Shown here piece after piece: positions 1 to 64,000 of a stretch of 64,000 nucleotides of DNA. Where the stretch lies: assembly GCA_029256085.1 (NCBI GenBank), contig JAQSYP010000002.1, positions 343,342-407,341 on the forward strand. Direction: 5' to 3'. The first letter of the stretch is position 1, and each line of letters starts with the position of its first letter. The notes below the pieces were generated by a model, which ran no database searches, had not been told where the DNA came from, and saw only the letters and a program-made list of their open reading frames with translations. The stretch is from Bacillales bacterium. GTDB taxonomy: Bacteria > Bacillota > Bacilli > CAJFEE01. The translations under genes were made by a program, and so were the position numbers.

Positions 1-126
1 ATTTTAAGTTCTTATAATCGATGCGAAATTACTTACTGATGATTAATGAATTTGTTGTTAGAAAGATTATATAAACGAAGGACATGAATGTAATCTTGGA
101 GAAGGTTGATAAAGGAGAGATAAACT

Positions 127-1002
127 TTGAAGAAACTTTTTAGTAGAAAAGCTATAGTCCTTATTGCAATTCTAATCATACCTTTATCAATTTACTCCAT
201 TAACATGTTAAAAGGCATATTAGAGTATAGACAAAAAACAGTAAATTATAAAGAGTTTCAAGCTTATTTAAGTAGTTATATTAATAGAAATAATTTAACC
301 GTTATTTCAAATACAGAGACTGAGAATAGCTATACATTCCTATACAAAAAACAAAATGAAATAGGAATCTGTACTTATACCTTTAATGAGCAACAAAAAC
401 AAGTGGGACAGTCATGTTCGACTACAACTGAAACCAAACCAATAACGTTATTAGTTACTAAAGATGAGAATAGTAGCAATAGATTTGTTGCATTTACAAT
501 AACTGACGAGCAATTATATTCAAAAGTCTATAAAGCTGATGTGCTGTTTGAGGCTAAGAAAATAAGCGTAGATTTGGATAGTTATGAAGGAATTATAGTA
601 AATGCACCAAGAGACTTAAGTGAATTTGAAAAAGTAATTTTGTATGATAGAGAAGGAACTATAATTCTAACTCAGGGGAGTGATTTAAGTTTTCAAGAAG
701 TTTCGGAAATAGAGAGAGCATTAGCAAAAATAGTTGGTACTCCTCCATTTGCATCATCCAACCCTGCATCATCTAATCCATATGATTATATTAAGGATAA
801 TCAAGAAGAATTTGATTATATTGTAGGAACTGGAAACAAAGGATTGAATTATATGTTAGATAAACTCAGTTCATCAAACGATGACGGATTAAAAGAATAT
901 GTGATGGCAATGGCTTGTGCCGAAATTTTAGGTGATGAAAACCCTGTAAAAGAATGGGATTCAGGAAGAAATTGGTATAACAGTTATAAAACTCAGCAAT
1001 AA
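127..1002 (+). CDS. Membrane-anchored hypothetical protein; mosaic paralog of 7998..8900
   Basis: AAGGAG RBS before TTG; N-terminal TM helix; core FQAYLSSYINRNNLTV...DLSFQEV shared with 7998..8900. Confidence 0.8.
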   Translation: MKKLFSRKAIVLIAILIIPLSIYSINMLKGILEYRQKTVNYKEFQAYLSSYINRNNLTVISNTETENSYTFLYKKQNEIGICTYTFNEQQKQVGQSCSTTTETKPITLLVTKDENSSNRFVAFTITDEQLYSKVYKADVLFEAKKISVDLDSYEGIIVNAPRDLSEFEKVILYDREGTIILTQGSDLSFQEVSEIERALAKIVGTPPFASSNPASSNPYDYIKDNQEEFDYIVGTGNKGLNYMLDKLSSSNDDGLKEYVMAMACAEILGDENPVKEWDSGRNWYNSYKTQQ

Positions 1003-1043
1003 CAGAGTTTGAATCATAGATTTAAAAAACAATTGAAAATCAG

Positions 1044-1388
1044 GTGAGTTATATGTTGTTTGTTGTAGGTATTTTAGCTTTTATTTCTGCATCAGTTTTT
1101 ATTATGAAAAAAAGAAATGTTATCAGTCCATTCTCAAAAGGAGCTTTTCTGGCACTATTTGTTTCATTGCTAGCTACAATTTGCTTAGGGCAAAATTACA
1201 CCGAAAGTTTAATTCCGGAAATACATGACGGGATTGGAATTTCTAACCAATTAGCTTATTGGATTATTGGGGAAAGAACATGGTCTGTTGAATTATTCAA
1301 ACAATATTTTGATAACTCAATATATCTGAATCTGTTTTTAATTTTCATCTATCCTTTGGTATTAATATTAGAACCTAAAAATAAGTGA
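1044..1388 (+). CDS. Hypothetical integral membrane protein (3 TM)
   Basis: 114-aa ORF with three hydrophobic segments. Confidence 0.7.
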   Translation: MSYMLFVVGILAFISASVFIMKKRNVISPFSKGAFLALFVSLLATICLGQNYTESLIPEIHDGIGISNQLAYWIIGERTWSVELFKQYFDNSIYLNLFLIFIYPLVLILEPKNK

Positions 1389-1467
1389 ATTAAATTCTTG
1401 AATAACACAAAAAAGTTATGTAACTTTTTCTTCGATAAATACAGTTTTCAATTAATGAGGCGGATGA

Positions 1468-1664
1468 ATGAGAAAAGCTTTGATTAGACTTATAACAATT
1501 ATTATAGTATTAGGGTCTGGCTATTATTATTTTAATCGGTCGGTTCTACTCCGTTAATTCCCATTGGTTTAATGGCAGCAATGTCTTTTATCTGGAAATC
1601 TGAACCGTTTAGTTTCATTGCATTATTAGTTGTCTCAATTCCATGGATTTATTTGCGAAAATGA
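1468..1664 (+). pseudogene. Frameshifted small membrane-protein remnant
   Basis: GAGGCG RBS, ATG 1468, MRKALIRLITIIIVLG... stops at 1557; hydrophobic continuation PLIPIGLMAAMSFIW...WIYLRK* in another frame to 1664. Confidence 0.4.
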
Positions 1665-1693
1665 ACTGGTAATGCTGTGTAAAATAAACTGCT

Positions 1694-2104
1694 TCAATTT
1701 CCCTCACTATTATTTTCTATTGAAAAAACATGACCATTTTTCAAATAATTAATCTCATTCTTTTCAGTAATTTGTCTTTTTCCTTCATATATAAACATTT
1801 GTGAAAAGCCGTTATTAGATTTGTAATATGAATACTTAATTTTTGGTTCATTCATAAACCTTACACTCACATAATAATCACTAATTTTTATATCATAATT
1901 TCCCTTCATTTCCTTAATATCTGAAGAGTTTAATTCATATTCTTTCTCAATAGTTTTTAAAAAGGTGTTTTCTATTTCTTTTCTCCCGCTTTCAGTTCCG
2001 TTATACCCTGTAAAGTAGTAATCGATTCCATGGAATAATAATAATGGAATCAAAGTTGCTATAATGAAAATAATTAGAATTAACTTTATCTTTTTATTTT
2101 TCAT
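1694..2104 (-). CDS. Membrane-anchored protein, DUF3139-like
   Basis: N-terminal TM; EYELNSSDIKE...YYVSVRFMNEPKIKYSY resembles the DUF3139 pattern. Confidence 0.65.
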   Translation of the reverse strand: MKNKKIKLILIIFIIATLIPLLLFHGIDYYFTGYNGTESGRKEIENTFLKTIEKEYELNSSDIKEMKGNYDIKISDYYVSVRFMNEPKIKYSYYKSNNGFSQMFIYEGKRQITEKNEINYLKNGHVFSIENNSEGN

Positions 2105-2145
2105 AAAATCCTCTTATCAATTAGTTTTAATTTTATTACTCAGCC

Positions 2146-2844
2146 CTAATTCTTTTTGGGTTTATTTAATTCACGAATTAATTCTCTTTCTACCTCGCCT
2201 ACACTATCCTTCTTTGATGTATTTTTTTGCAATTCCTTTTCAGATATAGGTTTCTTTCCTTTAACGACTATCTCATAACAACCATTTAAGTCAGTGTATA
2301 TTACTTGAAGAGACGTAATGTTATAGTTATTACCTAATTTGTTTAGTATTTCTTTAGTTGTTTTGGAAGGGGCTTTTTGACTATCGTTACGAGAGATTTT
2401 ATCACGGTTTATAATACCTAAAATATAAAGCATTTGAGAGGTTTTAAGTTTAAAAATATTTTTTGAATAGTTGCCATTTGCTAAAATCTCAGTATAAATA
2501 TCTGCTAAAGGCAATTCAATATTGTCATTATAAGATTTACTCAAATTGATGAAATCCTTTTGGAATTGTTCATTATAATCCTCAGAAACTCTTTCGTCGA
2601 AAATTGTATTATTAAAAAGCTTATAGGAGATTTCACTGTCTGTTGGGGACAATTTAGTAATATAGGAGGAAGATTTTAGATTATATTGTGGTATTTGAAC
2701 TTCCCCTTGTGCGCCATATACTTGTTTTACATAATTCTCTATTTTTACTTTTGCAATATAGTTACCAAAAGGAATCCCATTGAAAATTGAATAGAATAAT
2801 ATCATAAAAGAAATAAAAATTAGTGCTATTTTATTATCATTCAT
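2146..2844 (-). CDS. Membrane-anchored hypothetical protein; paralog of 13500..14249
   Basis: GGGGG RBS; shared blocks PFG..IAK.KIENY..QVYG and LGN.YNI.SLQVIYTD. Confidence 0.8.
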   Translation of the reverse strand: MNDNKIALIFISFMILFYSIFNGIPFGNYIAKVKIENYVKQVYGAQGEVQIPQYNLKSSSYITKLSPTDSEISYKLFNNTIFDERVSEDYNEQFQKDFINLSKSYNDNIELPLADIYTEILANGNYSKNIFKLKTSQMLYILGIINRDKISRNDSQKAPSKTTKEILNKLGNNYNITSLQVIYTDLNGCYEIVVKGKKPISEKELQKNTSKKDSVGEVERELIRELNKPKKN

Positions 2845-2871
2845 AAGATTCCCCCTATTAAAAACAAATGT

Positions 2872-3339
2872 TTAGTCAGTCAACTTCGAACCAGTAAGTA
2901 TTTTAAATAGTTCTGCTGACTTGTTCTTGCCTAACTGTGCATATTTGTTTTCAAAAAAATTTATAAGCTCCACTTGGTCTTTATCTGGACTTATCCAAAG
3001 TCGATAAGGCAGTGCTTCTACAAATATTAATTTTTTAGTATTAGGTTCAAATAAGAATTTGTAATCCTCGGGACGAAACATTTGAACTTTAGCGTTTTCC
3101 CAATCAACGCTTTCTAAAATATTTCTTACTTTTTTTACGTCAGACTTATTAGTAACTTCCTTAAAGTCCTCAAAGTTATTGTCATTACCAATACGCTTTT
3201 GAACTTCAATTTTCTGTTCCTCTAACTGGTTTGAACAACTTGTTGTAAACATTAATACTATTCCAATGAAAGCTAATAAGTATTTAAACCTTTTCACTGT
3301 AACCCAACTTTCTAAATTGCCAATTGATAACCCCAACAC
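2872..3339 (-). CDS. Putative lipoprotein (true start possibly GTG 3297)
   Basis: Basic residues, hydrophobic stretch, then TTSC; EVTNKSDVKKVRNILESVDW domain recurs in neighbours. Confidence 0.7.
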   Translation of the reverse strand: MLGLSIGNLESWVTVKRFKYLLAFIGIVLMFTTSCSNQLEEQKIEVQKRIGNDNNFEDFKEVTNKSDVKKVRNILESVDWENAKVQMFRPEDYKFLFEPNTKKLIFVEALPYRLWISPDKDQVELINFFENKYAQLGKNKSAELFKILTGSKLTD

Positions 3340-3393
3340 ACCTCACCAAAATTAACCTTTTATAATTCTTGGAAAACAATGAGTTAGACATTT

Positions 3394-3469
3394 ATATTCG
3401 ACACATTCTACACTATTCCTTCATTTAAGGCAGAATGTAAAAGGGATTATTACTAACTAAATAGAATAC
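3394..3469. promoter_or_regulatory. Back-to-back sigma-H-type promoters
   Basis: Minus: GAAGGAATA-11-GTCGAATAT; plus: AAGGGATTA-11-ATAGAATAC; sigma-H consensus is RNAGGAWWW-11/12-RNNGAATWW. Confidence 0.6.
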
Positions 3470-3497
3470 TTAATTGAGAGAAAGGAGCTTACTTATT

Positions 3498-4193
3498 TTG
3501 ACAAAAACTAAAATTCTTTTAACTTTATCAATTTTGACTGTTGTACTTTTCGGGTGTAAATCAAATGAAGATACCGTTAAGAAAGCAACAACTAATATTA
3601 AGTTACAATCAGAAAAAAGTAGCAAATTAAAGTTAGAGTCTGAGATAGCTAAAATCTATGTTCTTAAAAGTATAGGGGGCACTGGTACAAAATTTTTTGA
3701 AGATGATAAAACGATTGAAACTTTTAAGAACGTAATTTCAAGCGCGGAAAAAAGCGAAGGTATTGTTAATATGTCTAGCCCTGAGTTTTTTTTAGATGTG
3801 AATTATGTAAATGGAAACGGGAAATTATTTTATTTACGGTTAGGTGAAAAAGGTCAAAGAAGTTCACTAATGGACCATAATGATACACATACAATTTATA
3901 CTGTCTCGGAAGAAATGACTGCTAAGTTAATTGACTTACTGAGTTCAAGTAACCAACAAGTGAAAGAAAATGAAAATAATAATGAATTAACAAAACAAAT
4001 TGACGTTGAACTAAATAGAATTATTAATTCAACTGAATTTATGCTATTTTCAGGTAGCCCCTTAAATTATTTTGAGAATAACCATGAACAATTTGATTAT
4101 ATTATTTCAAAAAAAGATATTACCTTAAATCATTTTTTGAACAATTTTTCGGAAAATAATAACAAGGACCTATTTAAAATTTTAGAGAGGTAA
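3498..4193 (+). CDS. Lipoprotein with YhfM-like domain and truncated C-terminal helical domain
   Basis: AAGGAG RBS, TTG 3498; lipobox LFGC; GIVNM...DTHTIYT shared with 24540..25091; tail resembles C-terminal domain of 127..1002. Confidence 0.75.
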   Translation: MTKTKILLTLSILTVVLFGCKSNEDTVKKATTNIKLQSEKSSKLKLESEIAKIYVLKSIGGTGTKFFEDDKTIETFKNVISSAEKSEGIVNMSSPEFFLDVNYVNGNGKLFYLRLGEKGQRSSLMDHNDTHTIYTVSEEMTAKLIDLLSSSNQQVKENENNNELTKQIDVELNRIINSTEFMLFSGSPLNYFENNHEQFDYIISKKDITLNHFLNNFSENNNKDLFKILER

Positions 4194-4253
4194 TGGAGGT
4201 TGAGTTAATAATGGCAAAATACTTTTTAATTACCTTGTTAAAGTGGGGATATT

Positions 4254-4550
4254 ATGAAGAATAAAAAACTAACACTAATAATTTCTTTGTCTTTAATTTT
4301 CGCATTTATATTATATTTCTATTTACACTCAACTCAAAACTTAGCTATTAGAACACATGTTTTTTTTACAGCAGGTCCAAAATTAGCAATTAAAACGAAA
4401 GCATTCAAAATGGATAACTATACTTATAATAAATATAATGAGATTGAGTATAGCGAGGAAGAAGGCGAGATATACCAAATAACCAAACCTATGCGATTCT
4501 TACTAGTAAAGAAGGTAAATAATATTTATATTGTAAAAAAAATAGAATGA
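4254..4550 (+). CDS. Hypothetical membrane-anchored protein
   Basis: GGGG RBS; N-terminal TM. Confidence 0.6.
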   Translation: MKNKKLTLIISLSLIFAFILYFYLHSTQNLAIRTHVFFTAGPKLAIKTKAFKMDNYTYNKYNEIEYSEEEGEIYQITKPMRFLLVKKVNNIYIVKKIE

Positions 4551-4713
4551 TACGTTTTTCCAATAGAGAATTATTAAAATATTATCAATATGTTTTAAAT
4601 TTTGGCTGTTATAGGAATAAGCCCTTTTGAAAAGAGGAATTCTATGAGGAACTGAAAAAGGAATCCTAGAAAAAACACATTAAATGGAGTTGTCCCTTTT
4701 TTAAAATAACAAC

Positions 4714-4974
4714 TTAATAACCAACAACCCTACCTATAATTTCTCCTACTATGTAAGATATTATTAAAATAGAAGATATAATTATTGTAATTCCTATCAT
4801 ATAATTAATTTTCTTGTCAGTCTTTATAAAATGGTCCGAGAGAACAGATAATGTAACAATTATTAACAGGGACCATAAAAAATTATTTTCTTTATAGATA
4901 ATTCTTGTTGCGTTATCGATTCCTAACAATATTATAACAATAACTATATTAATTATAGATTTTATTTTCATCAC
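4714..4974 (-). CDS. Small hypothetical membrane protein (3 TM)
   Basis: GGGGG RBS; hydrophobic 86-aa ORF. Confidence 0.65.
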   Translation of the reverse strand: MMKIKSIINIVIVIILLGIDNATRIIYKENNFLWSLLIIVTLSVLSDHFIKTDKKINYMIGITIIISSILIISYIVGEIIGRVVGY

Positions 4975-5276
4975 TATCCCCCAAATATTAAAAAGATTTT
5001 AACCCCACTTAAATAATATAATTCTCTCATAATTATTAAATACCTTTATTAATAAATAAACAGTTTTAATTTTGGAGCGCAAAAAATTGCGTTATGGCAC
5101 TATATAATTAAATCCGTGTCTTTTTTTTGTTACCAAAAGTTATTAAAGGTTTTTGTGTATTTATTTTGTTTGATTTTTTCTTAAAGATTTTTTATTGATA
5201 TTTGAAAATTCTGTTAAAGTAGTAATAAGGATATTAAAAAGAATTATCGAGATAAGATAAATCGAGGGGGAAATGT

Positions 5277-5435
5277 ATGGGATTCTCTACAATTATTATG
5301 GTTCTACTTTTAGGAATTATAGTATTATTGATTGGCTTTGTAACTAAAAAACGGTGGTTAAAACTGCTATCAATAATTCCACTTGTTATCTCAGCATGGC
5401 ATTTATCAATTCTATTTTTAATGGGTTTTCATTAG
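5277..5435 (+). CDS. Small 52-aa two-TM protein (not in ORF track)
   Basis: GAGGGGG RBS, ATG 5277, MGFSTIIMVLLLGIIVLLIGFVTKKRWLKLLSIIPLVISAWHLSILFLMGFH*, followed by a hairpin. Confidence 0.7.
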   Translation: MGFSTIIMVLLLGIIVLLIGFVTKKRWLKLLSIIPLVISAWHLSILFLMGFH

Positions 5436-5441
5436 AATTTG

Positions 5442-5558
5442 TTAGCAAAAAGGGACCGCACATTTAAATGTGCGGTCCTTTATAAGATATTTAAATGCTT
5501 CATGGTCCCCATCTTGAGCTTTTTGTATAATATGTAATATCCTGTTCCACCACAACAT
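5442..5558 (-). pseudogene. N-terminal remnant of an ECF-type sigma factor
   Basis: AAAGGAGGAGG RBS; encodes HIIQKAQDGDHEAFKYLI, the typical ECF sigma start, then runs into the hairpin and stops. Confidence 0.5.
5447..5481. terminator. Bidirectional intrinsic terminator
   Basis: Perfect palindrome GGACCGCACATTTAAATGTGCGGTCC with A/T flanks. Confidence 0.7.
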
Positions 5559-6049
5559 CCTCCTCCTTTACCTACTTATTCTCCTATTACAGCTAAAAGG
5601 TTCATTTTATTTTAATATTCAACGCAAAAAGCACTTCTCCTATTAGAAGTGCTTTATAATAGGGCCACGCAGGTGTACAGCCGTCCTTTACCCAATTTTA
5701 AGAACAAGCCTCAACCCCTTGTGGGACAAGGATTCAAGATTCAAAAAGTAGTAAACCACCTGGTCAAGTCAGGTTGACAAATGAGTCTTTTTTACTATAA
5801 AATTTCCATTTTAAGGAAATAAAAGTAGTAATATTTTCCAATAATTTGTTAATAAATTTCGAACGTTTTCTAAAATTTTTCTCTATAAGAATAACTCAAA
5901 TTTAAATATGACTATCGAAAGAGGATTCCACTATATAGTGTCGAAAAGTTAAATGCACTTCTTCTTTTTTCAAATGCATGTCAATTATTAGGTAGCTCGC
6001 AATGGTCTTACTAAAAGCCCTATTATATAAAATCAAAATAATGGTTTTT

Positions 6050-6613
6050 TTATTTTAGTTTTAATCTACTTATTTCCTTTTCGCCTTTATATACAATTAA
6101 TGTCGCATCTAATGCTTTTTCCTTTAGCTTTTTCAATTCTTTTTGGGCTGGAGTTTTTATAGGACCTTGTGGGTCAACGATATCTACACCTAAATCAAAG
6201 TGAGCAATATAAACCACCTCTTTATTCGGTTTAAAGGATGAAGATATCGATTCTCCGTAACCTAAACCACTTTCACTGTATTCCTCTTGGTTAAAAATGT
6301 TGAAACCAATTATTCTATTCGAAATATCTTTCAAATCTTTACTTGGGACTATTTTAAAATTTATTTTTTCTTTGTTAACGTCTCCAATTTTTTGGTTATT
6401 GGCTTTTTTTAGTATTATTTCATAATACAAGGCTGTCGGGACTACTTCTTTACCTTTATTTACTCCTTCAGTTAAGACAATTGCACCGAGTTTATCTTTA
6501 TCTTTAATAATACTAACCTTTGATTTGACCAATTCCATAGAATTGTTTGATGAACATGCAGTTAAAGATGATAATGCAAAAAACATTGTTAAAATTATAG
6601 TTAGTTTTTTCAT
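6050..6613 (-). CDS. Lipoprotein of unknown function
   Basis: AGGGGG RBS; lipobox LTAC. Confidence 0.8.
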   Translation of the reverse strand: MKKLTIILTMFFALSSLTACSSNNSMELVKSKVSIIKDKDKLGAIVLTEGVNKGKEVVPTALYYEIILKKANNQKIGDVNKEKINFKIVPSKDLKDISNRIIGFNIFNQEEYSESGLGYGESISSSFKPNKEVVYIAHFDLGVDIVDPQGPIKTPAQKELKKLKEKALDATLIVYKGEKEISRLKLK

Positions 6614-6649
6614 TTCTTCCCCCTAAAATTTACATGCGTTGGCAATCCG

Positions 6650-6871
6650 TTACGCTTTACGTGAATTAATTCCCTTTGTAAATAGTGATTTTAAAATGAG
6701 AATTATATTTAAAATCATAAATAAGGCAGTGCCTGAAAATCCTATTATTGCAAATGAATTTGCTCTATCCATTTCACCAGGAGCTGAAAAATAATTACCA
6801 AATTGCCAGACGGCTACGCTTATGACTAGTAAAATAATTGAAATTGATAATAAGCTAAATTTTTTCATCAT
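6650..6871 (-). CDS. Small two-TM hypothetical protein
   Basis: GGGGG RBS; two hydrophobic segments. Confidence 0.65.
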   Translation of the reverse strand: MMKKFSLLSISIILLVISVAVWQFGNYFSAPGEMDRANSFAIIGFSGTALFMILNIILILKSLFTKGINSRKA

Positions 6872-6986
6872 TATCTATACCCCCATTTTTATTAAATGAA
6901 TCCAATCCATTTCCTTCTACAATATTTAATAGTATGGTATTCTTTCCACTCTACCTTCGTGGGGTGTTGTTTTAAGCCACGCTTTA

Positions 6987-7286
6987 TTAGTTCTTTATAA
7001 AACTAAGTATTGCTGGAAATATAAGTAGTACAATCACACTGACAATTAGAATTTGTGATACCTTTTTTGGAAGTCTTATTTTACCTTTACCTTTATACCA
7101 TCCACTAAACTGCAATTTATTTCTAAATAGTACAAAAAACAGAATGAAAACCGAAATAGAGCTCCATCCATATTTATTAGAATCTATACCCATAGCTGAA
7201 TAAACATGTTCAAGTATTGAGGCACAAATGCCCCCAATAATAACAAATAAAAATATAATTCTTATCAACTCAAGTATTACTCTCAC
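6987..7286 (-). CDS. Hypothetical membrane protein (3 TM)
   Basis: GGAGGTG RBS, GTG start; RNKLQFSGWYKG loop between TM segments. Confidence 0.75.
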   Translation of the reverse strand: MRVILELIRIIFLFVIIGGICASILEHVYSAMGIDSNKYGWSSISVFILFFVLFRNKLQFSGWYKGKGKIRLPKKVSQILIVSVIVLLIFPAILSFIKN

Positions 7287-7330
7287 AAGCCACCTCCAGA
7301 TTTTTCTATCATAAGAGCATTAAAAATCGC

Positions 7331-7732
7331 CTAGTGTCTCTTTATTTTTACAATAGGGTTTTCAGCTTTAATATATTCCTCTTTATTATCAGTATAAATA
7401 TCCCCAAATTCCCTACTTACTTCTGCTATTTGAACCACTGTATTGTTATCGATAAAAACAAGTAAATTAGCATGGTCAGCAGAATCCATTCGTGCAGAGC
7501 CATTATATTTAAACCCTAACTTTTTCTCTATTTGGTCTACCGTAGTATACGGAGCAATTATGTATGCTTTATCCCAGTTAAATTTAGCAAAAGTCTTTAA
7601 ATTGAAATCAACTAAGTTATCTTTCTCTAAAACTTTATTCAAGGAGTCTTCTAACTTGTGATTGGGATATATCGTTTGTGAACAACCAGACATGAGGAAT
7701 AATAAAAATATAAAAATATAAAAATTTTTCAT
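7331..7732 (-). CDS. Lipoprotein of unknown function
   Basis: AGGAGG RBS; lipobox MSGC. Confidence 0.8.
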   Translation of the reverse strand: MKNFYIFIFLLFLMSGCSQTIYPNHKLEDSLNKVLEKDNLVDFNLKTFAKFNWDKAYIIAPYTTVDQIEKKLGFKYNGSARMDSADHANLLVFIDNNTVVQIAEVSREFGDIYTDNKEEYIKAENPIVKIKRH

Positions 7733-7827
7733 TTACTCCTCCTGATTTTCCGCATAAGAACTTAAATTTCTTTTTCATAATTTTCACTTACTCATATTAA
7801 CTCCGCCATTTTTATTCAGCTTTTAAA

Positions 7828-7904
7828 TTATTCGACACAATCCACGTTAATCCTTCATTTATAAAGACTATAAAAAAGGGATTAGAACTATATAAATAGA
7901 ATTC
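7828..7904. promoter_or_regulatory. Back-to-back sigma-H-type promoters, homologous to 3394..3469
   Basis: Minus: GAAGGATTA-11-GTCGAATAA; plus: AAGGGATTA-11-ATAGAATTC. Confidence 0.6.
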
Positions 7905-7997
7905 TAAAATGAGTAATAGCCAATAAAATTTTAATTTACTTTGTGTTTACTTATATATTTGGATTACTAGAATTTAATAAATGAGGAGAGATATTTT

Positions 7998-8900
7998 TTG
8001 AAGAAATTTTTTAGTAGAAAAGCTATAATTTTCATTACAATTCTTTTCATAACTTTATCAATTTACTCAATTTACATCTTAAAAGGTACATTAGAGTATA
8101 GACACAAAACAGTAAATTACCTAACCAAAACTATGGGTTATAAGGAAACCGAAATTAAAGATATTGACGTTATACATTCCTTTTTAAATAAACTTTTATC
8201 ATATGACGAATGGTGGGTTTCTGTAACTTTTGCTGATGAAACTGAGGTTAAATATAATTATGGTGATGTATATGGCGAGGGGTTTCAGCAAATTAGTTAT
8301 TTTCCAGAAGACCCAAGCAAAAACAACTTCAAGCATGCAGAGTATGATTATGATGAAGTGGGTCATTTCGCTAAAAATAAGGTGTTTCAAGCTGACTTAA
8401 GTAGTTATATAAATAGAAATAATTTGACCGTTGTTGCAGATACAGAGAACGAAAATAGTTATACATTTTTATACAAAAAACAAAATGAAATAGGAGTTTG
8501 TACTTTTACATATAACAAACAACAAAAACATATGGGTCAATCCTGTTCGAATACAACTGAAAACAAAACACTAACACTATTAGTTACTAATGATGAGAAT
8601 AGTAATAACAGCTTTGTATCATTTGCCATAACTGACGAGCAACTATTAACAAAAGCATATAAAGCTGAATTTTTGTTTGAAGCAAAGAAGATAAGTTTGA
8701 ATTTGGACAATAGGACCGGAATTGTAGTAAATGCTCCAACAGACGTTAGCAAATTTGAAAAAATTATTTTATATGACAAAGAAGGAACTATACTACTTTC
8801 TCAAAGTAGTGATTTAAGCTTTCAAGAAGTTGAGAAAATATCATATAAATTGATAAAACTATCTCCTGATAGTTCCGTACAGCCCATCCTAATATTATGA
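7998..8900 (+). CDS. Membrane-anchored mosaic protein (DUF3139-like insert plus core shared with 127..1002)
   Basis: GAGGAG RBS, TTG start; N-terminus and core align by eye with 127..1002. Confidence 0.8.
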   Translation: MKKFFSRKAIIFITILFITLSIYSIYILKGTLEYRHKTVNYLTKTMGYKETEIKDIDVIHSFLNKLLSYDEWWVSVTFADETEVKYNYGDVYGEGFQQISYFPEDPSKNNFKHAEYDYDEVGHFAKNKVFQADLSSYINRNNLTVVADTENENSYTFLYKKQNEIGVCTFTYNKQQKHMGQSCSNTTENKTLTLLVTNDENSNNSFVSFAITDEQLLTKAYKAEFLFEAKKISLNLDNRTGIVVNAPTDVSKFEKIILYDKEGTILLSQSSDLSFQEVEKISYKLIKLSPDSSVQPILIL

Positions 8901-9096
8901 TGCATTAGAAATTAGTGAAAAAAGCAAAATGGATAGATTGAAGAATATTTTCAGTAGTATCGAATGGCAGGATAACTTGAACTAACCAAAAATTGAAGTT
9001 TCTTTCGCAAATAATCTAAAACAAATATATTTGTTGTCCTACAATTTAAATAGTGACGGTAAAGAAGAAACGGTAATCATGTCGGAAAATAAATAG
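8893..9096 (+). pseudogene. Decayed C-terminal domain, probably of 7998..8900
   Basis: Shifted frame reads YYDALEISEKSKMDRLKNIFSSIEW...; internal TAA at 8983; resembles EVTNKSDVKKVRNILESVDW and TITDKKKITEIEKHLNKISW in neighbours. Confidence 0.45.
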
Positions 9097-9204
9097 AGAT
9101 CTGTATGTGCCTAGCTGATGTAAGAAATAAAAGAAATAAACTATGTAACGCATTAACAGAATTTGCAGCGTATTAGAAAAAGCTAGTTAAAAAGGGGATT
9201 ACCA

Positions 9205-9633
9205 ATGAGAAATATATATAAATTTTTAATTCTACTTTCATTTATTGCGGTAGCTATAATTATAGGTCTAGTTGATAGTTCTTTTACAGGAGAACATATT
9301 ACCTTATCAAAAATTACTAAAATAGAAGTTGAAATATATAATTCAGACAAAACAAATAAATATGTTCATACAATTACCGATAAGAAAAAAATAACGGAAA
9401 TTGAAAAGCACCTTAATAAAATTAGTTGGAGAGAAAGAGACACAAGAATTAAATATTTTCAAAGACAAAATATAAGTGTTAAAATCCACCAAGAATATAA
9501 CAAAGTATTATCCATGTCTATTTTCACTGAAAGAGATTGGAAAAATAAAATAATATGCTTTGATAAAAAGGTTGAAGGGAGATTTGATACTGAATTATTA
9601 AAGTTATTAGAGAATACTTCGGTTAATAAATGA
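9205..9633 (+). CDS. Membrane-anchored hypothetical protein
   Basis: AAGGGG RBS; N-terminal TM. Confidence 0.7.
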   Translation: MRNIYKFLILLSFIAVAIIIGLVDSSFTGEHITLSKITKIEVEIYNSDKTNKYVHTITDKKKITEIEKHLNKISWRERDTRIKYFQRQNISVKIHQEYNKVLSMSIFTERDWKNKIICFDKKVEGRFDTELLKLLENTSVNK

Positions 9634-9680
9634 TATCCGAGTTTATCGTTAGATTTATTTATTAAAGACAAGGGGAATTT

Positions 9681-10241
9681 ATGAGAAAAATTCTTGCTGG
9701 AATAATACTTGGGTTAATATTATTTTTAGGAATTGTTTATGCTTTTTCCGTTGATAATATTGGATTTGAAGAAAGTGTGGGTGGACTACCACCAGTTCAA
9801 ATTGATGTTGAAGAAAAACCACCAACAGAAATAATGGGATTTGATGTTAGTGACGGAAAACAATATCAAGCCAGTATCAATGAACTTAAACAATTTGCAC
9901 CTATACATATAAAAAAAGTAACAATAAGATTTAGTGAAGTAATAGAAAATAAAAATAGTATTGAAAGAATGTCTGAAGAAGACAAAAAGAAGTATGCATC
10001 TGATTTGTACAACTATATATTGGAAAGTAAAACTGATTTTAACAAAGTAGTAGTACCTGAAAGTTCAAAAAATAAACATTACCACCAAGCTGTTTCTAAA
10101 ATGTATGAAGACGCTGAAGAGTTTGTAAGTTTTCTAATAAATGATGGACAATTTCAACTGCAAATTGCAGAAGATGTTATAGAACATGGAAGACAAGCGA
10201 TTATTTGGGTAAATAAACTTGAACACACACTACCTGAATAA
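9681..10241 (+). CDS. Secreted or membrane-anchored hypothetical protein
   Basis: AAGGGG RBS; signal-like N-terminus ending VYA; hairpin at about 10269..10311. Confidence 0.75.
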   Translation: MRKILAGIILGLILFLGIVYAFSVDNIGFEESVGGLPPVQIDVEEKPPTEIMGFDVSDGKQYQASINELKQFAPIHIKKVTIRFSEVIENKNSIERMSEEDKKKYASDLYNYILESKTDFNKVVVPESSKNKHYHQAVSKMYEDAEEFVSFLINDGQFQLQIAEDVIEHGRQAIIWVNKLEHTLPE

Positions 10242-10352
10242 AAAAATAGTTATCTCTCTAAAGTTCTTATAAAAATGAACTTCCTAAATTGTGGAAGTTC
10301 CATTTTTATAATATTTACTTGTTAAACTAACGCACAGGTTGCTAATAAGGCG

Positions 10353-10910
10353 TTATTTATTTTTTTCTTGTAACCATTCTTTATATTCATGTAATCTGTA
10401 ATCATCAGTTTTTACTACGGTCCATTGATTATCATTCTGTTTTAAGAAGACCTTCATTAAATATTCCCCACCAGATTCTTCGTAGTCATCTGTCAAATAA
10501 ACAATACTTCCGTGAACCAGCACTATTACTTCGTTATCATTTATTGCGTTCACTTTAATTCGTTCATAACTTTCAATATTGTAATTAGCATCCACCAAGT
10601 TAAAACCTTGATTTAAGGATTCAACCTCATTTTTTTCTACATTAATTCCTTTTTTACTATCAATATTCTCTTTTAATTCTGGGTACCTTTCCCAAAGAAT
10701 GTTTATATCATTATTTATAACTGCTTGAGTTCTATGGTACATGTATTCTTTTATAGGATTTGTATATTTCACCCAATCTGATGGTTCAGGTTCAACAAAG
10801 CCTTCTAAATCTTTTTTTGAATTAAGGTCGTCTGACAAAGCTGAATTTTGTTGACACCCTAATAATGAAAATAAAATTACGATTAAACTCCACAAATGAA
10901 ATGTTTTCAT
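10353..10910 (-). CDS. Lipoprotein of unknown function
   Basis: AAGGTGG RBS; lipobox LLGC. Confidence 0.8.
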   Translation of the reverse strand: MKTFHLWSLIVILFSLLGCQQNSALSDDLNSKKDLEGFVEPEPSDWVKYTNPIKEYMYHRTQAVINNDINILWERYPELKENIDSKKGINVEKNEVESLNQGFNLVDANYNIESYERIKVNAINDNEVIVLVHGSIVYLTDDYEESGGEYLMKVFLKQNDNQWTVVKTDDYRLHEYKEWLQEKNK

Positions 10911-11067
10911 TATTTGTCCACCTTTTAACTATATGACCAACTTTACTTTACACATGATTCAAAATGGCATTAAGAAAACCAAGAGGTGTTGCACAATGGT
11001 CTACTTTAATAATTAAAGATAATTAACTAAAAAATTTAGAAAAAAATTATCCAAAGTTTTCCCAATA

Positions 11068-11460
11068 TTATTTCTCCTGAACATTTAGCTTTTTATAAAT
11101 TCTATCTACAATTGGATAGATATCTGGTTCTGTATAATATTTATTATCATTTATTTCATTTAAAGAAAATGAAAAAGTAATTTCTTCACCTTGAAAAAGA
11201 TTAATAGAATATCTAAATCCTTTTCTATCTTCCTGGTTTTCTTCTGGTATAAACTTAATGTCTTTTATCTCTCGTAAAAAATCATTAATCACAATTTTAT
11301 CTGTTATGTTTTTTTTACGACCTGTACTTCCATCTAAAATCTCAATTTTAGTAACATCATTAAGGTCTTTTCCATAAAATTCATGAAGCGTTTTTGTCTC
11401 CAAACCACAACCAGATAAAAGAATCAAAAAAATTAATATCAATCGAATTTGAATCTTCAT
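11068..11460 (-). CDS. Lipoprotein of unknown function
   Basis: Lipobox LSGC; KIEILDGSTG motif. Confidence 0.8.
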   Translation of the reverse strand: MKIQIRLILIFLILLSGCGLETKTLHEFYGKDLNDVTKIEILDGSTGRKKNITDKIVINDFLREIKDIKFIPEENQEDRKGFRYSINLFQGEEITFSFSLNEINDNKYYTEPDIYPIVDRIYKKLNVQEK

Positions 11461-11676
11461 ACAACAACCACCATTTTTTTGTTTTTAAGTGTTTTTCAAA
11501 AATTCAAGTCACCAAAACGTTAATGTTCATAATGTTCCTTCATGCTTCATTCCACTTTTTATCATTACTTTACCTGAAGCAACATTATTTGTATCGTGTT
11601 TTTATTAAATTCTAGTATCTGTTCCATGATGTAATAACATAATAAATCCCCCTAGTAAAAAAATCCAACATTAGAT

Positions 11677-11755
11677 TAATTCTACATTTTAGATTCTGAA
11701 TCCTTTGAACCTAGTAATCTCGTTAAGAAGGTTTATAATAATTAATGTTGAATTT
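11677..11755. promoter_or_regulatory. Third back-to-back sigma-H-type promoter pair
   Basis: Minus: AAAGGATTC-12-GTAGAATTA; plus: GAAGGTTTA-11-GTTGAATTT. Confidence 0.45.
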
Positions 11756-11991
11756 AAATATATAGGATTTAGGAGAAGAAATTAATAATTTTTTAAACAT
11801 TAGAAACTTAAAGATTGATATTAAGTGAAATACAATAACAAAAGATGTAATAAGTTAATAATTAAATCTGGATTTCAACATGAAGGTATTTTATGAAAAT
11901 ATATGTATCAAAACGGAGAGGTACACGATACATATGTGTATTCAATCCTTAAAATCTATTAATAGACAATCGTAATTTAAGGGGAAAAACA

Positions 11992-12618
11992 ATGGAAAAT
12001 GAACTACTAAAAATTTTTGACGAAAATCACAATAACATTGGTATTACTAGTAGAGAAGAAGTACATAGATTAGGATATTGGCATGAATCAATACATTTTT
12101 GGTTCATTAGCAAATCAAATGAAAAATATTATATTTATCTTCAAATTCGTAGTAAATCAAAGAAGGATTATCCAGGACTTTTAGACATAACTGCTGCTGG
12201 ACATATATTAGCTGAAGAAACAATTCAAGATGGTATAAGAGAGGTAAAGGAAGAAGTAGGAATTGATGTATCATTTGACTGCCTGATTCCTTTAGGCATA
12301 ATTAATTACAGTGTTATTAAAGAAGACTTTATAGATAAAGAAATAGCCAATGTATTCTTATATTTAAATGATAGGGATTTAGAAGATTTTTCACTTCAAA
12401 CTGAAGAAGTTTCTGGTATTGTAAGAGCGGAATTTAGAGATTTCGTAAAACTATTCCACGGAGAAGTTGAGACTATCAACGTACAAGGATATGTTCATGA
12501 TTTCGAAGGGAACAAAAAGTTACTAGATAAAAGTGTTGGAAAAATAAATTTTGTTCAACATCCATCATCCTATTATGAAGATATTATTATGAAAATTACT
12601 GATGTTATTGGAAGATAG
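11992..12618 (+). CDS. NUDIX hydrolase (IDI-like subfamily)
   Basis: AGHILAEETIQDGIREVKEEVGI Nudix box; REEVHRLGYWH N-terminal motif. Confidence 0.9.
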   Translation: MENELLKIFDENHNNIGITSREEVHRLGYWHESIHFWFISKSNEKYYIYLQIRSKSKKDYPGLLDITAAGHILAEETIQDGIREVKEEVGIDVSFDCLIPLGIINYSVIKEDFIDKEIANVFLYLNDRDLEDFSLQTEEVSGIVRAEFRDFVKLFHGEVETINVQGYVHDFEGNKKLLDKSVGKINFVQHPSSYYEDIIMKITDVIGR

Positions 12619-12780
12619 GACTTCACACAAAAAAGCCTACCTTTTTACAGATAAGCTCACGTTATACATATAAATAATCAATTACTTTTTGGATGTAACT
12701 TTCTAATTTTTGATTAGTGTCTACAACCATGCATTCATACTCCGATGGTTTTTTACTATTTCAATTTATGAGGTAACTAG

Positions 12781-13179
12781 ATGATTAACTTTATAAGAAG
12801 GTTTCTATTTTTTATTAGTAGTTTAGTAGTTTCAGGACTTTTATATCCGGTTAAGTTTATTTATTCAACAACACTAATTTCAGCTATACTTTTTCCTTTA
12901 GTATTTATAGCGATTTACCAAAAATATATATTTAAAACTAATATAAAGGGATATATCTCTTCAATTTTGTTAGCTACAATTCCAGTTACTTTTGGTTGCC
13001 TTGTTCATGATGTCTATTGGGTATTACATGACACAGGTAATCTGAATGCATTTTTTGCTCCTCATCCTAACAATCCATATGGTTTACCTCCAATTTATAT
13101 ACATGGTACATTGACGATTGGAGTAACATATTCTTTTTTACAGCATATCAAACAGTTTAAAACTAAATATCTCTTTTAA
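12781..13179 (+). CDS. Hypothetical membrane protein (4 TM)
   Basis: GAGGT RBS; hydrophobic ORF. Confidence 0.65.
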   Translation: MINFIRRFLFFISSLVVSGLLYPVKFIYSTTLISAILFPLVFIAIYQKYIFKTNIKGYISSILLATIPVTFGCLVHDVYWVLHDTGNLNAFFAPHPNNPYGLPPIYIHGTLTIGVTYSFLQHIKQFKTKYLF

Positions 13180-13499
13180 AGTGCCATTTTTATTTTTTAT
13201 TATGGTCCTTGTTATTTTGATCTAAATGATCCATTAGCCAAAATAAAAATAAAGTTAATAATATAGACCCTAAAAAATAATATACCGCTGATTTAAACAT
13301 TTCAGTTTCATAGAATTTTAATACCCTACCGTTAGCATCTACTATAGAATATAAGTACATAATGTCATCATCACTCAATTTCTTTTATAATTTGCAGTTT
13401 CAAAATCGTTTGTTACTGAAGTGAATTTTTTAAAAATCTAGTATAATAATGTACATTACCAGCTCTAGAAAGAAGAACCCAAATGGTATAAAACCTATT

Positions 13500-14249
13500 T
13501 TACTTATTTAATTCTCGAAGTAAATTTTCATCTTCAGAGCCAATCCGATCCATTTTTGAAGTATGCCGAAGTAATTTTCTCTCTGTAATTGTTTTCTCGT
13601 CTCTAATAATAATTTCAAATAAACCATTCTTATCGGTATATATTACTTGTAGAGAATTAATATTGTACTTATTTCCTAATTTATCAATAACATCTTTAGT
13701 TATTTTTGCAGCATTTTTTTTACTTTCATTTTCTGGTATTTTATTTCGGTTCATAACACTTAAATAAAGTTTTTGTGAAGTTTTAAGTTTATAAATATCT
13801 TTTGAATATCTGCCATTTGCCACGATACTAGTGTATAAATACGCATGTTTCAACTCAATATTCCCTACTTGTGATTGCTGTAAATTCCTGAAATCATGTT
13901 GGAACTCTTTTTCAAAATCTTCCATAACACTTTCATCATCTATCTTATTATGATGAAGATCGATTCTAATTTTTCTATCTAAGCTAGACACATGCACATC
14001 ATAATTTGAATTCAACACATCATACATTGGAGTTATTTTACCTCCAGATCCGCCATAAACCTGTTCTAAATAATTTTCAATTTTCTCTTTGGCAATAATG
14101 CTTCCAAATGGTACAAAATTAATAACTGAATATAAATATAGTGCTATTGCTATATAAATTATTGTTCTTATCCTTCTAATTAATTTCTTATCTATTTGTT
14201 CATACCAATTTAATAACCTTCTAAAAGAGATTATTTTAATCACAATCAC
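13500..14249 (-). CDS. Membrane-anchored hypothetical protein; paralog of 2146..2844
   Basis: ANGRYSKDIYKLKTSQKLY versus ANGNYSKNIFKLKTSQMLY; start probably GTG 14243. Confidence 0.8.
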   Translation of the reverse strand: MIVIKIISFRRLLNWYEQIDKKLIRRIRTIIYIAIALYLYSVINFVPFGSIIAKEKIENYLEQVYGGSGGKITPMYDVLNSNYDVHVSSLDRKIRIDLHHNKIDDESVMEDFEKEFQHDFRNLQQSQVGNIELKHAYLYTSIVANGRYSKDIYKLKTSQKLYLSVMNRNKIPENESKKNAAKITKDVIDKLGNKYNINSLQVIYTDKNGLFEIIIRDEKTITERKLLRHTSKMDRIGSEDENLLRELNK

Positions 14250-14462
14250 CTCATATTTTTTTATACTGTTTAAAGCGATAAGATAGTTAGGAACAATTTT
14301 AAAAAAATTTAGACATTAAACTAACTTACCATAAAGTTAAGTTGATTTATTAAATTTCAATGTCTACACTATCTATTTATAAGTAGAATATTTCGTGATG
14401 AAATTGCTAATAACCTTTAATTAATTTAAAATAAGCCAGGGTTTCCCCTGACTTGAATTCCT

Positions 14463-15857
14463 TTATAAAAACTTCCTACTCACACTCTTCCCATCATACG
14501 TAAATAGCACTTGCCTGTTTTCAACAGTTGATTCGAGACTAACTGCTCTTCCCCAAAGTTGTTGAATGTTAGGAAGCACTTTTTCCAAATATTTAACGTC
14601 TAACTCTATTCCTTCATAATAATGCTTTAGGTAAAGCTCTCCATTTTTTAGATAATCTCCATCTTCTACTAAAATATATGGGAAGCCACCATTAACTCGC
14701 ATACCAACAAGTTGATCCCTAACATTCTCCCACTCTTTATCTACTATTTTATATTCACGACCTTGGCGTTGGAACAGATACATATCCTCTCGCATCACGA
14801 GATCTTTTGTTAAATAGTTTCGTAGAAATGAAGTGTCACCCTCAATTTCACGCACCTCAAAAATTTTCTCACGACCGCTGCCAGGTTTCACGCCGTTCTT
14901 AATCATCTCAGGAGTTGGATTATTCCAACGTTCTTCAATATCTTTATAGATTTGAATTCCTAAGTAATATGGGTTAATTGATGTCTTCGATGGCTGCACA
15001 ACACCCGCGTTTAACTTCGAGTATTCGACAGCTTCACTTGTTGTTAAGTCCAGTTCTTGTAGGATTTTCTGATGCCAGTAGGAAGCCCAGCCCTCATTCA
15101 TGATCTTAGTCTCCAGTTGCGGCCAGAAATAAAGCATCTCTTCACGCATCATTGTTAGGATGTCGCGTTGCCAGTCTTCAAGATCTTTACTAAACTCCTC
15201 AATGAATAGCAACAAATCCTTTTCAGGTCGTGGTGGAAATTTCTTTTTCTTCTCACCGTTAAGCTGCTTCTTTTTTACGTTACGTTTATCCAAATCCCAT
15301 AAATCATCGAACTCAGTTCTTTTCTGAATCTCTACTTCTTCTTCCTCATCCCAACTATAATCTAACTTCATCAAAGATGGGTCCACGTGCTCCTGAATTG
15401 ATAACACCGCATCTATAAATCTTTCAACCTTTTTTTGCCCATAACGGACCTCGTAATCTCTTATTCGATCCGCTGTTGCTGACATACTTTCAACCATATC
15501 CCGATTCGTCTTAGAAAACCGTACATTATTTTTGAAAAAATCACAGTGAGCTAACACGTGGGCAACGATTAGTTTATTTTGAATTAAGGAATTAGTGTCT
15601 AATAAGAACGCATAGCACGGATTTGAATTGATAACTAGCTCATAAATCTTACTCAGTCCAATATCGTATTGCATTTTCATCTTATGGAACTGTTTACCGA
15701 AGCTCCAATGCGAAAACCGTGTTGGCATTCCATATGCGCCAATTGTATATAAAACCTCTGCAGGACAGACTTCATATCTCATTGGAAAGAAATCTAAGCC
15801 AAAGCCCTTTGCGATCTCCGTAATTTCACCAATTGATCGTTCAAGCTCATTCATCAT
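14463..15857 (-). CDS. spoVR: Stage V sporulation protein R
   Basis: [29 protein letters not shown] and [17 protein letters not shown] signatures. Confidence 0.95.
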
Positions 15858-15990
15858 AAAATCAGCCCCCTTCTTATTCAGTTTATGAAAAGTAAGTTGT
15901 TGGCATGATTTTTAATAATAATTTTAGTCTACTCTAAACTTCCTATAATGATGGCCCATTAACTCATTCAAAAAGAACGTAATTTATTGG

Positions 15991-16036
15991 ATGTAAAAAA
16001 AGTAACAATTTGAATGATTGTTACTTTTTTTTACAT
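15991..16036 (-). terminator. Intrinsic terminator of the arsR-dsrE-tsoY-like operon
   Basis: ATGTAAAAAAAGTAACAAT...ATTGTTACTTTTTTTTACAT inverted repeat about 20 nt past the read-through stop at 16059. Confidence 0.65.
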
Positions 16037-16058
16037 GAGTCACTTGATTTGTTTAACA

Positions 16059-17225
16059 TTACAAAGACCTTGCCTTCCCGATTGGCATATTGTGTTGTGC
16101 TAGAATTTCTAACTTATTAGTTTTATGAAATTTCATAAATATTAAAGCGTAAAAAATTACCGCTATTACAATACTGACATAGTTCAACACTTCAAGAATT
16201 GCTATAGGATAATATAGCCCTTGAACATAAACTCCCAAAACTTGGGAGCCTACTAGCGCTCAAACCATCGACCATTGCGTTGGAGAAAATTGACTCTTGT
16301 AAAAATCTTTTCTTAGATAATCAAATATCAAATATATTGTAAATATTCCCCAACCTATTGTAATTAGATAAGACAAATTAATTATTAAATATAAACTAAT
16401 ATTTAATTTAAAAGAATAAACACCTTCCAAATATAGAAGAATTCTGTAAAAGCTTAGACCTAAAAGGCAAGTAATTGGAATTACTAAAAGATATGCTGGT
16501 AAAACGGCATTATCAGGTAAATTACCATTTCTAAACTGTACAAATATCAATAAAAATAATTTTGTAATAAACATAATAATACCTATGCATATAAGAAACA
16601 ATGATGCGACCGAAGCTATAGTAGAGATAAAATTATTTTCAGACATGTAAGCTATTCCAGTACCTGTCAAACTTACAAGACCAATAGCAAATACATCGAG
16701 AAGCCATACAAAATTCATTTTGTTAATATCAATTGGATTTGTGAATAATATTTTTGTTACCTTGAACTCTAATATCAAAAGTGATATCAAAAGTAATCCA
16801 AATAGCACTAGTGAAGGCATCATCATTTTTTGAATTGAGATGTTTGGTATAAAAAATGCTAAGGGACCCCAGATTACATTTATGGTCATTGCTATAGAAG
16901 CTATTGGAACAAATATTGAAATATTCATCAGCGGATTTTCTAGAAATTCTTTTAATTTGCTTTTTGTTTTTAACCACATAACAAATCCATAAAGTAGTAT
17001 ACCTATTAAAATTAAATTAATAGATGAAAATAAAAACATAATTACTATTAAAAGCATATACGTGGCATCTTGTATTAAGCTTAAATCAGACCAGTTTATG
17101 TTAAAAAAATTTATTAATCCGCCTCCATGTGGTAATGAAAACTGAAGATAATTAAACGCCATTAATGAAATACCTCCAGCAGCAAGAGCTGATTGAAACT
17201 TAATCGGAGCAAACTGTAATTTCAT
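16059..17225 (-). CDS. TsoY-like multi-pass membrane protein; candidate selenoprotein (in-frame TGA 16260..16262)
   Basis: FQSALAAGGISL N-terminal motif; after ...TQWSMV-TGA the frame stays open for 66 codons with two more TM segments to TAA 16059; 388 aa in total. Confidence 0.7.
16231..16249 (-). promoter_or_regulatory. Bacterial SECIS-like hairpin
   Basis: GCTCCCAA-GTT-TTGGGAGT starting 10 nt after the UGA, with G in the apical loop. Confidence 0.55.
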
Positions 17226-17242
17226 CGTTTTTCTCTCCTTTA

Positions 17243-17563
17243 TTAAAAAGTAACTATTTTATCAGCCCATTCAACCATTTCAACACAATCATTCATAGTT
17301 GAGATTGGACATGCAGAATCTTCATCCATCTTTCTTGATTTCAAGCAAGTACCACAAGCCATTAATTGTCCGTTATTAAATTCAAATTTTTTCATTTCAT
17401 CGACAACATTGAATTTAGGATGTTGTATATTTTCACATTCAACAGCTTCACCCATTAGGAAAAGTTTCACTTCGTTCTCCCTTGATAGGGCTGTATTTGC
17501 AAATCGAAATGCATTCCAAGCTTTTTCCTCTTCTTTTGTTTCTAAAATAATAGCTAACTTCAT
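17243..17563 (-). CDS. DsrE/DsrF-like sulfur relay protein
   Basis: AWNAFRFANTAL, LFLMGEAVE, ACGTCLKSR, CPISTM...ADKIVTF. Confidence 0.9.
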   Translation of the reverse strand: MKLAIILETKEEEKAWNAFRFANTALSRENEVKLFLMGEAVECENIQHPKFNVVDEMKKFEFNNGQLMACGTCLKSRKMDEDSACPISTMNDCVEMVEWADKIVTF

Positions 17564-17575
17564 AAATTATCCCCC

Positions 17576-18235
17576 TTAATTTGTTTCACTCATGAATTTT
17601 TCCCAATCATGGACACTATTCTCTAGTCTAATTGCATTAATTCCTTTTGTTTTTAAAATCTCAACAGCCTCAACAGCCATCAAACAAAAAGGACCCCTAC
17701 AATATGCGACAACATTGCAGTTTACTGGTAGTATTGATAACTTCTGTTCTAATTCTTCAATTGGTATTGAAACTGCACCATCAATATGAGCTACATCATA
17801 TTCTTCCTTTGGTCTCACGTCTAACAGTAAAATCTCTCCATTATCCATTCTCTCTTTTAGTTCTAAAAGTGTTATCCCCTCCAATTCTAGACTCTTGTTT
17901 AAAAATTCTTCTTTAATTTGCTGAACTTGAACTAAATTTTTTTCAGATAGTTTATGAAGGGAATTCAAAAAATCAATAGTCTCTGAATCACCTAACTTAT
18001 AAATTACAAAGTTACCTTGTTTTCTGAACTTTACTAATCTTGCATTATGAAGTATTTGTAAGTGCTGTGAAACATTAGCAACAGACATTCCTGTACCTTT
18101 GGCTAATGATTCAACAGATTTAGGACTTTGTGTTAAAAGGTCAAGTATCTCTAACCTTTTGGGGCTAGACAAACATTTTCCAATCCGTGCAAATTCCTGA
18201 TATAGCATATCTTTTAATGTTCTCTCTTCTAACAT
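17576..18235 (-). CDS. ArsR-family regulator fused to a rhodanese domain
   Basis: GAGGTG RBS, ATG 18235; LSSPKRLEILDLL...NVSQHLQIL wHTH; LLDVRP..EY...HIDGA and YCRG rhodanese motifs. Confidence 0.92.
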   Translation of the reverse strand: MLEERTLKDMLYQEFARIGKCLSSPKRLEILDLLTQSPKSVESLAKGTGMSVANVSQHLQILHNARLVKFRKQGNFVIYKLGDSETIDFLNSLHKLSEKNLVQVQQIKEEFLNKSLELEGITLLELKERMDNGEILLLDVRPKEEYDVAHIDGAVSIPIEELEQKLSILPVNCNVVAYCRGPFCLMAVEAVEILKTKGINAIRLENSVHDWEKFMSETN

Positions 18236-18247
18236 ATAAATCACCTC

Positions 18248-18306
18248 AACTATTCAATTGTTTTGTTGAATAGTTTAATTATATTTACATTATATTTTAT
18301 TAGCAA
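18248..18306 (-). promoter_or_regulatory. Sigma-A promoter with ArsR-type operator
   Basis: TTGCTA-17-TATAAT; perfect inverted repeat AACTATTCAA-8-TTGAATAGTT at 18248..18275 between -10 and RBS. Confidence 0.75.
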
Positions 18307-18524
18307 CAAATTAGTTCTGATTTTTAATAATAACTTTCAATATTTTGTCCAATAAAAAAAGAACTAAATTCGCAAAAAATTTGGTTCTTTTGTTTCACCT
18401 ACAGATTTTCGAGAAACTTCTTTTTCTTATCAGAAAAAATTCTAAAAAATAAAATATTATATAATACTATTAAATACATTATTTAAAAGAGCTAGTAAAT
18501 TATATAACCATTTAGGAGAATCCA

Positions 18525-19133
18525 ATGAATAACAATAGTAACATTAAAAAATATAAAATACTTTCGCATGTTTATGATAGTATTATGGGTATTAAAATTT
18601 TTAGAACAGCACGGAAAAAAGCAATATCATTATTACCATTAAAAAGTAATGATGAAATACTACTTGTTGGCGTTGGTACAGGGGAAGATCTTCAGTTTCT
18701 TCCGGAAAATGTATTAATAACAGGAATTGATTTATCAAATGATATGTTGAAAGTCGCTAACAAAAAAATAAACGGCAAAAATGTTATACTACTTCAAATG
18801 AATGCCGAAGACCTTGAATTTAGTGATAAGACGTTTAACTGCGTAATTTTGAACCTAATATTAAGCGTAGCGGAAAATCCGAAAGATGTGATAAAAGAGG
18901 CATTACGTGTATTAACTGATGATGGAACAATATTAATCTTTGATAAATTTTTAGAAAATAAGAAACAACCAAGCTTTTTTAGAAGTTTGTTAAATATTAT
19001 AACTAGAAGTATTGGAACTGATATTAATCGGAATTTAGATGATATTTTATACGGTTTACCACTTGAGATTATTAGAGAGGAAAACTCTATTTTGAATGGA
19101 AGTTATAAGATAATTTTAATAAAAAAAATATAA
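18525..19133 (+). CDS. Class I SAM-dependent methyltransferase (PmtA-like)
   Basis: ILLVGVGTG motif I; GIDLS; MNAEDLEF. Confidence 0.9.
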   Translation: MNNNSNIKKYKILSHVYDSIMGIKIFRTARKKAISLLPLKSNDEILLVGVGTGEDLQFLPENVLITGIDLSNDMLKVANKKINGKNVILLQMNAEDLEFSDKTFNCVILNLILSVAENPKDVIKEALRVLTDDGTILIFDKFLENKKQPSFFRSLLNIITRSIGTDINRNLDDILYGLPLEIIREENSILNGSYKIILIKKI

Positions 19134-19161
19134 ACGTTAACAAAAAAGGAGTTCCAAGAAA

Positions 19162-19362
19162 ATGGTAATCCAATCAAATATGTCTCCAAAGTCGATAGTT
19201 GAAGTATGGAAACATACTGCTGCAACTTTCCATGAATACAACATCCCTATTATTGATCAACCTCTAGAATTTTTTGTTGATAGAGAAAAAATTTCTTCTT
19301 TAATGATGGAGTTAAATCGTTTGGTAGGAAGTTCCCCAGCTACATGTGTACATGGCGGATGA
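19162..19362 (+). CDS. Small protein ending in CxxGG
   Basis: AAGGGAG RBS; follows the methyltransferase closely; C-terminus TCVHGG. Confidence 0.7.
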   Translation: MVIQSNMSPKSIVEVWKHTAATFHEYNIPIIDQPLEFFVDREKISSLMMELNRLVGSSPATCVHGG

Positions 19363-19400
19363 CAACTCACCTCTAAAGAGAAGTAGTTTACTTCTAAAAA

Positions 19401-20372
19401 TTAATTCTCCATGGAACTTAAATCTAAAAAATACCTTCGCCCTTTATAAGTTCCAGTGCTTTTCAAATTTATTTTTGCTAATAAGTTATAAGTAGATCTA
19501 GAACTTAAGTTTAAAAATTCACTAATCTCAGAGTTTGAGAAGTTTTGATCAAAAAGTAAAGTATAGTCTTTAATAGCTTGTATATGTGCATCTTTTGAAA
19601 CAGTATCACATTTTTGGCAATGCCAACGTCCATACTCCCTTTTCATGATGTTTTCGCACTTTGGACAAATGACCCCTTTAATAATATCTTCACTATTCAA
19701 TTCAAACTTTTTTACTTTGTCCTCTATTAAAGGTGAATGGGCTTTTAGCAAGGTTTTATTTAATTTTTTTATTACTGGATTACTTATTATATCTCTATTA
19801 TGGGATTGGCTCATACTATTAATTTTTCCGATCAACATAGTCGGTCTAATAATATTTTCGTAATATATGGGACTTGTTGCTACTGTTTTAATTATTGAAT
19901 TTTGATTCGTGAAAACAACGAGGGTTTTGATTGGTATTTGTGGGAATTTATTTTTGCTTAGCCAGTTATTTAATTGATACTTCTGATGAATTACCTGCCG
20001 AATTGGATCAGGATATATTTCTTCCTTATCTTTGTACATTTTAATGAGTTGGTTATATTTCTCATCAATTATTATTTCACCTATATAATTTTTAGTTTCG
20101 ATTATAAGCAGAAATCCATAAGTAATAATTAAAAAATCTAGTTGAAAAGCACCATTTTCACCTTCAATTCTTAAACTTTGAAAAATATAGAAGTTCCACT
20201 GATCTAGAAAATTCAGGTAATAGTCTAAAGATTGTTCACCTTTGATTCCTGATATGCACATTTTTAAATCGTCCTCAACTTTACTTCTTTTACTATGACT
20301 AATTGGTATTCTTCGAAGAATTGCCTCCAATTTTTGCTGACTTATTGAATTTCCTCTCTTTTTAACTATCAA
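19401..20372 (-). CDS. NERD nuclease-related domain protein with Zn ribbon and C-terminal HTH
   Basis: G..GE, FQLDFL, IIETKNY NERD motifs; CPKC...CQKC. Confidence 0.88.
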   Translation of the reverse strand: MIVKKRGNSISQQKLEAILRRIPISHSKRSKVEDDLKMCISGIKGEQSLDYYLNFLDQWNFYIFQSLRIEGENGAFQLDFLIITYGFLLIIETKNYIGEIIIDEKYNQLIKMYKDKEEIYPDPIRQVIHQKYQLNNWLSKNKFPQIPIKTLVVFTNQNSIIKTVATSPIYYENIIRPTMLIGKINSMSQSHNRDIISNPVIKKLNKTLLKAHSPLIEDKVKKFELNSEDIIKGVICPKCENIMKREYGRWHCQKCDTVSKDAHIQAIKDYTLLFDQNFSNSEISEFLNLSSRSTYNLLAKINLKSTGTYKGRRYFLDLSSMEN

Positions 20373-20557
20373 ATGTTCAACACTCTCCTTTTATTTAAAA
20401 ATATAAACCTATCTACTTAATTTTTCGAATAGCTAAAATTAAATTTTCAATAGATTTTGTTCGTAATTTTAAATTTCGGGTTCAATTTTTAAATTAAAAT
20501 GAGATTTAACACCCTTAAATTAACTTACATTTAAAAATATCATTAACTTTATGTAAT

Positions 20558-20700
20558 TTATCACTAACTTTTCGCTACTTATCACCAACTTTTCACTACT
20601 TATCACCAACTTTTCACTACTTATCACTAACTTTTCGCTACTTATCACCAACTTTTCACTACTTATCACCAACTTTTCACTACTTATCACTAACTTTCCG
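20558..20700. repeat. 21-bp tandem repeat, about 7 copies, order A-B-B-A-B-B-A'
   Basis: A=TTATCACTAACTTTTCGCTAC, B=TTATCACCAACTTTTCACTAC; contiguous, no spacers. Confidence 0.95.
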
Positions 20701-20747
20701 CATTATTTAATCCAATTAAAAAGACTGCAATATTGTACTGCAGTCTT

Positions 20748-21167
20748 TTACTTTTTCTTAATCTCCTCATACTTCTGAAACCATTCAGGAAAAGCCTTTT
20801 TAAACTGAATCGGTCTAAAACTATCCTTTGTAACGATTATATGTGTTGTTGATCCTTCAACACACACATCTCCGTCACCATTTACAATATGGTAACCGTA
20901 AATGGTTTTCAGTCCAGTGTTTTCCTCAACCCACGTTTTCACAAAAGCTTTATCACCAAATTTAATAGATTTCTTATATGTAATATTTAAATTATAGACT
21001 GGTGCATAGTATCCTGCCTTTTCCATGTCAAGATAATTATATCCAAGATCCTCGATAAGCTGTGATCTACCGAGCTCCAACCACTTCGCATAGTTTGCGT
21101 GATAAATAACACCCATCATATCTGTATCTGCATAATATATTTGAATTTCTTTAGTTGATATATACAT
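20748..21167 (-). CDS. Acyl-CoA thioesterase (4HBT/YbgC hot-dog family)
   Basis: AAAGGA RBS, ATG 21167; YADTDMMGVIYHANY..WLELGR. Confidence 0.92.
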   Translation of the reverse strand: MYISTKEIQIYYADTDMMGVIYHANYAKWLELGRSQLIEDLGYNYLDMEKAGYYAPVYNLNITYKKSIKFGDKAFVKTWVEENTGLKTIYGYHIVNGDGDVCVEGSTTHIIVTKDSFRPIQFKKAFPEWFQKYEEIKKK

Positions 21168-21357
21168 ATTTTCATTCCTTTCAAAAACCAAATCTAGTAA
21201 TTCTAGTTTAAAACATTTCATTAAAATATTCACGTTATTAACCAAACATAAATATCACACCGTAAATTTTTCTGAAAATTTGCGCAAAATCATCATACTT
21301 TTATCATAATTTTGGCATAAAATATAAGTATAAATAACCTAGAATGGTGGGTTTAAA

Positions 21358-21570
21358 ATGAGCGAAATACTAATTGTTTACGGGATGGAATGTAGCGAAT
21401 GTGCGGACAAAATTTCTGAAGTTCTTAGCAGGAAATCTGCTGTCAAATATGTTGAAGTAAGCCTCGAAAACAAAACTGTAAAAGTTGATTACAGCGAAGA
21501 TGACATGTCTTTAATGGCAATCGAGAACATAATTGATGAAATGGGGTTTGAAGTTTATTGGAATTTGTAA
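21358..21570 (+). CDS. Heavy-metal-associated (CopZ-like) protein
   Basis: GMECSEC metal-binding loop; IDEMGFEV C-terminus. Confidence 0.85.
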   Translation: MSEILIVYGMECSECADKISEVLSRKSAVKYVEVSLENKTVKVDYSEDDMSLMAIENIIDEMGFEVYWNL

Positions 21571-21627
21571 TCGGTTACAAACTATAAAAGACACTGTCGA
21601 GAAAAAATTACAGTGTCTTTTATTATT

Positions 21628-22119
21628 TTAATGTTCTAGCGAGTTAGCTATTTCAACTAATTCTTCATTCGGAACTTTGTTTTCAACACGTTTATCGACA
21701 TTTAATATGTATTGAAAATTATAATCCTCAAATACTAATGTGTTAAACCCGGAAAAATTTATGAGTTTTGCAGTCCTTCCGTTTTCTAAACGATACTCCC
21801 TTAAAACGTCCATATGTTTATCTTTCAACTTATATTTCAACCTTCTAACTTCAATAAAATAATGAACTTCTGGTTTTTCAAGATTCATATAAGTTAATCT
21901 TAATGATTCATTTAACGGCTCTTCACTAAAACTTTCATTATAGTACGTAAAATCTAGTTGAGGTAATTTTGTAGGTAATTTTAATTCCATATTAGTATGT
22001 TTTTCAAAATCGCTTACTGCTTTATAATAACCTCTGTTTACTTCACTTATTTCTGCACCTATAACCCCTAAATTGGTTGAAAATATTAAAATCCCAATAA
22101 ATAAGATGTATTTTAACAT
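21628..22119 (-). CDS. Secreted hypothetical protein
   Basis: AGGGGG RBS; signal peptide; LKLPTKLP and ELVEIANSL motifs. Confidence 0.75.
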   Translation of the reverse strand: MLKYILFIGILIFSTNLGVIGAEISEVNRGYYKAVSDFEKHTNMELKLPTKLPQLDFTYYNESFSEEPLNESLRLTYMNLEKPEVHYFIEVRRLKYKLKDKHMDVLREYRLENGRTAKLINFSGFNTLVFEDYNFQYILNVDKRVENKVPNEELVEIANSLEH

Positions 22120-22190
22120 TTAAATGCCCCCTAGAATGTTCTAGTTGTAATTATTCCCAAAAAATAAAAAAGTAGCACTTAGCTACTTTT

Positions 22191-23114
22191 CTACATATTT
22201 GCATTCTCATTCTTCGGTTTAAGTGAAGGTAAGTATCTCATAATCGGAATTTCAGCAAACAACATTCCCATTAAAATTAGTAAACACCCAATAACTGCTC
22301 GCATTCCGAGTGTGTGGCCATTCCAGAAGAAGTCAGCAATGGCTGCAAAAACTGGTTCAGTGGCGAAAATTAATGCTACCTTTGACGCGCTGACAGACTT
22401 TTGAAAATATGTTTGTGCAATAAATGCTAACGCTGTTGCAAACAGGCTAGTTATTAATAACGCACTAATAACTTCAGGATGTAAAATATTATCTAACTCT
22501 AGTGCTGGTTCATATATAAATCCAAAAATTCCACTTAAAACTGCCACTGTAATCAATTGAACTAAAACAAGATTTAGAACTGCACTTTGAGATGAAAATT
22601 TTCCCGTATAAACAATATGAAATCCAAAGGCAAACGCACAAAATAGTGCTAACAAGTCACCTATATTAACTGCTGATAAATCAGTAAAAGCTAATAAAAA
22701 TAGTCCGAGAACCGCTAAAATAGCCCCTAAAACACCTTGATACGTTGGTGTTTGTTTTAACACAAAATAAGAAATGATCGGTACAATCGCAACTGATAAA
22801 CCTGTCAAAAATCCGGCCTTGCCTGATGTTGTGTACAATAAACTAAATGTTTGTAACGCATATCCCATGAAGAGTAAAAACCCAAGAAAAGAGCCAGCCT
22901 TAAGCTGCGAAACAAAAATTTTAGAATCGAATTTTCCTTTTTGCGAAATTAACAGATATAGAAAAATTAATAGCGATGCTAAAGTAAACCGAACAAAGTT
23001 AAAAGTGAAAGGTTCGAGTGTTGAAATTGCATCTTGCACAATAACAAACGTTATCCCCCAAATAAAAGCAATTCCAAGTAATGCTGAATTTATAAAACTA
23101 TTATTATTTAACAT
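22191..23114 (-). CDS. EamA/DMT family transporter
   Basis: AGGGAG RBS, ATG 23114; IWGITF, GDLLAL and TEPVFA motifs. Confidence 0.92.
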   Translation of the reverse strand: MLNNNSFINSALLGIAFIWGITFVIVQDAISTLEPFTFNFVRFTLASLLIFLYLLISQKGKFDSKIFVSQLKAGSFLGFLLFMGYALQTFSLLYTTSGKAGFLTGLSVAIVPIISYFVLKQTPTYQGVLGAILAVLGLFLLAFTDLSAVNIGDLLALFCAFAFGFHIVYTGKFSSQSAVLNLVLVQLITVAVLSGIFGFIYEPALELDNILHPEVISALLITSLFATALAFIAQTYFQKSVSASKVALIFATEPVFAAIADFFWNGHTLGMRAVIGCLLILMGMLFAEIPIMRYLPSLKPKNENANM

Positions 23115-23221
23115 TATTAATATCTCCCTATATGAAGTTCTGTTAGAATTATATATGAAATATATGATAAAATTATTTTGTTGTAAATGCAACAAAATTT
23201 TTCTTATTAAGGAGATTTACA

Positions 23222-23674
23222 ATGAAAGAAATTTTACGGGAAATTGGAATGATCGCTAGAGCCTTAGACTCTATTAGTAATATTGAGTTTAAAGAATTCG
23301 ATCTTACAAAAGGTCAATATTTGTACCTTGTCCGAATATGTGAAAATCCTGGCGTCATACAAGAAAAGCTCGCTGAAATGATTAAAGTTGACCGCACAAC
23401 TGCTGCAAGAGCTATTCAAAAGTTAGAAACCCAAGGTTTTATTGAAAAAAAAGACGATCTTGAAAATAAAAAAATAAAGAAACTATACCCGACCAATAAA
23501 GGTCTCGAAGTTTATCCTTTTTTAAAAAGAGAAGGAGACTACTCAAATAAGGTTGCCCTGACAGGATTTACCCATGAAGAAGCCGAAACAATTTACAATC
23601 TTCTTCATAGGGTCCGTAAGAATGTTGAGGTAGACTGGGAGTTTGTAAAAAAAGGGAACAGGAGAGAATATTAA
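23222..23674 (+). CDS. MarR-family regulator
   Basis: LTKGQYLYLVRICENPG..QEKLAEMIKVDRTTAARAIQKLE. Confidence 0.92.
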   Translation: MKEILREIGMIARALDSISNIEFKEFDLTKGQYLYLVRICENPGVIQEKLAEMIKVDRTTAARAIQKLETQGFIEKKDDLENKKIKKLYPTNKGLEVYPFLKREGDYSNKVALTGFTHEEAETIYNLLHRVRKNVEVDWEFVKKGNRREY

Positions 23675-23871
23675 GGCTTCTTACACCCACAGTCATCTTT
23701 TTTGTATTGAGCGTATTGTGTTTCTTTCGAATCTAAATTTTCAATATTTGCTGCACTTAACGAACAAAATAAAATTGTAATTAGCAATAGATTTTTCATT
23801 TCTTTACGCCCTTTTTTAGAGTTATTATTCCCTACTTTCGTGAAAAAAATAGTTTTGAAAGGAAGTTCTGT

Positions 23872-24540
23872 ATGAATGAAAAAACAGCCCTTATAGCAGG
23901 CTCAAGTGGATTGGTTGGAAATGAACTTTTACATATAATCTTAAATAGTAAAGAATACGAAAAAGTATACTCACTCGTTAGACGCCCTCTTGGTGTAGAG
24001 CACCCTAAGTTAGTCGAAGTTATTTGTGATTTTGACAACCTCAATGCCGTAGAGAAGTTTTTTAGCGTTGATGATGTATACTGCTGCTTAGGCACTACGA
24101 TAAAAAAAGCTAAAACAAAAGATGCTATGTACAAAATCGACGTCGAATATCCGATTGCAATAGCTAAACTTGCCCATAGTAAGGGAGCAAATCATTTTCT
24201 TCTTATAAGCTCAATGAGTGCCAACTCAAATTCCCGAATTTGGTATTCAAAAATGAAGGGGGAGCTAGAGGAAAAACTGCAAACTACTCCATATAACTCG
24301 ATATCAATTTTGCGTCCTTCCCTTTTACTCGGTAATCGCAAGGAATTCCGCTTAGGCGAAAAATTTGCTAGTAATATTTTTTACGGACTCTCGTTTCTAC
24401 TAAAAGATTCATGGAAAAGCAAATTTGGGATAGAAGCAAAAACTGTTGCGGAAGCAATGCACAAAATTGCTAAAGTAGGCATAAAAGGTACTACAATTTA
24501 CCCCTCAAACAAAATTGCCGAAATAGCGAGGAACTCATAA
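23872..24540 (+). CDS. NAD(P)H-binding oxidoreductase (CC3/TIP30-like atypical SDR)
   Basis: AGSSGLVG, CCLGTTIKKA, Y.KMKGELE and RPSLLLG motifs. Confidence 0.9.
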   Translation: MNEKTALIAGSSGLVGNELLHIILNSKEYEKVYSLVRRPLGVEHPKLVEVICDFDNLNAVEKFFSVDDVYCCLGTTIKKAKTKDAMYKIDVEYPIAIAKLAHSKGANHFLLISSMSANSNSRIWYSKMKGELEEKLQTTPYNSISILRPSLLLGNRKEFRLGEKFASNIFYGLSFLLKDSWKSKFGIEAKTVAEAMHKIAKVGIKGTTIYPSNKIAEIARNS

Positions 24541-25091
24541 TGAAAAAAACAATTACCATTATAGTTCTAGTTTCTATAATTTTGTCAATTCACGCACATA
24601 GATTATCTACGGTTTATAAATTGATGAAAATTGGTAAGGAACCTAGATTTGCTGAGAGGTCAGCTCTTTACAAAGACGGCGGAACTACTAAATATTCTGG
24701 ATTTCTATATGAAATTACGGATTTTAACCAATTAAATGGAAGAAAGGATATCAAATTCTCATCTCTCTTTTTTGTTAAGTCCATAGAAGACACTAAAGTT
24801 ATCAAAAAAGAAGATATTCCTATTGAAAATGTAAAAGGTCAGATTGCAGTTTATGATGCTAAAACTATAATATTAATAAAATCTGCTGTAAAAAGTGCTA
24901 CTAAGCAGTCTGGACTAGTGAATATGGCCGATCCACACTATCAAATAAAAGCGGATAGTGAATTGTACTCACTTTGGTTAACAGAAGACTCTGGGACATT
25001 GATGACCAATACGCAGGATACCCATACTATTTATACACTGACCGAACAAGGAATTACCGACTTTAAAAAGATCATAAATGAATCAAAATAA
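24540..25091 (+). CDS. Membrane-anchored protein with YhfM-like C-terminal domain
   Basis: TAATG coupling to upstream gene; GLVNMADP...DTHTIYTL shared with 3498..4193. Confidence 0.75.
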   Translation: MKKTITIIVLVSIILSIHAHRLSTVYKLMKIGKEPRFAERSALYKDGGTTKYSGFLYEITDFNQLNGRKDIKFSSLFFVKSIEDTKVIKKEDIPIENVKGQIAVYDAKTIILIKSAVKSATKQSGLVNMADPHYQIKADSELYSLWLTEDSGTLMTNTQDTHTIYTLTEQGITDFKKIINESK

Positions 25092-25125
25092 TTTTGATGC
25101 TTCTCATAAGGGGAGCATTTTTTGT

Positions 25126-25240
25126 TTGGATTAAAAATAACGGTTTTTGGATTAAAAAAAATTTTTTTGGATCAAATATTTTAGTAAACGGATTGAAAAC
25201 CAAATAGTTCGGATTGAAAATCACGATTTTCGGATTAAAA
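25126..25240. repeat. Degenerate ~21-bp-period repeat (6 GGAT cores)
   Basis: GGAT at 25128, 25149, 25169, 25190, 25211 and 25232, between two convergent terminator hairpins. Confidence 0.7.
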
Positions 25241-25293
25241 ACAATTTTCCCAAACAAAAAACCACCTTCCATCAAGAAGGTGGCGACATAATA

Positions 25294-26922
25294 TTATATT
25301 ACACTTGATAAAGTTAGCCTGTTTTTACCAGAACTCTTTGAAACATAGAGAGCTTTATCTGCTTTCTTAAGAATTTCTTCAACTGTTCCACCATCAAGTG
25401 GCCAAACCGCAATTCCAATACTGCATCCGACATTCGCAAATTTACCTTCTAAGTAAAAATCTTCATTAATAGCGCTGATTATCTCACCTGCAATATTTTT
25501 ACCAGTCATATGCGATTGGATAGCCGGTAGCTTCAATACAATCACGAACTCGTCTCCACCTAAACGAGACACAAATTGTCCTGCAACAACCTTTGATAAA
25601 CGTCTACCAACTTCTTGTAAAAGTAAATCTCCAATGTGATGTCCATGTGTGTCATTAACACCCTTAAATCCATCTAGATCCAAGTACAGAAATACTAAAG
25701 AGTCACCATCAGATTTAGCCTTCACCATCGCTTCATCTACATAGTTGAAAAGTGCAGCACGGTTCGGTAATCCGGTTAAATTATCATGAGTAGCTTTTGT
25801 TTCCATTACACCTAGCTCTGTTTCTTTTCGACCAAGTGTAGTCACAAGCTCCCTAATACTAGATGATAAAATTTCAACTTCCTTAATACCTTTATGAATC
25901 TGGATTTCAGTTTCTTCGCCAGATATTAGTTTTTTAGCAGTATTCGAAATTGAATTTAAAGGACTTGTAATTCGGCCAGCTAAAAGCCACCCGATAAATG
26001 CAAAAATTATTGCAGAAATCGTTCCCAACAACATTATTGTTTCTTGAAGATCCTTTACCGTTGAAAATGCTGTTGCCTCAGGCTGCCTTACAATAACAGT
26101 CCATCCAAGTCCTGGGTAATTTTTATAACCTTTTCCAAAAGCATAACCTGATACATAGCTTTTTCCATCTGGCCATTTTTCAATTTTAAAATCATTTTTA
26201 TGTGACTGTGCTAATTTTACACTATCAATATTCAATGGTTTACCTACCATCTTTTCGGGGCCAAGTAAAACTGTATTATCTTTTGAACTTACGATGAAAA
26301 TTTCTACATCTTTTCTTTTTCCTTCTAGTGGCTTAAGAACACTCTCACGCATTTCTTTTGACCATTCCCAACTTAAGTGCGCCGCTAAAACCCCTAAACT
26401 TTTGCCGTTATTATCTAAAATCGGAGTACTAATATCAACGAATTGTAGCGGCTCGCCAGATGGGTTTGGTAGTAACTTAGCTAAAAGAACAGCATCGTGG
26501 ACATCACCAATAAAAGTTCTCTTCATACCTTCAATGTATACGGGACGCGATCGAACATCAGCACCTTCTAAAATACCACCCGTAGAAGCAATTACACGCC
26601 CTTCATTGCTAGTAATCCCTACCCATGAAAAAGAAGGTATACTCTCATTTAACTGGTTTAATAATCTTCTTATCTCACCAGGATTTTCTCGATTTTGAAG
26701 TGTGTCAAGTTCACTTAAAATCATTACCTCGCTATATCTAGACCACATAAAATGATCTAGTTTGTCAGACATTTGAAAAGCAGCTTCTGATAAAGAATTT
26801 CCAACTTCATCTTGAAGCTTCTCACTCGACTTTTTTCCAATGACTACACTCAAAATCAATGATAATACTATTATTAGTCCTGCAATTGTTATCGCAAAAT
26901 ATGTACGCAGTTTTATCGACAA
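25294..26922 (-). CDS. Cache-HAMP-GGDEF diguanylate cyclase
   Basis: Two TM segments flank a Cache-like domain; HDNLTGLPNR, DLDGFK.VND..GH..GD and RLGGDEF. Confidence 0.93.
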   Translation of the reverse strand: MSIKLRTYFAITIAGLIIVLSLILSVVIGKKSSEKLQDEVGNSLSEAAFQMSDKLDHFMWSRYSEVMILSELDTLQNRENPGEIRRLLNQLNESIPSFSWVGITSNEGRVIASTGGILEGADVRSRPVYIEGMKRTFIGDVHDAVLLAKLLPNPSGEPLQFVDISTPILDNNGKSLGVLAAHLSWEWSKEMRESVLKPLEGKRKDVEIFIVSSKDNTVLLGPEKMVGKPLNIDSVKLAQSHKNDFKIEKWPDGKSYVSGYAFGKGYKNYPGLGWTVIVRQPEATAFSTVKDLQETIMLLGTISAIIFAFIGWLLAGRITSPLNSISNTAKKLISGEETEIQIHKGIKEVEILSSSIRELVTTLGRKETELGVMETKATHDNLTGLPNRAALFNYVDEAMVKAKSDGDSLVFLYLDLDGFKGVNDTHGHHIGDLLLQEVGRRLSKVVAGQFVSRLGGDEFVIVLKLPAIQSHMTGKNIAGEIISAINEDFYLEGKFANVGCSIGIAVWPLDGGTVEEILKKADKALYVSKSSGKNRLTLSSVI

Positions 26923-27057
26923 ATTTCAACACTCATTTCCGAAAAAATGTTATTTTATGTCTAATTATAAACTTTTTTCTGAAAATTGAATATATAGTAT
27001 TTTAGAAAAATATTATTAAATTTTTAATTAAATGATACAATAGATACAGTTTATTTT

Positions 27058-28425
27058 TTGGAGGACCACATGAATACCGACTTAAAGGTTAAAATTAATC
27101 GGTTTCTAGGGTTATTGATACCAATCTTAGTAACCCAAGTAACTTTATTCTCAATGGCATTTTTCGATACAGTTATGTCTGGCAATAGTAGTCCAGAGGA
27201 TTTGGCAGGTGTAGCAATTGGTGTAAGTATTTGGGTGCCAATTAGCACAGGACTTACTGGAATTCTTGCCGCGGTGACAACTTTAGTTTCTAATTATCAC
27301 GGGGCTAAGGAAAATGACAAAATTGCCCCACTTATTATACAAGGAGTTTATCTAGCAACAACTATTTCTGTTTCAATCATTATAATTGGTGCTTTTGCTC
27401 TTAATCCAATTTTAAGTCTAATGGATCTTGAGCCAAAAGTTCAACAAGTTGCACACGATTTTCTAGTAACACTTTCATTCGGGATTATTCCACTTTATAT
27501 CTATAACGTAATTAGATATTTTATAGATGGTATTGGTAAAACTCGAACAACAATGTTCATTACTATTATGTATGTACCAATTAATATCTTCCTTAACTAT
27601 CTTTTTATATTTGGAAACTACGGTTTTCCTAAATTAGGTGGTGTCGGAGCTGCAGTCGGATCGGCTATTACATATTGGGTGATACTTCTAATTGCTATTT
27701 ATATCGTTCGAACAAAGAAGCCTTTCACAAGTTTTTCCGTCTTAACTAAATTTGAAAAAGTTTCTTTTGAGAAGTGGAAAGTAATACTAACTTTAGGAAT
27801 CCCAATTGGATTAAGTATCTTTTTTGAAGTTAGTATATTTTCAGTCGTAACACTTTTATTAAGTGAATTTGATACGAAAACAATTGCAGCACATACTATT
27901 GCAATGAACTTTGCATCAATGCTTTACATGCTCCCTTTAAGCATTTCAATGGCTTTAACAATTGCAGTTGGATTTGAAGTTGGTGCGAGAAATTTTGAAA
28001 ACGCTAGAAAATATGGTTTTATAGGAATTGCAATGGCATTATTATTCGCTACTGCATTCGGTATTATTATATACTTCTTCAGATTTGAAGTTGCGGGTAT
28101 GTATACGAATGATTTAAGCGTTCAAACTATGGCAGGTGGTTTCTTAATTTTCGCGATACTATTCCAACTATCTGATGCCGTTGCCGCGCCAATACAGGGC
28201 GCACTTCGTGGTTATAGAGATGTTAATGCCACTATGATTATGATGATAATATCTTACTGGTTAATTGCATTACCTTGTGGATACTTACTCGTAAAATACA
28301 CTGACTGGGGTGCAAAAGGATACTGGATTGGCTTGATTATTGGTTTAGCTGTCTCCGCAAGCACACTTTTAGGTCGCTTGTTAATTTTACAAAAAAGAAA
28401 AGCTGAAGAAGCTTTAAATGCCTAG
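27058..28425 (+). CDS. norM: MATE family efflux transporter (NorM-like)
   Basis: DTVMSG, DLAGVAIG, LGGVGAA and GALRGYRD motifs; start may be ATG 27070. Confidence 0.9.
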   Translation: MEDHMNTDLKVKINRFLGLLIPILVTQVTLFSMAFFDTVMSGNSSPEDLAGVAIGVSIWVPISTGLTGILAAVTTLVSNYHGAKENDKIAPLIIQGVYLATTISVSIIIIGAFALNPILSLMDLEPKVQQVAHDFLVTLSFGIIPLYIYNVIRYFIDGIGKTRTTMFITIMYVPINIFLNYLFIFGNYGFPKLGGVGAAVGSAITYWVILLIAIYIVRTKKPFTSFSVLTKFEKVSFEKWKVILTLGIPIGLSIFFEVSIFSVVTLLLSEFDTKTIAAHTIAMNFASMLYMLPLSISMALTIAVGFEVGARNFENARKYGFIGIAMALLFATAFGIIIYFFRFEVAGMYTNDLSVQTMAGGFLIFAILFQLSDAVAAPIQGALRGYRDVNATMIMMIISYWLIALPCGYLLVKYTDWGAKGYWIGLIIGLAVSASTLLGRLLILQKRKAEEALNA

Positions 28426-28481
28426 CTTGAAGTTTAAGCTAGGTTTTTTTGCATGCAAAAACCCAACCATTTTCGGTTGGG

Positions 28482-28757
28482 TTACAAGAAAATATTTCTA
28501 ATTAGATTGTAAAATACATACTTACTTGTGTTTTTTACCTTCATTCCAAATACTTCTAATTCTTTACCTCTATATTTAGAAAGTTTTAATGACAATTTTT
28601 GATGTTCCATATGCAATTTATCTATTTGTTGACTAATTTCGATTGTTCGCTCGTGTTGAAGTCCAAATACTTCTGCATAAGTATACATAATCTTTTGTTT
28701 ACATTGAATCCTTCTCTCAATGATATATTGATGTGTAAGAATCCCGAATCTAATCAT
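28482..28757 (-). CDS. Spo0E-family aspartyl-phosphate phosphatase
   Basis: FGLQHERTIEISQQIDKL resembles the Spo0E SQELD signature. Confidence 0.7.
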   Translation of the reverse strand: MIRFGILTHQYIIERRIQCKQKIMYTYAEVFGLQHERTIEISQQIDKLHMEHQKLSLKLSKYRGKELEVFGMKVKNTSKYVFYNLIRNIFL

Positions 28758-29113
28758 ACAAATATCTCCTTAAAATCAACTAAAAAGCAATTATGTTCAA
28801 GTAATTTGTTGTCTGTTGTTAAATTATGTCAAAATAAAAATTGATTGTAAATAGAATCGCAAAACTAGTCATTAATCGACAGAACTTGTCATTATAACGC
28901 AAGATATATGAATAATTATACCATTATCAAAATGGACAAGTAAAAATACTGAAAATTAAGATTTCCGACAACTTTCGCCCTATTTCACTTGGAATATTAT
29001 ATTTTTCGACTTTATTCGAGTAATTTTATCCATATATTATCCAGTAACTACATGAGTAAATTTGTCAGAATTTCAAAATCTATAAATGCCCCCCTTAGAA
29101 TGGAGGGAAAAAA

Positions 29114-29356
29114 ATGGAAAATAGTTTGAGCATGAACACTGTCGATTATGATAAAGCATTGTTCTACACATACACATCACAATGGGATGAGCTCATAAAA
29201 TTAATGGTTCAAACACACGATGATATTTTCTCAAAAAAAATCGAGCATTTTGTACACGCATATAAGTATGGGAAAAATCTACGTGAGATTGACACAAAAC
29301 TCCATTCTCTATTTTTATATATTGACCACGCTTTAGATGCAAGTGATCATCAATAA
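29114..29356 (+). CDS. yhdB: YhdB-family protein
   Basis: DYDKALFYT..SQWD.L..LMV.T.DD..SKKIEHF; lies between spoVR and pgcA as in B. subtilis. Confidence 0.8.
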   Translation: MENSLSMNTVDYDKALFYTYTSQWDELIKLMVQTHDDIFSKKIEHFVHAYKYGKNLREIDTKLHSLFLYIDHALDASDHQ

Positions 29357-29476
29357 TGCCCACTAAACGTGCCATCTGATGGTACGTTTAGTCTACATAT
29401 TGTTGCTTTCCAAGTATAAATTACCCAGTTTAGCTAAAGATAATTAATAGTTTAAATTTTAGGTGGTGATCCGTAC

Positions 29477-30397
29477 ATGCGCAAATTAGTTTTAACATTT
29501 ATTTTACCAATATTATTATTATTCAGTGGCTGTAGTCTCAAAAATACTACAGATTTATTAAATATAGGTAAAAAATCTACATCTGTAAAAGACTTTCAAG
29601 GAAGTAAGAATGCAGATCATAGACTGAATATACTTCTTGTGGGGATTGACTCGAGAGGTGAGAAACATTCACGCTCAGATGCAATCATGATTGTGCAATA
29701 CAATCCTAAAACAAATGAAATAAGACTTGTTTCGATAATGCGGGATAGTTATGTCGCAATACCTACATACAAACATAAATATCATAAAATTAATACTGCC
29801 TACTATTTAGGTGGTCCTGAACTTTTACGAAAAACAATCAAACAGAATTTTGGAATTGAAATAAATCATTACGTGACGATTGACTTTAAGGGCTTTGAAA
29901 AAATTGTAGATTTAATTGCTCCAGAAGGTGTTCAAGTCAATGTAACTCAAAATATTATTAAAGATATGAAGTTAAATTTACAACCAGGAGTGCAAAAACT
30001 TCACGGCAAAGAACTTCTTGCATACGCAAGATTTCGCCATGATGCGGAAAGTGATTTTGGAAGGGTTGCTAGGCAACAAGAAATTATTACTGCTTTAAAA
30101 GATGCGGCTTACTCGAGACTTTCGAATTTTGATGCAATTGTAAAAGTTCCTAATTTAATCAATGAAGGTCTACAGTATGTTGAAACTAGTTTTTCTATGC
30201 AGGATATACTTTCTCTAGGAACTACTGTTGTCATGAACCCTGTTAAGACACTTGAATCAATGCGTATACCATTATCTAATACTTTTGAAAATGCGAGGTT
30301 CGATCATGCTGGACTTGTCCTTCAAATAGACGAGAATAAAAACCGTCAAGCGTTGAAAGAATTTCTAATCGAAAAACCTACCCCAGTTAATAAATGA
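29477..30397 (+). CDS. LytR-CpsA-Psr (LCP) family glycopolymer transferase, lipoprotein
   Basis: LFSGC; NILLVGID, RSDAIM, SIMRDSYV, YARFRH and SDFGRVARQQ. Confidence 0.92.
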   Translation: MRKLVLTFILPILLLFSGCSLKNTTDLLNIGKKSTSVKDFQGSKNADHRLNILLVGIDSRGEKHSRSDAIMIVQYNPKTNEIRLVSIMRDSYVAIPTYKHKYHKINTAYYLGGPELLRKTIKQNFGIEINHYVTIDFKGFEKIVDLIAPEGVQVNVTQNIIKDMKLNLQPGVQKLHGKELLAYARFRHDAESDFGRVARQQEIITALKDAAYSRLSNFDAIVKVPNLINEGLQYVETSFSMQDILSLGTTVVMNPVKTLESMRIPLSNTFENARFDHAGLVLQIDENKNRQALKEFLIEKPTPVNK

Positions 30398-30409
30398 GAT
30401 AAGCTTAAA

Positions 30410-30472
30410 AAAAGTAGATGATATATTGGCAAGAGTAGATGATATATCGTTAAAAGTAGATGATATATTGTT
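30410..30472. repeat. 21-bp tandem repeat, 3 copies
   Basis: AA(A/G)AGTAGATGATATAT core with GTAGATG at 30414, 30435 and 30456, next to a hairpin at about 30483..30517. Confidence 0.9.
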
Positions 30473-30528
30473 AAAAGGTGACAAAAGGCACCGAGATCCG
30501 AAGTCTCGATGCCTTTTATTTATCATTT

Positions 30529-31173
30529 TTAACTACTATATGTCCATCTCTTCTCTAAATAATTAAATAGCTTAGTGAATATTGCTGTAATCGATAAATA
30601 AATTGCTCCTACAAAAACAAATGGTAACAATGAGGCTTGCTTATTTGAAGCTATATTTCCTGCTCTTAGCAAGTCCTCTAAACCAACTACATAAACAAGA
30701 GCTGTATCCTTAACTAGTGTGATTACCTCATTTGCAACTGGTGGAACAACTAGTCTAAATGTTTGAGGTAAGATAATGTAACGGTACTTTTGAATAGTGG
30801 TAAATCCTAAAGCATCAGCTGCTTCATGTTGCCCCTTATCGATTGCCAGTAGACCAGCACGGAAAATTTCCGCAAAATACGCTGCGTAATTTAATATAAA
30901 TGCAATAAGTACAGCAGGTAATCTGTCGAAAACAATGCCAATATAAGGTAGTCCAAAAAATATAAATACAATTTGTAGTAAAAGTGGTGTTCCACGCATT
31001 ATCCAAATATAAGTGTGGATAATTTGATTAATAAATTTCAACTTAGAAAAGCGAAGAAGTGCAACTAACATTCCAAGTGGTATAGAAAAAATTAATGTGA
31101 TTATAAATACTAATGCTGTAGTTTTTAATCCCTCATATAATAATGGAGCTAAATTTAGAATGTAAGTTGACAC
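30529..31173 (-). CDS. Polar amino-acid ABC transporter permease
   Basis: RGTPLLLQ, AAYFAEIFRAG and GQHEAA.ALG motifs. Confidence 0.93.
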   Translation of the reverse strand: MSTYILNLAPLLYEGLKTTALVFIITLIFSIPLGMLVALLRFSKLKFINQIIHTYIWIMRGTPLLLQIVFIFFGLPYIGIVFDRLPAVLIAFILNYAAYFAEIFRAGLLAIDKGQHEAADALGFTTIQKYRYIILPQTFRLVVPPVANEVITLVKDTALVYVVGLEDLLRAGNIASNKQASLLPFVFVGAIYLSITAIFTKLFNYLEKRWTYSS

Positions 31174-31188
31174 TTCTCATCATCGCCT

Positions 31189-32010
31189 TTACTTAATAAT
31201 ATTTTCTGCAAACCACTTCTTAGATATCTCAGCTGAAGTTCCATCTGCTTTCATTTCATCCATAGCTTTTTGTACTGCTTCTAATAGCTTTTTATCAGAT
31301 TTACGAACACCAATCCCGTATTCTTCATCTCCAAAATTATCTTCAAGTACAGCGTATTTGTCTGCTCCACGCTCATTAATATAATATCTTGCAAGGATTT
31401 CATCAGCAACTACTGCATCTACGCGCTTTACTTCTAAATCCATAAGAGCTTGAGTGTAGTTTTCAAATAAAACTGGCTTCCCGCCGTCAAATGCTGCTGC
31501 TAGATCTGCTTCAGCGTTAATCGCTTCTAATGAGCTTGAACCACTCTGAGTAGCTACCTTTGCCCCTTTTAAATCTTCCTTTGTTTTAACCTTTGAGCCA
31601 GCAAGCGTAATAATTACTTGACGGTTTTCTAAGTAAGGATTTGTAAATGCAACCTTTTCCTTACGCTCATCAGTAATTGTATATCCATTCCAGATTAAAT
31701 CAATTTTGCCTGTATTTAATTCAGTTTCCTTCATTGACCAGTCGATTGGTTGGAACTTTACTTCAATTCCTACTCTTTTAAAAACTTCTTTTGCAAGATC
31801 AATATCGAATCCAACAGTATCACCTTTTTCATCTTTGAATCCCATTGGAACGAATGTGTTGTCAAATCCAACAACAACTTCGCCTTTTTTCTTAATTGCA
31901 TCGAATTGATCTGAGCTTTCTTTTTTATCTGCTGTTTCCTTATTTGCACAACCTGTAAATATTGATAAAACTAGCATTAAACCTACGAACACACTAATTA
32001 ACTTTTTCAT
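31189..32010 (-). CDS. Polar amino-acid ABC substrate-binding lipoprotein (family 3)
   Basis: Lipobox FTGC; FVPMGF...GFDIDLA; IWNGYTITDERK. Confidence 0.93.
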   Translation of the reverse strand: MKKLISVFVGLMLVLSIFTGCANKETADKKESSDQFDAIKKKGEVVVGFDNTFVPMGFKDEKGDTVGFDIDLAKEVFKRVGIEVKFQPIDWSMKETELNTGKIDLIWNGYTITDERKEKVAFTNPYLENRQVIITLAGSKVKTKEDLKGAKVATQSGSSSLEAINAEADLAAAFDGGKPVLFENYTQALMDLEVKRVDAVVADEILARYYINERGADKYAVLEDNFGDEEYGIGVRKSDKKLLEAVQKAMDEMKADGTSAEISKKWFAENIIK

Positions 32011-32122
32011 TTTTGTTTTCTCCCCATCTTTGGTATATTTATATTTTCATTCTGATAATCTCGCTGTTACTCCTTTTTGCTTAGCCTTCCAATCATCTGG
32101 GCCCTAGATAATCTTCTGGAGA

Positions 32123-32412
32123 AACAAAAAACTCCCACCTCTAGCATTTGCTAGAGGACGGGAGTTGTGCTCACGTGGTTCCACCTCTGTTTTATTGACG
32201 TCTCGCGATCGCCAACCTCTTCAAGTACGCAGGATTTAAAACCTTTATACTCTAGCACTATAACGGGTGCAGGGATACCGAGAGCAGCCTACCCCAACAA
32301 AGTTGGATCGGTGCCTAGCTCAGAGATGTGTTCAGAATAATCACTCATACCTCTTCTCACCAACCAGAGGCTCTCTTAAAGGATCCTATTCTTACTCGTT
32401 CTCGTCAAAGCC
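32123..32412 (-). ncRNA. T-box riboswitch leader, probable His specifier (CAC)
   Basis: AGAGA and GGTGAGA stem-I motifs; GAA-CAC-A (CAC at 32328..32330); T-box AGAGGTGGAACCACG at 32174..32188; terminator hairpin with U-tract. Confidence 0.88.
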
Positions 32413-32438
32413 TTAAATAAATTATTTAAGATAGGTTT

Positions 32439-32467
32439 ATCATAAAACCATTCAAAATTAAAGTCAA
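32439..32467 (-). promoter_or_regulatory. Sigma-A promoter of the T-box leader
   Basis: TTGACT-17-TATGAT. Confidence 0.8.
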
Positions 32468-32490
32468 TAGAAATATTTCTATGATATTTT

Positions 32491-34215
32491 TCAAACTACC
32501 GCGTTTACTATATTCTTAACTGAATTGGATAATGATACCAATAAAGCATCACTTGCTTCATGACTCGCTTCTTTAACACCGTAGTAGAACTTAATCTTCG
32601 GCTCAGTTCCAGAAGGACGTACACAAACCCACGCGTCATCCTCTAGTAAAAACTTAATAACATTTGATTTCTGGTAGTTAAGAGTCGACGTTGTACCTTT
32701 CAAAACATTAAGAGCTTCACTGTTTTTGTAATCCTCTACAGCAATAACTTTTTTACCGCCAAATTCACTCGGTTGATTATTTCTAAAGTTTGTCATTAAA
32801 ATATTGATTTTCTCAAGTCCATCCATTCCTTTTAATGTAATAGACTCAAGTGACTCTTTATAAAAACCAAATTTAGTATACAAAATCTCAAGTACGTCTA
32901 GGAGTGTAAGATCTTGTTTCTTATAGAAATCAGCCATTTCAGATATTAAAAGTGAGGCTTGAATTGCATCTTTATCTCTTGCAAAGTCTTTTATTAAATA
33001 ACCGTAACTTTCTTCGAAGCCAAATAAAAATACTTTCCCGTCATTACTTCCCTCATATTGTTTAATCTTTTCACTAATAAACTTGAATCCAGTTAAAGTT
33101 TTTTCAACACCAACTCCAAAACTTTTAGCAATATTATCAGCAAACTCTGAAGTAACAACTGTATTTATGATTGTTCCATTTGTTGGAAGTTCACCTGACT
33201 CAGCCTTTTGAGCTAAAAGAAAATAAGTTAATAATGCTCCTGTTTGATTACCAGATAATTTAATGTATTCGGCCTCTGGATTTTTCACGCAAATACCTAC
33301 TCTATCAGCATCTGGATCCGTTGCAATAAGTAAGTCAGCATTAAATGACTTACCAACCCTACGGGCATAAGTAAAAGCAACTTCTTCCTCAGGATTAGGT
33401 GTATTAATTGTCGGGAAATTACCATCAGCTTCACATTGTTCTTTAACACATTCAAAATTAGTAAATCCATATTTCTCAAATGCTCTATTTACAACTGTTT
33501 GCCCTGTTCCGTGAAGCGGTGTAAAAACTATCCTTACTTCTCTTGGCGATTTCTCTAACAAAACTGACTCCAATGCATCAACATATGTATCGTCGACCTC
33601 ACTACACACCTCTTCAATTAAGCCTAAGCTAGCCAGATTTTCGTAAGAATCAACTTTAATTTCAAGTTCACTAGTTATGGCATTAACATAATTCAAAAGT
33701 TCTTCTGACTCAAACGGAGGTAGCTGTCCACCATCGGGTCCGTATGCCTTGAACCCATTATACTCTGGTGGATTATGACTAGCCGTAATCATAATTCCAG
33801 CATACGCATTTAAAAATCTAACTGCATATGACAACACAGGTGTTGGCCTTAACTCTGAGAAGAGAAAAGCTTTCACATTATTAGAAGCTAAAGTCTTAGC
33901 AGCTTCTATTGCAAATTCTTTAGAGTTATTTCTTGAGTCATATGCGATAACTACACCACGACTTTTCGCTTCTTCTCCGTGGCTCGCAACATACTCTGCT
34001 AGACCCTGCGTTGCCTTTCTAATTGTATAGATGTTCATTCTATTTGTACCTGGTCCCATTTCACCACGCATACCGCCCGTGCCGAAATCTAAATTTTTAT
34101 AAAACGCCTCTATTAATTTCGATTCATCATTTGAAATGCTTGATAATTGTTCTCTTAATTTAGCATCTAGTTGTTTAAAATTATTCCATTTAGTGAATTG
34201 TTGCTTCCAACTCAT
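32491..34215 (-). CDS. pgcA: Phosphoglucomutase
   Basis: GGGAGG RBS, ATG 34215; FGTGGMRG, TASHNP, DPDADR, FEESYG and RPSGTEPKIK. Confidence 0.93.
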   Translation of the reverse strand: MSWKQQFTKWNNFKQLDAKLREQLSSISNDESKLIEAFYKNLDFGTGGMRGEMGPGTNRMNIYTIRKATQGLAEYVASHGEEAKSRGVVIAYDSRNNSKEFAIEAAKTLASNNVKAFLFSELRPTPVLSYAVRFLNAYAGIMITASHNPPEYNGFKAYGPDGGQLPPFESEELLNYVNAITSELEIKVDSYENLASLGLIEEVCSEVDDTYVDALESVLLEKSPREVRIVFTPLHGTGQTVVNRAFEKYGFTNFECVKEQCEADGNFPTINTPNPEEEVAFTYARRVGKSFNADLLIATDPDADRVGICVKNPEAEYIKLSGNQTGALLTYFLLAQKAESGELPTNGTIINTVVTSEFADNIAKSFGVGVEKTLTGFKFISEKIKQYEGSNDGKVFLFGFEESYGYLIKDFARDKDAIQASLLISEMADFYKKQDLTLLDVLEILYTKFGFYKESLESITLKGMDGLEKINILMTNFRNNQPSEFGGKKVIAVEDYKNSEALNVLKGTTSTLNYQKSNVIKFLLEDDAWVCVRPSGTEPKIKFYYGVKEASHEASDALLVSLSNSVKNIVNAVV

Positions 34216-34401
34216 AATTTCCTCCCAAGACCCCTGCATATTTCTTCATAAAGAAGCTAATTATAATTTACCAAAAACCTATACTTTTATAACTTCTTTT
34301 TTATTTACAAATATCGTCATTAAATAAATCCAGGGGAAAAATGCATTTAATTCGGTTTAATGATTATTTCCCCGGAAATTGTCGTAATTAATTATTTATG
34401 G

Positions 34402-36042
34402 CTATTCTTGTAAATACTTGTATTTTTCAGTGTAAGATTTATAATCAACATCTGAAAGTTTAAGCAATTCTTTAATTAAGACCAGTGCATCATCATAATA
34501 TTCTCTAACTAATTCTCTTTCAAAGTAGAACCACCCAGTACGTCTTACAAAGAAATCTTCTGGTGTCATGACTTGTTCTTCGAGGACACCATATAAAAGT
34601 GGATAGAAAATTTTATCAGGAAGTTTCGAAGTATCTCTTAGATCTTTAAATCTCTCTTTATATCCAAAAATAACATCTACGTTTCCACCGTAAATTTTTA
34701 TAAGTTTTTTTGACAGTTCTTCTTTCCAACCCATTTGAGTGGCCTTTTGCAACATTGTAGCTGTAAAATTCTCATAGCATGCTGTAAATCCTAAATCTCC
34801 GCCTGAAAGTGTCATAGCTCTTGTTAATGACTTATAAAACTCAGCTTTGCATTGAAGTTCCTTGTCTTCTAAAACCGTATCTACTACCTTTTCAGCAACA
34901 CTTCTATAATTTGTTAATTTCCCACCAGCGACTGTAATTAGATTTTTACACGAGATCCAAATCTCCGCAATTGCGCTATTATCTTGAATATCTTTTAAAG
35001 CCTTACCATAAAGTGTGCGAATTCCTGCCCAACTAGAGATTATGTCTTCCTTAGTTAGATTTAGACCTTGAAAAAATTTGTTCATATCATTTAATAAATA
35101 TTCTTTTTCTTCTTCAGTAACTTGAGGATTTTCAATGTCTCCCTCATATAAACTTTCTGTTGTTCCTACAAAAACACTTTTACGAAATGGAATAGCAAAC
35201 ATAAGCTTGCCTTCATCATTTTCAAAATAGGTTCCTTTTTCAAGCGGAAACCTCTTTTGTGAAAAAACAATATGCGACCCTTTTACCCACTTAGATGATA
35301 AAGGTGACTCATTAATATGCGACTTGTCCAAGCTAAATATCCAAGGTCCAGTTGCGTTAATCACTTTTTTCGCTTTAACAACATGAACTTCACCTGTTAA
35401 TGAGTCTTTAAGGTAAGCCCCACAAACAATGCCGTCTTCCATTAGCAATTTCTCTACTTTAGTATAGTTTAATGCCCAAGCACCTTCTTTTACGGCCTGC
35501 TTGATAACTTCTATATTTATTCGAGAATCATTTGTCAGATATTCCGAAAACATACCAGATCCTAATAAATTTTCATTTTTGATATAAGGAATTTTATTTA
35601 AGGTTTCAGTTGAAGATAAGATGACGCTTTTTTCTTCTTTACTTAAACCAGCAATCGTATCATAAACAGTTAATCCAAACCTTGTTAAAAGTGGACCGAT
35701 TTTACTTTCTTTATAATAAGGCAAACAAATATTTATTGATTTGGTTACATGGGGGGCGTTCTCGGCAACAATTTTACGTTCTTTTGAGATTTCGGAAATG
35801 ACTCTAAAGTTCATTTGCTTCAGGTATTTTAAACCTCCGTGTATTAATTTTGAGGTTCTTCCTGAAGTACCACTTGCATAGTCATTCATTTCTACAACAA
35901 CAACTTTTAAGTTTCGAGTTGCCGCATCTAATGCAATTCCTGCCCCTGTAATACCGCCTCCAATTACGAGAACATCAAACGTATTATCATTTATATGTTT
36001 TAACCATTGCTTTCTTTGTTGATAACTAAATTGTCGTTGCAT
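34402..36042 (-). CDS. glpD: FAD-dependent glycerol-3-phosphate dehydrogenase/oxidase family protein (divergent)
   Basis: IGGGITGAGIALDA, GTSGRTSKLIHGG, NATGPW and GGKLT; upstream of pgcA as in B. subtilis; ATG 36042. Confidence 0.8.
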   Translation of the reverse strand: MQRQFSYQQRKQWLKHINDNTFDVLVIGGGITGAGIALDAATRNLKVVVVEMNDYASGTSGRTSKLIHGGLKYLKQMNFRVISEISKERKIVAENAPHVTKSINICLPYYKESKIGPLLTRFGLTVYDTIAGLSKEEKSVILSSTETLNKIPYIKNENLLGSGMFSEYLTNDSRINIEVIKQAVKEGAWALNYTKVEKLLMEDGIVCGAYLKDSLTGEVHVVKAKKVINATGPWIFSLDKSHINESPLSSKWVKGSHIVFSQKRFPLEKGTYFENDEGKLMFAIPFRKSVFVGTTESLYEGDIENPQVTEEEKEYLLNDMNKFFQGLNLTKEDIISSWAGIRTLYGKALKDIQDNSAIAEIWISCKNLITVAGGKLTNYRSVAEKVVDTVLEDKELQCKAEFYKSLTRAMTLSGGDLGFTACYENFTATMLQKATQMGWKEELSKKLIKIYGGNVDVIFGYKERFKDLRDTSKLPDKIFYPLLYGVLEEQVMTPEDFFVRRTGWFYFERELVREYYDDALVLIKELLKLSDVDYKSYTEKYKYLQE

Positions 36043-36193
36043 CCTTTTCACCCCTTTTGTCGATACAATGTCAAGTAATAAGATTGGTTTTCTATGATAC
36101 TTATTATTAAATGTCATAATTTATTACTTTTACGTTTTGTTGTCTACATACTATAATTTTATATGAATAGTACCCAAGAAAGGTGGACTAACT

Positions 36194-36628
36194 TTGAACA
36201 AAAATCAAACTAAATTGGACATGCTATTATTTATTTCATGGGCAGCATCATTAATAGCTACACTTGGAAGTCTTTTCTTCTCAGAAATTATGAAGTATAT
36301 ACCATGTTCTCTTTGCTGGTATCAGCGCATATTTATGTATCCATTTGTCGTAATTTTAGCTATGGCAATGGTTAAAAAGGATTATAAGGTTTACTCTTAT
36401 AGCATAGCTTTATCTGGTATTGGATTAGTTATTGCACTTTATCACACACTATTACAGAAAGTTCCTTTTTTACAGGAAAATTCTTTAGACTGTGGTATCG
36501 TACCTTGTACTACAGACTACATTGATTGGCTTGGCTTCATCACAATACCTTTTATGGCACTAGTTGCCTTTACAATTATTTTTGTGTGTATGGTGTACAT
36601 GCGCAAACTTATTAAGGAGGAAAAGTAA
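36194..36628 (+). CDS. bdbC: DsbB-family disulfide bond formation protein
   Basis: GSLFFSE, PCSLCWYQRIFMYP and second Cys pair CGIVPC. Confidence 0.9.
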   Translation: MNKNQTKLDMLLFISWAASLIATLGSLFFSEIMKYIPCSLCWYQRIFMYPFVVILAMAMVKKDYKVYSYSIALSGIGLVIALYHTLLQKVPFLQENSLDCGIVPCTTDYIDWLGFITIPFMALVAFTIIFVCMVYMRKLIKEEK

Positions 36629-36632
36629 TAAT

Positions 36633-37097
36633 ATGAAAAAGATTGTCATTTTCGCAGTAATTTTAGTTGCATTATTTGGAGCAATTGCATTTGTAACAAT
36701 GCAATCAAATAAAGATGCGTCTGAAGGTAATCCATATGGAAAAGAAACACTTCATCCTGAAACAATTAAAAGCTTAAAGGACCCTAATTATCAAAATGTA
36801 ATTACTCCTGAGCAACTTGAAGAAAAAAATGCTGCAGGTGAGCCTGTAACTGTTTATGTTTTCTCACCATTATGTAAATATTGTAAGGAAGCAACTCCTG
36901 GTTTAATGTCAGCTTCAAAAGCAGTTGGAACGGAAATTAAAATGATGAACGTTCTTGAATACGAGGACATGTTTAATAAGCTAGGTATTGAAGGAACTCC
37001 GACATTACTACAATTTAAAGGCGGGAAAGAAGTAGCTCGTGTTAAAGGTAATGTAGGCGAAGAAGGATTCAAGCAGTTCCTAGAAGCAAATAAATAA
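36633..37097 (+). CDS. Membrane-anchored thioredoxin-family protein
   Basis: AAGGAGG RBS, ATG 36633; N-terminal TM; CKYC; GTPT. Confidence 0.88.
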   Translation: MKKIVIFAVILVALFGAIAFVTMQSNKDASEGNPYGKETLHPETIKSLKDPNYQNVITPEQLEEKNAAGEPVTVYVFSPLCKYCKEATPGLMSASKAVGTEIKMMNVLEYEDMFNKLGIEGTPTLLQFKGGKEVARVKGNVGEEGFKQFLEANK

Positions 37098-37179
37098 TTT
37101 ACAAGTGACCTAGTTTTTTACTAGGTCATTTTTTATTTTTTATGATATTATAGTCTGTAAAAATAGAGGGGGATTTAGT

Positions 37180-37650
37180 ATGATTGCTACGTTTGGAGGC
37201 GGCTGCTTCTGGGAAGTTGAAGAAGCTTTTAGACCACTTGAAGGTGTAATAGAAACAACTGTAGGATATATGGGTGGAAAAGTTGAAAACCCTAAGTATG
37301 AAGAGGTTTACACTGATGAAACCGGCCATGCTGAGGTAGTGCAAATTGATTTTGACCCTGAAAAAATTACATATGAACAGCTATTGGAGAAATTCTTCGA
37401 AATGCATGATCCAACTCAACTGAATCGTCAAGGTGAGGACGTAGGCACTCGATACCGTACTGTTGTGTTTTTTCACGATGAAGATCAAAAGGCTGCTGCT
37501 GAAAAAATGATTGCAGAACTTGAAGCTGCAAAAAGGTTTGATAAGCCGATTGTTACTAATGTGGTCCCTGCTGTTAAATTTTGGTCAGGTGAAGAATATC
37601 ATCAAAAATATTTATTTAAGCGTGGCTTAAATTCTTGTTCTTTATTATAA
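37180..37650 (+). CDS. msrA: Peptide-methionine (S)-sulfoxide reductase
   Basis: GGCFW, TGHAE, HDPTQLNRQG.D.G..YR and EEYHQ. Confidence 0.95.
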   Translation: MIATFGGGCFWEVEEAFRPLEGVIETTVGYMGGKVENPKYEEVYTDETGHAEVVQIDFDPEKITYEQLLEKFFEMHDPTQLNRQGEDVGTRYRTVVFFHDEDQKAAAEKMIAELEAAKRFDKPIVTNVVPAVKFWSGEEYHQKYLFKRGLNSCSLL

Positions 37651-37666
37651 AAATTATAAGCTAATC

Positions 37667-37792
37667 CTGATGTTTAGAATCTGCTCGCTTTCCTCGGGCA
37701 GTCCGCAAGCCTCCTCGGCTCATTCCTCGCCTGTGGGGTCTTGCCAGGCCTGCTTTCCCGAAGGAGTCTCGCAGATTCCTTAACATCAACAG
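37667..37792. repeat. GC-rich nested palindromic element (REP/MITE-like)
   Basis: Nested pairings GATGTT/AACATC, GAATCTGC/GCAGATTC, TCCTCGGG/CCCGAAGGA and GCAAG/CTTGC; GC far above background; between convergent genes. Confidence 0.7.
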
Positions 37793-37863
37793 TTAATAAA
37801 TTTTTTTTAGTCTCAACCAGACTTTTGCGACATCCTAACTCTTTCTATAGAACACAAAATTTT

Positions 37864-38742
37864 TTAGCTAGATACAGGCACTCCACCGTTTACGTGAATA
37901 GTCTGACCTGTCACGTATGTACTATCTTCACTAGCCAAGTACACATAGGCTGGTGCGACCTCAGCAGGTTGTCCAGCACGGTTCATTGGGACATTCCCTC
38001 CAAATTCACTTACTTTTTGTTCGTCGAAACTTGATGGTATCAAAGGCGTCCAGATTGGACCAGGAGCAACTGCATTTACCCTTATACCTTGTCCTACTAG
38101 AGCCTTTGCCATAGAACGAGTAAACGTAACTGTAGCACCTTTAGATGCTGAATAGTCCAAAAGTGTATCATGTCCTTCATATGCAGTTATAGACGTTGTA
38201 TTTATAATTGATGATCCTTCCTTCAGGTGTGGGAGTGCTGCCTTTGTCATATAGAAATATGAAAATACATTAGTTCGGAAAGTATGTTCTAATTGCTCAG
38301 ACGTTAAATCTGTTAAGCTTTGAACCGGGTATTGTTGTGCAATATTATTAACTAATATATCAAGCTTGCCGAATTGCTTAATCGCTTCGTTTACAACATT
38401 ATTACAATTTCCTTCTAATGCTAAATCTCCTCTTACTAAATGGCATTTAGCACCGTACTTTTCTACTTCTTTTTTTGTTTCCTCTGCATCTTTTCCTTCG
38501 TCCAAAAAGGCGATAACTATATTTGCTCCTTCTTTTGCAAAATCAATTGCAACAGCTTTGCCAATGCCACTATCTCCACCAGTAATAATTGCAACTTTAT
38601 CCTTTAACTTACCACTACCTTTGTACTGCTCAGTTTCCGAAATTGGCTTTGGATCCATTTCTTTTTCAGAACCCGGTTGATGGTTTTGATGTTGAGGTGG
38701 AAAAGTTTGATTATTAGAATTTTGACTACTCACTTTACACAC
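37864..38742 (-). CDS. SDR oxidoreductase (YhdF/YdaD-like general stress family)
   Basis: QPG.E..M.P.P, TGGDSGIG, YSASK and PGPIWTPLIP. Confidence 0.92.
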   Translation of the reverse strand: MCKVSSQNSNNQTFPPQHQNHQPGSEKEMDPKPISETEQYKGSGKLKDKVAIITGGDSGIGKAVAIDFAKEGANIVIAFLDEGKDAEETKKEVEKYGAKCHLVRGDLALEGNCNNVVNEAIKQFGKLDILVNNIAQQYPVQSLTDLTSEQLEHTFRTNVFSYFYMTKAALPHLKEGSSIINTTSITAYEGHDTLLDYSASKGATVTFTRSMAKALVGQGIRVNAVAPGPIWTPLIPSSFDEQKVSEFGGNVPMNRAGQPAEVAPAYVYLASEDSTYVTGQTIHVNGGVPVSS

Positions 38743-39000
38743 ATCCTTATAATAATTATTAACATTTTATTTTTCACCTTAATAAATATTTAATGTATCC
38801 TACATATTTTCATCATATTATTTGCATAGTTTCTGCAAAATCTTAAATTATATTTATTACATAGTAATACTCTCTCTCTTTTAAAAAACATGTCCCTTTC
38901 CCTTTTCTTTAAAAACGAAATCCCGAGCTAATTAGCTCGGGGTTTTGGTTTGTCTAGAGTAAAAAAAGCTATCTAATTTCTTAGATAGCTTAGTTAATTT

Positions 39001-40851
39001 CTAATTTTCATTCCACTGAATTCCCCAACGGTTCCCGGATGTCCAAGTTCCTTGTAGTGACATACCATTTGGATTATTGTAACTATCATTGTTAATGAAT
39101 GTTCCATCTTCCATCGAAGAGTGGCAGCCCCAACATGAGCTCATGTTAACATATCGTTTAATTGCTGAGGTATCATTTGCGTCAATTAAGGTTGCCTCTT
39201 CGCCTTCTTCTCCTGTTTCAAGAAGCTGCTTGTAATTTTCTTCAGATGCATTTCTCATTACTTTTTGTTCGGTTCCGTGTGCATAGTGACAGCGAACACA
39301 TGAAGTTCTATCGAAGTCAGTTTTATGACGATATCCTGCTTCATAAACCCCACCGTTTGAAGCCCCATCAGATAAATAGTCAGTATGACATGAGATGCAG
39401 AAGTATGACATCGCAGCACCCATTCCAGCAGAAGATGTTAAGCCGTATCTAGTAACGGCTGTTCCGTCTAACCTATTATCAGCATGGTCTTCTAATTCCT
39501 CACCTACTAGAGCACCATTATTAGTTACAAACAATTCTACACCAGATACATTATGTGTAGCGACTTTGATTTTATCTAATTTCACTACGTAAGCACGGCC
39601 AACGTGGCCTGCAACAACGTTGTCTATCCATGCTCCATCTGCACTATATGCAAATGCTTTAACATAATTAACTGTCGTATTTCCATCTTTACCGTTTGAA
39701 ACATTTGTATTATCTATTGTTGCTGAAGCTTCTGTTGTAGTAAAGAAACCGACTGCATAAGATGCATCAATATTGTACTGAAGATTCTCATCAACCCAAG
39801 GCGTCAGATCTGGGATATACTTGAGACTAATTTCATCCCACTTATACACCATTATTACATTACCATCGATTGCAGCTGGTGTTACACCATAATCTGATGT
39901 TTTAAAATAATCAGCTGTAATAACTTGATTTTTAATGTCTTTTAGTTCTGCGTTACTTATATTTGTAAGATGTGTAGTTACATCTGTTCTAAATAATTTA
40001 TATTTTTGGGCTTTTGTTGTTAATTTTAAATCTTCCGGGGCTGAAATATTTTCAACCGGAACTTGCTTTAATAATGTTTCTGTTGTAGCTTCTGGTGTAT
40101 TAAGTAACCCTGCTTCACCAATCGAATTTCCAAGCATTTCATAGCTAGTTGTTGCCATTCCGTTTGGGTTCCAGTGAAGTAATCTATCTGAATAAGATCC
40201 ATGAGGAGAATGACAGCTTGCACAGTTAAACGTCTTGTCCCAGTGCCCATCACCTGTACTGTTACCACCAGGTGCTGCACTTACTTTTATTGATTCACTA
40301 TAAACATCATGCATTGAAACTCCAACTGAAGCAGGAGTTGTTGTTGAAAACATCCCCGCAGTTGAACCGACTTGGAAGCCGTGTGAGTTTATCTCTACTG
40401 ACAAAGTAGAATCTACCATTGGAGTAGTAACATCATAGTCATCGTCTGCTTTCATTGGACGATCAACAATAGTTACGGACGGACCTGTTGAGAAAATCTT
40501 CCCAGATTTAACATCATAAAAACCTAAGCTTCCATCATGGCAAGCGATACAAGTTTTACCAACAGTATCTTGAATTAATAATTTGTTACCATTAGCTGTA
40601 TGCGTCATGTGACAGCTTGCACAAGAGTTTGTATTAGTTTGGTAAGATCCGTGAGTTTTTTGAGCTATACCATTGACATCTTTAACATTTTTAACCAAAG
40701 TTTTAGCTTGGCCCTCAATACCAGTTTCATTTGAGTTAGTTTCATTAACACGATGTGGATCATCTTCAGCCATAGTTAAAATAGGGCTAGTCAATAAAAC
40801 TGCCACTAATGACCCAGTCAAGACCATTGTCTTTAATATTAAATTTTTCAT
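39001..40851 (-). CDS. Secreted hexaheme c-type cytochrome with OmcS-like motif layout
   Basis: Signal peptide ending TMA; CASCH, CIACH, CASCH, CISCH, CVRCH, CWGCH; hairpins at about 38917..38990. Confidence 0.9.
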   Translation of the reverse strand: MKNLILKTMVLTGSLVAVLLTSPILTMAEDDPHRVNETNSNETGIEGQAKTLVKNVKDVNGIAQKTHGSYQTNTNSCASCHMTHTANGNKLLIQDTVGKTCIACHDGSLGFYDVKSGKIFSTGPSVTIVDRPMKADDDYDVTTPMVDSTLSVEINSHGFQVGSTAGMFSTTTPASVGVSMHDVYSESIKVSAAPGGNSTGDGHWDKTFNCASCHSPHGSYSDRLLHWNPNGMATTSYEMLGNSIGEAGLLNTPEATTETLLKQVPVENISAPEDLKLTTKAQKYKLFRTDVTTHLTNISNAELKDIKNQVITADYFKTSDYGVTPAAIDGNVIMVYKWDEISLKYIPDLTPWVDENLQYNIDASYAVGFFTTTEASATIDNTNVSNGKDGNTTVNYVKAFAYSADGAWIDNVVAGHVGRAYVVKLDKIKVATHNVSGVELFVTNNGALVGEELEDHADNRLDGTAVTRYGLTSSAGMGAAMSYFCISCHTDYLSDGASNGGVYEAGYRHKTDFDRTSCVRCHYAHGTEQKVMRNASEENYKQLLETGEEGEEATLIDANDTSAIKRYVNMSSCWGCHSSMEDGTFINNDSYNNPNGMSLQGTWTSGNRWGIQWNEN

Positions 40852-40920
40852 ACCCTATTCTCCCATAACCTTTTTCTGTTTATCTCTATCTATTTATCTA
40901 TTTTTATTTTTATCTATTAA

Positions 40921-40941
40921 GACAAATATACTATATTTGTC
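40921..40941. promoter_or_regulatory. Candidate operator palindrome upstream of the 616-aa cytochrome
   Basis: Perfect GACAAATATA-C-TATATTTGTC. Confidence 0.4.
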
Positions 40942-41034
40942 CATTTAAGTATATATGCTAAATACTACTTTGATGTGTATTTTTTATTAAAGTCAACATA
41001 AAAGCACTTACAATTTTTGTAAGTGCTTTTTGTG

Positions 41035-44000
41035 TTACTTCCAAATAAAGCCGTCGCCCTTAATTAGATCCAAACCATTTAGATTTCCATCTCTGAAATG
41101 AGTTTTTTGATTACTTGCATCTAAACCGTTTCTATAATCAATTGAATAGCCACCAGAAAAAACATACGGTGCAACACCAGCTGGTCTTGTATTTAGTAAT
41201 TTTGATGATGTTTTCCAATCTGCTTTAAGCATCCATGGATTTGTCGCATTTCCTCCCCTGTAACCTGCTGTTGAAACATAATCCGGGTCATCTGCTTTAT
41301 GTTCTTCCCCGTGACAGGTTAGATAGCACTTTCTATTTGACCTACTATATTGTCTAGATCCTCCTACTATATTAGTAGGGAAGCCAATTTTATGGTCAAC
41401 AGAAACGCCATCTCTTTGTTCAGATTCAATCGCGCCATGTGGCCTGTGACATGTTTTACATGGGGTTGATCTTCCTTTAACTTTAAAATTATGAAGATTT
41501 CCAAAATCAGAGGTATTAGCGCCACTACTAAATAATTTGTTTGAGTCATGACAGTCAAAACATAACGCATAGTTTGCTTCACTATAACTAATATTTCCAG
41601 TTGTCACTATATATTTCATTCTTAGACCGTTCGGATATTGTGATCCGTGTGGATTGTGGCACACTTGGCAATCAAACTGTGAATGTCCACGCTTCTCATT
41701 AACATCTTTTCCATTGAATTCAAGAGTCGATGTAGCTGAATTATCTGTGTATTGGAATTCTAATGTAGTTTTATGACATGCGTAACAAAACTCTTTACCA
41801 TTATTAGATATTGCTACTTCTTCAGTAGTAATTGCATTTTTAATTTTTTCTCTTAATAGTGGTTTTATATTTGAACCATGTTTTTCATGACAAGATATAC
41901 ATTTTACTTGTGAGTCACCTGCTATGCCAGATCCTCCGAATACACTGTACATTTTGCTTGAGTTATGCCCTTTATTTAATGCTGGTACATTAGTTTCATG
42001 ATTTCCTCTATAATCGGTTAAATAGTTTGATTGATTAGAGGTAGGAATACTACTGAGTGAAGGACCTTGTAAATAACCATATGATCCTGTATTAGCATTT
42101 CCATGACAGTTCCAACAGAAACCATTTCCGCTCTCATCTTTTTCACTATTTCGATTGAAACTTTGCAACATTCCAGGTGAACTTGGAATTGGAGTACCCT
42201 TGTCTAAATCTTTACCTTTATCATGAGGCATGTGGCAATCGATGCAAGTGATTCTAAATTTTGAAGCCGATTCATCAGTATTAGAATATATCGGATGGTG
42301 ACTAACTTTCTCTGAAGGGTATGCCCCCCCTAATTCGTCTTTAATGTTAAAAGTACTTCCTAAACCATCATGGCATTGTAGACACAATTGATAAATTTCA
42401 ATTTCGTTTAGTAGTTCAGGCTTTTTACCTTTGTGTGTAGAATGACAGTTTTTACACATCTCTGTCTCTTCTGCAAAATCTCCATGTGGTTTTGAGAATT
42501 TAGTAGCACCTGTTGTAAATGTATATGACATCGCTTCAGAGACTGCAACATTCGATGTATTCTTTATTGTATTTGCAATGCTAACAGTATAAGTTCTTTC
42601 AATATTTAAAAGAGAATCTGGTTTAAATAAAATCTCATTTGGATTCTTTAAAGATAACGTACCAGATACTAATTGATTAGTAGTATTATCTTTAAGAGTA
42701 ACTGCTCCAGAAATTGTTGATAACAATATTGCCTCATCAAACCTAACTAATATTTCTGTGCCTGTTCCTACCCCAACCGAATCAGGTGCAGGCTTAAAAA
42801 ATTTATATTCTGGGGGTGAGTTATCTACATCTGTTTTCTGAGAGACTGTGTTACTATACCCTGATTTATTTCCTGAAGTATCAACAGCTACCATCTTAAA
42901 CTCATAGTTTGTATCAGGATTAAGTTCTTCAATTGTGCCTGTTGTAAAAACATCGCTAAACGGAACCTTTTTCACAAGAAGATTATTTGCTAATACATCT
43001 ATTTCATATCTATCTAAACCCGTATTATCTGTCGAGCCTGTCCAACTTAAAGAAACAGTATTTGTTGTGAAGTCAGTTACTGTCAAATTTGCAGGCGAAG
43101 TCGGGGGTATTGAATCAGGCTCAGGCGTATTTACAGTAATTATTTCTGTAGGTGCAGAATGATATTCACTATCGTTCACAGTAACAATTCTAAAGAAATA
43201 TTTACTATTTGGTGATATTACACCATTAACTCTGAAATTCGTGAAAGTAGTCTCACCGACTTGTTGATATAAACTACCATCTTGACTCATGTAAACAATA
43301 TATTTGCTAATATTTGTTCCACCTGCTGGTAGCCAATTTAGATCTACAGAGGTTGGCGTAATTGCGCCTACGTTCACTTCAGTTACTTTCTCAGGTGTCG
43401 AAATTGGTGTTATACCTGGTACACTAATAGGTAATGAAGTGACGGTTGGGCTTGTTTGATTTCTATCATCAATTGCTGTTACCTTGTATGAATAGGTAGT
43501 ACCTGGAACAATACTTGGATCGATAAAACTATTTGTCTCAGACGTACCGATCAGTTCAGTTAAAGTTCCATTAACTCTTTCAATTTTAAATCCTGTTAAA
43601 TATGTGCTATTATAGGCATCCCACTGTAATTCTACCTTTGTATTATTTGAAATTAGGTTTAATATTAATCCTGATGGTGCCTCTGTTAGTGTTGGTACAT
43701 TTATAGGCTTGGTGATAGAAAGATTACTAATTTTTGTAACAATAGTTGATGAGTCACTATCATCATTCTGCATATCATTGCAAACCCTAAGATAATACAT
43801 ACCTTTAGAATAGGCAGTACCATTTTTTAGTTCAAAATTTACATTTAAATTAGAAACAGTTTTAGTAGTATTAGTATAAACGTTTATCCAATTTGTCCCA
43901 TCGGTTGTATAGGATGCTGTATTAGAGTGTATTATTTTTGAAGAATCTGCATTATTAAATGATTTATTTAATGTTAATGAAACCTTTATAGGTCCTCCAT

Positions 44001-44829
44001 TAAAATTACTATCATTTACTTCCATTCCATTGCCACTTTTCAAATTAAAACACGTCTGTCTCGAAGTATTAGAACCAGATGAAGAAATAGACATATCTGA
44101 CGTGCCATTCGCTGTAAAAGTTGTAGAAGTATTACCTGTTTTCTCCCATTGAGTAGAATAATCGTTTCTAACAAACGTTTGACTACCCGTAGCAGTTAGC
44201 ACTGTAGCCCCAGATACAGTAACTGATGAATAGTACGCAGATACATTCCCTGCTTTATCTACTGCTCTTACCTTATACGTATTTGAAGTTTCTGCAGCTA
44301 TTTGTAAATCTTTGAAACTAGTATTACTCGTTACACCAATCCTTGTAGCTCCCTTATAAATTTCATAGTAAGCAATATCAGTATCTGGTGACGCTGTCCA
44401 ATTTATTTTAATAGCACCAGAAGAAGTTACATATGTAATAGCAGTATTTACTGGTAAACTAGGAGCTATCTTATCTGTAACATAAATACTCCTAGCTGCA
44501 CCAATATTAATCACTTCAGGCGATCCTGATCTAGTAGCAACTTCATACTGATATAGAGTATTTGCATTTACATTTGTATCAGTAAATTCTGTTAATGTCT
44601 TATCAACTGAAAACCTTTCTATTTTATCTGGTGATGTTCTATAAATATAGTAACCATCAGCAGCATTATCTGTTTGCCATGTAATTCTAACAGTATTATT
44701 AAGCTGAGTGATTGTGCTAATATCAGGGCCAGCACCAAAAACTTTATAAACATAAGTAGTAATTAAAATCGTCATTAAAAATAATGTAATAATTGAATAC
44801 TTTTTGTTAATTTTCACTAGTTGCACCAC
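41035..44829 (-). CDS. Giant secreted multiheme cytochrome: ~5 FN3 + jelly-roll-like + Ig-like (Big_5/SbsA) + 9 CxxCH + 1 CxxxCH
   Basis: Signal peptide (start possibly GTG 44817); FN3 motifs such as Y.VRAVDKAGNVS; CKNCH, CLQCH, CIDCH, CWNCH, CISCH, CYACH, CQVCH, CFDCH, CKTCH, CYLTCH. Confidence 0.9.
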   Translation of the reverse strand: MVQLVKINKKYSIITLFLMTILITTYVYKVFGAGPDISTITQLNNTVRITWQTDNAADGYYIYRTSPDKIERFSVDKTLTEFTDTNVNANTLYQYEVATRSGSPEVINIGAARSIYVTDKIAPSLPVNTAITYVTSSGAIKINWTASPDTDIAYYEIYKGATRIGVTSNTSFKDLQIAAETSNTYKVRAVDKAGNVSAYYSSVTVSGATVLTATGSQTFVRNDYSTQWEKTGNTSTTFTANGTSDMSISSSGSNTSRQTCFNLKSGNGMEVNDSNFNGGPIKVSLTLNKSFNNADSSKIIHSNTASYTTDGTNWINVYTNTTKTVSNLNVNFELKNGTAYSKGMYYLRVCNDMQNDDSDSSTIVTKISNLSITKPINVPTLTEAPSGLILNLISNNTKVELQWDAYNSTYLTGFKIERVNGTLTELIGTSETNSFIDPSIVPGTTYSYKVTAIDDRNQTSPTVTSLPISVPGITPISTPEKVTEVNVGAITPTSVDLNWLPAGGTNISKYIVYMSQDGSLYQQVGETTFTNFRVNGVISPNSKYFFRIVTVNDSEYHSAPTEIITVNTPEPDSIPPTSPANLTVTDFTTNTVSLSWTGSTDNTGLDRYEIDVLANNLLVKKVPFSDVFTTGTIEELNPDTNYEFKMVAVDTSGNKSGYSNTVSQKTDVDNSPPEYKFFKPAPDSVGVGTGTEILVRFDEAILLSTISGAVTLKDNTTNQLVSGTLSLKNPNEILFKPDSLLNIERTYTVSIANTIKNTSNVAVSEAMSYTFTTGATKFSKPHGDFAEETEMCKNCHSTHKGKKPELLNEIEIYQLCLQCHDGLGSTFNIKDELGGAYPSEKVSHHPIYSNTDESASKFRITCIDCHMPHDKGKDLDKGTPIPSSPGMLQSFNRNSEKDESGNGFCWNCHGNANTGSYGYLQGPSLSSIPTSNQSNYLTDYRGNHETNVPALNKGHNSSKMYSVFGGSGIAGDSQVKCISCHEKHGSNIKPLLREKIKNAITTEEVAISNNGKEFCYACHKTTLEFQYTDNSATSTLEFNGKDVNEKRGHSQFDCQVCHNPHGSQYPNGLRMKYIVTTGNISYSEANYALCFDCHDSNKLFSSGANTSDFGNLHNFKVKGRSTPCKTCHRPHGAIESEQRDGVSVDHKIGFPTNIVGGSRQYSRSNRKCYLTCHGEEHKADDPDYVSTAGYRGGNATNPWMLKADWKTSSKLLNTRPAGVAPYVFSGGYSIDYRNGLDASNQKTHFRDGNLNGLDLIKGDGFIWK

Positions 44830-44940
44830 ACAATTTATTAGTATTTTAATAGAAATTTACAAATTTTTACAAATTTTTACATTTTTTACACACAAGAATT
44901 TATTTTACCATGTTTTTATTAATGTTCAATATAAAAATAA

Positions 44941-44971
44941 AAAAAAGCTGCCGATTATTTAATTCGGCAGC
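44941..44971 (-). terminator. Intrinsic terminator after the 1247-aa cytochrome
   Basis: GCTGCCGA...TCGGCAGC stem with U-tract on the minus strand. Confidence 0.75.
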
Positions 44972-44978
44972 AATAATT

Positions 44979-47900
44979 TTATTTATAGTGCAATCCATCA
45001 GCATTAGCATCTCTGTATCGTAAAAGCCCTAAAGAGTTACGCGCAGTTAACAACTTTGATTCTGTCTTCCAATTTGTCTTTAAGCTTCTTTCAAGTTGTG
45101 CTTGTGTTGGGTTTGTTAAAGGTCTCAAGTTAGAAATTGACTCGGAACCGTGACAACTAGGACTGCATGTAGCGCTTGTCTCACCTCTGTTATACGTTCC
45201 TGGATTAGTAACCGGGAAACCAACTTTGTGTCTTAATGACCCTGTATTTTCAGAAGCTTTTGCCCCATGCATTCTGTGACACCTTTTACAATGTGCATTT
45301 TCTGCTTTTTCATAAAAGTGATATGCATGTGTATTTCCGCGGTCTGATTCAGAAGGTCCACTTGATGTAATCTTATTTAGGTCATGACAGTCTAAGCATA
45401 AAGCTGCATCAGCACTTCGGTTAGAAGTAGATTGTCCAACCGCATAATTCATTCTTAAATAGTTCGGGTATGCTGAACCATGTGGATTATGACAAACTTG
45501 ACAATCAAATTGAGCATGGCCTCCTGTCTCATTTGATACTTTACCATCATAATCATTGAACGCAGTTCCATTGCTACTCCAATCTGAGTAGGTATAGTCT
45601 ACAGCATTTTCATGACATTGATAACAATACTCCTTACCATTACTCGTAACCGCTGCTGGTTTAGGTTCTACATTATCATATTTAATCTGAGTTCTGAGTA
45701 AAGGCTTTAATTCAGATCCATGGTTGTCATGGCAAATTGAACACTTTATCCCAGTAGGTGACGAGTCCTTATGGTTTCCAGTGGCACTGTCAATATAATG
45801 TGATGACTTATAATGATCCATTTTTGATGAATTATGTCCCTTATCATTTTTAGGATAATATGTTTCATGATCTCCACGATAATCATAGTTGTTTATTAGT
45901 GGACCGCCATCTAAATATCCAAAAGAATAAGTAGGACTACCTTCTTTACCATGACAGTTCCAACAGAAATTGTTTCCGGAACCATCAGCTTGTGGTTTAA
46001 CAGTATATTCGCCTGTAGCAGAGTCCTTTACACCCTTATTAAAACTCCACAACAGCTTTACTTCTGAAGAAAGTGGTTGACCAGTATCCAAGTTTCTTCC
46101 ACGGTTGTGTGGTTCATGGCATGAAATACAAGTTAATTTGAAATTTTTACCTGACTCATCCTTCTCTTCTTGAGTAGCTGTATATATTGGATGATGACTG
46201 TTTTTTTCTGTTGGGTAAGCGCCTAACTGATCTTTAACATTGTATGTGCTACCTGTTCCGTCATGGCATTGGAAACACAGATTAAATATTTCAGTTTGAT
46301 TTAATAGTTTTGGTTTCTTACCTGTGTGAGTACTATGGCAGTTCTTGCACATTTCCGTTTCATCTGCAAAATCACCATGAGGTCTTGAGTGTACAGTTTC
46401 ACCTGTTGTAAAAGACCAAACAATATTTTCAATAAGACTTATTCCAGCACCGTTTTTAATTTCTGTAGTTAATGTTATTTCATACTCTGTGTTTGGTAAT
46501 AATTCATCAGACGGTGTAAATCTTACCTCAGTGGATGCAGTATAAGTGAATGCACCTGGAACTTTAGTTGTTGTACCTTTTTTTACTACAAAAAGTGAAT
46601 TATTATTAATTGAGCTTTGGTTCATCGTATCTGAAAATCTTGCTAAAATAAATGAACCGGTACCTACTCCTGTTGAACCATTTGCCGGTTTACTAAATGT
46701 CACCTCTGGTGGAGATGTATCTAAAGCAGTTCTAGTGGGTACCACTACAGATGCTGATGAAGCATTCCCAGATGTGTCAAACGATAAAATTCTAAAGCTA
46801 TATGGGGTATCTTGTGTTAAGTCTTCCAAAGTCACTTTATCAATTGGGTGTGAAACAGTTCTTACAGTTGTCCATACTCCGTCTACATCTTCTTGTATTT
46901 CATAACGGTCAACTTCGATATCATCCGTTGAAAGTCCCCACGAAAAATCAATTGAAGATGAAGTTATATTACTTAATACGAAATTAGTTGGTGTCGTTGG
47001 TGCAATTAAATCTGGTGAAGATGTTGTACCACTAATAACTTGTGTAGGACCAGAAAAATTCCCTAAATCATTTTCTGCTACAACTCTAAAATAGTAAGTT
47101 GTAAGTGGTGATAATCCACTTTCCACTCTATAATTTGTAAAAGTAGTTACGCCTACTGGACTATAAGATGTACCGTCTGTACTCATATAAATTACATATT
47201 TTGATACATCAATAGTTGGAGATGCATCCCATATTAAATCTAATGTTAATGGCGTTACTTTGCTTATTGAACCGTCAATTGGTGGTTGTGGTACAGCCAC
47301 TTCACCATTTTTTTTAGGGACTAAAATCGAAACATTTGAGGTCTGAGTTGAAACTAATCCTCTATCATCAATCGCCTCTACCTTGTACTGGTATGTCACG
47401 TCATTTACACTTTGTGGAACACTAGCGTCTAAAAAACTATTACTTACAGTAGTCCCTATTAGAACATTGTTCCTATATATTCTATATCCGGCTAGATTAA
47501 CGTCACTAGATGCTGTCCAAGACATTTGAACTGTATCATTGTTTGCTCCTAAAGAAAGTGTTGGAACGCCAGGAACAGGTGGTGCTGCATTTGTTGAATT
47601 CAATGTTACTTGTAAATTATCTACATTTAATTCTGACCAGTCTGACCCTCGGCTAGAGGTTGAGAGTGATGCTCTAATTCTTAAGTGATACGTTCCTGCT
47701 GTATTTGTAAGATTTGCAGATGCATTTACATATCCACTAGTACGGTTCCCTGTGTCATTCGTATGAACTGTGCTCCAAGTGCTTGATGATGTTGATTTAT
47801 AATCTATCCAGAAATCGACGTTTTCTCCTTCACCACTTCGATTATCAGCATTGTACCAATTCTTGCTATAACTAAATGAAACTACAGCACTATTTCCACC

Positions 47901-48722
47901 CGCCTCAGACGGAGAAATTGTAAACGCGTTAGTAGTATTTAAAACCGCTTCTGCAGATCTTGTTATTCTATCTCCCGCAACATAAAACCTAGCAGTACTT
48001 CCTAGTGTTAATATTGTGGGGTTCGATCCGCCTGCAGTCCATTGACCAGGAAAATTTTCTGTAAGTTTAACAGTGTTTTGAGTTGACGGTAGTGCAGCTA
48101 ATGTTGTTGTTGACGCATTCGTATAAAATCCCGAAACATTTCCGCTTGTATCTACAGCTTTGATATTATAAGTATAAGCGGTGCTAGAAACTAAGCCATT
48201 TAAATCTCTATACGAATTTGTACTCGAAACTCCGACCTTTACAGAGTTTCTATATATTTCATAAAACTTAACATCTGTTGAAGACGCTGAATTCCAAGAT
48301 AAATCTACAAAATTCGGTCCTGGTACTGTTGAAATTGTTAAATTTGTTGGTAAGGTTGGTGCTGTCAGATCTTTAGTGTAAATCGAATAAGCCTGACTAT
48401 AGTTACTTGACCCACCTTCAACTGAAACAACCTCGTATTGATATAATGTTTGTTCATTTATCGTATTATCGGTGTAAGTTGTAGTTGTAGCATTGTTAAT
48501 TACACCGATTTTTTCAATTTTATCCTTTGATGTTCTGAAAATTTGATATTCCGAAGCACCTGGTACTTCTGTCCAGTTTATTGTAAGACTATTACCTGCT
48601 TGAGTAATGCTAGTAATAGAGGTACCAGCGCTATATACTTTATTTACTAAAGGAATTATAAGTAATGAAATTAGTAATATATTTAAGGTTAACTTGCTTG
48701 TTTTATTTATGTGTTTAGTCAT
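44979..48722 (-). CDS. Giant secreted FN3/Ig multiheme cytochrome, paralog 2
   Basis: AAGGAG RBS; CKNCH, CFQCH, CISCH, CWNCH, CSICH, CYQCH, CQVCH, CLDCH, CKRCH, CSPSCH. Confidence 0.9.
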   Translation of the reverse strand: MTKHINKTSKLTLNILLISLLIIPLVNKVYSAGTSITSITQAGNSLTINWTEVPGASEYQIFRTSKDKIEKIGVINNATTTTYTDNTINEQTLYQYEVVSVEGGSSNYSQAYSIYTKDLTAPTLPTNLTISTVPGPNFVDLSWNSASSTDVKFYEIYRNSVKVGVSSTNSYRDLNGLVSSTAYTYNIKAVDTSGNVSGFYTNASTTTLAALPSTQNTVKLTENFPGQWTAGGSNPTILTLGSTARFYVAGDRITRSAEAVLNTTNAFTISPSEAGGNSAVVSFSYSKNWYNADNRSGEGENVDFWIDYKSTSSSTWSTVHTNDTGNRTSGYVNASANLTNTAGTYHLRIRASLSTSSRGSDWSELNVDNLQVTLNSTNAAPPVPGVPTLSLGANNDTVQMSWTASSDVNLAGYRIYRNNVLIGTTVSNSFLDASVPQSVNDVTYQYKVEAIDDRGLVSTQTSNVSILVPKKNGEVAVPQPPIDGSISKVTPLTLDLIWDASPTIDVSKYVIYMSTDGTSYSPVGVTTFTNYRVESGLSPLTTYYFRVVAENDLGNFSGPTQVISGTTSSPDLIAPTTPTNFVLSNITSSSIDFSWGLSTDDIEVDRYEIQEDVDGVWTTVRTVSHPIDKVTLEDLTQDTPYSFRILSFDTSGNASSASVVVPTRTALDTSPPEVTFSKPANGSTGVGTGSFILARFSDTMNQSSINNNSLFVVKKGTTTKVPGAFTYTASTEVRFTPSDELLPNTEYEITLTTEIKNGAGISLIENIVWSFTTGETVHSRPHGDFADETEMCKNCHSTHTGKKPKLLNQTEIFNLCFQCHDGTGSTYNVKDQLGAYPTEKNSHHPIYTATQEEKDESGKNFKLTCISCHEPHNRGRNLDTGQPLSSEVKLLWSFNKGVKDSATGEYTVKPQADGSGNNFCWNCHGKEGSPTYSFGYLDGGPLINNYDYRGDHETYYPKNDKGHNSSKMDHYKSSHYIDSATGNHKDSSPTGIKCSICHDNHGSELKPLLRTQIKYDNVEPKPAAVTSNGKEYCYQCHENAVDYTYSDWSSNGTAFNDYDGKVSNETGGHAQFDCQVCHNPHGSAYPNYLRMNYAVGQSTSNRSADAALCLDCHDLNKITSSGPSESDRGNTHAYHFYEKAENAHCKRCHRMHGAKASENTGSLRHKVGFPVTNPGTYNRGETSATCSPSCHGSESISNLRPLTNPTQAQLERSLKTNWKTESKLLTARNSLGLLRYRDANADGLHYK

Positions 48723-48907
48723 AGGATGTTCTCCTTGTTTTCGACTTTATTTTACATTATTCGACAACTTATAGCTTAATTTTAACATATTTCCTACTAA
48801 TCTGATGTTAATTTAAGTAATTGTCATATATACTTAATATTTATTATTAATAAGTAATATTTACCATTATAGGCAAGTCGCTCCTTTAAGAAACCTTTCA
48901 TAAAATG

Positions 48908-48939
48908 AAAAAATGCCGAGATAAAATCTCAGCATTTTT
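48908..48939 (-). terminator. Intrinsic terminator after the 1244-aa cytochrome
   Basis: AAAAATGCCGAGAT-AAA-ATCTCAGCATTTTT. Confidence 0.7.
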
Positions 48940-48944
48940 GCATT

Positions 48945-51900
48945 TTATTTATAAAGTAGTCCGTTATTATTTGAGTCTCTATATTGAAGTAAATTTAAAG
49001 ACCTTCTATCAGATAGTATTTTTGAGGACGTTTCCCAATTCGTGTGCAAACTTCTCTTGATTTGTTCATCTGTAGGAGACGTAATCGGTCTTAAGTTTGC
49101 TACTGGTTGATCACCATGACAACTTGGATTACAAGTTGCCGTATTTTCTGAGCGGTTATATGTACCAGGATTTGTAACAGGAAAACCAATTTTATGGTTT
49201 AGATTACCATTATTCTCTGAATCTTTAGCCCCATGTACCCTGTGACATCTCTTACACGTTGCCGTTGGCGTTTTAGTAAAGTGATAACTATGCATACTTT
49301 TAGTTTCAGAATTTACCGTAATTGTTGGACCTGTAGTAACGGAAGTTAAATTACCTTTACTATGACAATCATAGCAAATCGCTGCTGCAACATCAGTGTT
49401 TGAAGACGATTGTCCAACTGCATAATTTAATCTTAAATAATTAGGATTTTCAGAACCATGCGTGTTATGACATACTTGACAATCAAACTGTGAGTGTCCA
49501 CTTCTCTCATTTACTTCTTTACCATCATAATCATTAAATGCTGTACCGTAACTACCCCAATCAGAATAAGTATAGTCAATTGCATTTTCATGGCATTGGT
49601 AACAAAATTCTTTCCCATTATTAGTAATTGTTGCTGTCGAAGAAGTTGTATTCTCAAATGATATATTTCCTCTTAATAGTGGCTTAATATCAGAGGCATG
49701 TTTTTCATGACAAATTGAGCATTTAATATTTGTTGGAGATGAATCCTTGTGCTCAGATCCCTCTATATAATGAGAAGATTTATAGTGATCCATCTTACTT
49801 GAATTGTGCCCCTTATTGTTTTTTGGGAAATTAGTTTCGTGATCACCAATATAATCTACCGTTTTATTAAATGTTCCATCATCTAAATATCCATATGAAT
49901 ATGTTGGACTTCCTTCTCGACCATGACAACTCCAACAAAATTTATTGCCAGAACCAGAGGCCTCAGGTTTCACAGTATAGATATCAGACGCAATATCCTT
50001 AACTCCCTTGTTAAAGCTCCATAATAATTTTGCTTCTGACGTTAAAGATAACCCAGTATCTAAATCCATTCCTCGATTATGCGGCTCATGACAGGAAACA
50101 CAAGACATTGTAAATTTATTACCTTGTTCATCTGTCTCATTAATTGTCTCTGATAAAACAGGGTGATGACTTGTCTTTTCAGCAGGATTTCCAAAGTCAC
50201 CTTTAACATTATAGATACTACCAGTTCCGTCATGACACTGAATACATAAATCAAGTATCTTATCTTGCGTTAGTAAGTTAGTACTTTTTCCTTCATGTCC
50301 GCTATGGCAATTGTTACACATTCCAGTTTCATCAGCAAAGCTTCCATGTGGTTTATTATATAGTGCTTCTCCGGTTGTAAAAGACCATTTAAACTCTTCT
50401 ATTAATCCCATTTCAGCCATGTTTTTAGCTGACGTAGTTATAGTTACTTCATACTCTGTATTTGCATCCAAGTTGACTGTTGGATTAAGAATAAATGCTG
50501 TTTGATTTGTCGAATACGTTGCAGCCAATTTTACCGAAGTTCCTTTTTGTGTGATGAAAAAAGAATCAGAGTTAATAGTTGTAACATTCATTCTATCTGT
50601 AAATTTTGCTGTAATATTCGTTGCCCTTCCGACTTCAATCGATTGATTAGATGGCTTAAAAAATGCAACCTCTGGCGGTGAAGTATCTACTAAAGTTTTC
50701 ACATTCACAACTTGATGTGGAACCTCAGACTTATTTCCTGATGTATCAATTGCAGTTATTCTGAATTTGTAATTTGTGTTTTGTAATAACTCCTTAATAG
50801 ATACGGAATTTTTCGGATGAGCGATAGTATTGACAAGATGCCAGGTACCACTACCATTAATTTCAGCTTCTACTTCATACCTTTCAACACCCTCATTATC
50901 AGTAGATAATTTCCAAGCTAAGTCTACAGAGGAAGACGTTATATTTGTTGCTTTAAAATCAGTTGGCTTAGTCGGACTTGTAGAATCAGCTTCCGAAAAA
51001 GACCCGCTGAAAATTTGCGTCGCACCTGAGAACTCGCCATCTTTATCAACAGCAATTACTCTAAAATCATAAGGTGCAGGATATGAATCATCTTTATTAA
51101 ATTTAAAGTTCGTAAAAGTTGTTACTCCAATAACGCTAAATTTTGTTCCATCGTTTTTAAAGATTATATATTTTTGAATGTCAGGTGAAGGCGACGCTTC
51201 CCAAGTTAAATTCATGCTTATTTTGGTTGGTTTGTCGACAAGACCACCCCCCGGTGCTTGTGGTGGCATTACATCATCCTCATAACTAGGAACAGTGATA
51301 GGAATCCCAACTGTCTGTGCTGTTAAACCTCTGTCATCAATTGCCTCAATTTTATATGTATACTCAGCATCCGAATCTTTAAGTTCAAAACTAGAATCTG
51401 TAAAACTATTATTGACTGTACTTGCGATTACAGTATTATCTCTATAAATCCTATATCCTATCAAATTAATATCAGATGATGCTGTCCATGATAAATTTAA
51501 ATATTTTTTAGTTGCTCCAAGAGATATTTCAGGATTACCCGGAACAGATGGTGCAAAGTTGTTAACATATACTTTTAAATTATCAACTTCAAGTTCAGCC
51601 CAGTTACCAGACGTTTCGTTACTAGTCTTTACAGACATAGTAAATCTTAACTGGTATCTACCCGATGATAAATTAATATCATCTGAAAACTGAACATCGT
51701 TTGTAGTTGCTGTATTACTAATTGTAGCCATAGTTGTCCACTCACTTGAACCTATAGCCTTATACTCGATTCCAAGATTATATGCTTGTCCATTCGAATT
51801 ATTATTATTTTTATTTCCCCAGTTAAAAGAGTAGTCAAAGTTTATTTTAACGTTATTACTTGCATTAGTTTCATTTTCTAGAATTTCGAATGCATAAGCA

Positions 51901-60280: not shown

Positions 60281-61684
60281 TTAAAATTGAAAATATATAA
60301 ATGGCGATGAATAAACAGGAGTCAAGAATAGTATTCCTAACAAAATAAATAAAAGCACAAACATCCCTGTAAAATTATTTAATTTAAAATAATATGGCTC
60401 TTTAACTTTTGAACCAACAATATGGCTAATAATAACAATTGGAACTATTATCAATATCGATGTTGAATACCAAGCTACCCCATCAATTTCCCCAATGAAA
60501 AATAGTTTACTTAAAATAATCATCGATTGACTTACATTAGTTGTTCTGAATAATACCCAACCTACACAGACAAACAACATTGTAAGCAGCCAACAAATAA
60601 AATTATACATGAAACTATCCTTTTCCTTAGGAGTTCTAATGTTATCAACATAATATTTATGAATTGCCAAGCCTAGCCCTTGAAACCCACCCCATAATAC
60701 AAAATTCCAACTTGCACCATGCCACAAGCCTCCTAACAACATTACAATTACTAAATTTATATATTGTCGTGCTTTTCCTTTTCTATTTCCACCCAACGGT
60801 ATATATAAATACTCTCTTAACCAAGTAGATAGCGATATATGCCATCTTCTCCAAAATTCTGTAATACTTTTAGATATATATGGCATATTAAAGTTTCTAG
60901 GAATATCAAACCCAAGACATTTAGCAGAACCTATCGCCATATCTGTATATCCTGAAAAATCACAAAATATTTGAAGTGTATAAGCGATAACAGCAAGCCA
61001 TATAGTACCTGAATTATAATTATTAGGAGACGCGAAGACTGGATCAACAAATAATGCTAATCTATCGGCAATTAATATTTTCTTAATTAACCCAATAATA
61101 AATAACTGTAACCCTTTTTCAATATTACCCCAGGTAATAACAATATCTCGTTGTAATTGTGGTATAAATTCTCTTGGTTTAAGTATTGGTCCAGCAATTA
61201 GATGTGGAAAAAATGATACTAATAGTCCAAGATCTATGAATGCTTTAGGCGATCTAATATCTCGTCTGAATATATCAATAGTATAACTAATAAGTTCGAA
61301 CGTAATGAACGAAATACCTATCGGAAGAATGATCTCTAAAAAAGGAAGTCTAATACCAATGTTTTCGATTACAACATTCGCAGAGTCAATAAAAAAATTA
61401 TAATACTTAAATACTCCTAAGATTGATAAATTAAAAATAAGTCCAGTTATCAGCCAATTTTTTCTAACCTTATCATCTGAGCTATTTTCGATTTTAAGTC
61501 CAATAAAGTATGTTGCGAGAGTCATAGAGAACATTAAAATAGTAAAACGAAAGTCCCAGTAAGAGTAAAAGAAATAGCTTGCTAAAAATAAAAATACTTT
61601 CTTATATTTATTAGACTTTATTGTTATTAAGGATAATATAACGATTATAAAAAATATAAAATAATCTATGCTTGAAAAAATCAT
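60281..61684 (-). CDS. MBOAT family O-acyltransferase (AlgI/PatA-like)
   Basis: LPIGISF.TF, DFSGYTDMAIG, EFWRRWHISLSTWLREYLYIPLGG and GLWHGA. Confidence 0.93.
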   Translation of the reverse strand: MIFSSIDYFIFFIIVILSLITIKSNKYKKVFLFLASYFFYSYWDFRFTILMFSMTLATYFIGLKIENSSDDKVRKNWLITGLIFNLSILGVFKYYNFFIDSANVVIENIGIRLPFLEIILPIGISFITFELISYTIDIFRRDIRSPKAFIDLGLLVSFFPHLIAGPILKPREFIPQLQRDIVITWGNIEKGLQLFIIGLIKKILIADRLALFVDPVFASPNNYNSGTIWLAVIAYTLQIFCDFSGYTDMAIGSAKCLGFDIPRNFNMPYISKSITEFWRRWHISLSTWLREYLYIPLGGNRKGKARQYINLVIVMLLGGLWHGASWNFVLWGGFQGLGLAIHKYYVDNIRTPKEKDSFMYNFICWLLTMLFVCVGWVLFRTTNVSQSMIILSKLFFIGEIDGVAWYSTSILIIVPIVIISHIVGSKVKEPYYFKLNNFTGMFVLLFILLGILFLTPVYSSPFIYFQF

Positions 61685-62727
61685 TTATCTAACCTACCTT
61701 CAAAATACAGCGCTAGTTGTTCACCTACTAACCTATGACCCCATTTATTTATATGACCACTTCCTGGAGCAGTATTGTTAAACCCGTTTGACGGTGTTTT
61801 AAATCTACTATAGTAATCAATATAGTGTTGTCTCATGTTTATAACACCAACTTCATTTAGGTCACAATATTTCTCTAATAGTTTCTCAATATCTGTAGGT
61901 TTACTATTTTTAATATCTTCATAGTTTATTGTTGGCAAGTATACAATAACAACGTTTGAGTATTTCTTTTTTAATGATTCAACGGTCCATTTCACAAGTA
62001 AATCATTTTCATCTGAATCGTCACCACTTGTGACTACGCTAGACTTTGAAACTACCTCAGTAGGAGAGCTTAATAACTTTTGAGCTTTATCTGCACCCAC
62101 TCTTAAAACAGAAAACTCTAGTAATCCCTTAAACTGCGGAAATTTTTGTAATAATACGTTTGCACTTTGAAAATTCCTATTAAAAACAGTTATAAAATTT
62201 TCATTTTCATCTTTAATAACATAAAAATTTCTAGTTGTATCTAGCATATCAACTTTAAAATCATCGTCATTTAATTGGATGATTGTATAATCTTGGTTAA
62301 TATTTTTGTTATAGAAATTTGATAAATGTATATAATGAGCAGGTGAACCACCACTTCTTCCAGCATTAATAACATTCAATTTTTTAGACGTTTTTGATTT
62401 TAATTCTTCCTCTAATATCTGTGTATACGTGTTACTTTCATCTACTTGGAATGCTTCTGTATATGAATCGCCTAATGCTAGGATTCTAATCTCATTTTTA
62501 CCTTTTTTTGTAATCTCATTTGATCTCATACCCAAACTATTAATCTTAGACCTGCTGTAGCCTTCAGTACCTTGAATATAAGTCCCTTTTTTATAAATTC
62601 TGCCTAGTTCTGGATGATCTTTATATCCAGTAGTATTTATAGTCGTATTTGCTAGAATAATCTCCCAAACTATAAGAGCTATTACTCCTGAGATAACGAG
62701 TTTAAATATAATTTTCAAATTGATCAC
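61681..62727 (-). CDS. SGNH/GDSL-fold protein, likely O-acyltransferase partner
   Basis: N-terminal TM; LGDSYTE; INAGRSG; GHINKWGH; ATGA overlap with the MBOAT gene. Confidence 0.85.
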   Translation of the reverse strand: MINLKIIFKLVISGVIALIVWEIILANTTINTTGYKDHPELGRIYKKGTYIQGTEGYSRSKINSLGMRSNEITKKGKNEIRILALGDSYTEAFQVDESNTYTQILEEELKSKTSKKLNVINAGRSGGSPAHYIHLSNFYNKNINQDYTIIQLNDDDFKVDMLDTTRNFYVIKDENENFITVFNRNFQSANVLLQKFPQFKGLLEFSVLRVGADKAQKLLSSPTEVVSKSSVVTSGDDSDENDLLVKWTVESLKKKYSNVVIVYLPTINYEDIKNSKPTDIEKLLEKYCDLNEVGVINMRQHYIDYYSRFKTPSNGFNNTAPGSGHINKWGHRLVGEQLALYFEGRLDK

Positions 62728-62875
62728 CCTAACTGATGTTCTACTGCACTTTGAGTATTTATTACACTAAAATCTTATAATATAAATCTAATTACGAAAA
62801 CCTATATACTACGACACAATTCGACATTATTGGAAATAAAAAACCAGAAACCTAATTGGATTCTGGTGCTTTAAT

Positions 62876-64000
62876 TTATTTTAAATAATAATGGTTTATA
62901 ATATCTCTTAACCTAGAGAAAATGAATCCTATAGTAACAAATAACATTAAGTTAAAAGGAATATAAAAAATTATGCTATTAATATGAAGATGATATCGCA
63001 TGTGGCCTTGTGCTATAACTACCCACGAAAAAGTTGCGATCAAAGAAATAAAACACACTATAACTAAGTTTACTAGTTTAGATTCCTTAACAAATTTTGA
63101 CTTATTTATAAAGAAGTAAATTATAATTAGCATAAAAACTACAAAAAGTGTAAACTGGCTTACTGCCGTAAAAGAAGCCGGCAATTTAAAGTATTTCAAT
63201 AAAGTAATAAAATCATTAAAAAATGATATTTCCTTACCTAAGGTGTCTCCAAAAGATCTAGCCGTCCCACGTTGAGATATTACTTTTATCGCCTCTTGTA
63301 AACTCCCAAAATGATTATATCCTTGTACTAAGTGAAGACCCAATGCCAAGATGAAGCCAAATATTGTTGAAACAAACGTTATTGCACACTTTTTTAGAAT
63401 TTCTTTAAAATGTGTTTCCTTATTTAGCTCATAGTATATGATTGGAATTAGACAGCTTAATGAAATATTAGTGATATATTCATATCCACAAAGACTTTTT
63501 ATAAAAAACAAGAAAACTATGAAGAAGCAATAATACCTAAACTTTATCTCGTTATAATATCGCCACGTGATTACGAAAGGTAAAAAAGATAAAAAAATTA
63601 CCCAATATAAGTTGAGGGAAAATAATATTAACCACGGAGATGTAATTATCCCAATTAGGGTTACAAAAAATGTAATTTTACCAAATTCACGTTTAATACT
63701 TTGCAAAAATAGACTTAATGTAGCTGCAAACATAAAACCAACTGTGTATTTTAATACTTTAAAATACACGTCAAAATTGTCACCTAGAGCAAAGAGTGAG
63801 AATATTTTCCCCTGAATTCCATATGCGGATATATAGAGCCTCCCATCTGGGAGCAACATAAAGCCACCAGTATTTGAAGCGTTTGTAATTGAGTTGATTA
63901 TAGTAGTAGTAACTATTCCCTCTGAATCAGCCTGAAAAGTTTCTACATACGTAACAGCAGTAGATGCTATAAATACGAAAAATATAATCAAACTTGTTGT
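62876..64000 (-). CDS. Polytopic membrane protein, possibly a surface-glycan modification enzyme; 5' end beyond window
   Basis: Many TM segments; frame open to the window edge; next to MBOAT/SGNH genes. Confidence 0.6.
   Translation of the reverse strand, partial: TTSLIIFFVFIASTAVTYVETFQADSEGIVTTTIINSITNASNTGGFMLLPDGRLYISAYGIQGKIFSLFALGDNFDVYFKVLKYTVGFMFAATLSLFLQSIKREFGKITFFVTLIGIITSPWLILFSLNLYWVIFLSFLPFVITWRYYNEIKFRYYCFFIVFLFFIKSLCGYEYITNISLSCLIPIIYYELNKETHFKEILKKCAITFVSTIFGFILALGLHLVQGYNHFGSLQEAIKVISQRGTARSFGDTLGKEISFFNDFITLLKYFKLPASFTAVSQFTLFVVFMLIIIYFFINKSKFVKESKLVNLVIVCFISLIATFSWVVIAQGHMRYHLHINSIIFYIPFNLMLFVTIGFIFSRLRDIINHYYLK

Follow-up and report, generated by a model that had tools for sequence, protein, structure and literature searches.

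The gene tsoY, which lies in a 64,000-nucleotide window of a Bacillales genome (the whole stretch of DNA that was analysed), is very probably a working gene whose in-frame UGA (16262..16260) is predicted to be decoded as selenocysteine (Sec). Judged by sequence, it is a typical representative of a selenoprotein family that has been described before, TsoY, and not a new kind of gene. The preliminary description of this locus had announced a hidden selenoprotein; the selenoprotein stands, but it is hardly hidden, as the model NF047643 exists already and tsoY scores twice its cut-off. Table 1 of the review PMC13188914 lists TsoY under the motif UxxV and credits it to Haft and Tolstoy (2025, mSystems), and the Sec-site motif found here, U-A-L-V, matches the entry in that table. 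On the authority of that review, the family, its Sec position and its curated model are already known. The value of the present gene lies in annotation: most public gene calls of the TsoY family stop at the UGA, and the last two membrane helices as well as the catalytic-looking Sec are therefore absent from those records. Furthermore, the compact three-gene context in a small genome offers a setting in which the role of the helix-9 Sec in a TehA-type channel can be tested. The coordinates of all features are collected in Table 1.

Table 1. Features of the tsoY locus, the nearby small ORF and the Sec genes of the host genome (window positions unless a contig is named).
Feature	Position	Strand	Details
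tsoY, full recoded CDS	16059..17225	(-)	388 aa with predicted Sec322; TAA 16061..16059; NF047643 match
UGA predicted to be read as Sec (residue 322, motif U-A-L-V)	16260..16262	(-)	TGA or Cys at the aligned site in 67 loci
Putative SECIS hairpin	16227..16253; core stem 16250..16230; loop GUU 16241..16239	(-)	inside codons V-G-S-Q-V-L-G-V-Y
A/U-rich hairpin and U run after TAA	15991..16036	(-)	z -3.92; 0/200 shuffles as good
DsrE/DsrF-like small protein gene	17243..17563	(-)	PF02635, 55 bits; 17 nt upstream of tsoY
ArsR/SmtB-type regulator fused to rhodanese, first operon gene	17576..18244	(-)	HTH_5 and Rhodanese
Perfect 8-bp inverted repeat, 8-nt spacer	18250..18273		between promoter match and regulator start; read from sequence
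Sigma-70-like promoter match (TTGCTA, 17 nt spacer, TATAAT)	18278..18306	(-)	upstream of regulator; 10/12 matches
Small ORF	19162..19386	(+)	66 codons 19162..19359, UGA 19360-19362, 7 codons, TAG 19384..19386
Small-ORF hairpin	19379-19395	(+)	3' of UGA 19360-19362; related loci L109-L120
selB/tRNA-Sec, selA	contig C15 16720-18781 and 29324-30691		profile searches
selD	contig C4 774373-775296		profile searches

Under translation table 11, the tsoY ORF (17225..16260, minus strand) starts with an ATG at 17225 and ends at the TGA after 321 aa, with the C-terminus QWSMV; the preliminary description had given no strand. Past this codon the frame stays open for 66 further codons, as the preliminary description had stated, until a TAA is reached. 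The read-through product matches the NCBIfam equivalog NF047643 ("selenoprotein TsoY") with 506.9 bits against a cut-off of 250 and over its full length (positions 1-366 of 366), and without read-through the model is covered at positions 1-321 of 366 only. A profile search of the whole genome led to the same place, with 506.8 bits and one in-frame TGA. Additionally, the product reaches the gathering score of Pfam SLAC1 (PF03595; 32.1 bits against 27.9); the read-through form spans positions 2-328 of the 331 in this profile and the 321-aa form only positions 2-286.

The fate of the same codon in relatives bears directly on how it is read. A word-indexed protein search returned 224 TsoY relatives, and lengths were read for the best 120 of the 224. 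Among these best 120, 105 have lengths of 298-348 aa, as products cut at the TGA do, and this genome's own 321-aa entry is one of them; the remaining 15 are 373-388 aa long. An alignment of the 15 long forms, which writes U as C and thus does not tell Sec forms from Cys forms, has C at the UGA column in 15/15 full-length homologues, followed by a near-invariant A-L-V-G-S-Q-V-L-G. Four short calls in the same alignment end exactly at the Val preceding the UGA column. The codon itself was read in 71 genomic loci encoding TsoY relatives, 67 of which cover the site; the other four (L070, L087, L091 and L093) fall short of it owing to contig ends or a disrupted frame. Five of the 67 have a Cys codon, namely TGC in L030, TGT in L052 and L068, and Cys in the distant relatives L089 and L092 (26-27% identity), and 62 have TGA. 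As had been anticipated from the first reading of the locus, which also mentioned Cys or Sec near the C-terminus of TsoY proteins, the UGA column of the homologues is occupied by Sec (TGA) or Cys and the sequence beyond it is conserved, and no other stop codon, Trp or other residue occurs at the site in any of the 67 covering loci, nor does a homologue end there.

These data also bear on the possibility that the TGA is a true stop which arose by nonsense mutation, leaving a truncated relic with a downstream frame that is open by recency or chance. Gene callers do end the product at 321 aa, and the collection entry for the host does likewise. However, the same TGA recurs in most of the covering loci across several phyla (the TGA-bearing loci span Bacillota, Actinomycetota, Desulfobacterota and others), the 66-codon tail fits the TsoY profile to its last position, and this tail shares 41-64% identity with homologues overall. 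A relic is extremely unlikely in view of this conservation.

Selenocysteine insertion in bacteria is directed by a hairpin, the SECIS element, and the bacterial examples (E. coli fdhF and the bSECISearch model) are located within the coding region, immediately 3' of the UGA, as is the hairpin in tsoY. The hairpin that the preliminary description had placed 10 nt after the UGA, with a G in the loop, was found again (16253..16227, loop GUU). Its first nucleotide is the 10th after the UGA, and it has nine core pairs and 12 pairs in this window. Its minimum free energy is -19.8 kcal/mol compared with -9.1 +/- 2.4 kcal/mol in shuffles (z -4.51), a value matched by none of the 200 shuffles. Its apical loop lies about 18 nt downstream of the UGA and contains G and U, like that of the known bacterial elements. 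The tsoY hairpin differs from them in having a loop of 3 nt only, or 5 nt if the closing A-U pair opens. No Rfam match was obtained in 15500..20000, and there is no curated RNA model against which the hairpin could be scored.

For the comparative analysis, the window was aligned with 57 TGA loci to give 58 Sec forms; L088 was left out for its Ns, along with four loci that were resolved later. In this alignment, 87.9% of the cells are paired, a share that drops to 34-55% once the partners are shifted by 1-3 columns. The core is kept by all 58 Sec forms (9/9 pairs in 31, 8/9 in 24 and 7/9 in 3), and their minimum free energies average -11.1 kcal/mol, spanning -15.5 to -6.8. At the loop-closing position, A-U (37), G-C (9) and G-U (9) replace one another. 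Both sides change in 3 of the 12 pairs, a count that was reached by 11 of 500 shuffles, and the covariation score lies above all 500 shuffles. Limited covariation is to be expected here, the stem lying in strongly conserved coding sequence whose peptide is invariant. Moreover, the stem codons are near-fixed in the 58 Sec forms, with GGC for Gly in 54, TCC (51) or TCT (7) for Ser, and TTG (48) or CTG (10) for Leu. The hairpin is lost (-3.5, -3.2 and 0.0 kcal/mol) in all three close Cys forms, whose codons specify an identical peptide and which have CTT or TTA at the stem Leu where Sec forms have TTG or CTG; this contrast comes from three Cys loci, two of them close relatives, and is therefore suggestive, not statistical. 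The early reading of the structure as a SECIS element agrees with these comparisons, which support that the hairpin 3' of the UGA behaves as such an element. SelB with Sec-tRNA(Sec) would bind the hairpin and bring Sec to the ribosome at the UGA, and after Sec insertion translation would run through the 66 codons to the TAA, yielding the 388-residue TsoY.

The host genome is equipped for such decoding. In the assembly (2.63 Mb in 17 contigs, rated 100% complete), profile searches placed all four of selA, selB, selC and selD above cut-off, which settles the sel-gene check that had been proposed for this locus. The selA gene scores 556 bits and selB 372 bits; the tRNA-Sec (selC) beside selB scores 64.4 bits and is confirmed by ARAGORN with the anticodon TCA. 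The selD gene (393 bits) has one in-frame TGA itself, corresponding to Sec within a G-U-G-C-K loop. Given selA, selB, tRNA-Sec and a Sec-containing selD, the organism makes and uses Sec. The tRNA-Sec gene is immediately upstream of selB and encoded on the other strand; selA is about 10 kb away, and a rhodanese-like ORF is found just past selA (C15:32013-32315).

At the level of the class, an even sample of 401 genomes including the host genome was searched. TsoY was above cut-off in 2 of the 401, with one TGA in each, and selA in 98 of the 401 genomes and 64 of the 145 genera; this selA carriage fits sporadic Sec use. The host's taxonomic family and order are represented by only two genomes in the collection, and profile searches found selA present and TsoY absent in the sister genome of the order. 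One genome of the class (G171) has two adjacent genes that are weakly TsoY-like (contig C291, 7326-8414 and 9157-10257; 59-67 bits, below cut-off), one of them with an in-frame TGA; this may be a paralogue with Sec within the broader TsoY family.

Against this background, it can be asked whether the UGA is passed mainly by near-cognate read-through, with Trp or Cys inserted, rather than by SelB-dependent Sec insertion. Low-level read-through of UGA by tRNA-Trp is known in Bacillus subtilis. However, the site is occupied by TGA or a Cys codon throughout the family and never by Trp, the hairpin is kept only with TGA, and the host has the full Sec machinery, including a selD that is itself Sec-containing. 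Furthermore, the other TsoY holder of the class sample has selA too. Near-cognate read-through as the main route is thus very unlikely, and Sec insertion remains the preferred reading of the codon.

A structural model of the full product was built with AlphaFold2 on 37 sequences. It has a mean pLDDT of 90.3, a pTM of 0.89 and ten long membrane helices. Two further transmembrane segments had been claimed for the read-through extension, and this is roughly what the model shows, the extension comprising most of the helix at 315-337 and all of the helix at 342-378. The predicted Sec322 is placed in the ninth helix (315-337) and Cys253 in the seventh (239-270), and both residues are invariant across the 37 TsoY sequences. 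In Foldseek, the top 14 matches at E-values up to 0.001 were all TehA or SLAC1-type chains, including the solved structures 3m72, 3m73 and 7en0, with TM-scores by target of 0.70-0.75 at 11-13% identity. A profile search against the sequences of solved structures returned no sequence-level match of TsoY to any solved chain. According to the model, TsoY has the TehA/SLAC1 ten-helix fold, which it shares with the channels of PF03595, and the Pfam match lies just over the gathering score. TsoY is unlike these channels in its low identity and in having Sec322 and Cys253 in helices 9 and 7, residues that are not known to have a counterpart in TehA or SLAC1.

The model and the Cys forms also speak to a reading with two products, in which a functional eight-helix protein of 321 aa would be accompanied by an independent 59-aa membrane peptide. 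A TTG-initiated ORF does exist in the same frame (16238..16059). However, the Cys forms of 373-388 aa are single continuous proteins, the TTG at 16238 falls within the SECIS stem, and helices 9 and 10 are integral to the TehA-like ten-helix bundle of the high-confidence model. The chance that two separate products are made is vanishingly small.

In the window, tsoY is the last gene of a three-gene cluster on the minus strand, following a regulator gene of the ArsR-rhodanese type and a DsrE-like gene, with gaps of 12 and 17 nt. The regulator matches NF033788 with 76.8 bits and TsoR (NF045707) with 54.4 bits, which is below the cut-off of 115. Since the annotated GTG start at 18244 overlaps a GAGG, translation of the regulator probably begins at the ATG at 18235, which stands after this GAGG. 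The promoter match upstream of the regulator is a match to the consensus only, and such matches are no commoner here than in shuffles. The 8-bp inverted repeat may serve as a candidate operator. At the other end of the cluster, a terminator had been claimed after the second stop rather than the first. An A/U-rich hairpin is indeed present (16036..15991) and is the likely end of the operon transcript, but a consensus terminator scan, which needs three G-C pairs, found none in 15800..18600; the placement of the claim stands and a terminator of the consensus type does not.

Similar neighbours recur in part of the family. A DsrE-like relative is present in 28 of the 71 tsoY loci. Full-length identity of 57-75% is seen for 15 of the 28, and of these 15 there are 13 whose end lies 15-440 nt upstream of tsoY. 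An ArsR-type neighbour occurs in 25 of the 71 loci, with the full rhodanese fusion in eight. In G039, the closest TsoY holder found in the class sample, a search within 1.5 kb of the gene yielded neither a DsrE-like nor an ArsR neighbour. The "three selenoprotein operon" owes its name to the genes TsoA, TsoB and TsoC, without which the host tsoY stands; it sits instead behind the DsrE-like gene and the ArsR-rhodanese fusion. TsoB gave no match above cut-off in the host genome. TsoA and TsoC gave no match there either, but the same searches were silent in every control genome too, and their silence is therefore weak evidence. The NF047643 equivalog model does not require a Tso gene neighbourhood.

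Two further genes flank the cluster. The next gene downstream of the tsoY operon is a SpoVR gene (14463..15857, minus strand; 502.6 bits), and its presence marks the host as an endospore former. Divergent from the operon is a gene for a class I SAM-dependent methyltransferase (18525..19133, plus strand; Methyltransf_11, 65 bits). The pairing of a methyltransferase with tsoY recalls TehA-TehB. A role of this enzyme as a TehB-like partner of TsoY was considered and dropped, since a similar gene is near tsoY in only 1 of the 71 loci.

A function can be proposed from the fold and the gene neighbours, which are the whole basis of the anion-transport proposal. TsoY may move a reactive anion of sulfur or selenium (for example sulfite, thiosulfate, a hydropersulfide or selenite), with Sec322 as a redox-active or ligand-binding residue of the pore, a proposal that we put forward with slightly less than even confidence. 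In TehA and SLAC1, the pore is lined by odd-numbered helices, so that Cys253 and Sec322 would both sit on pore-lining helices. Sec322 would act in the pore possibly paired with Cys253. The rhodanese cysteine of the ArsR-rhodanese regulator would serve to sense the same sulfur or selenium chemistry, and the role of the DsrE-like protein would be to pass sulfur or selenium on. An analogy is offered by the YeeE/YedE selenoproteins in the table of review PMC13188914, which are membrane transporters of sulfur or selenium compounds with Sec inside the membrane domain, as TsoY would be. The YeeE/YedE thiosulfate-transporter family (PF04143) is unrelated to TsoY in fold and family, however, and the likeness is one of analogy only. 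Several TsoY holders are named as selenate- or arsenate-respiring isolates, a hint only, which may bear on the substrate. One selenate- and arsenate-respiring isolate has two tsoY copies on different contigs (L026 and L027), each with a TGA and an adjacent DsrE-like gene.

A small ORF located 29 nt past the methyltransferase gene is a second selenoprotein candidate in the window. As called, it ends with T-C-V-H-G-G before a TGA, and 9/9 relatives from the word search end at the same G-G. HMMER returned 97 matches from 1.84 billion representatives; among the best 45, 43 stop at the Gly before the TGA. No Cys form was found, as no match in this HMMER search continues through the site with Cys. 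In the class sample, 14 of the 401 genomes have a match, and 12 of the 14 matches read through one or two TGAs. The C-terminus in these TGA holders has the form ...G-S-S-x-x-T-C-x-x-G-G-U followed by 2-8 residues. The selA gene is present in 11 of the 12 TGA holders compared with 98 of 401 genomes class-wide, a comparison that is no formal test because the genomes are related and not independent. The twelfth holder, G372, has a 42-codon C-terminal fragment only.

An RNA hairpin accompanies this UGA as well, starting 13-18 nt after it in 8/8 full-length loci. When a seven-pair helix was given by hand for a 12-row alignment, 80.5% of the cells were paired, compared with 39-52% when slid; both partners vary in four of the pairs, and none of 500 shuffles reaches the covariation score. 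RNAalifold found no consensus among the small-ORF hairpins, three of the MAFFT rows being out of register, and the hairpin in the window alone is not significant (z -1.3). On balance, the sequence comparisons favour the small ORF being a true selenoprotein, albeit by a modest measure. That it is both a true selenoprotein and undescribed is a tentative proposal, with the chances somewhat against it. With similar reserve, the locus could be regarded as one with two selenoproteins, in which the small ORF would be the first protein recognised from a Sec-only family that is so far undescribed, with about 70 residues and a distant resemblance to DUF1858/ScdA_N.

The 119-family table of review PMC13188914 lists a DUF1858 selenoprotein with CxxU and none with the architecture of the small ORF. 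The surveys cited in that review find Sec sites via Cys-containing homologues, and this reliance, together with the lack of any Cys form among the matches, may explain why the small family was missed. The observation outweighs tsoY in importance; it suggests a widespread Bacilli family in which every member apparently ends just after Sec. If the candidate is true, TsoY, the DsrE-like carrier, the rhodanese regulator, the methyltransferase and the small protein could form an island dedicated to selenium or sulfur handling. Conserved neighbours were also sought around the small ORF and the idea was dropped: no gene of the window recurs within 1.5 kb in the 12 loci, and 39 neighbouring ORFs show a mixed set of Pfam domains. 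No model of Pfam or NCBIfam reaches threshold for the small ORF itself. Several members of the small-protein group give sub-threshold matches to DUF1858 or ScdA_N, and one distant relative that has no Sec passes ScdA_N.

Follow-up and report, generated by a model that had tools for sequence, protein, structure and literature searches.

A putatively secreted six-heme cytochrome from a soil Bacillales bacterium, predicted from its gene to be a distant relative of OmcS and CwcA, with an additional domain between hemes 3 and 4

Introduction

OmcS of Geobacter sulfurreducens is a six-heme cytochrome in which all 12 heme ligands are histidines, one of them contributed by the neighbouring subunit (PMC6584659; PMC12954529), and its gene is adjoined in Geobacter by the NHL gene GSU2505 (PMC9070056). 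What OmcS filaments do physiologically is a matter of dispute (PMC11077965). For OmcE and other cytochrome filaments, an insulated heme arrangement equal to that of OmcS has been published. The closest described protein in Bacillota is CwcA of Thermincola (Tfer_0075 / TherJR_1122), which was described in 2021 as a cell-wall hexaheme and an OmcS homolog at 18% identity (PMC7911101). In the same description CwcA is insoluble and is modelled as polymerising through the peptidoglycan, another subunit supplying a ligand to heme 5; this polymerisation is a homology model, not an observation (PMC7911101). Electron transfer across the thick Gram-positive wall is still largely a Thermincola-based model. 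In our literature search, no link of OmcS or cytochrome nanowires with Bacillales, nor of a multiheme cytochrome with Neobacillus, was found, and only the Thermincola work surfaced.

Here we describe a hexaheme gene in a 64,000-nucleotide stretch of Bacillales DNA (contig JAQSYP010000002.1), referred to as the window, and compare its product and locus with these systems. The host is a soil Bacillales bacterium and a monoderm.

Results

The gene and its product

The reading frame is intact, starts with ATG and encodes 616 amino acids without an internal stop, and its predicted product is a secreted six-heme cytochrome distantly related to Geobacter OmcS and Thermincola CwcA. Pfam Paired_CXXCH_1 matched the protein (E 2.6e-14), and 321 homologs were found at E<=0.001 among 8000 scored candidates. 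An earlier sequence-only reading had delimited the same frame and listed a set of motifs, all of which are present in the translation (THGSYQTNTNSCASCHMTH, CIACHDG, AGMF, SMH, APGG, CASCHSPHG, MSYFCISCHTDY, YRH, CVRCHYAHGT, and CWGCH). The gene and its flanking signals are as follows.

38922..38941, minus strand: second terminator-like hairpin, 8 pairs (6 G-C), followed by a T-run
38966..38991, minus strand: hairpin of 11 pairs resembling an intrinsic terminator, 10 nt past the stop codon and with a T-run after it
39001..40851, minus strand: gene for the predicted 616-aa secreted hexaheme c-type cytochrome of the OmcS/CwcA superfamily (from the ORF, translation, Pfam, and homologs)
40768..40851, minus strand: putative signal peptide, about residues 1-28, MKNLILKTMVLTGSLVAVLLTSPILTMA followed by EDD (read from the sequence, the cleavage site being a prediction)
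40860..40864, minus strand: Shine-Dalgarno-like GGGAG, 8 nt before the ATG (from the sequence)
41000..41030, no strand assigned: palindromic hairpin, 14 pairs, just past the stop of the upstream 1264-aa gene

The protein is probably exported by the Sec pathway, and neither a lipobox cysteine nor an LPXTG motif was seen in its translation. A gap of 183 nt, which includes the 41000..41030 hairpin, separates the gene from the upstream 1264-aa multiheme gene, and no consensus sigma-70 promoter was found in this gap. Together with the two hairpins downstream, the gap agrees with the earlier proposal that the gene has its own upstream region and terminator. The GC content was 37.9% for the gene, 34.5% for the locus, and 32.1% for the window; a horizontal origin was considered and rejected, as no case for it was seen in these values.

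Heme motifs and conserved histidines

The six CXXCH motifs start at residues 77, 101, 210, 485, 518, and 573, and the pattern is far beyond chance, because these motifs take up all 12 cysteines of the protein. The features of the heme-binding core are listed below.

40609..40623, minus strand: heme 1 motif C77-A-S-C-H81, aligning with OmcS C9-H13 through the family profile
40600..40602, minus strand: His84 of CXXCH-x-x-H, a family position that aligns with OmcS His16 and is His in 119 of the 120 family sequences
40537..40551, minus strand: heme 2 motif C101-I-A-C-H105 (from the sequence)
40369..40506, minus strand: additional stretch of about 45 aa between heme 2 and the AGxF motif, residues ~116-161 (BLASTP alignment gaps)
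40210..40224, minus strand: heme 3 motif C210-A-S-C-H214, with APGG before and PHGSYSDRLL after it, matching OmcS 124-150 (TLTTAPGG...CSSCHDPHGKY)
39385..39399, minus strand: heme 4 motif C485-I-S-C-H489, inside GMGAAMSYFCISCHTDY, matching OmcS GQGMSEWCANCHTD
39286..39300, minus strand: heme 5 motif C518-V-R-C-H522, followed by Y-A-H525, matching OmcS 328-335 (CLSCHRAH)
39121..39135, minus strand: heme 6 motif C573-W-G-C-H577, aligning with the final CXXCH of OmcS (end at residue 404)

In the comparison of the family profile with OmcS, the profile string CanCHsth aligned with OmcS 9-16 (CEGCHTMH), which places His84 at the position of OmcS His16, a residue that we take to be the inter-subunit ligand to heme 5 of the next subunit. 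Six histidines outside the motifs (67, 84, 181, 217, 509, and 525) are kept in 119-120 of the 120 family sequences, and their counterparts are present in 45-46 of 46 superfamily sequences and in all 21 members of the family of a 509-aa paralog described below. All six hemes are most likely bis-His ligated; the pairing of individual histidines with individual hemes is a prediction. The segment of about 45 aa after heme 2 appeared as a BLASTP alignment gap against both the 509-aa paralog and the Thermincola homolog, and upon inspection a similar one was seen in two relatives (P0003 and P0004).

Relation to OmcS

The single 616-aa sequence gave no OmcS match in the PDB search. With the A4 profile, built from 46 compact members, OmcS (6ef8_A) was the top PDB match (E 3.3e-19, 72 bits) in one collinear stretch covering residues 9-405 of 407, and the next match, 6r2q_A, was fragmentary (1.4e-8). 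OmcS was also at the top with the A2 (E 3.9e-6) and A1 (E 0.0037) profiles. The A3 profile placed 6r2q_A (1.7e-10) and OmcE (2.4e-6) above OmcS (3.8e-4, third), and the ranking of OmcS therefore depends on how the profile is constructed. These results support the view that the core of the 616-aa protein is a remote collinear homolog of OmcS at the profile level only; the label "OmcS-like" given in the sequence-only reading is upheld by the profiles but not by the individual sequence.

The AlphaFold2 model of the 616-aa protein, computed without hemes, had pLDDT values of about 35-60 in the heme-binding parts. Fold searches with this whole model listed no cytochrome (Foldseek against the PDB, best E 0.74; VIA-align against 48,161 representatives, best Z 3.4), a result that says nothing about an OmcS fold, because a model lacking the hemes renders their core badly. 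When the compact relative P0157 was used to search the ESM Atlas, all clusters obtained were of a generic "doubled CXXCH" kind, drawn from several phyla, and none bore the name OmcS.

The inserted domain between hemes 3 and 4

The third and fourth motifs are separated by 275 residues, close to the approximately 270 first estimated, and most of this spacing is taken up by one predicted domain.

39427..40158, minus strand: alpha/beta domain inserted after heme 3 and before heme 4, residues ~232-475 (AlphaFold2 prediction)

Residues 224-482 were modelled with a mean pLDDT of 81.6 and a pTM of 0.79. The structure search that had been proposed for the inserted segment yielded a confident model but no PDB match: the best Foldseek hit had an E value of 0.27, and VIA-align reached Z 3.5 at best, with 11 of 48,161 chains at Z>=2. 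The best VIA-align matches, to phage tail or baseplate proteins, aligned 89 residues at 4.1 Å and, like the Foldseek hit, were taken as noise. The ESM Atlas search with the insert gave nothing above 0.77 by features and a TM of at most 0.30. In a phmmer search of residues 236-470 against 1.84 billion representatives, only 4 matches were obtained at E<=0.001; one hit, a protein of 921 aa containing PKD-like repeats (E 3e-11, the sum of 6 stretches), showed short repeated similarity, from which no conclusion was drawn. The domain of about 250 aa is confidently predicted and matches no structure in the PDB and no known family. The insertion had been presented as a difference between the two paralogs. 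It is real, but the corresponding segment has a median length of 225 residues (range 182-320) across 120 sequences of the subfamily, and judging from these the domain is a subfamily trait, not unique to the 616-aa gene.

Paralogs, locus, and genome context

A second hexaheme gene lies in the window, separated from the first by three giant multiheme genes and placed in a tight operon.

41035..52679, minus strand: three tandem proteins of about 1250 aa (Fn3 repeats, Big_5, 9 CXXCH and 1 CX4CH each), between the two hexahemes
52849..58134, minus strand: tight operon encoding TPR, NHL, 509-aa hexaheme, NHL, and Fn3 proteins, with gaps of 11, 0, 3, and -29 nt
57457..58134, minus strand: TPR protein
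56489..57445, minus strand: NHL protein
54959..56488, minus strand: 509-aa hexaheme paralog belonging to another subfamily, its insertion between hemes 4 and 5 being Fn3-like (sequence, profiles)
54059..54955, minus strand: NHL protein
52849..54087, minus strand: Fn3 protein

The motifs of the 509-aa paralog start at 95, 119, 182, 258, 473, and 503, and its long gap of 215 residues falls between motifs 4 and 5, where its large insertion had been placed. That the two proteins have a common scaffold, as had been read from their motifs, was confirmed by BLASTP (E 5e-12 over hemes 1-3) and by profile-profile comparison, in which hemes 1-3 (Prob 99.7%, E 7e-27), heme 4 plus YRH (97.3%, E 2e-11), and hemes 5-6 (97.8%, E 1e-12) matched in three collinear stretches. 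The 509-aa protein is like the 616-aa protein in this collinear scaffold and in having six equivalent distal histidines. Unlike the 616-aa gene, its gene has NHL genes on both sides within the tight operon, and the own-genome search matched it only over residues 65-130 (E 8e-10), which assigns it to a different subfamily.

The own-genome search found five OmcS/CwcA-type hexahemes. Of these, a 657-aa protein encoded on contig 3 (56% identity) and two others, whose genes lie some 20 kb outside the window (41-43% identity), are closest to the 616-aa protein. The picture of two subunits that have a common core and display different domains therefore holds for the core and the different loops, but the genome has five such proteins and not two, and the 509-aa protein, although it shares the core, is not the closest relative.

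Related loci numbered 79 in all, including those of Thermincola, Desulfosporosinus, Dethiobacter, and many Bacillaceae. Among the 70 loci of at least 15 kb, NHL, TPR, and NapC/NirT genes accompany the relatives in 69, and in 67 of those 69 the hexaheme gene is immediately preceded by an NHL gene of the same orientation. The same genome has a canonical NapC/NirT-TPR-NHL-hexaheme module (C14:425.8-436 kb), whose hexaheme paralogs come directly after the NapC/NirT, TPR, and NHL genes. The 616-aa gene lies outside such an operon, is preceded by the 1264-aa multiheme gene, and is a displaced paralog. Genes for heme attachment are present in the genome (CcmE, a 669-aa CcmF-like gene, and a CcmC-like gene).

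Discussion

We consider it probable that the 616-aa protein is a Sec-exported six-heme wire-type cytochrome of the OmcS/CwcA superfamily that handles respiratory electrons outside the membrane. Its linear six-heme chain would most likely conduct these electrons on the outer side of the cytoplasmic membrane, in the peptidoglycan or past it, and would be fed by the NapC/NirT-type quinol-oxidising cytochromes encoded about 20 kb away, with the protein acting alongside the other multihemes of the locus. The geometry of the heme chain and the role in extracellular electron transfer are predictions from homology. The subunits may stack head to tail, an arrangement seen in OmcS and modelled for CwcA, so that His84 of one subunit completes the ligation of heme 5 in the next; the domain of about 250 aa that follows heme 3 would in that case be a decoration on the outside of the wire. 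Polymerisation is, however, speculative, with the chances for and against it about equal.

If the protein forms no filament, it could be a monomeric or small-oligomer electron carrier of the wall, or a terminal reductase, with the OmcS-type fold and heme chain and with the inserted domain as an anchor to wall polymers, to a giant Fn3 multiheme, or to a mineral or partner surface. Retention of a protein that has neither LPXTG nor a lipobox needs a binding module, for which the insert is the obvious candidate, and an exposed binding surface would be expected to diverge as fast as the insert, which had so few matches among the representatives searched. The gene stands apart from the NHL and TPR genes of the canonical members, and three giant surface-type multihemes adjoin it. 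On the other hand, the counterpart of OmcS His16 and the five other distal histidines are almost invariant, although a monomer could use them internally, and one six-heme unit is far shorter than the wall, the thickness of which is given as 20-80 nm in PMC7911101. We regard a non-polymerising carrier as possible but rather unlikely. A catalytic multiheme enzyme, for example a reductase of soluble oxyanions, is very improbable: octaheme nitrite reductases gave weak matches (A4 profile, E 1.5e-8 to 1e-4; single sequence, E 2-5), but these PDB matches were partial and ranked far below OmcS with the A4 profile, neither CXXCK nor any other motif of an open site is present in the protein, the six conserved distal histidines for six hemes leave no coordination position free, and no catalytic partner genes were found nearby. 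We likewise give very little credence to the view that the gene is a duplicate without a separate function, whether redundant, silent, or decaying. The gene is one of five paralogs, stands outside the canonical operon, and lacks a recognizable consensus promoter, but its frame of 616 codons is intact, the Shine-Dalgarno site, terminators, motifs, and ligand histidines are all kept, and homologs from other assemblies and from contig 3, with identities of 85-89%, 60-61%, and 53-56%, retain the same architecture.

An extension of the wire-type reading, which we regard as quite unlikely, is that several paralogous subunits build OmcS-type wires through the Gram-positive wall and that the 616-aa protein serves as a "decorated", cap, or adaptor subunit, the insert of which projects and sets what the wire binds; the target would be a mineral, a partner cell, or the adjoining giant Fn3 multihemes. 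If true, it would make this the first case of a cytochrome nanowire that is decorated or heteromeric. The locus combines an OmcS/CwcA-type hexaheme with NHL and TPR companions, as in Thermincola, and an NHL neighbour, as for Geobacter omcS, and the family is widespread in ordinary soil Bacillaceae (Neobacillus, Mesobacillus, and Bacillus spp.), which offer cultivable hosts for testing polymerisation in monoderms. The five versions in one genome, with different domains in different loops of one scaffold, form a natural series for asking which loops of the OmcS type tolerate insertions and what surface domains do.

Comparison with known systems

The MtrA/DmsE decahemes (6r2q_A; TIGR03508) resemble the 616-aa protein in repeated paired CXXCH and in CxxCHnPHGS motifs. 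Membership was rejected, as TIGR03508 scored 45.7 bits against a cut-off of 192.2, the protein has six hemes and not ten, and the matches were fragmentary and non-collinear, repeating one module. Among the cytochrome filaments, OmcE (7TFS) and others (9YUQ, "putative multiheme cytochrome c") showed local paired-CXXCH similarity (A3 profile, 7tfs 2.4e-6 and 9yuq 7.7e-4), and OmcE membership was also rejected, the matches being non-collinear and confined to single motif pairs and OmcE having four hemes.

OmcS (6EF8 / 6NEF) has six hemes in the same order as the 616-aa protein and common flanking motifs (APGG...CxSCHxPHG, GMSxxCxxCHTD, CxxCHxAH, and CXXCHxxH at heme 1), and an NHL-repeat gene neighbours the hexaheme gene in both the Geobacter omcS and the Bacillota lineages. 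The two differ in motif spacing (38/93/99/89/72 in OmcS vs 24/109/275/33/55 in the 616-aa protein), in the large folded insert, which OmcS lacks, and in their hosts, that of OmcS being a diderm with a proposed porin-assisted route and that of the 616-aa protein a monoderm.

The closest likeness is to the Thermincola system. BLASTP against a hexaheme of Thermincola ferriacetica gave E 5e-36 over hemes 1-3 (42% identity) and 1e-18 over hemes 4-6, and the gene for that hexaheme comes after NapC/NirT, TPR, and NHL genes. We infer that this ORF is CwcA from its heme count and gene neighbourhood, not from an accession match. CwcA, like the 616-aa protein, has six CXXCH motifs, comes from Bacillota, and is secreted, and the T. 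ferriacetica hexaheme, too, carries additional sequence, PWLYGY motif included, in the interval from heme 3 to heme 4, where its spacing is about 177 residues. The 616-aa protein differs from it in the extra segment after heme 2, in the position of its gene outside the NapC-TPR-NHL operon, and in its host genome, a low-GC (32%) soil Bacillales genome. This kind of hexaheme has already been published as CwcA of Thermincola, and by its sequence the 616-aa protein is a further member.

Sequence Features of the 616-aa Protein

The 616-aa gene (39001..40851, minus strand) was an unbroken frame of 616 codons by translation, opening with ATG, and every motif quoted by the sequence-only reading was found in its product. 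The following features were read from the sequence:

41000..41030: 14-pair palindromic hairpin at the start of the 183-nt gap 5' of the 616-aa gene
8 nt 5' of the ATG, minus strand: GGGAG Shine-Dalgarno-like site
N-terminus of the protein: predicted Sec signal peptide, MKNLILKTMVLTGSLVAVLLTSPILTMA, then EDD
Residues 77, 101, 210, 485, 518 and 573: starts of the CXXCH motifs
3' of the stop codon, minus strand: two terminator-like hairpins

The protein contained exactly 12 cysteines, all within the six CXXCH motifs, and sequence inspection detected no lipobox cysteine, LPXTG motif or C-terminal anchor. Pfam Paired_CXXCH_1 matched it (E = 2.6e-14), and the Pfam and NCBIfam signatures were of the generic multiheme kind alone; a DmsE/MtrA-type identity was rejected, as those models in the same databases scored far under their cut-offs. 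An upstream region and a terminator of its own, as had been proposed, were confirmed in the 183-nt gap with its hairpin and in the two hairpins after the stop. No consensus sigma-70 promoter was detected within the gap.

Comparison with the 509-aa and Other Paralogs

BLASTP aligned hemes 1–3 of the 616-aa protein with those of the 509-aa hexaheme (31% identity, E = 5e-12); alignment of the C-terminal motifs was only weak. When hhalign compared A1, a family alignment of 120 sequences built on the 616-aa protein, with A2, its 21-sequence equivalent for the 509-aa protein, the probability was 99.8% (E = 1.3e-28). The common scaffold claimed for the two proteins was upheld by all three blocks, which were collinear: hemes 1–3 (99.7%, 7e-27), heme 4 with the YRH histidine (97.3%, 2e-11), and hemes 5–6 (97.8%, 1e-12). 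Their large insertions indeed lay at different places: the longest gap of the 616-aa protein (275 residues) separated motifs 3 and 4, that of the 509-aa protein (215 residues) motifs 4 and 5.

A search of the source genome (2.63 Mb, 17 contigs) with the 616-aa protein returned four relatives, so that this genome holds five hexahemes of the superfamily. These were a 657-aa copy on contig 3 with 56% identity and the same architecture, two copies at C14:426.8-431.4 kb (the contig of the window) with 41–43% identity, and the 509-aa protein, matched over residues 65–130 only (E = 8e-10). The 616-aa and 509-aa proteins are not close paralogs. The 657-aa paralog stood alone (C3:16943-21628, ORF 1219..3192 of that stretch), flanked, as judged by eye, on one side by the last part of an ORF resembling a membrane transporter and on the other by a lipoprotein solute-binding-protein-like gene; no NHL or TPR gene was detected in the 4.7 kb examined.

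Relation to OmcS and Heme Ligands

The A1 profile found OmcS (6ef8_A) as its top match in the PDB (E = 0.0037), as did A2 (E = 3.9e-6). With A4, a profile of 46 compact members taken from all subfamilies, OmcS was matched at E = 3.3e-19 (72 bits) in one stretch running from residue 9 to 405 of 407, from the first through the last heme motif; the runner-up, 6r2q_A (1.4e-8), was fragmentary. A3, built from 21 compact relatives of A1, ranked 6r2q_A (1.7e-10) and OmcE 7tfs (2.4e-6) over OmcS (3.8e-4); the former two matches consisted of non-collinear repeats of single motif pairs, and the OmcS match ran in order across hemes 2–6. The PDB copy searched labels 6r2q_A "cystathionine beta-synthase", but what aligned is plainly a multiheme cytochrome rich in CXXCH motifs; 6R2Q is the Shewanella MtrCAB complex, so this label looks wrong. 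Specific flanks were also in common with OmcS, namely CXXCHxxH at heme 1, APGG...CxSCHxPHG at heme 3, GMSxxCxxCHTD at heme 4 and CxxCHxAH at heme 5. The proposed OmcS likeness therefore held for sequence profiles, through the collinear A4 alignment, but not for single sequences, as neither the 616-aa nor the 509-aa protein matched OmcS in single-sequence PDB searches. On the strength of the profiles, we regard the family as genuinely, if remotely, homologous to OmcS.

Six non-motif histidines (67, 84, 181, 217, 509 and 525) were kept in 119–120 of the 120 A1 sequences, with counterparts in 45–46 of 46 A4 and 21 of 21 A2 sequences. All 12 axial ligands of OmcS are histidines, one of those on heme 5 being supplied by the neighbouring subunit, according to PMC6584659 and PMC12954529. 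With the six motif histidines added, the conserved set agrees with six hemes that are all bis-His ligated, the arrangement of OmcS. The profile alignment placed the family CXXCH-x-x-H on OmcS C9-E-G-C-H13-T-M-H16, so that His84 of the 616-aa protein corresponds to OmcS His16; His16 is reportedly the ligand donated between subunits (Wang et al. 2019).

Structure Prediction of the Inserted Domains

AlphaFold2 modelling of the whole 616-aa protein with A1 gave a mean pLDDT of 65.5, with residues ~230–480 at 80–95 and the heme-binding parts at a low-confidence ~35–60; fold searches with this whole model matched nothing. Residues 224–482 alone were predicted as a mixed alpha/beta domain (pLDDT 81.6, pTM 0.79), for which neither Foldseek (best E = 0.27) nor VIA-align (best Z = 3.5; 11 of 48,161 chains at Z of at least 2) found a match. 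Among 1.84 billion representatives, phmmer with residues 236–470 found four proteins at E ≤ 0.001, three of them family members and one a 921-aa protein with PKD-like repeats; an Atlas search with the domain added nothing. Across A1, the segment between hemes 3 and 4 had a median length of 225 residues (range 182–320), with motifs such as PWLYGY and ARAYVVKLD in common; it is a fast-evolving domain of the subfamily and not peculiar to the 616-aa gene. The 509-aa insert (residues ~300–465) was of a different kind, an Fn3-like unit (YYYxVTAxNxxGES...YxVYRA), and the A2 profile weakly matched the phage protein 9vel_C Gp6.1 (E = 0.0035). Some relatives, in forms of 655–660 aa, bear three Fn3-like copies. 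Of the different surface domains that had been envisaged, residues 224–482 were thus modelled with confidence but matched no known fold in these searches, and the insert of the 509-aa protein was Fn3-like.

Gene Neighbourhood and Conserved Module

Every gene from 58134 down to 39001 was on the minus strand:

57457..58134, minus strand: TPR gene
56489..57445, minus strand: NHL gene
54959..56488, minus strand: 509-aa hexaheme gene
54059..54955, minus strand: NHL gene
41035..52679, minus strand: three tandem paralogous genes for ~1250-aa proteins, gaps 149–222 nt

The first four, with a gene for an Fn3 protein, form a tight minus-strand operon in the order TPR, NHL, hexaheme, NHL, Fn3 protein (gaps 11, 0, 3 and -29 nt), which the ~1250-aa series follows; the 616-aa gene is the last of the minus-strand series, behind its 183-nt gap. 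The NHL and TPR proteins are probably membrane-anchored and outward-facing, as each has a hydrophobic N-terminal segment. Each ~1250-aa protein opens with a signal or anchor segment, contains a Big_5 domain besides several Fn3 repeats, and ends in a block that holds nine CXXCH motifs and one CX4CH; these proteins are candidate wall-spanning or surface multihemes.

Immediately upstream of the operon is a ComK-family gene (58275..58745, minus strand), from which the gene for a small sigma-70 region-2 protein (58956..59459, plus strand) diverges; both are possible regulators of the locus. Downstream of the locus are SDR, MsrA, thioredoxin and DsbB-like genes. At 36194..37097 (plus strand, about 2 kb off the locus), the DsbB-like gene is accompanied by one encoding a thioredoxin fold that begins with a hydrophobic segment; the two may be a thiol-redox pair, which is of interest because the cell must hold many extramembrane CXXCH motifs reduced.

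A second electron-transfer locus, in canonical order, lies about 18–29 kb past the window's right end (C14:425.8-436 kb, within C14:425401-443000). It encodes two NapC/NirT-type multihemes (440 and 392 aa), a TPR protein (243 aa), an NHL protein (322 aa), two A1-type hexahemes (823 and 765 aa) and a further TPR protein (167 aa). Between the two loci (C14:407342-425400) is a long same-strand polysaccharide-synthesis cluster with several GT1/GT2/GT4 glycosyltransferases and Wzy-like, Bac_transf and flippase-like genes.

An A1 scan of one genome per species matched 150 stretches, 100 of which encode a relative; the best 80 of these 100 gave 79 loci, in Neobacillus, Mesobacillus, Bacillus spp., Anaerobacillus, Evansella, Priestia, Desulfosporosinus, Dethiobacter and Thermincola. 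These were searched by tblastn with the NHL, TPR and NapC/NirT proteins of the source genome. Among these loci from the best 80, NHL queries matched 74 of 79, and after exclusion of nine loci under 15 kb from the synteny tally, NHL, TPR and NapC/NirT were all found in 69 of 70 (the exception being L091), and the C-terminal block of the ~1250-aa proteins matched 39 of 70. The NHL gene was directly upstream of the hexaheme on the same strand in 67 of 69, and downstream on the opposite strand in L065 and L081. In the T. ferriacetica loci, Pfam placed NapC/NirT, TPR, NHL and hexaheme in that order, and the 616-aa protein matched the T. ferriacetica hexaheme at E = 5e-36 and 1e-18. The related loci thus strongly conserve a module of four genes, and the 616-aa gene is a displaced paralog from it. 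An NHL-repeat gene, GSU2505, also adjoins Geobacter omcS, and PMC9070056 reports a suggestion that OmcS assembly or expression requires it.

Heme Attachment

ResB had no match in the source genome, which was scored 100% complete, and C15:33809-40124 encodes CcmE together with CcmF-like (669 aa) and CcmC-like frames. System I is therefore the probable route of heme attachment; the Bacillus subtilis control differed in having ResB and lacking CcmE.

Discussion

Our data show that the 616-aa protein is a secretable six-heme member of the OmcS/CwcA superfamily with the full conserved set of histidine ligands, in a genome that also has NapC/NirT quinol-oxidising cytochromes, companion proteins of the NHL and TPR kinds, giant surface multihemes and a system for heme attachment. 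The protein would be exported, loaded with six bis-His hemes as a linear chain, and carry electrons outside the membrane. Whether it might also stack head-to-tail in the OmcS manner, so that His84 completes heme 5 of the next subunit and the inserted domain lies outside, seems to us evenly balanced; the main rival is a conduit that does not polymerise, in which the insert would be a binding or anchoring module. The sequence-only reading was thus sound in its observations (ORF, motifs and scaffold), and its interpretation is supported in part, mixed filaments with the 509-aa protein being conjectural. Of most interest are the inserted domain without a matching fold and the series of five paralogs.

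Our literature search found no paper pairing "multiheme cytochrome" with "Neobacillus", and, among the papers listed, none tying OmcS or cytochrome nanowires to Bacillales, with one search too broad to tell. According to a secondary source (PMC13194489), omcT, oscC and omcJ are OmcS paralogs, and the osc (omcS-companion) genes are proposed to act in the folding, secretion and morphology of OmcS. The Thermincola hexaheme CwcA (Tfer_0075 / TherJR_1122) was described by Faustino et al. 2021 (PMC7911101), who call it an OmcS homolog (18% identity), insoluble on expression, and present a 6EF8-based model of a 4–16-subunit polymer across peptidoglycan, in which another subunit may ligate heme 5. An OmcS-like hexaheme wire in a Gram-positive bacterium has therefore already been published, as a model, and the 616-aa protein is a divergent, displaced member of these already described OmcS/CwcA-type hexahemes.
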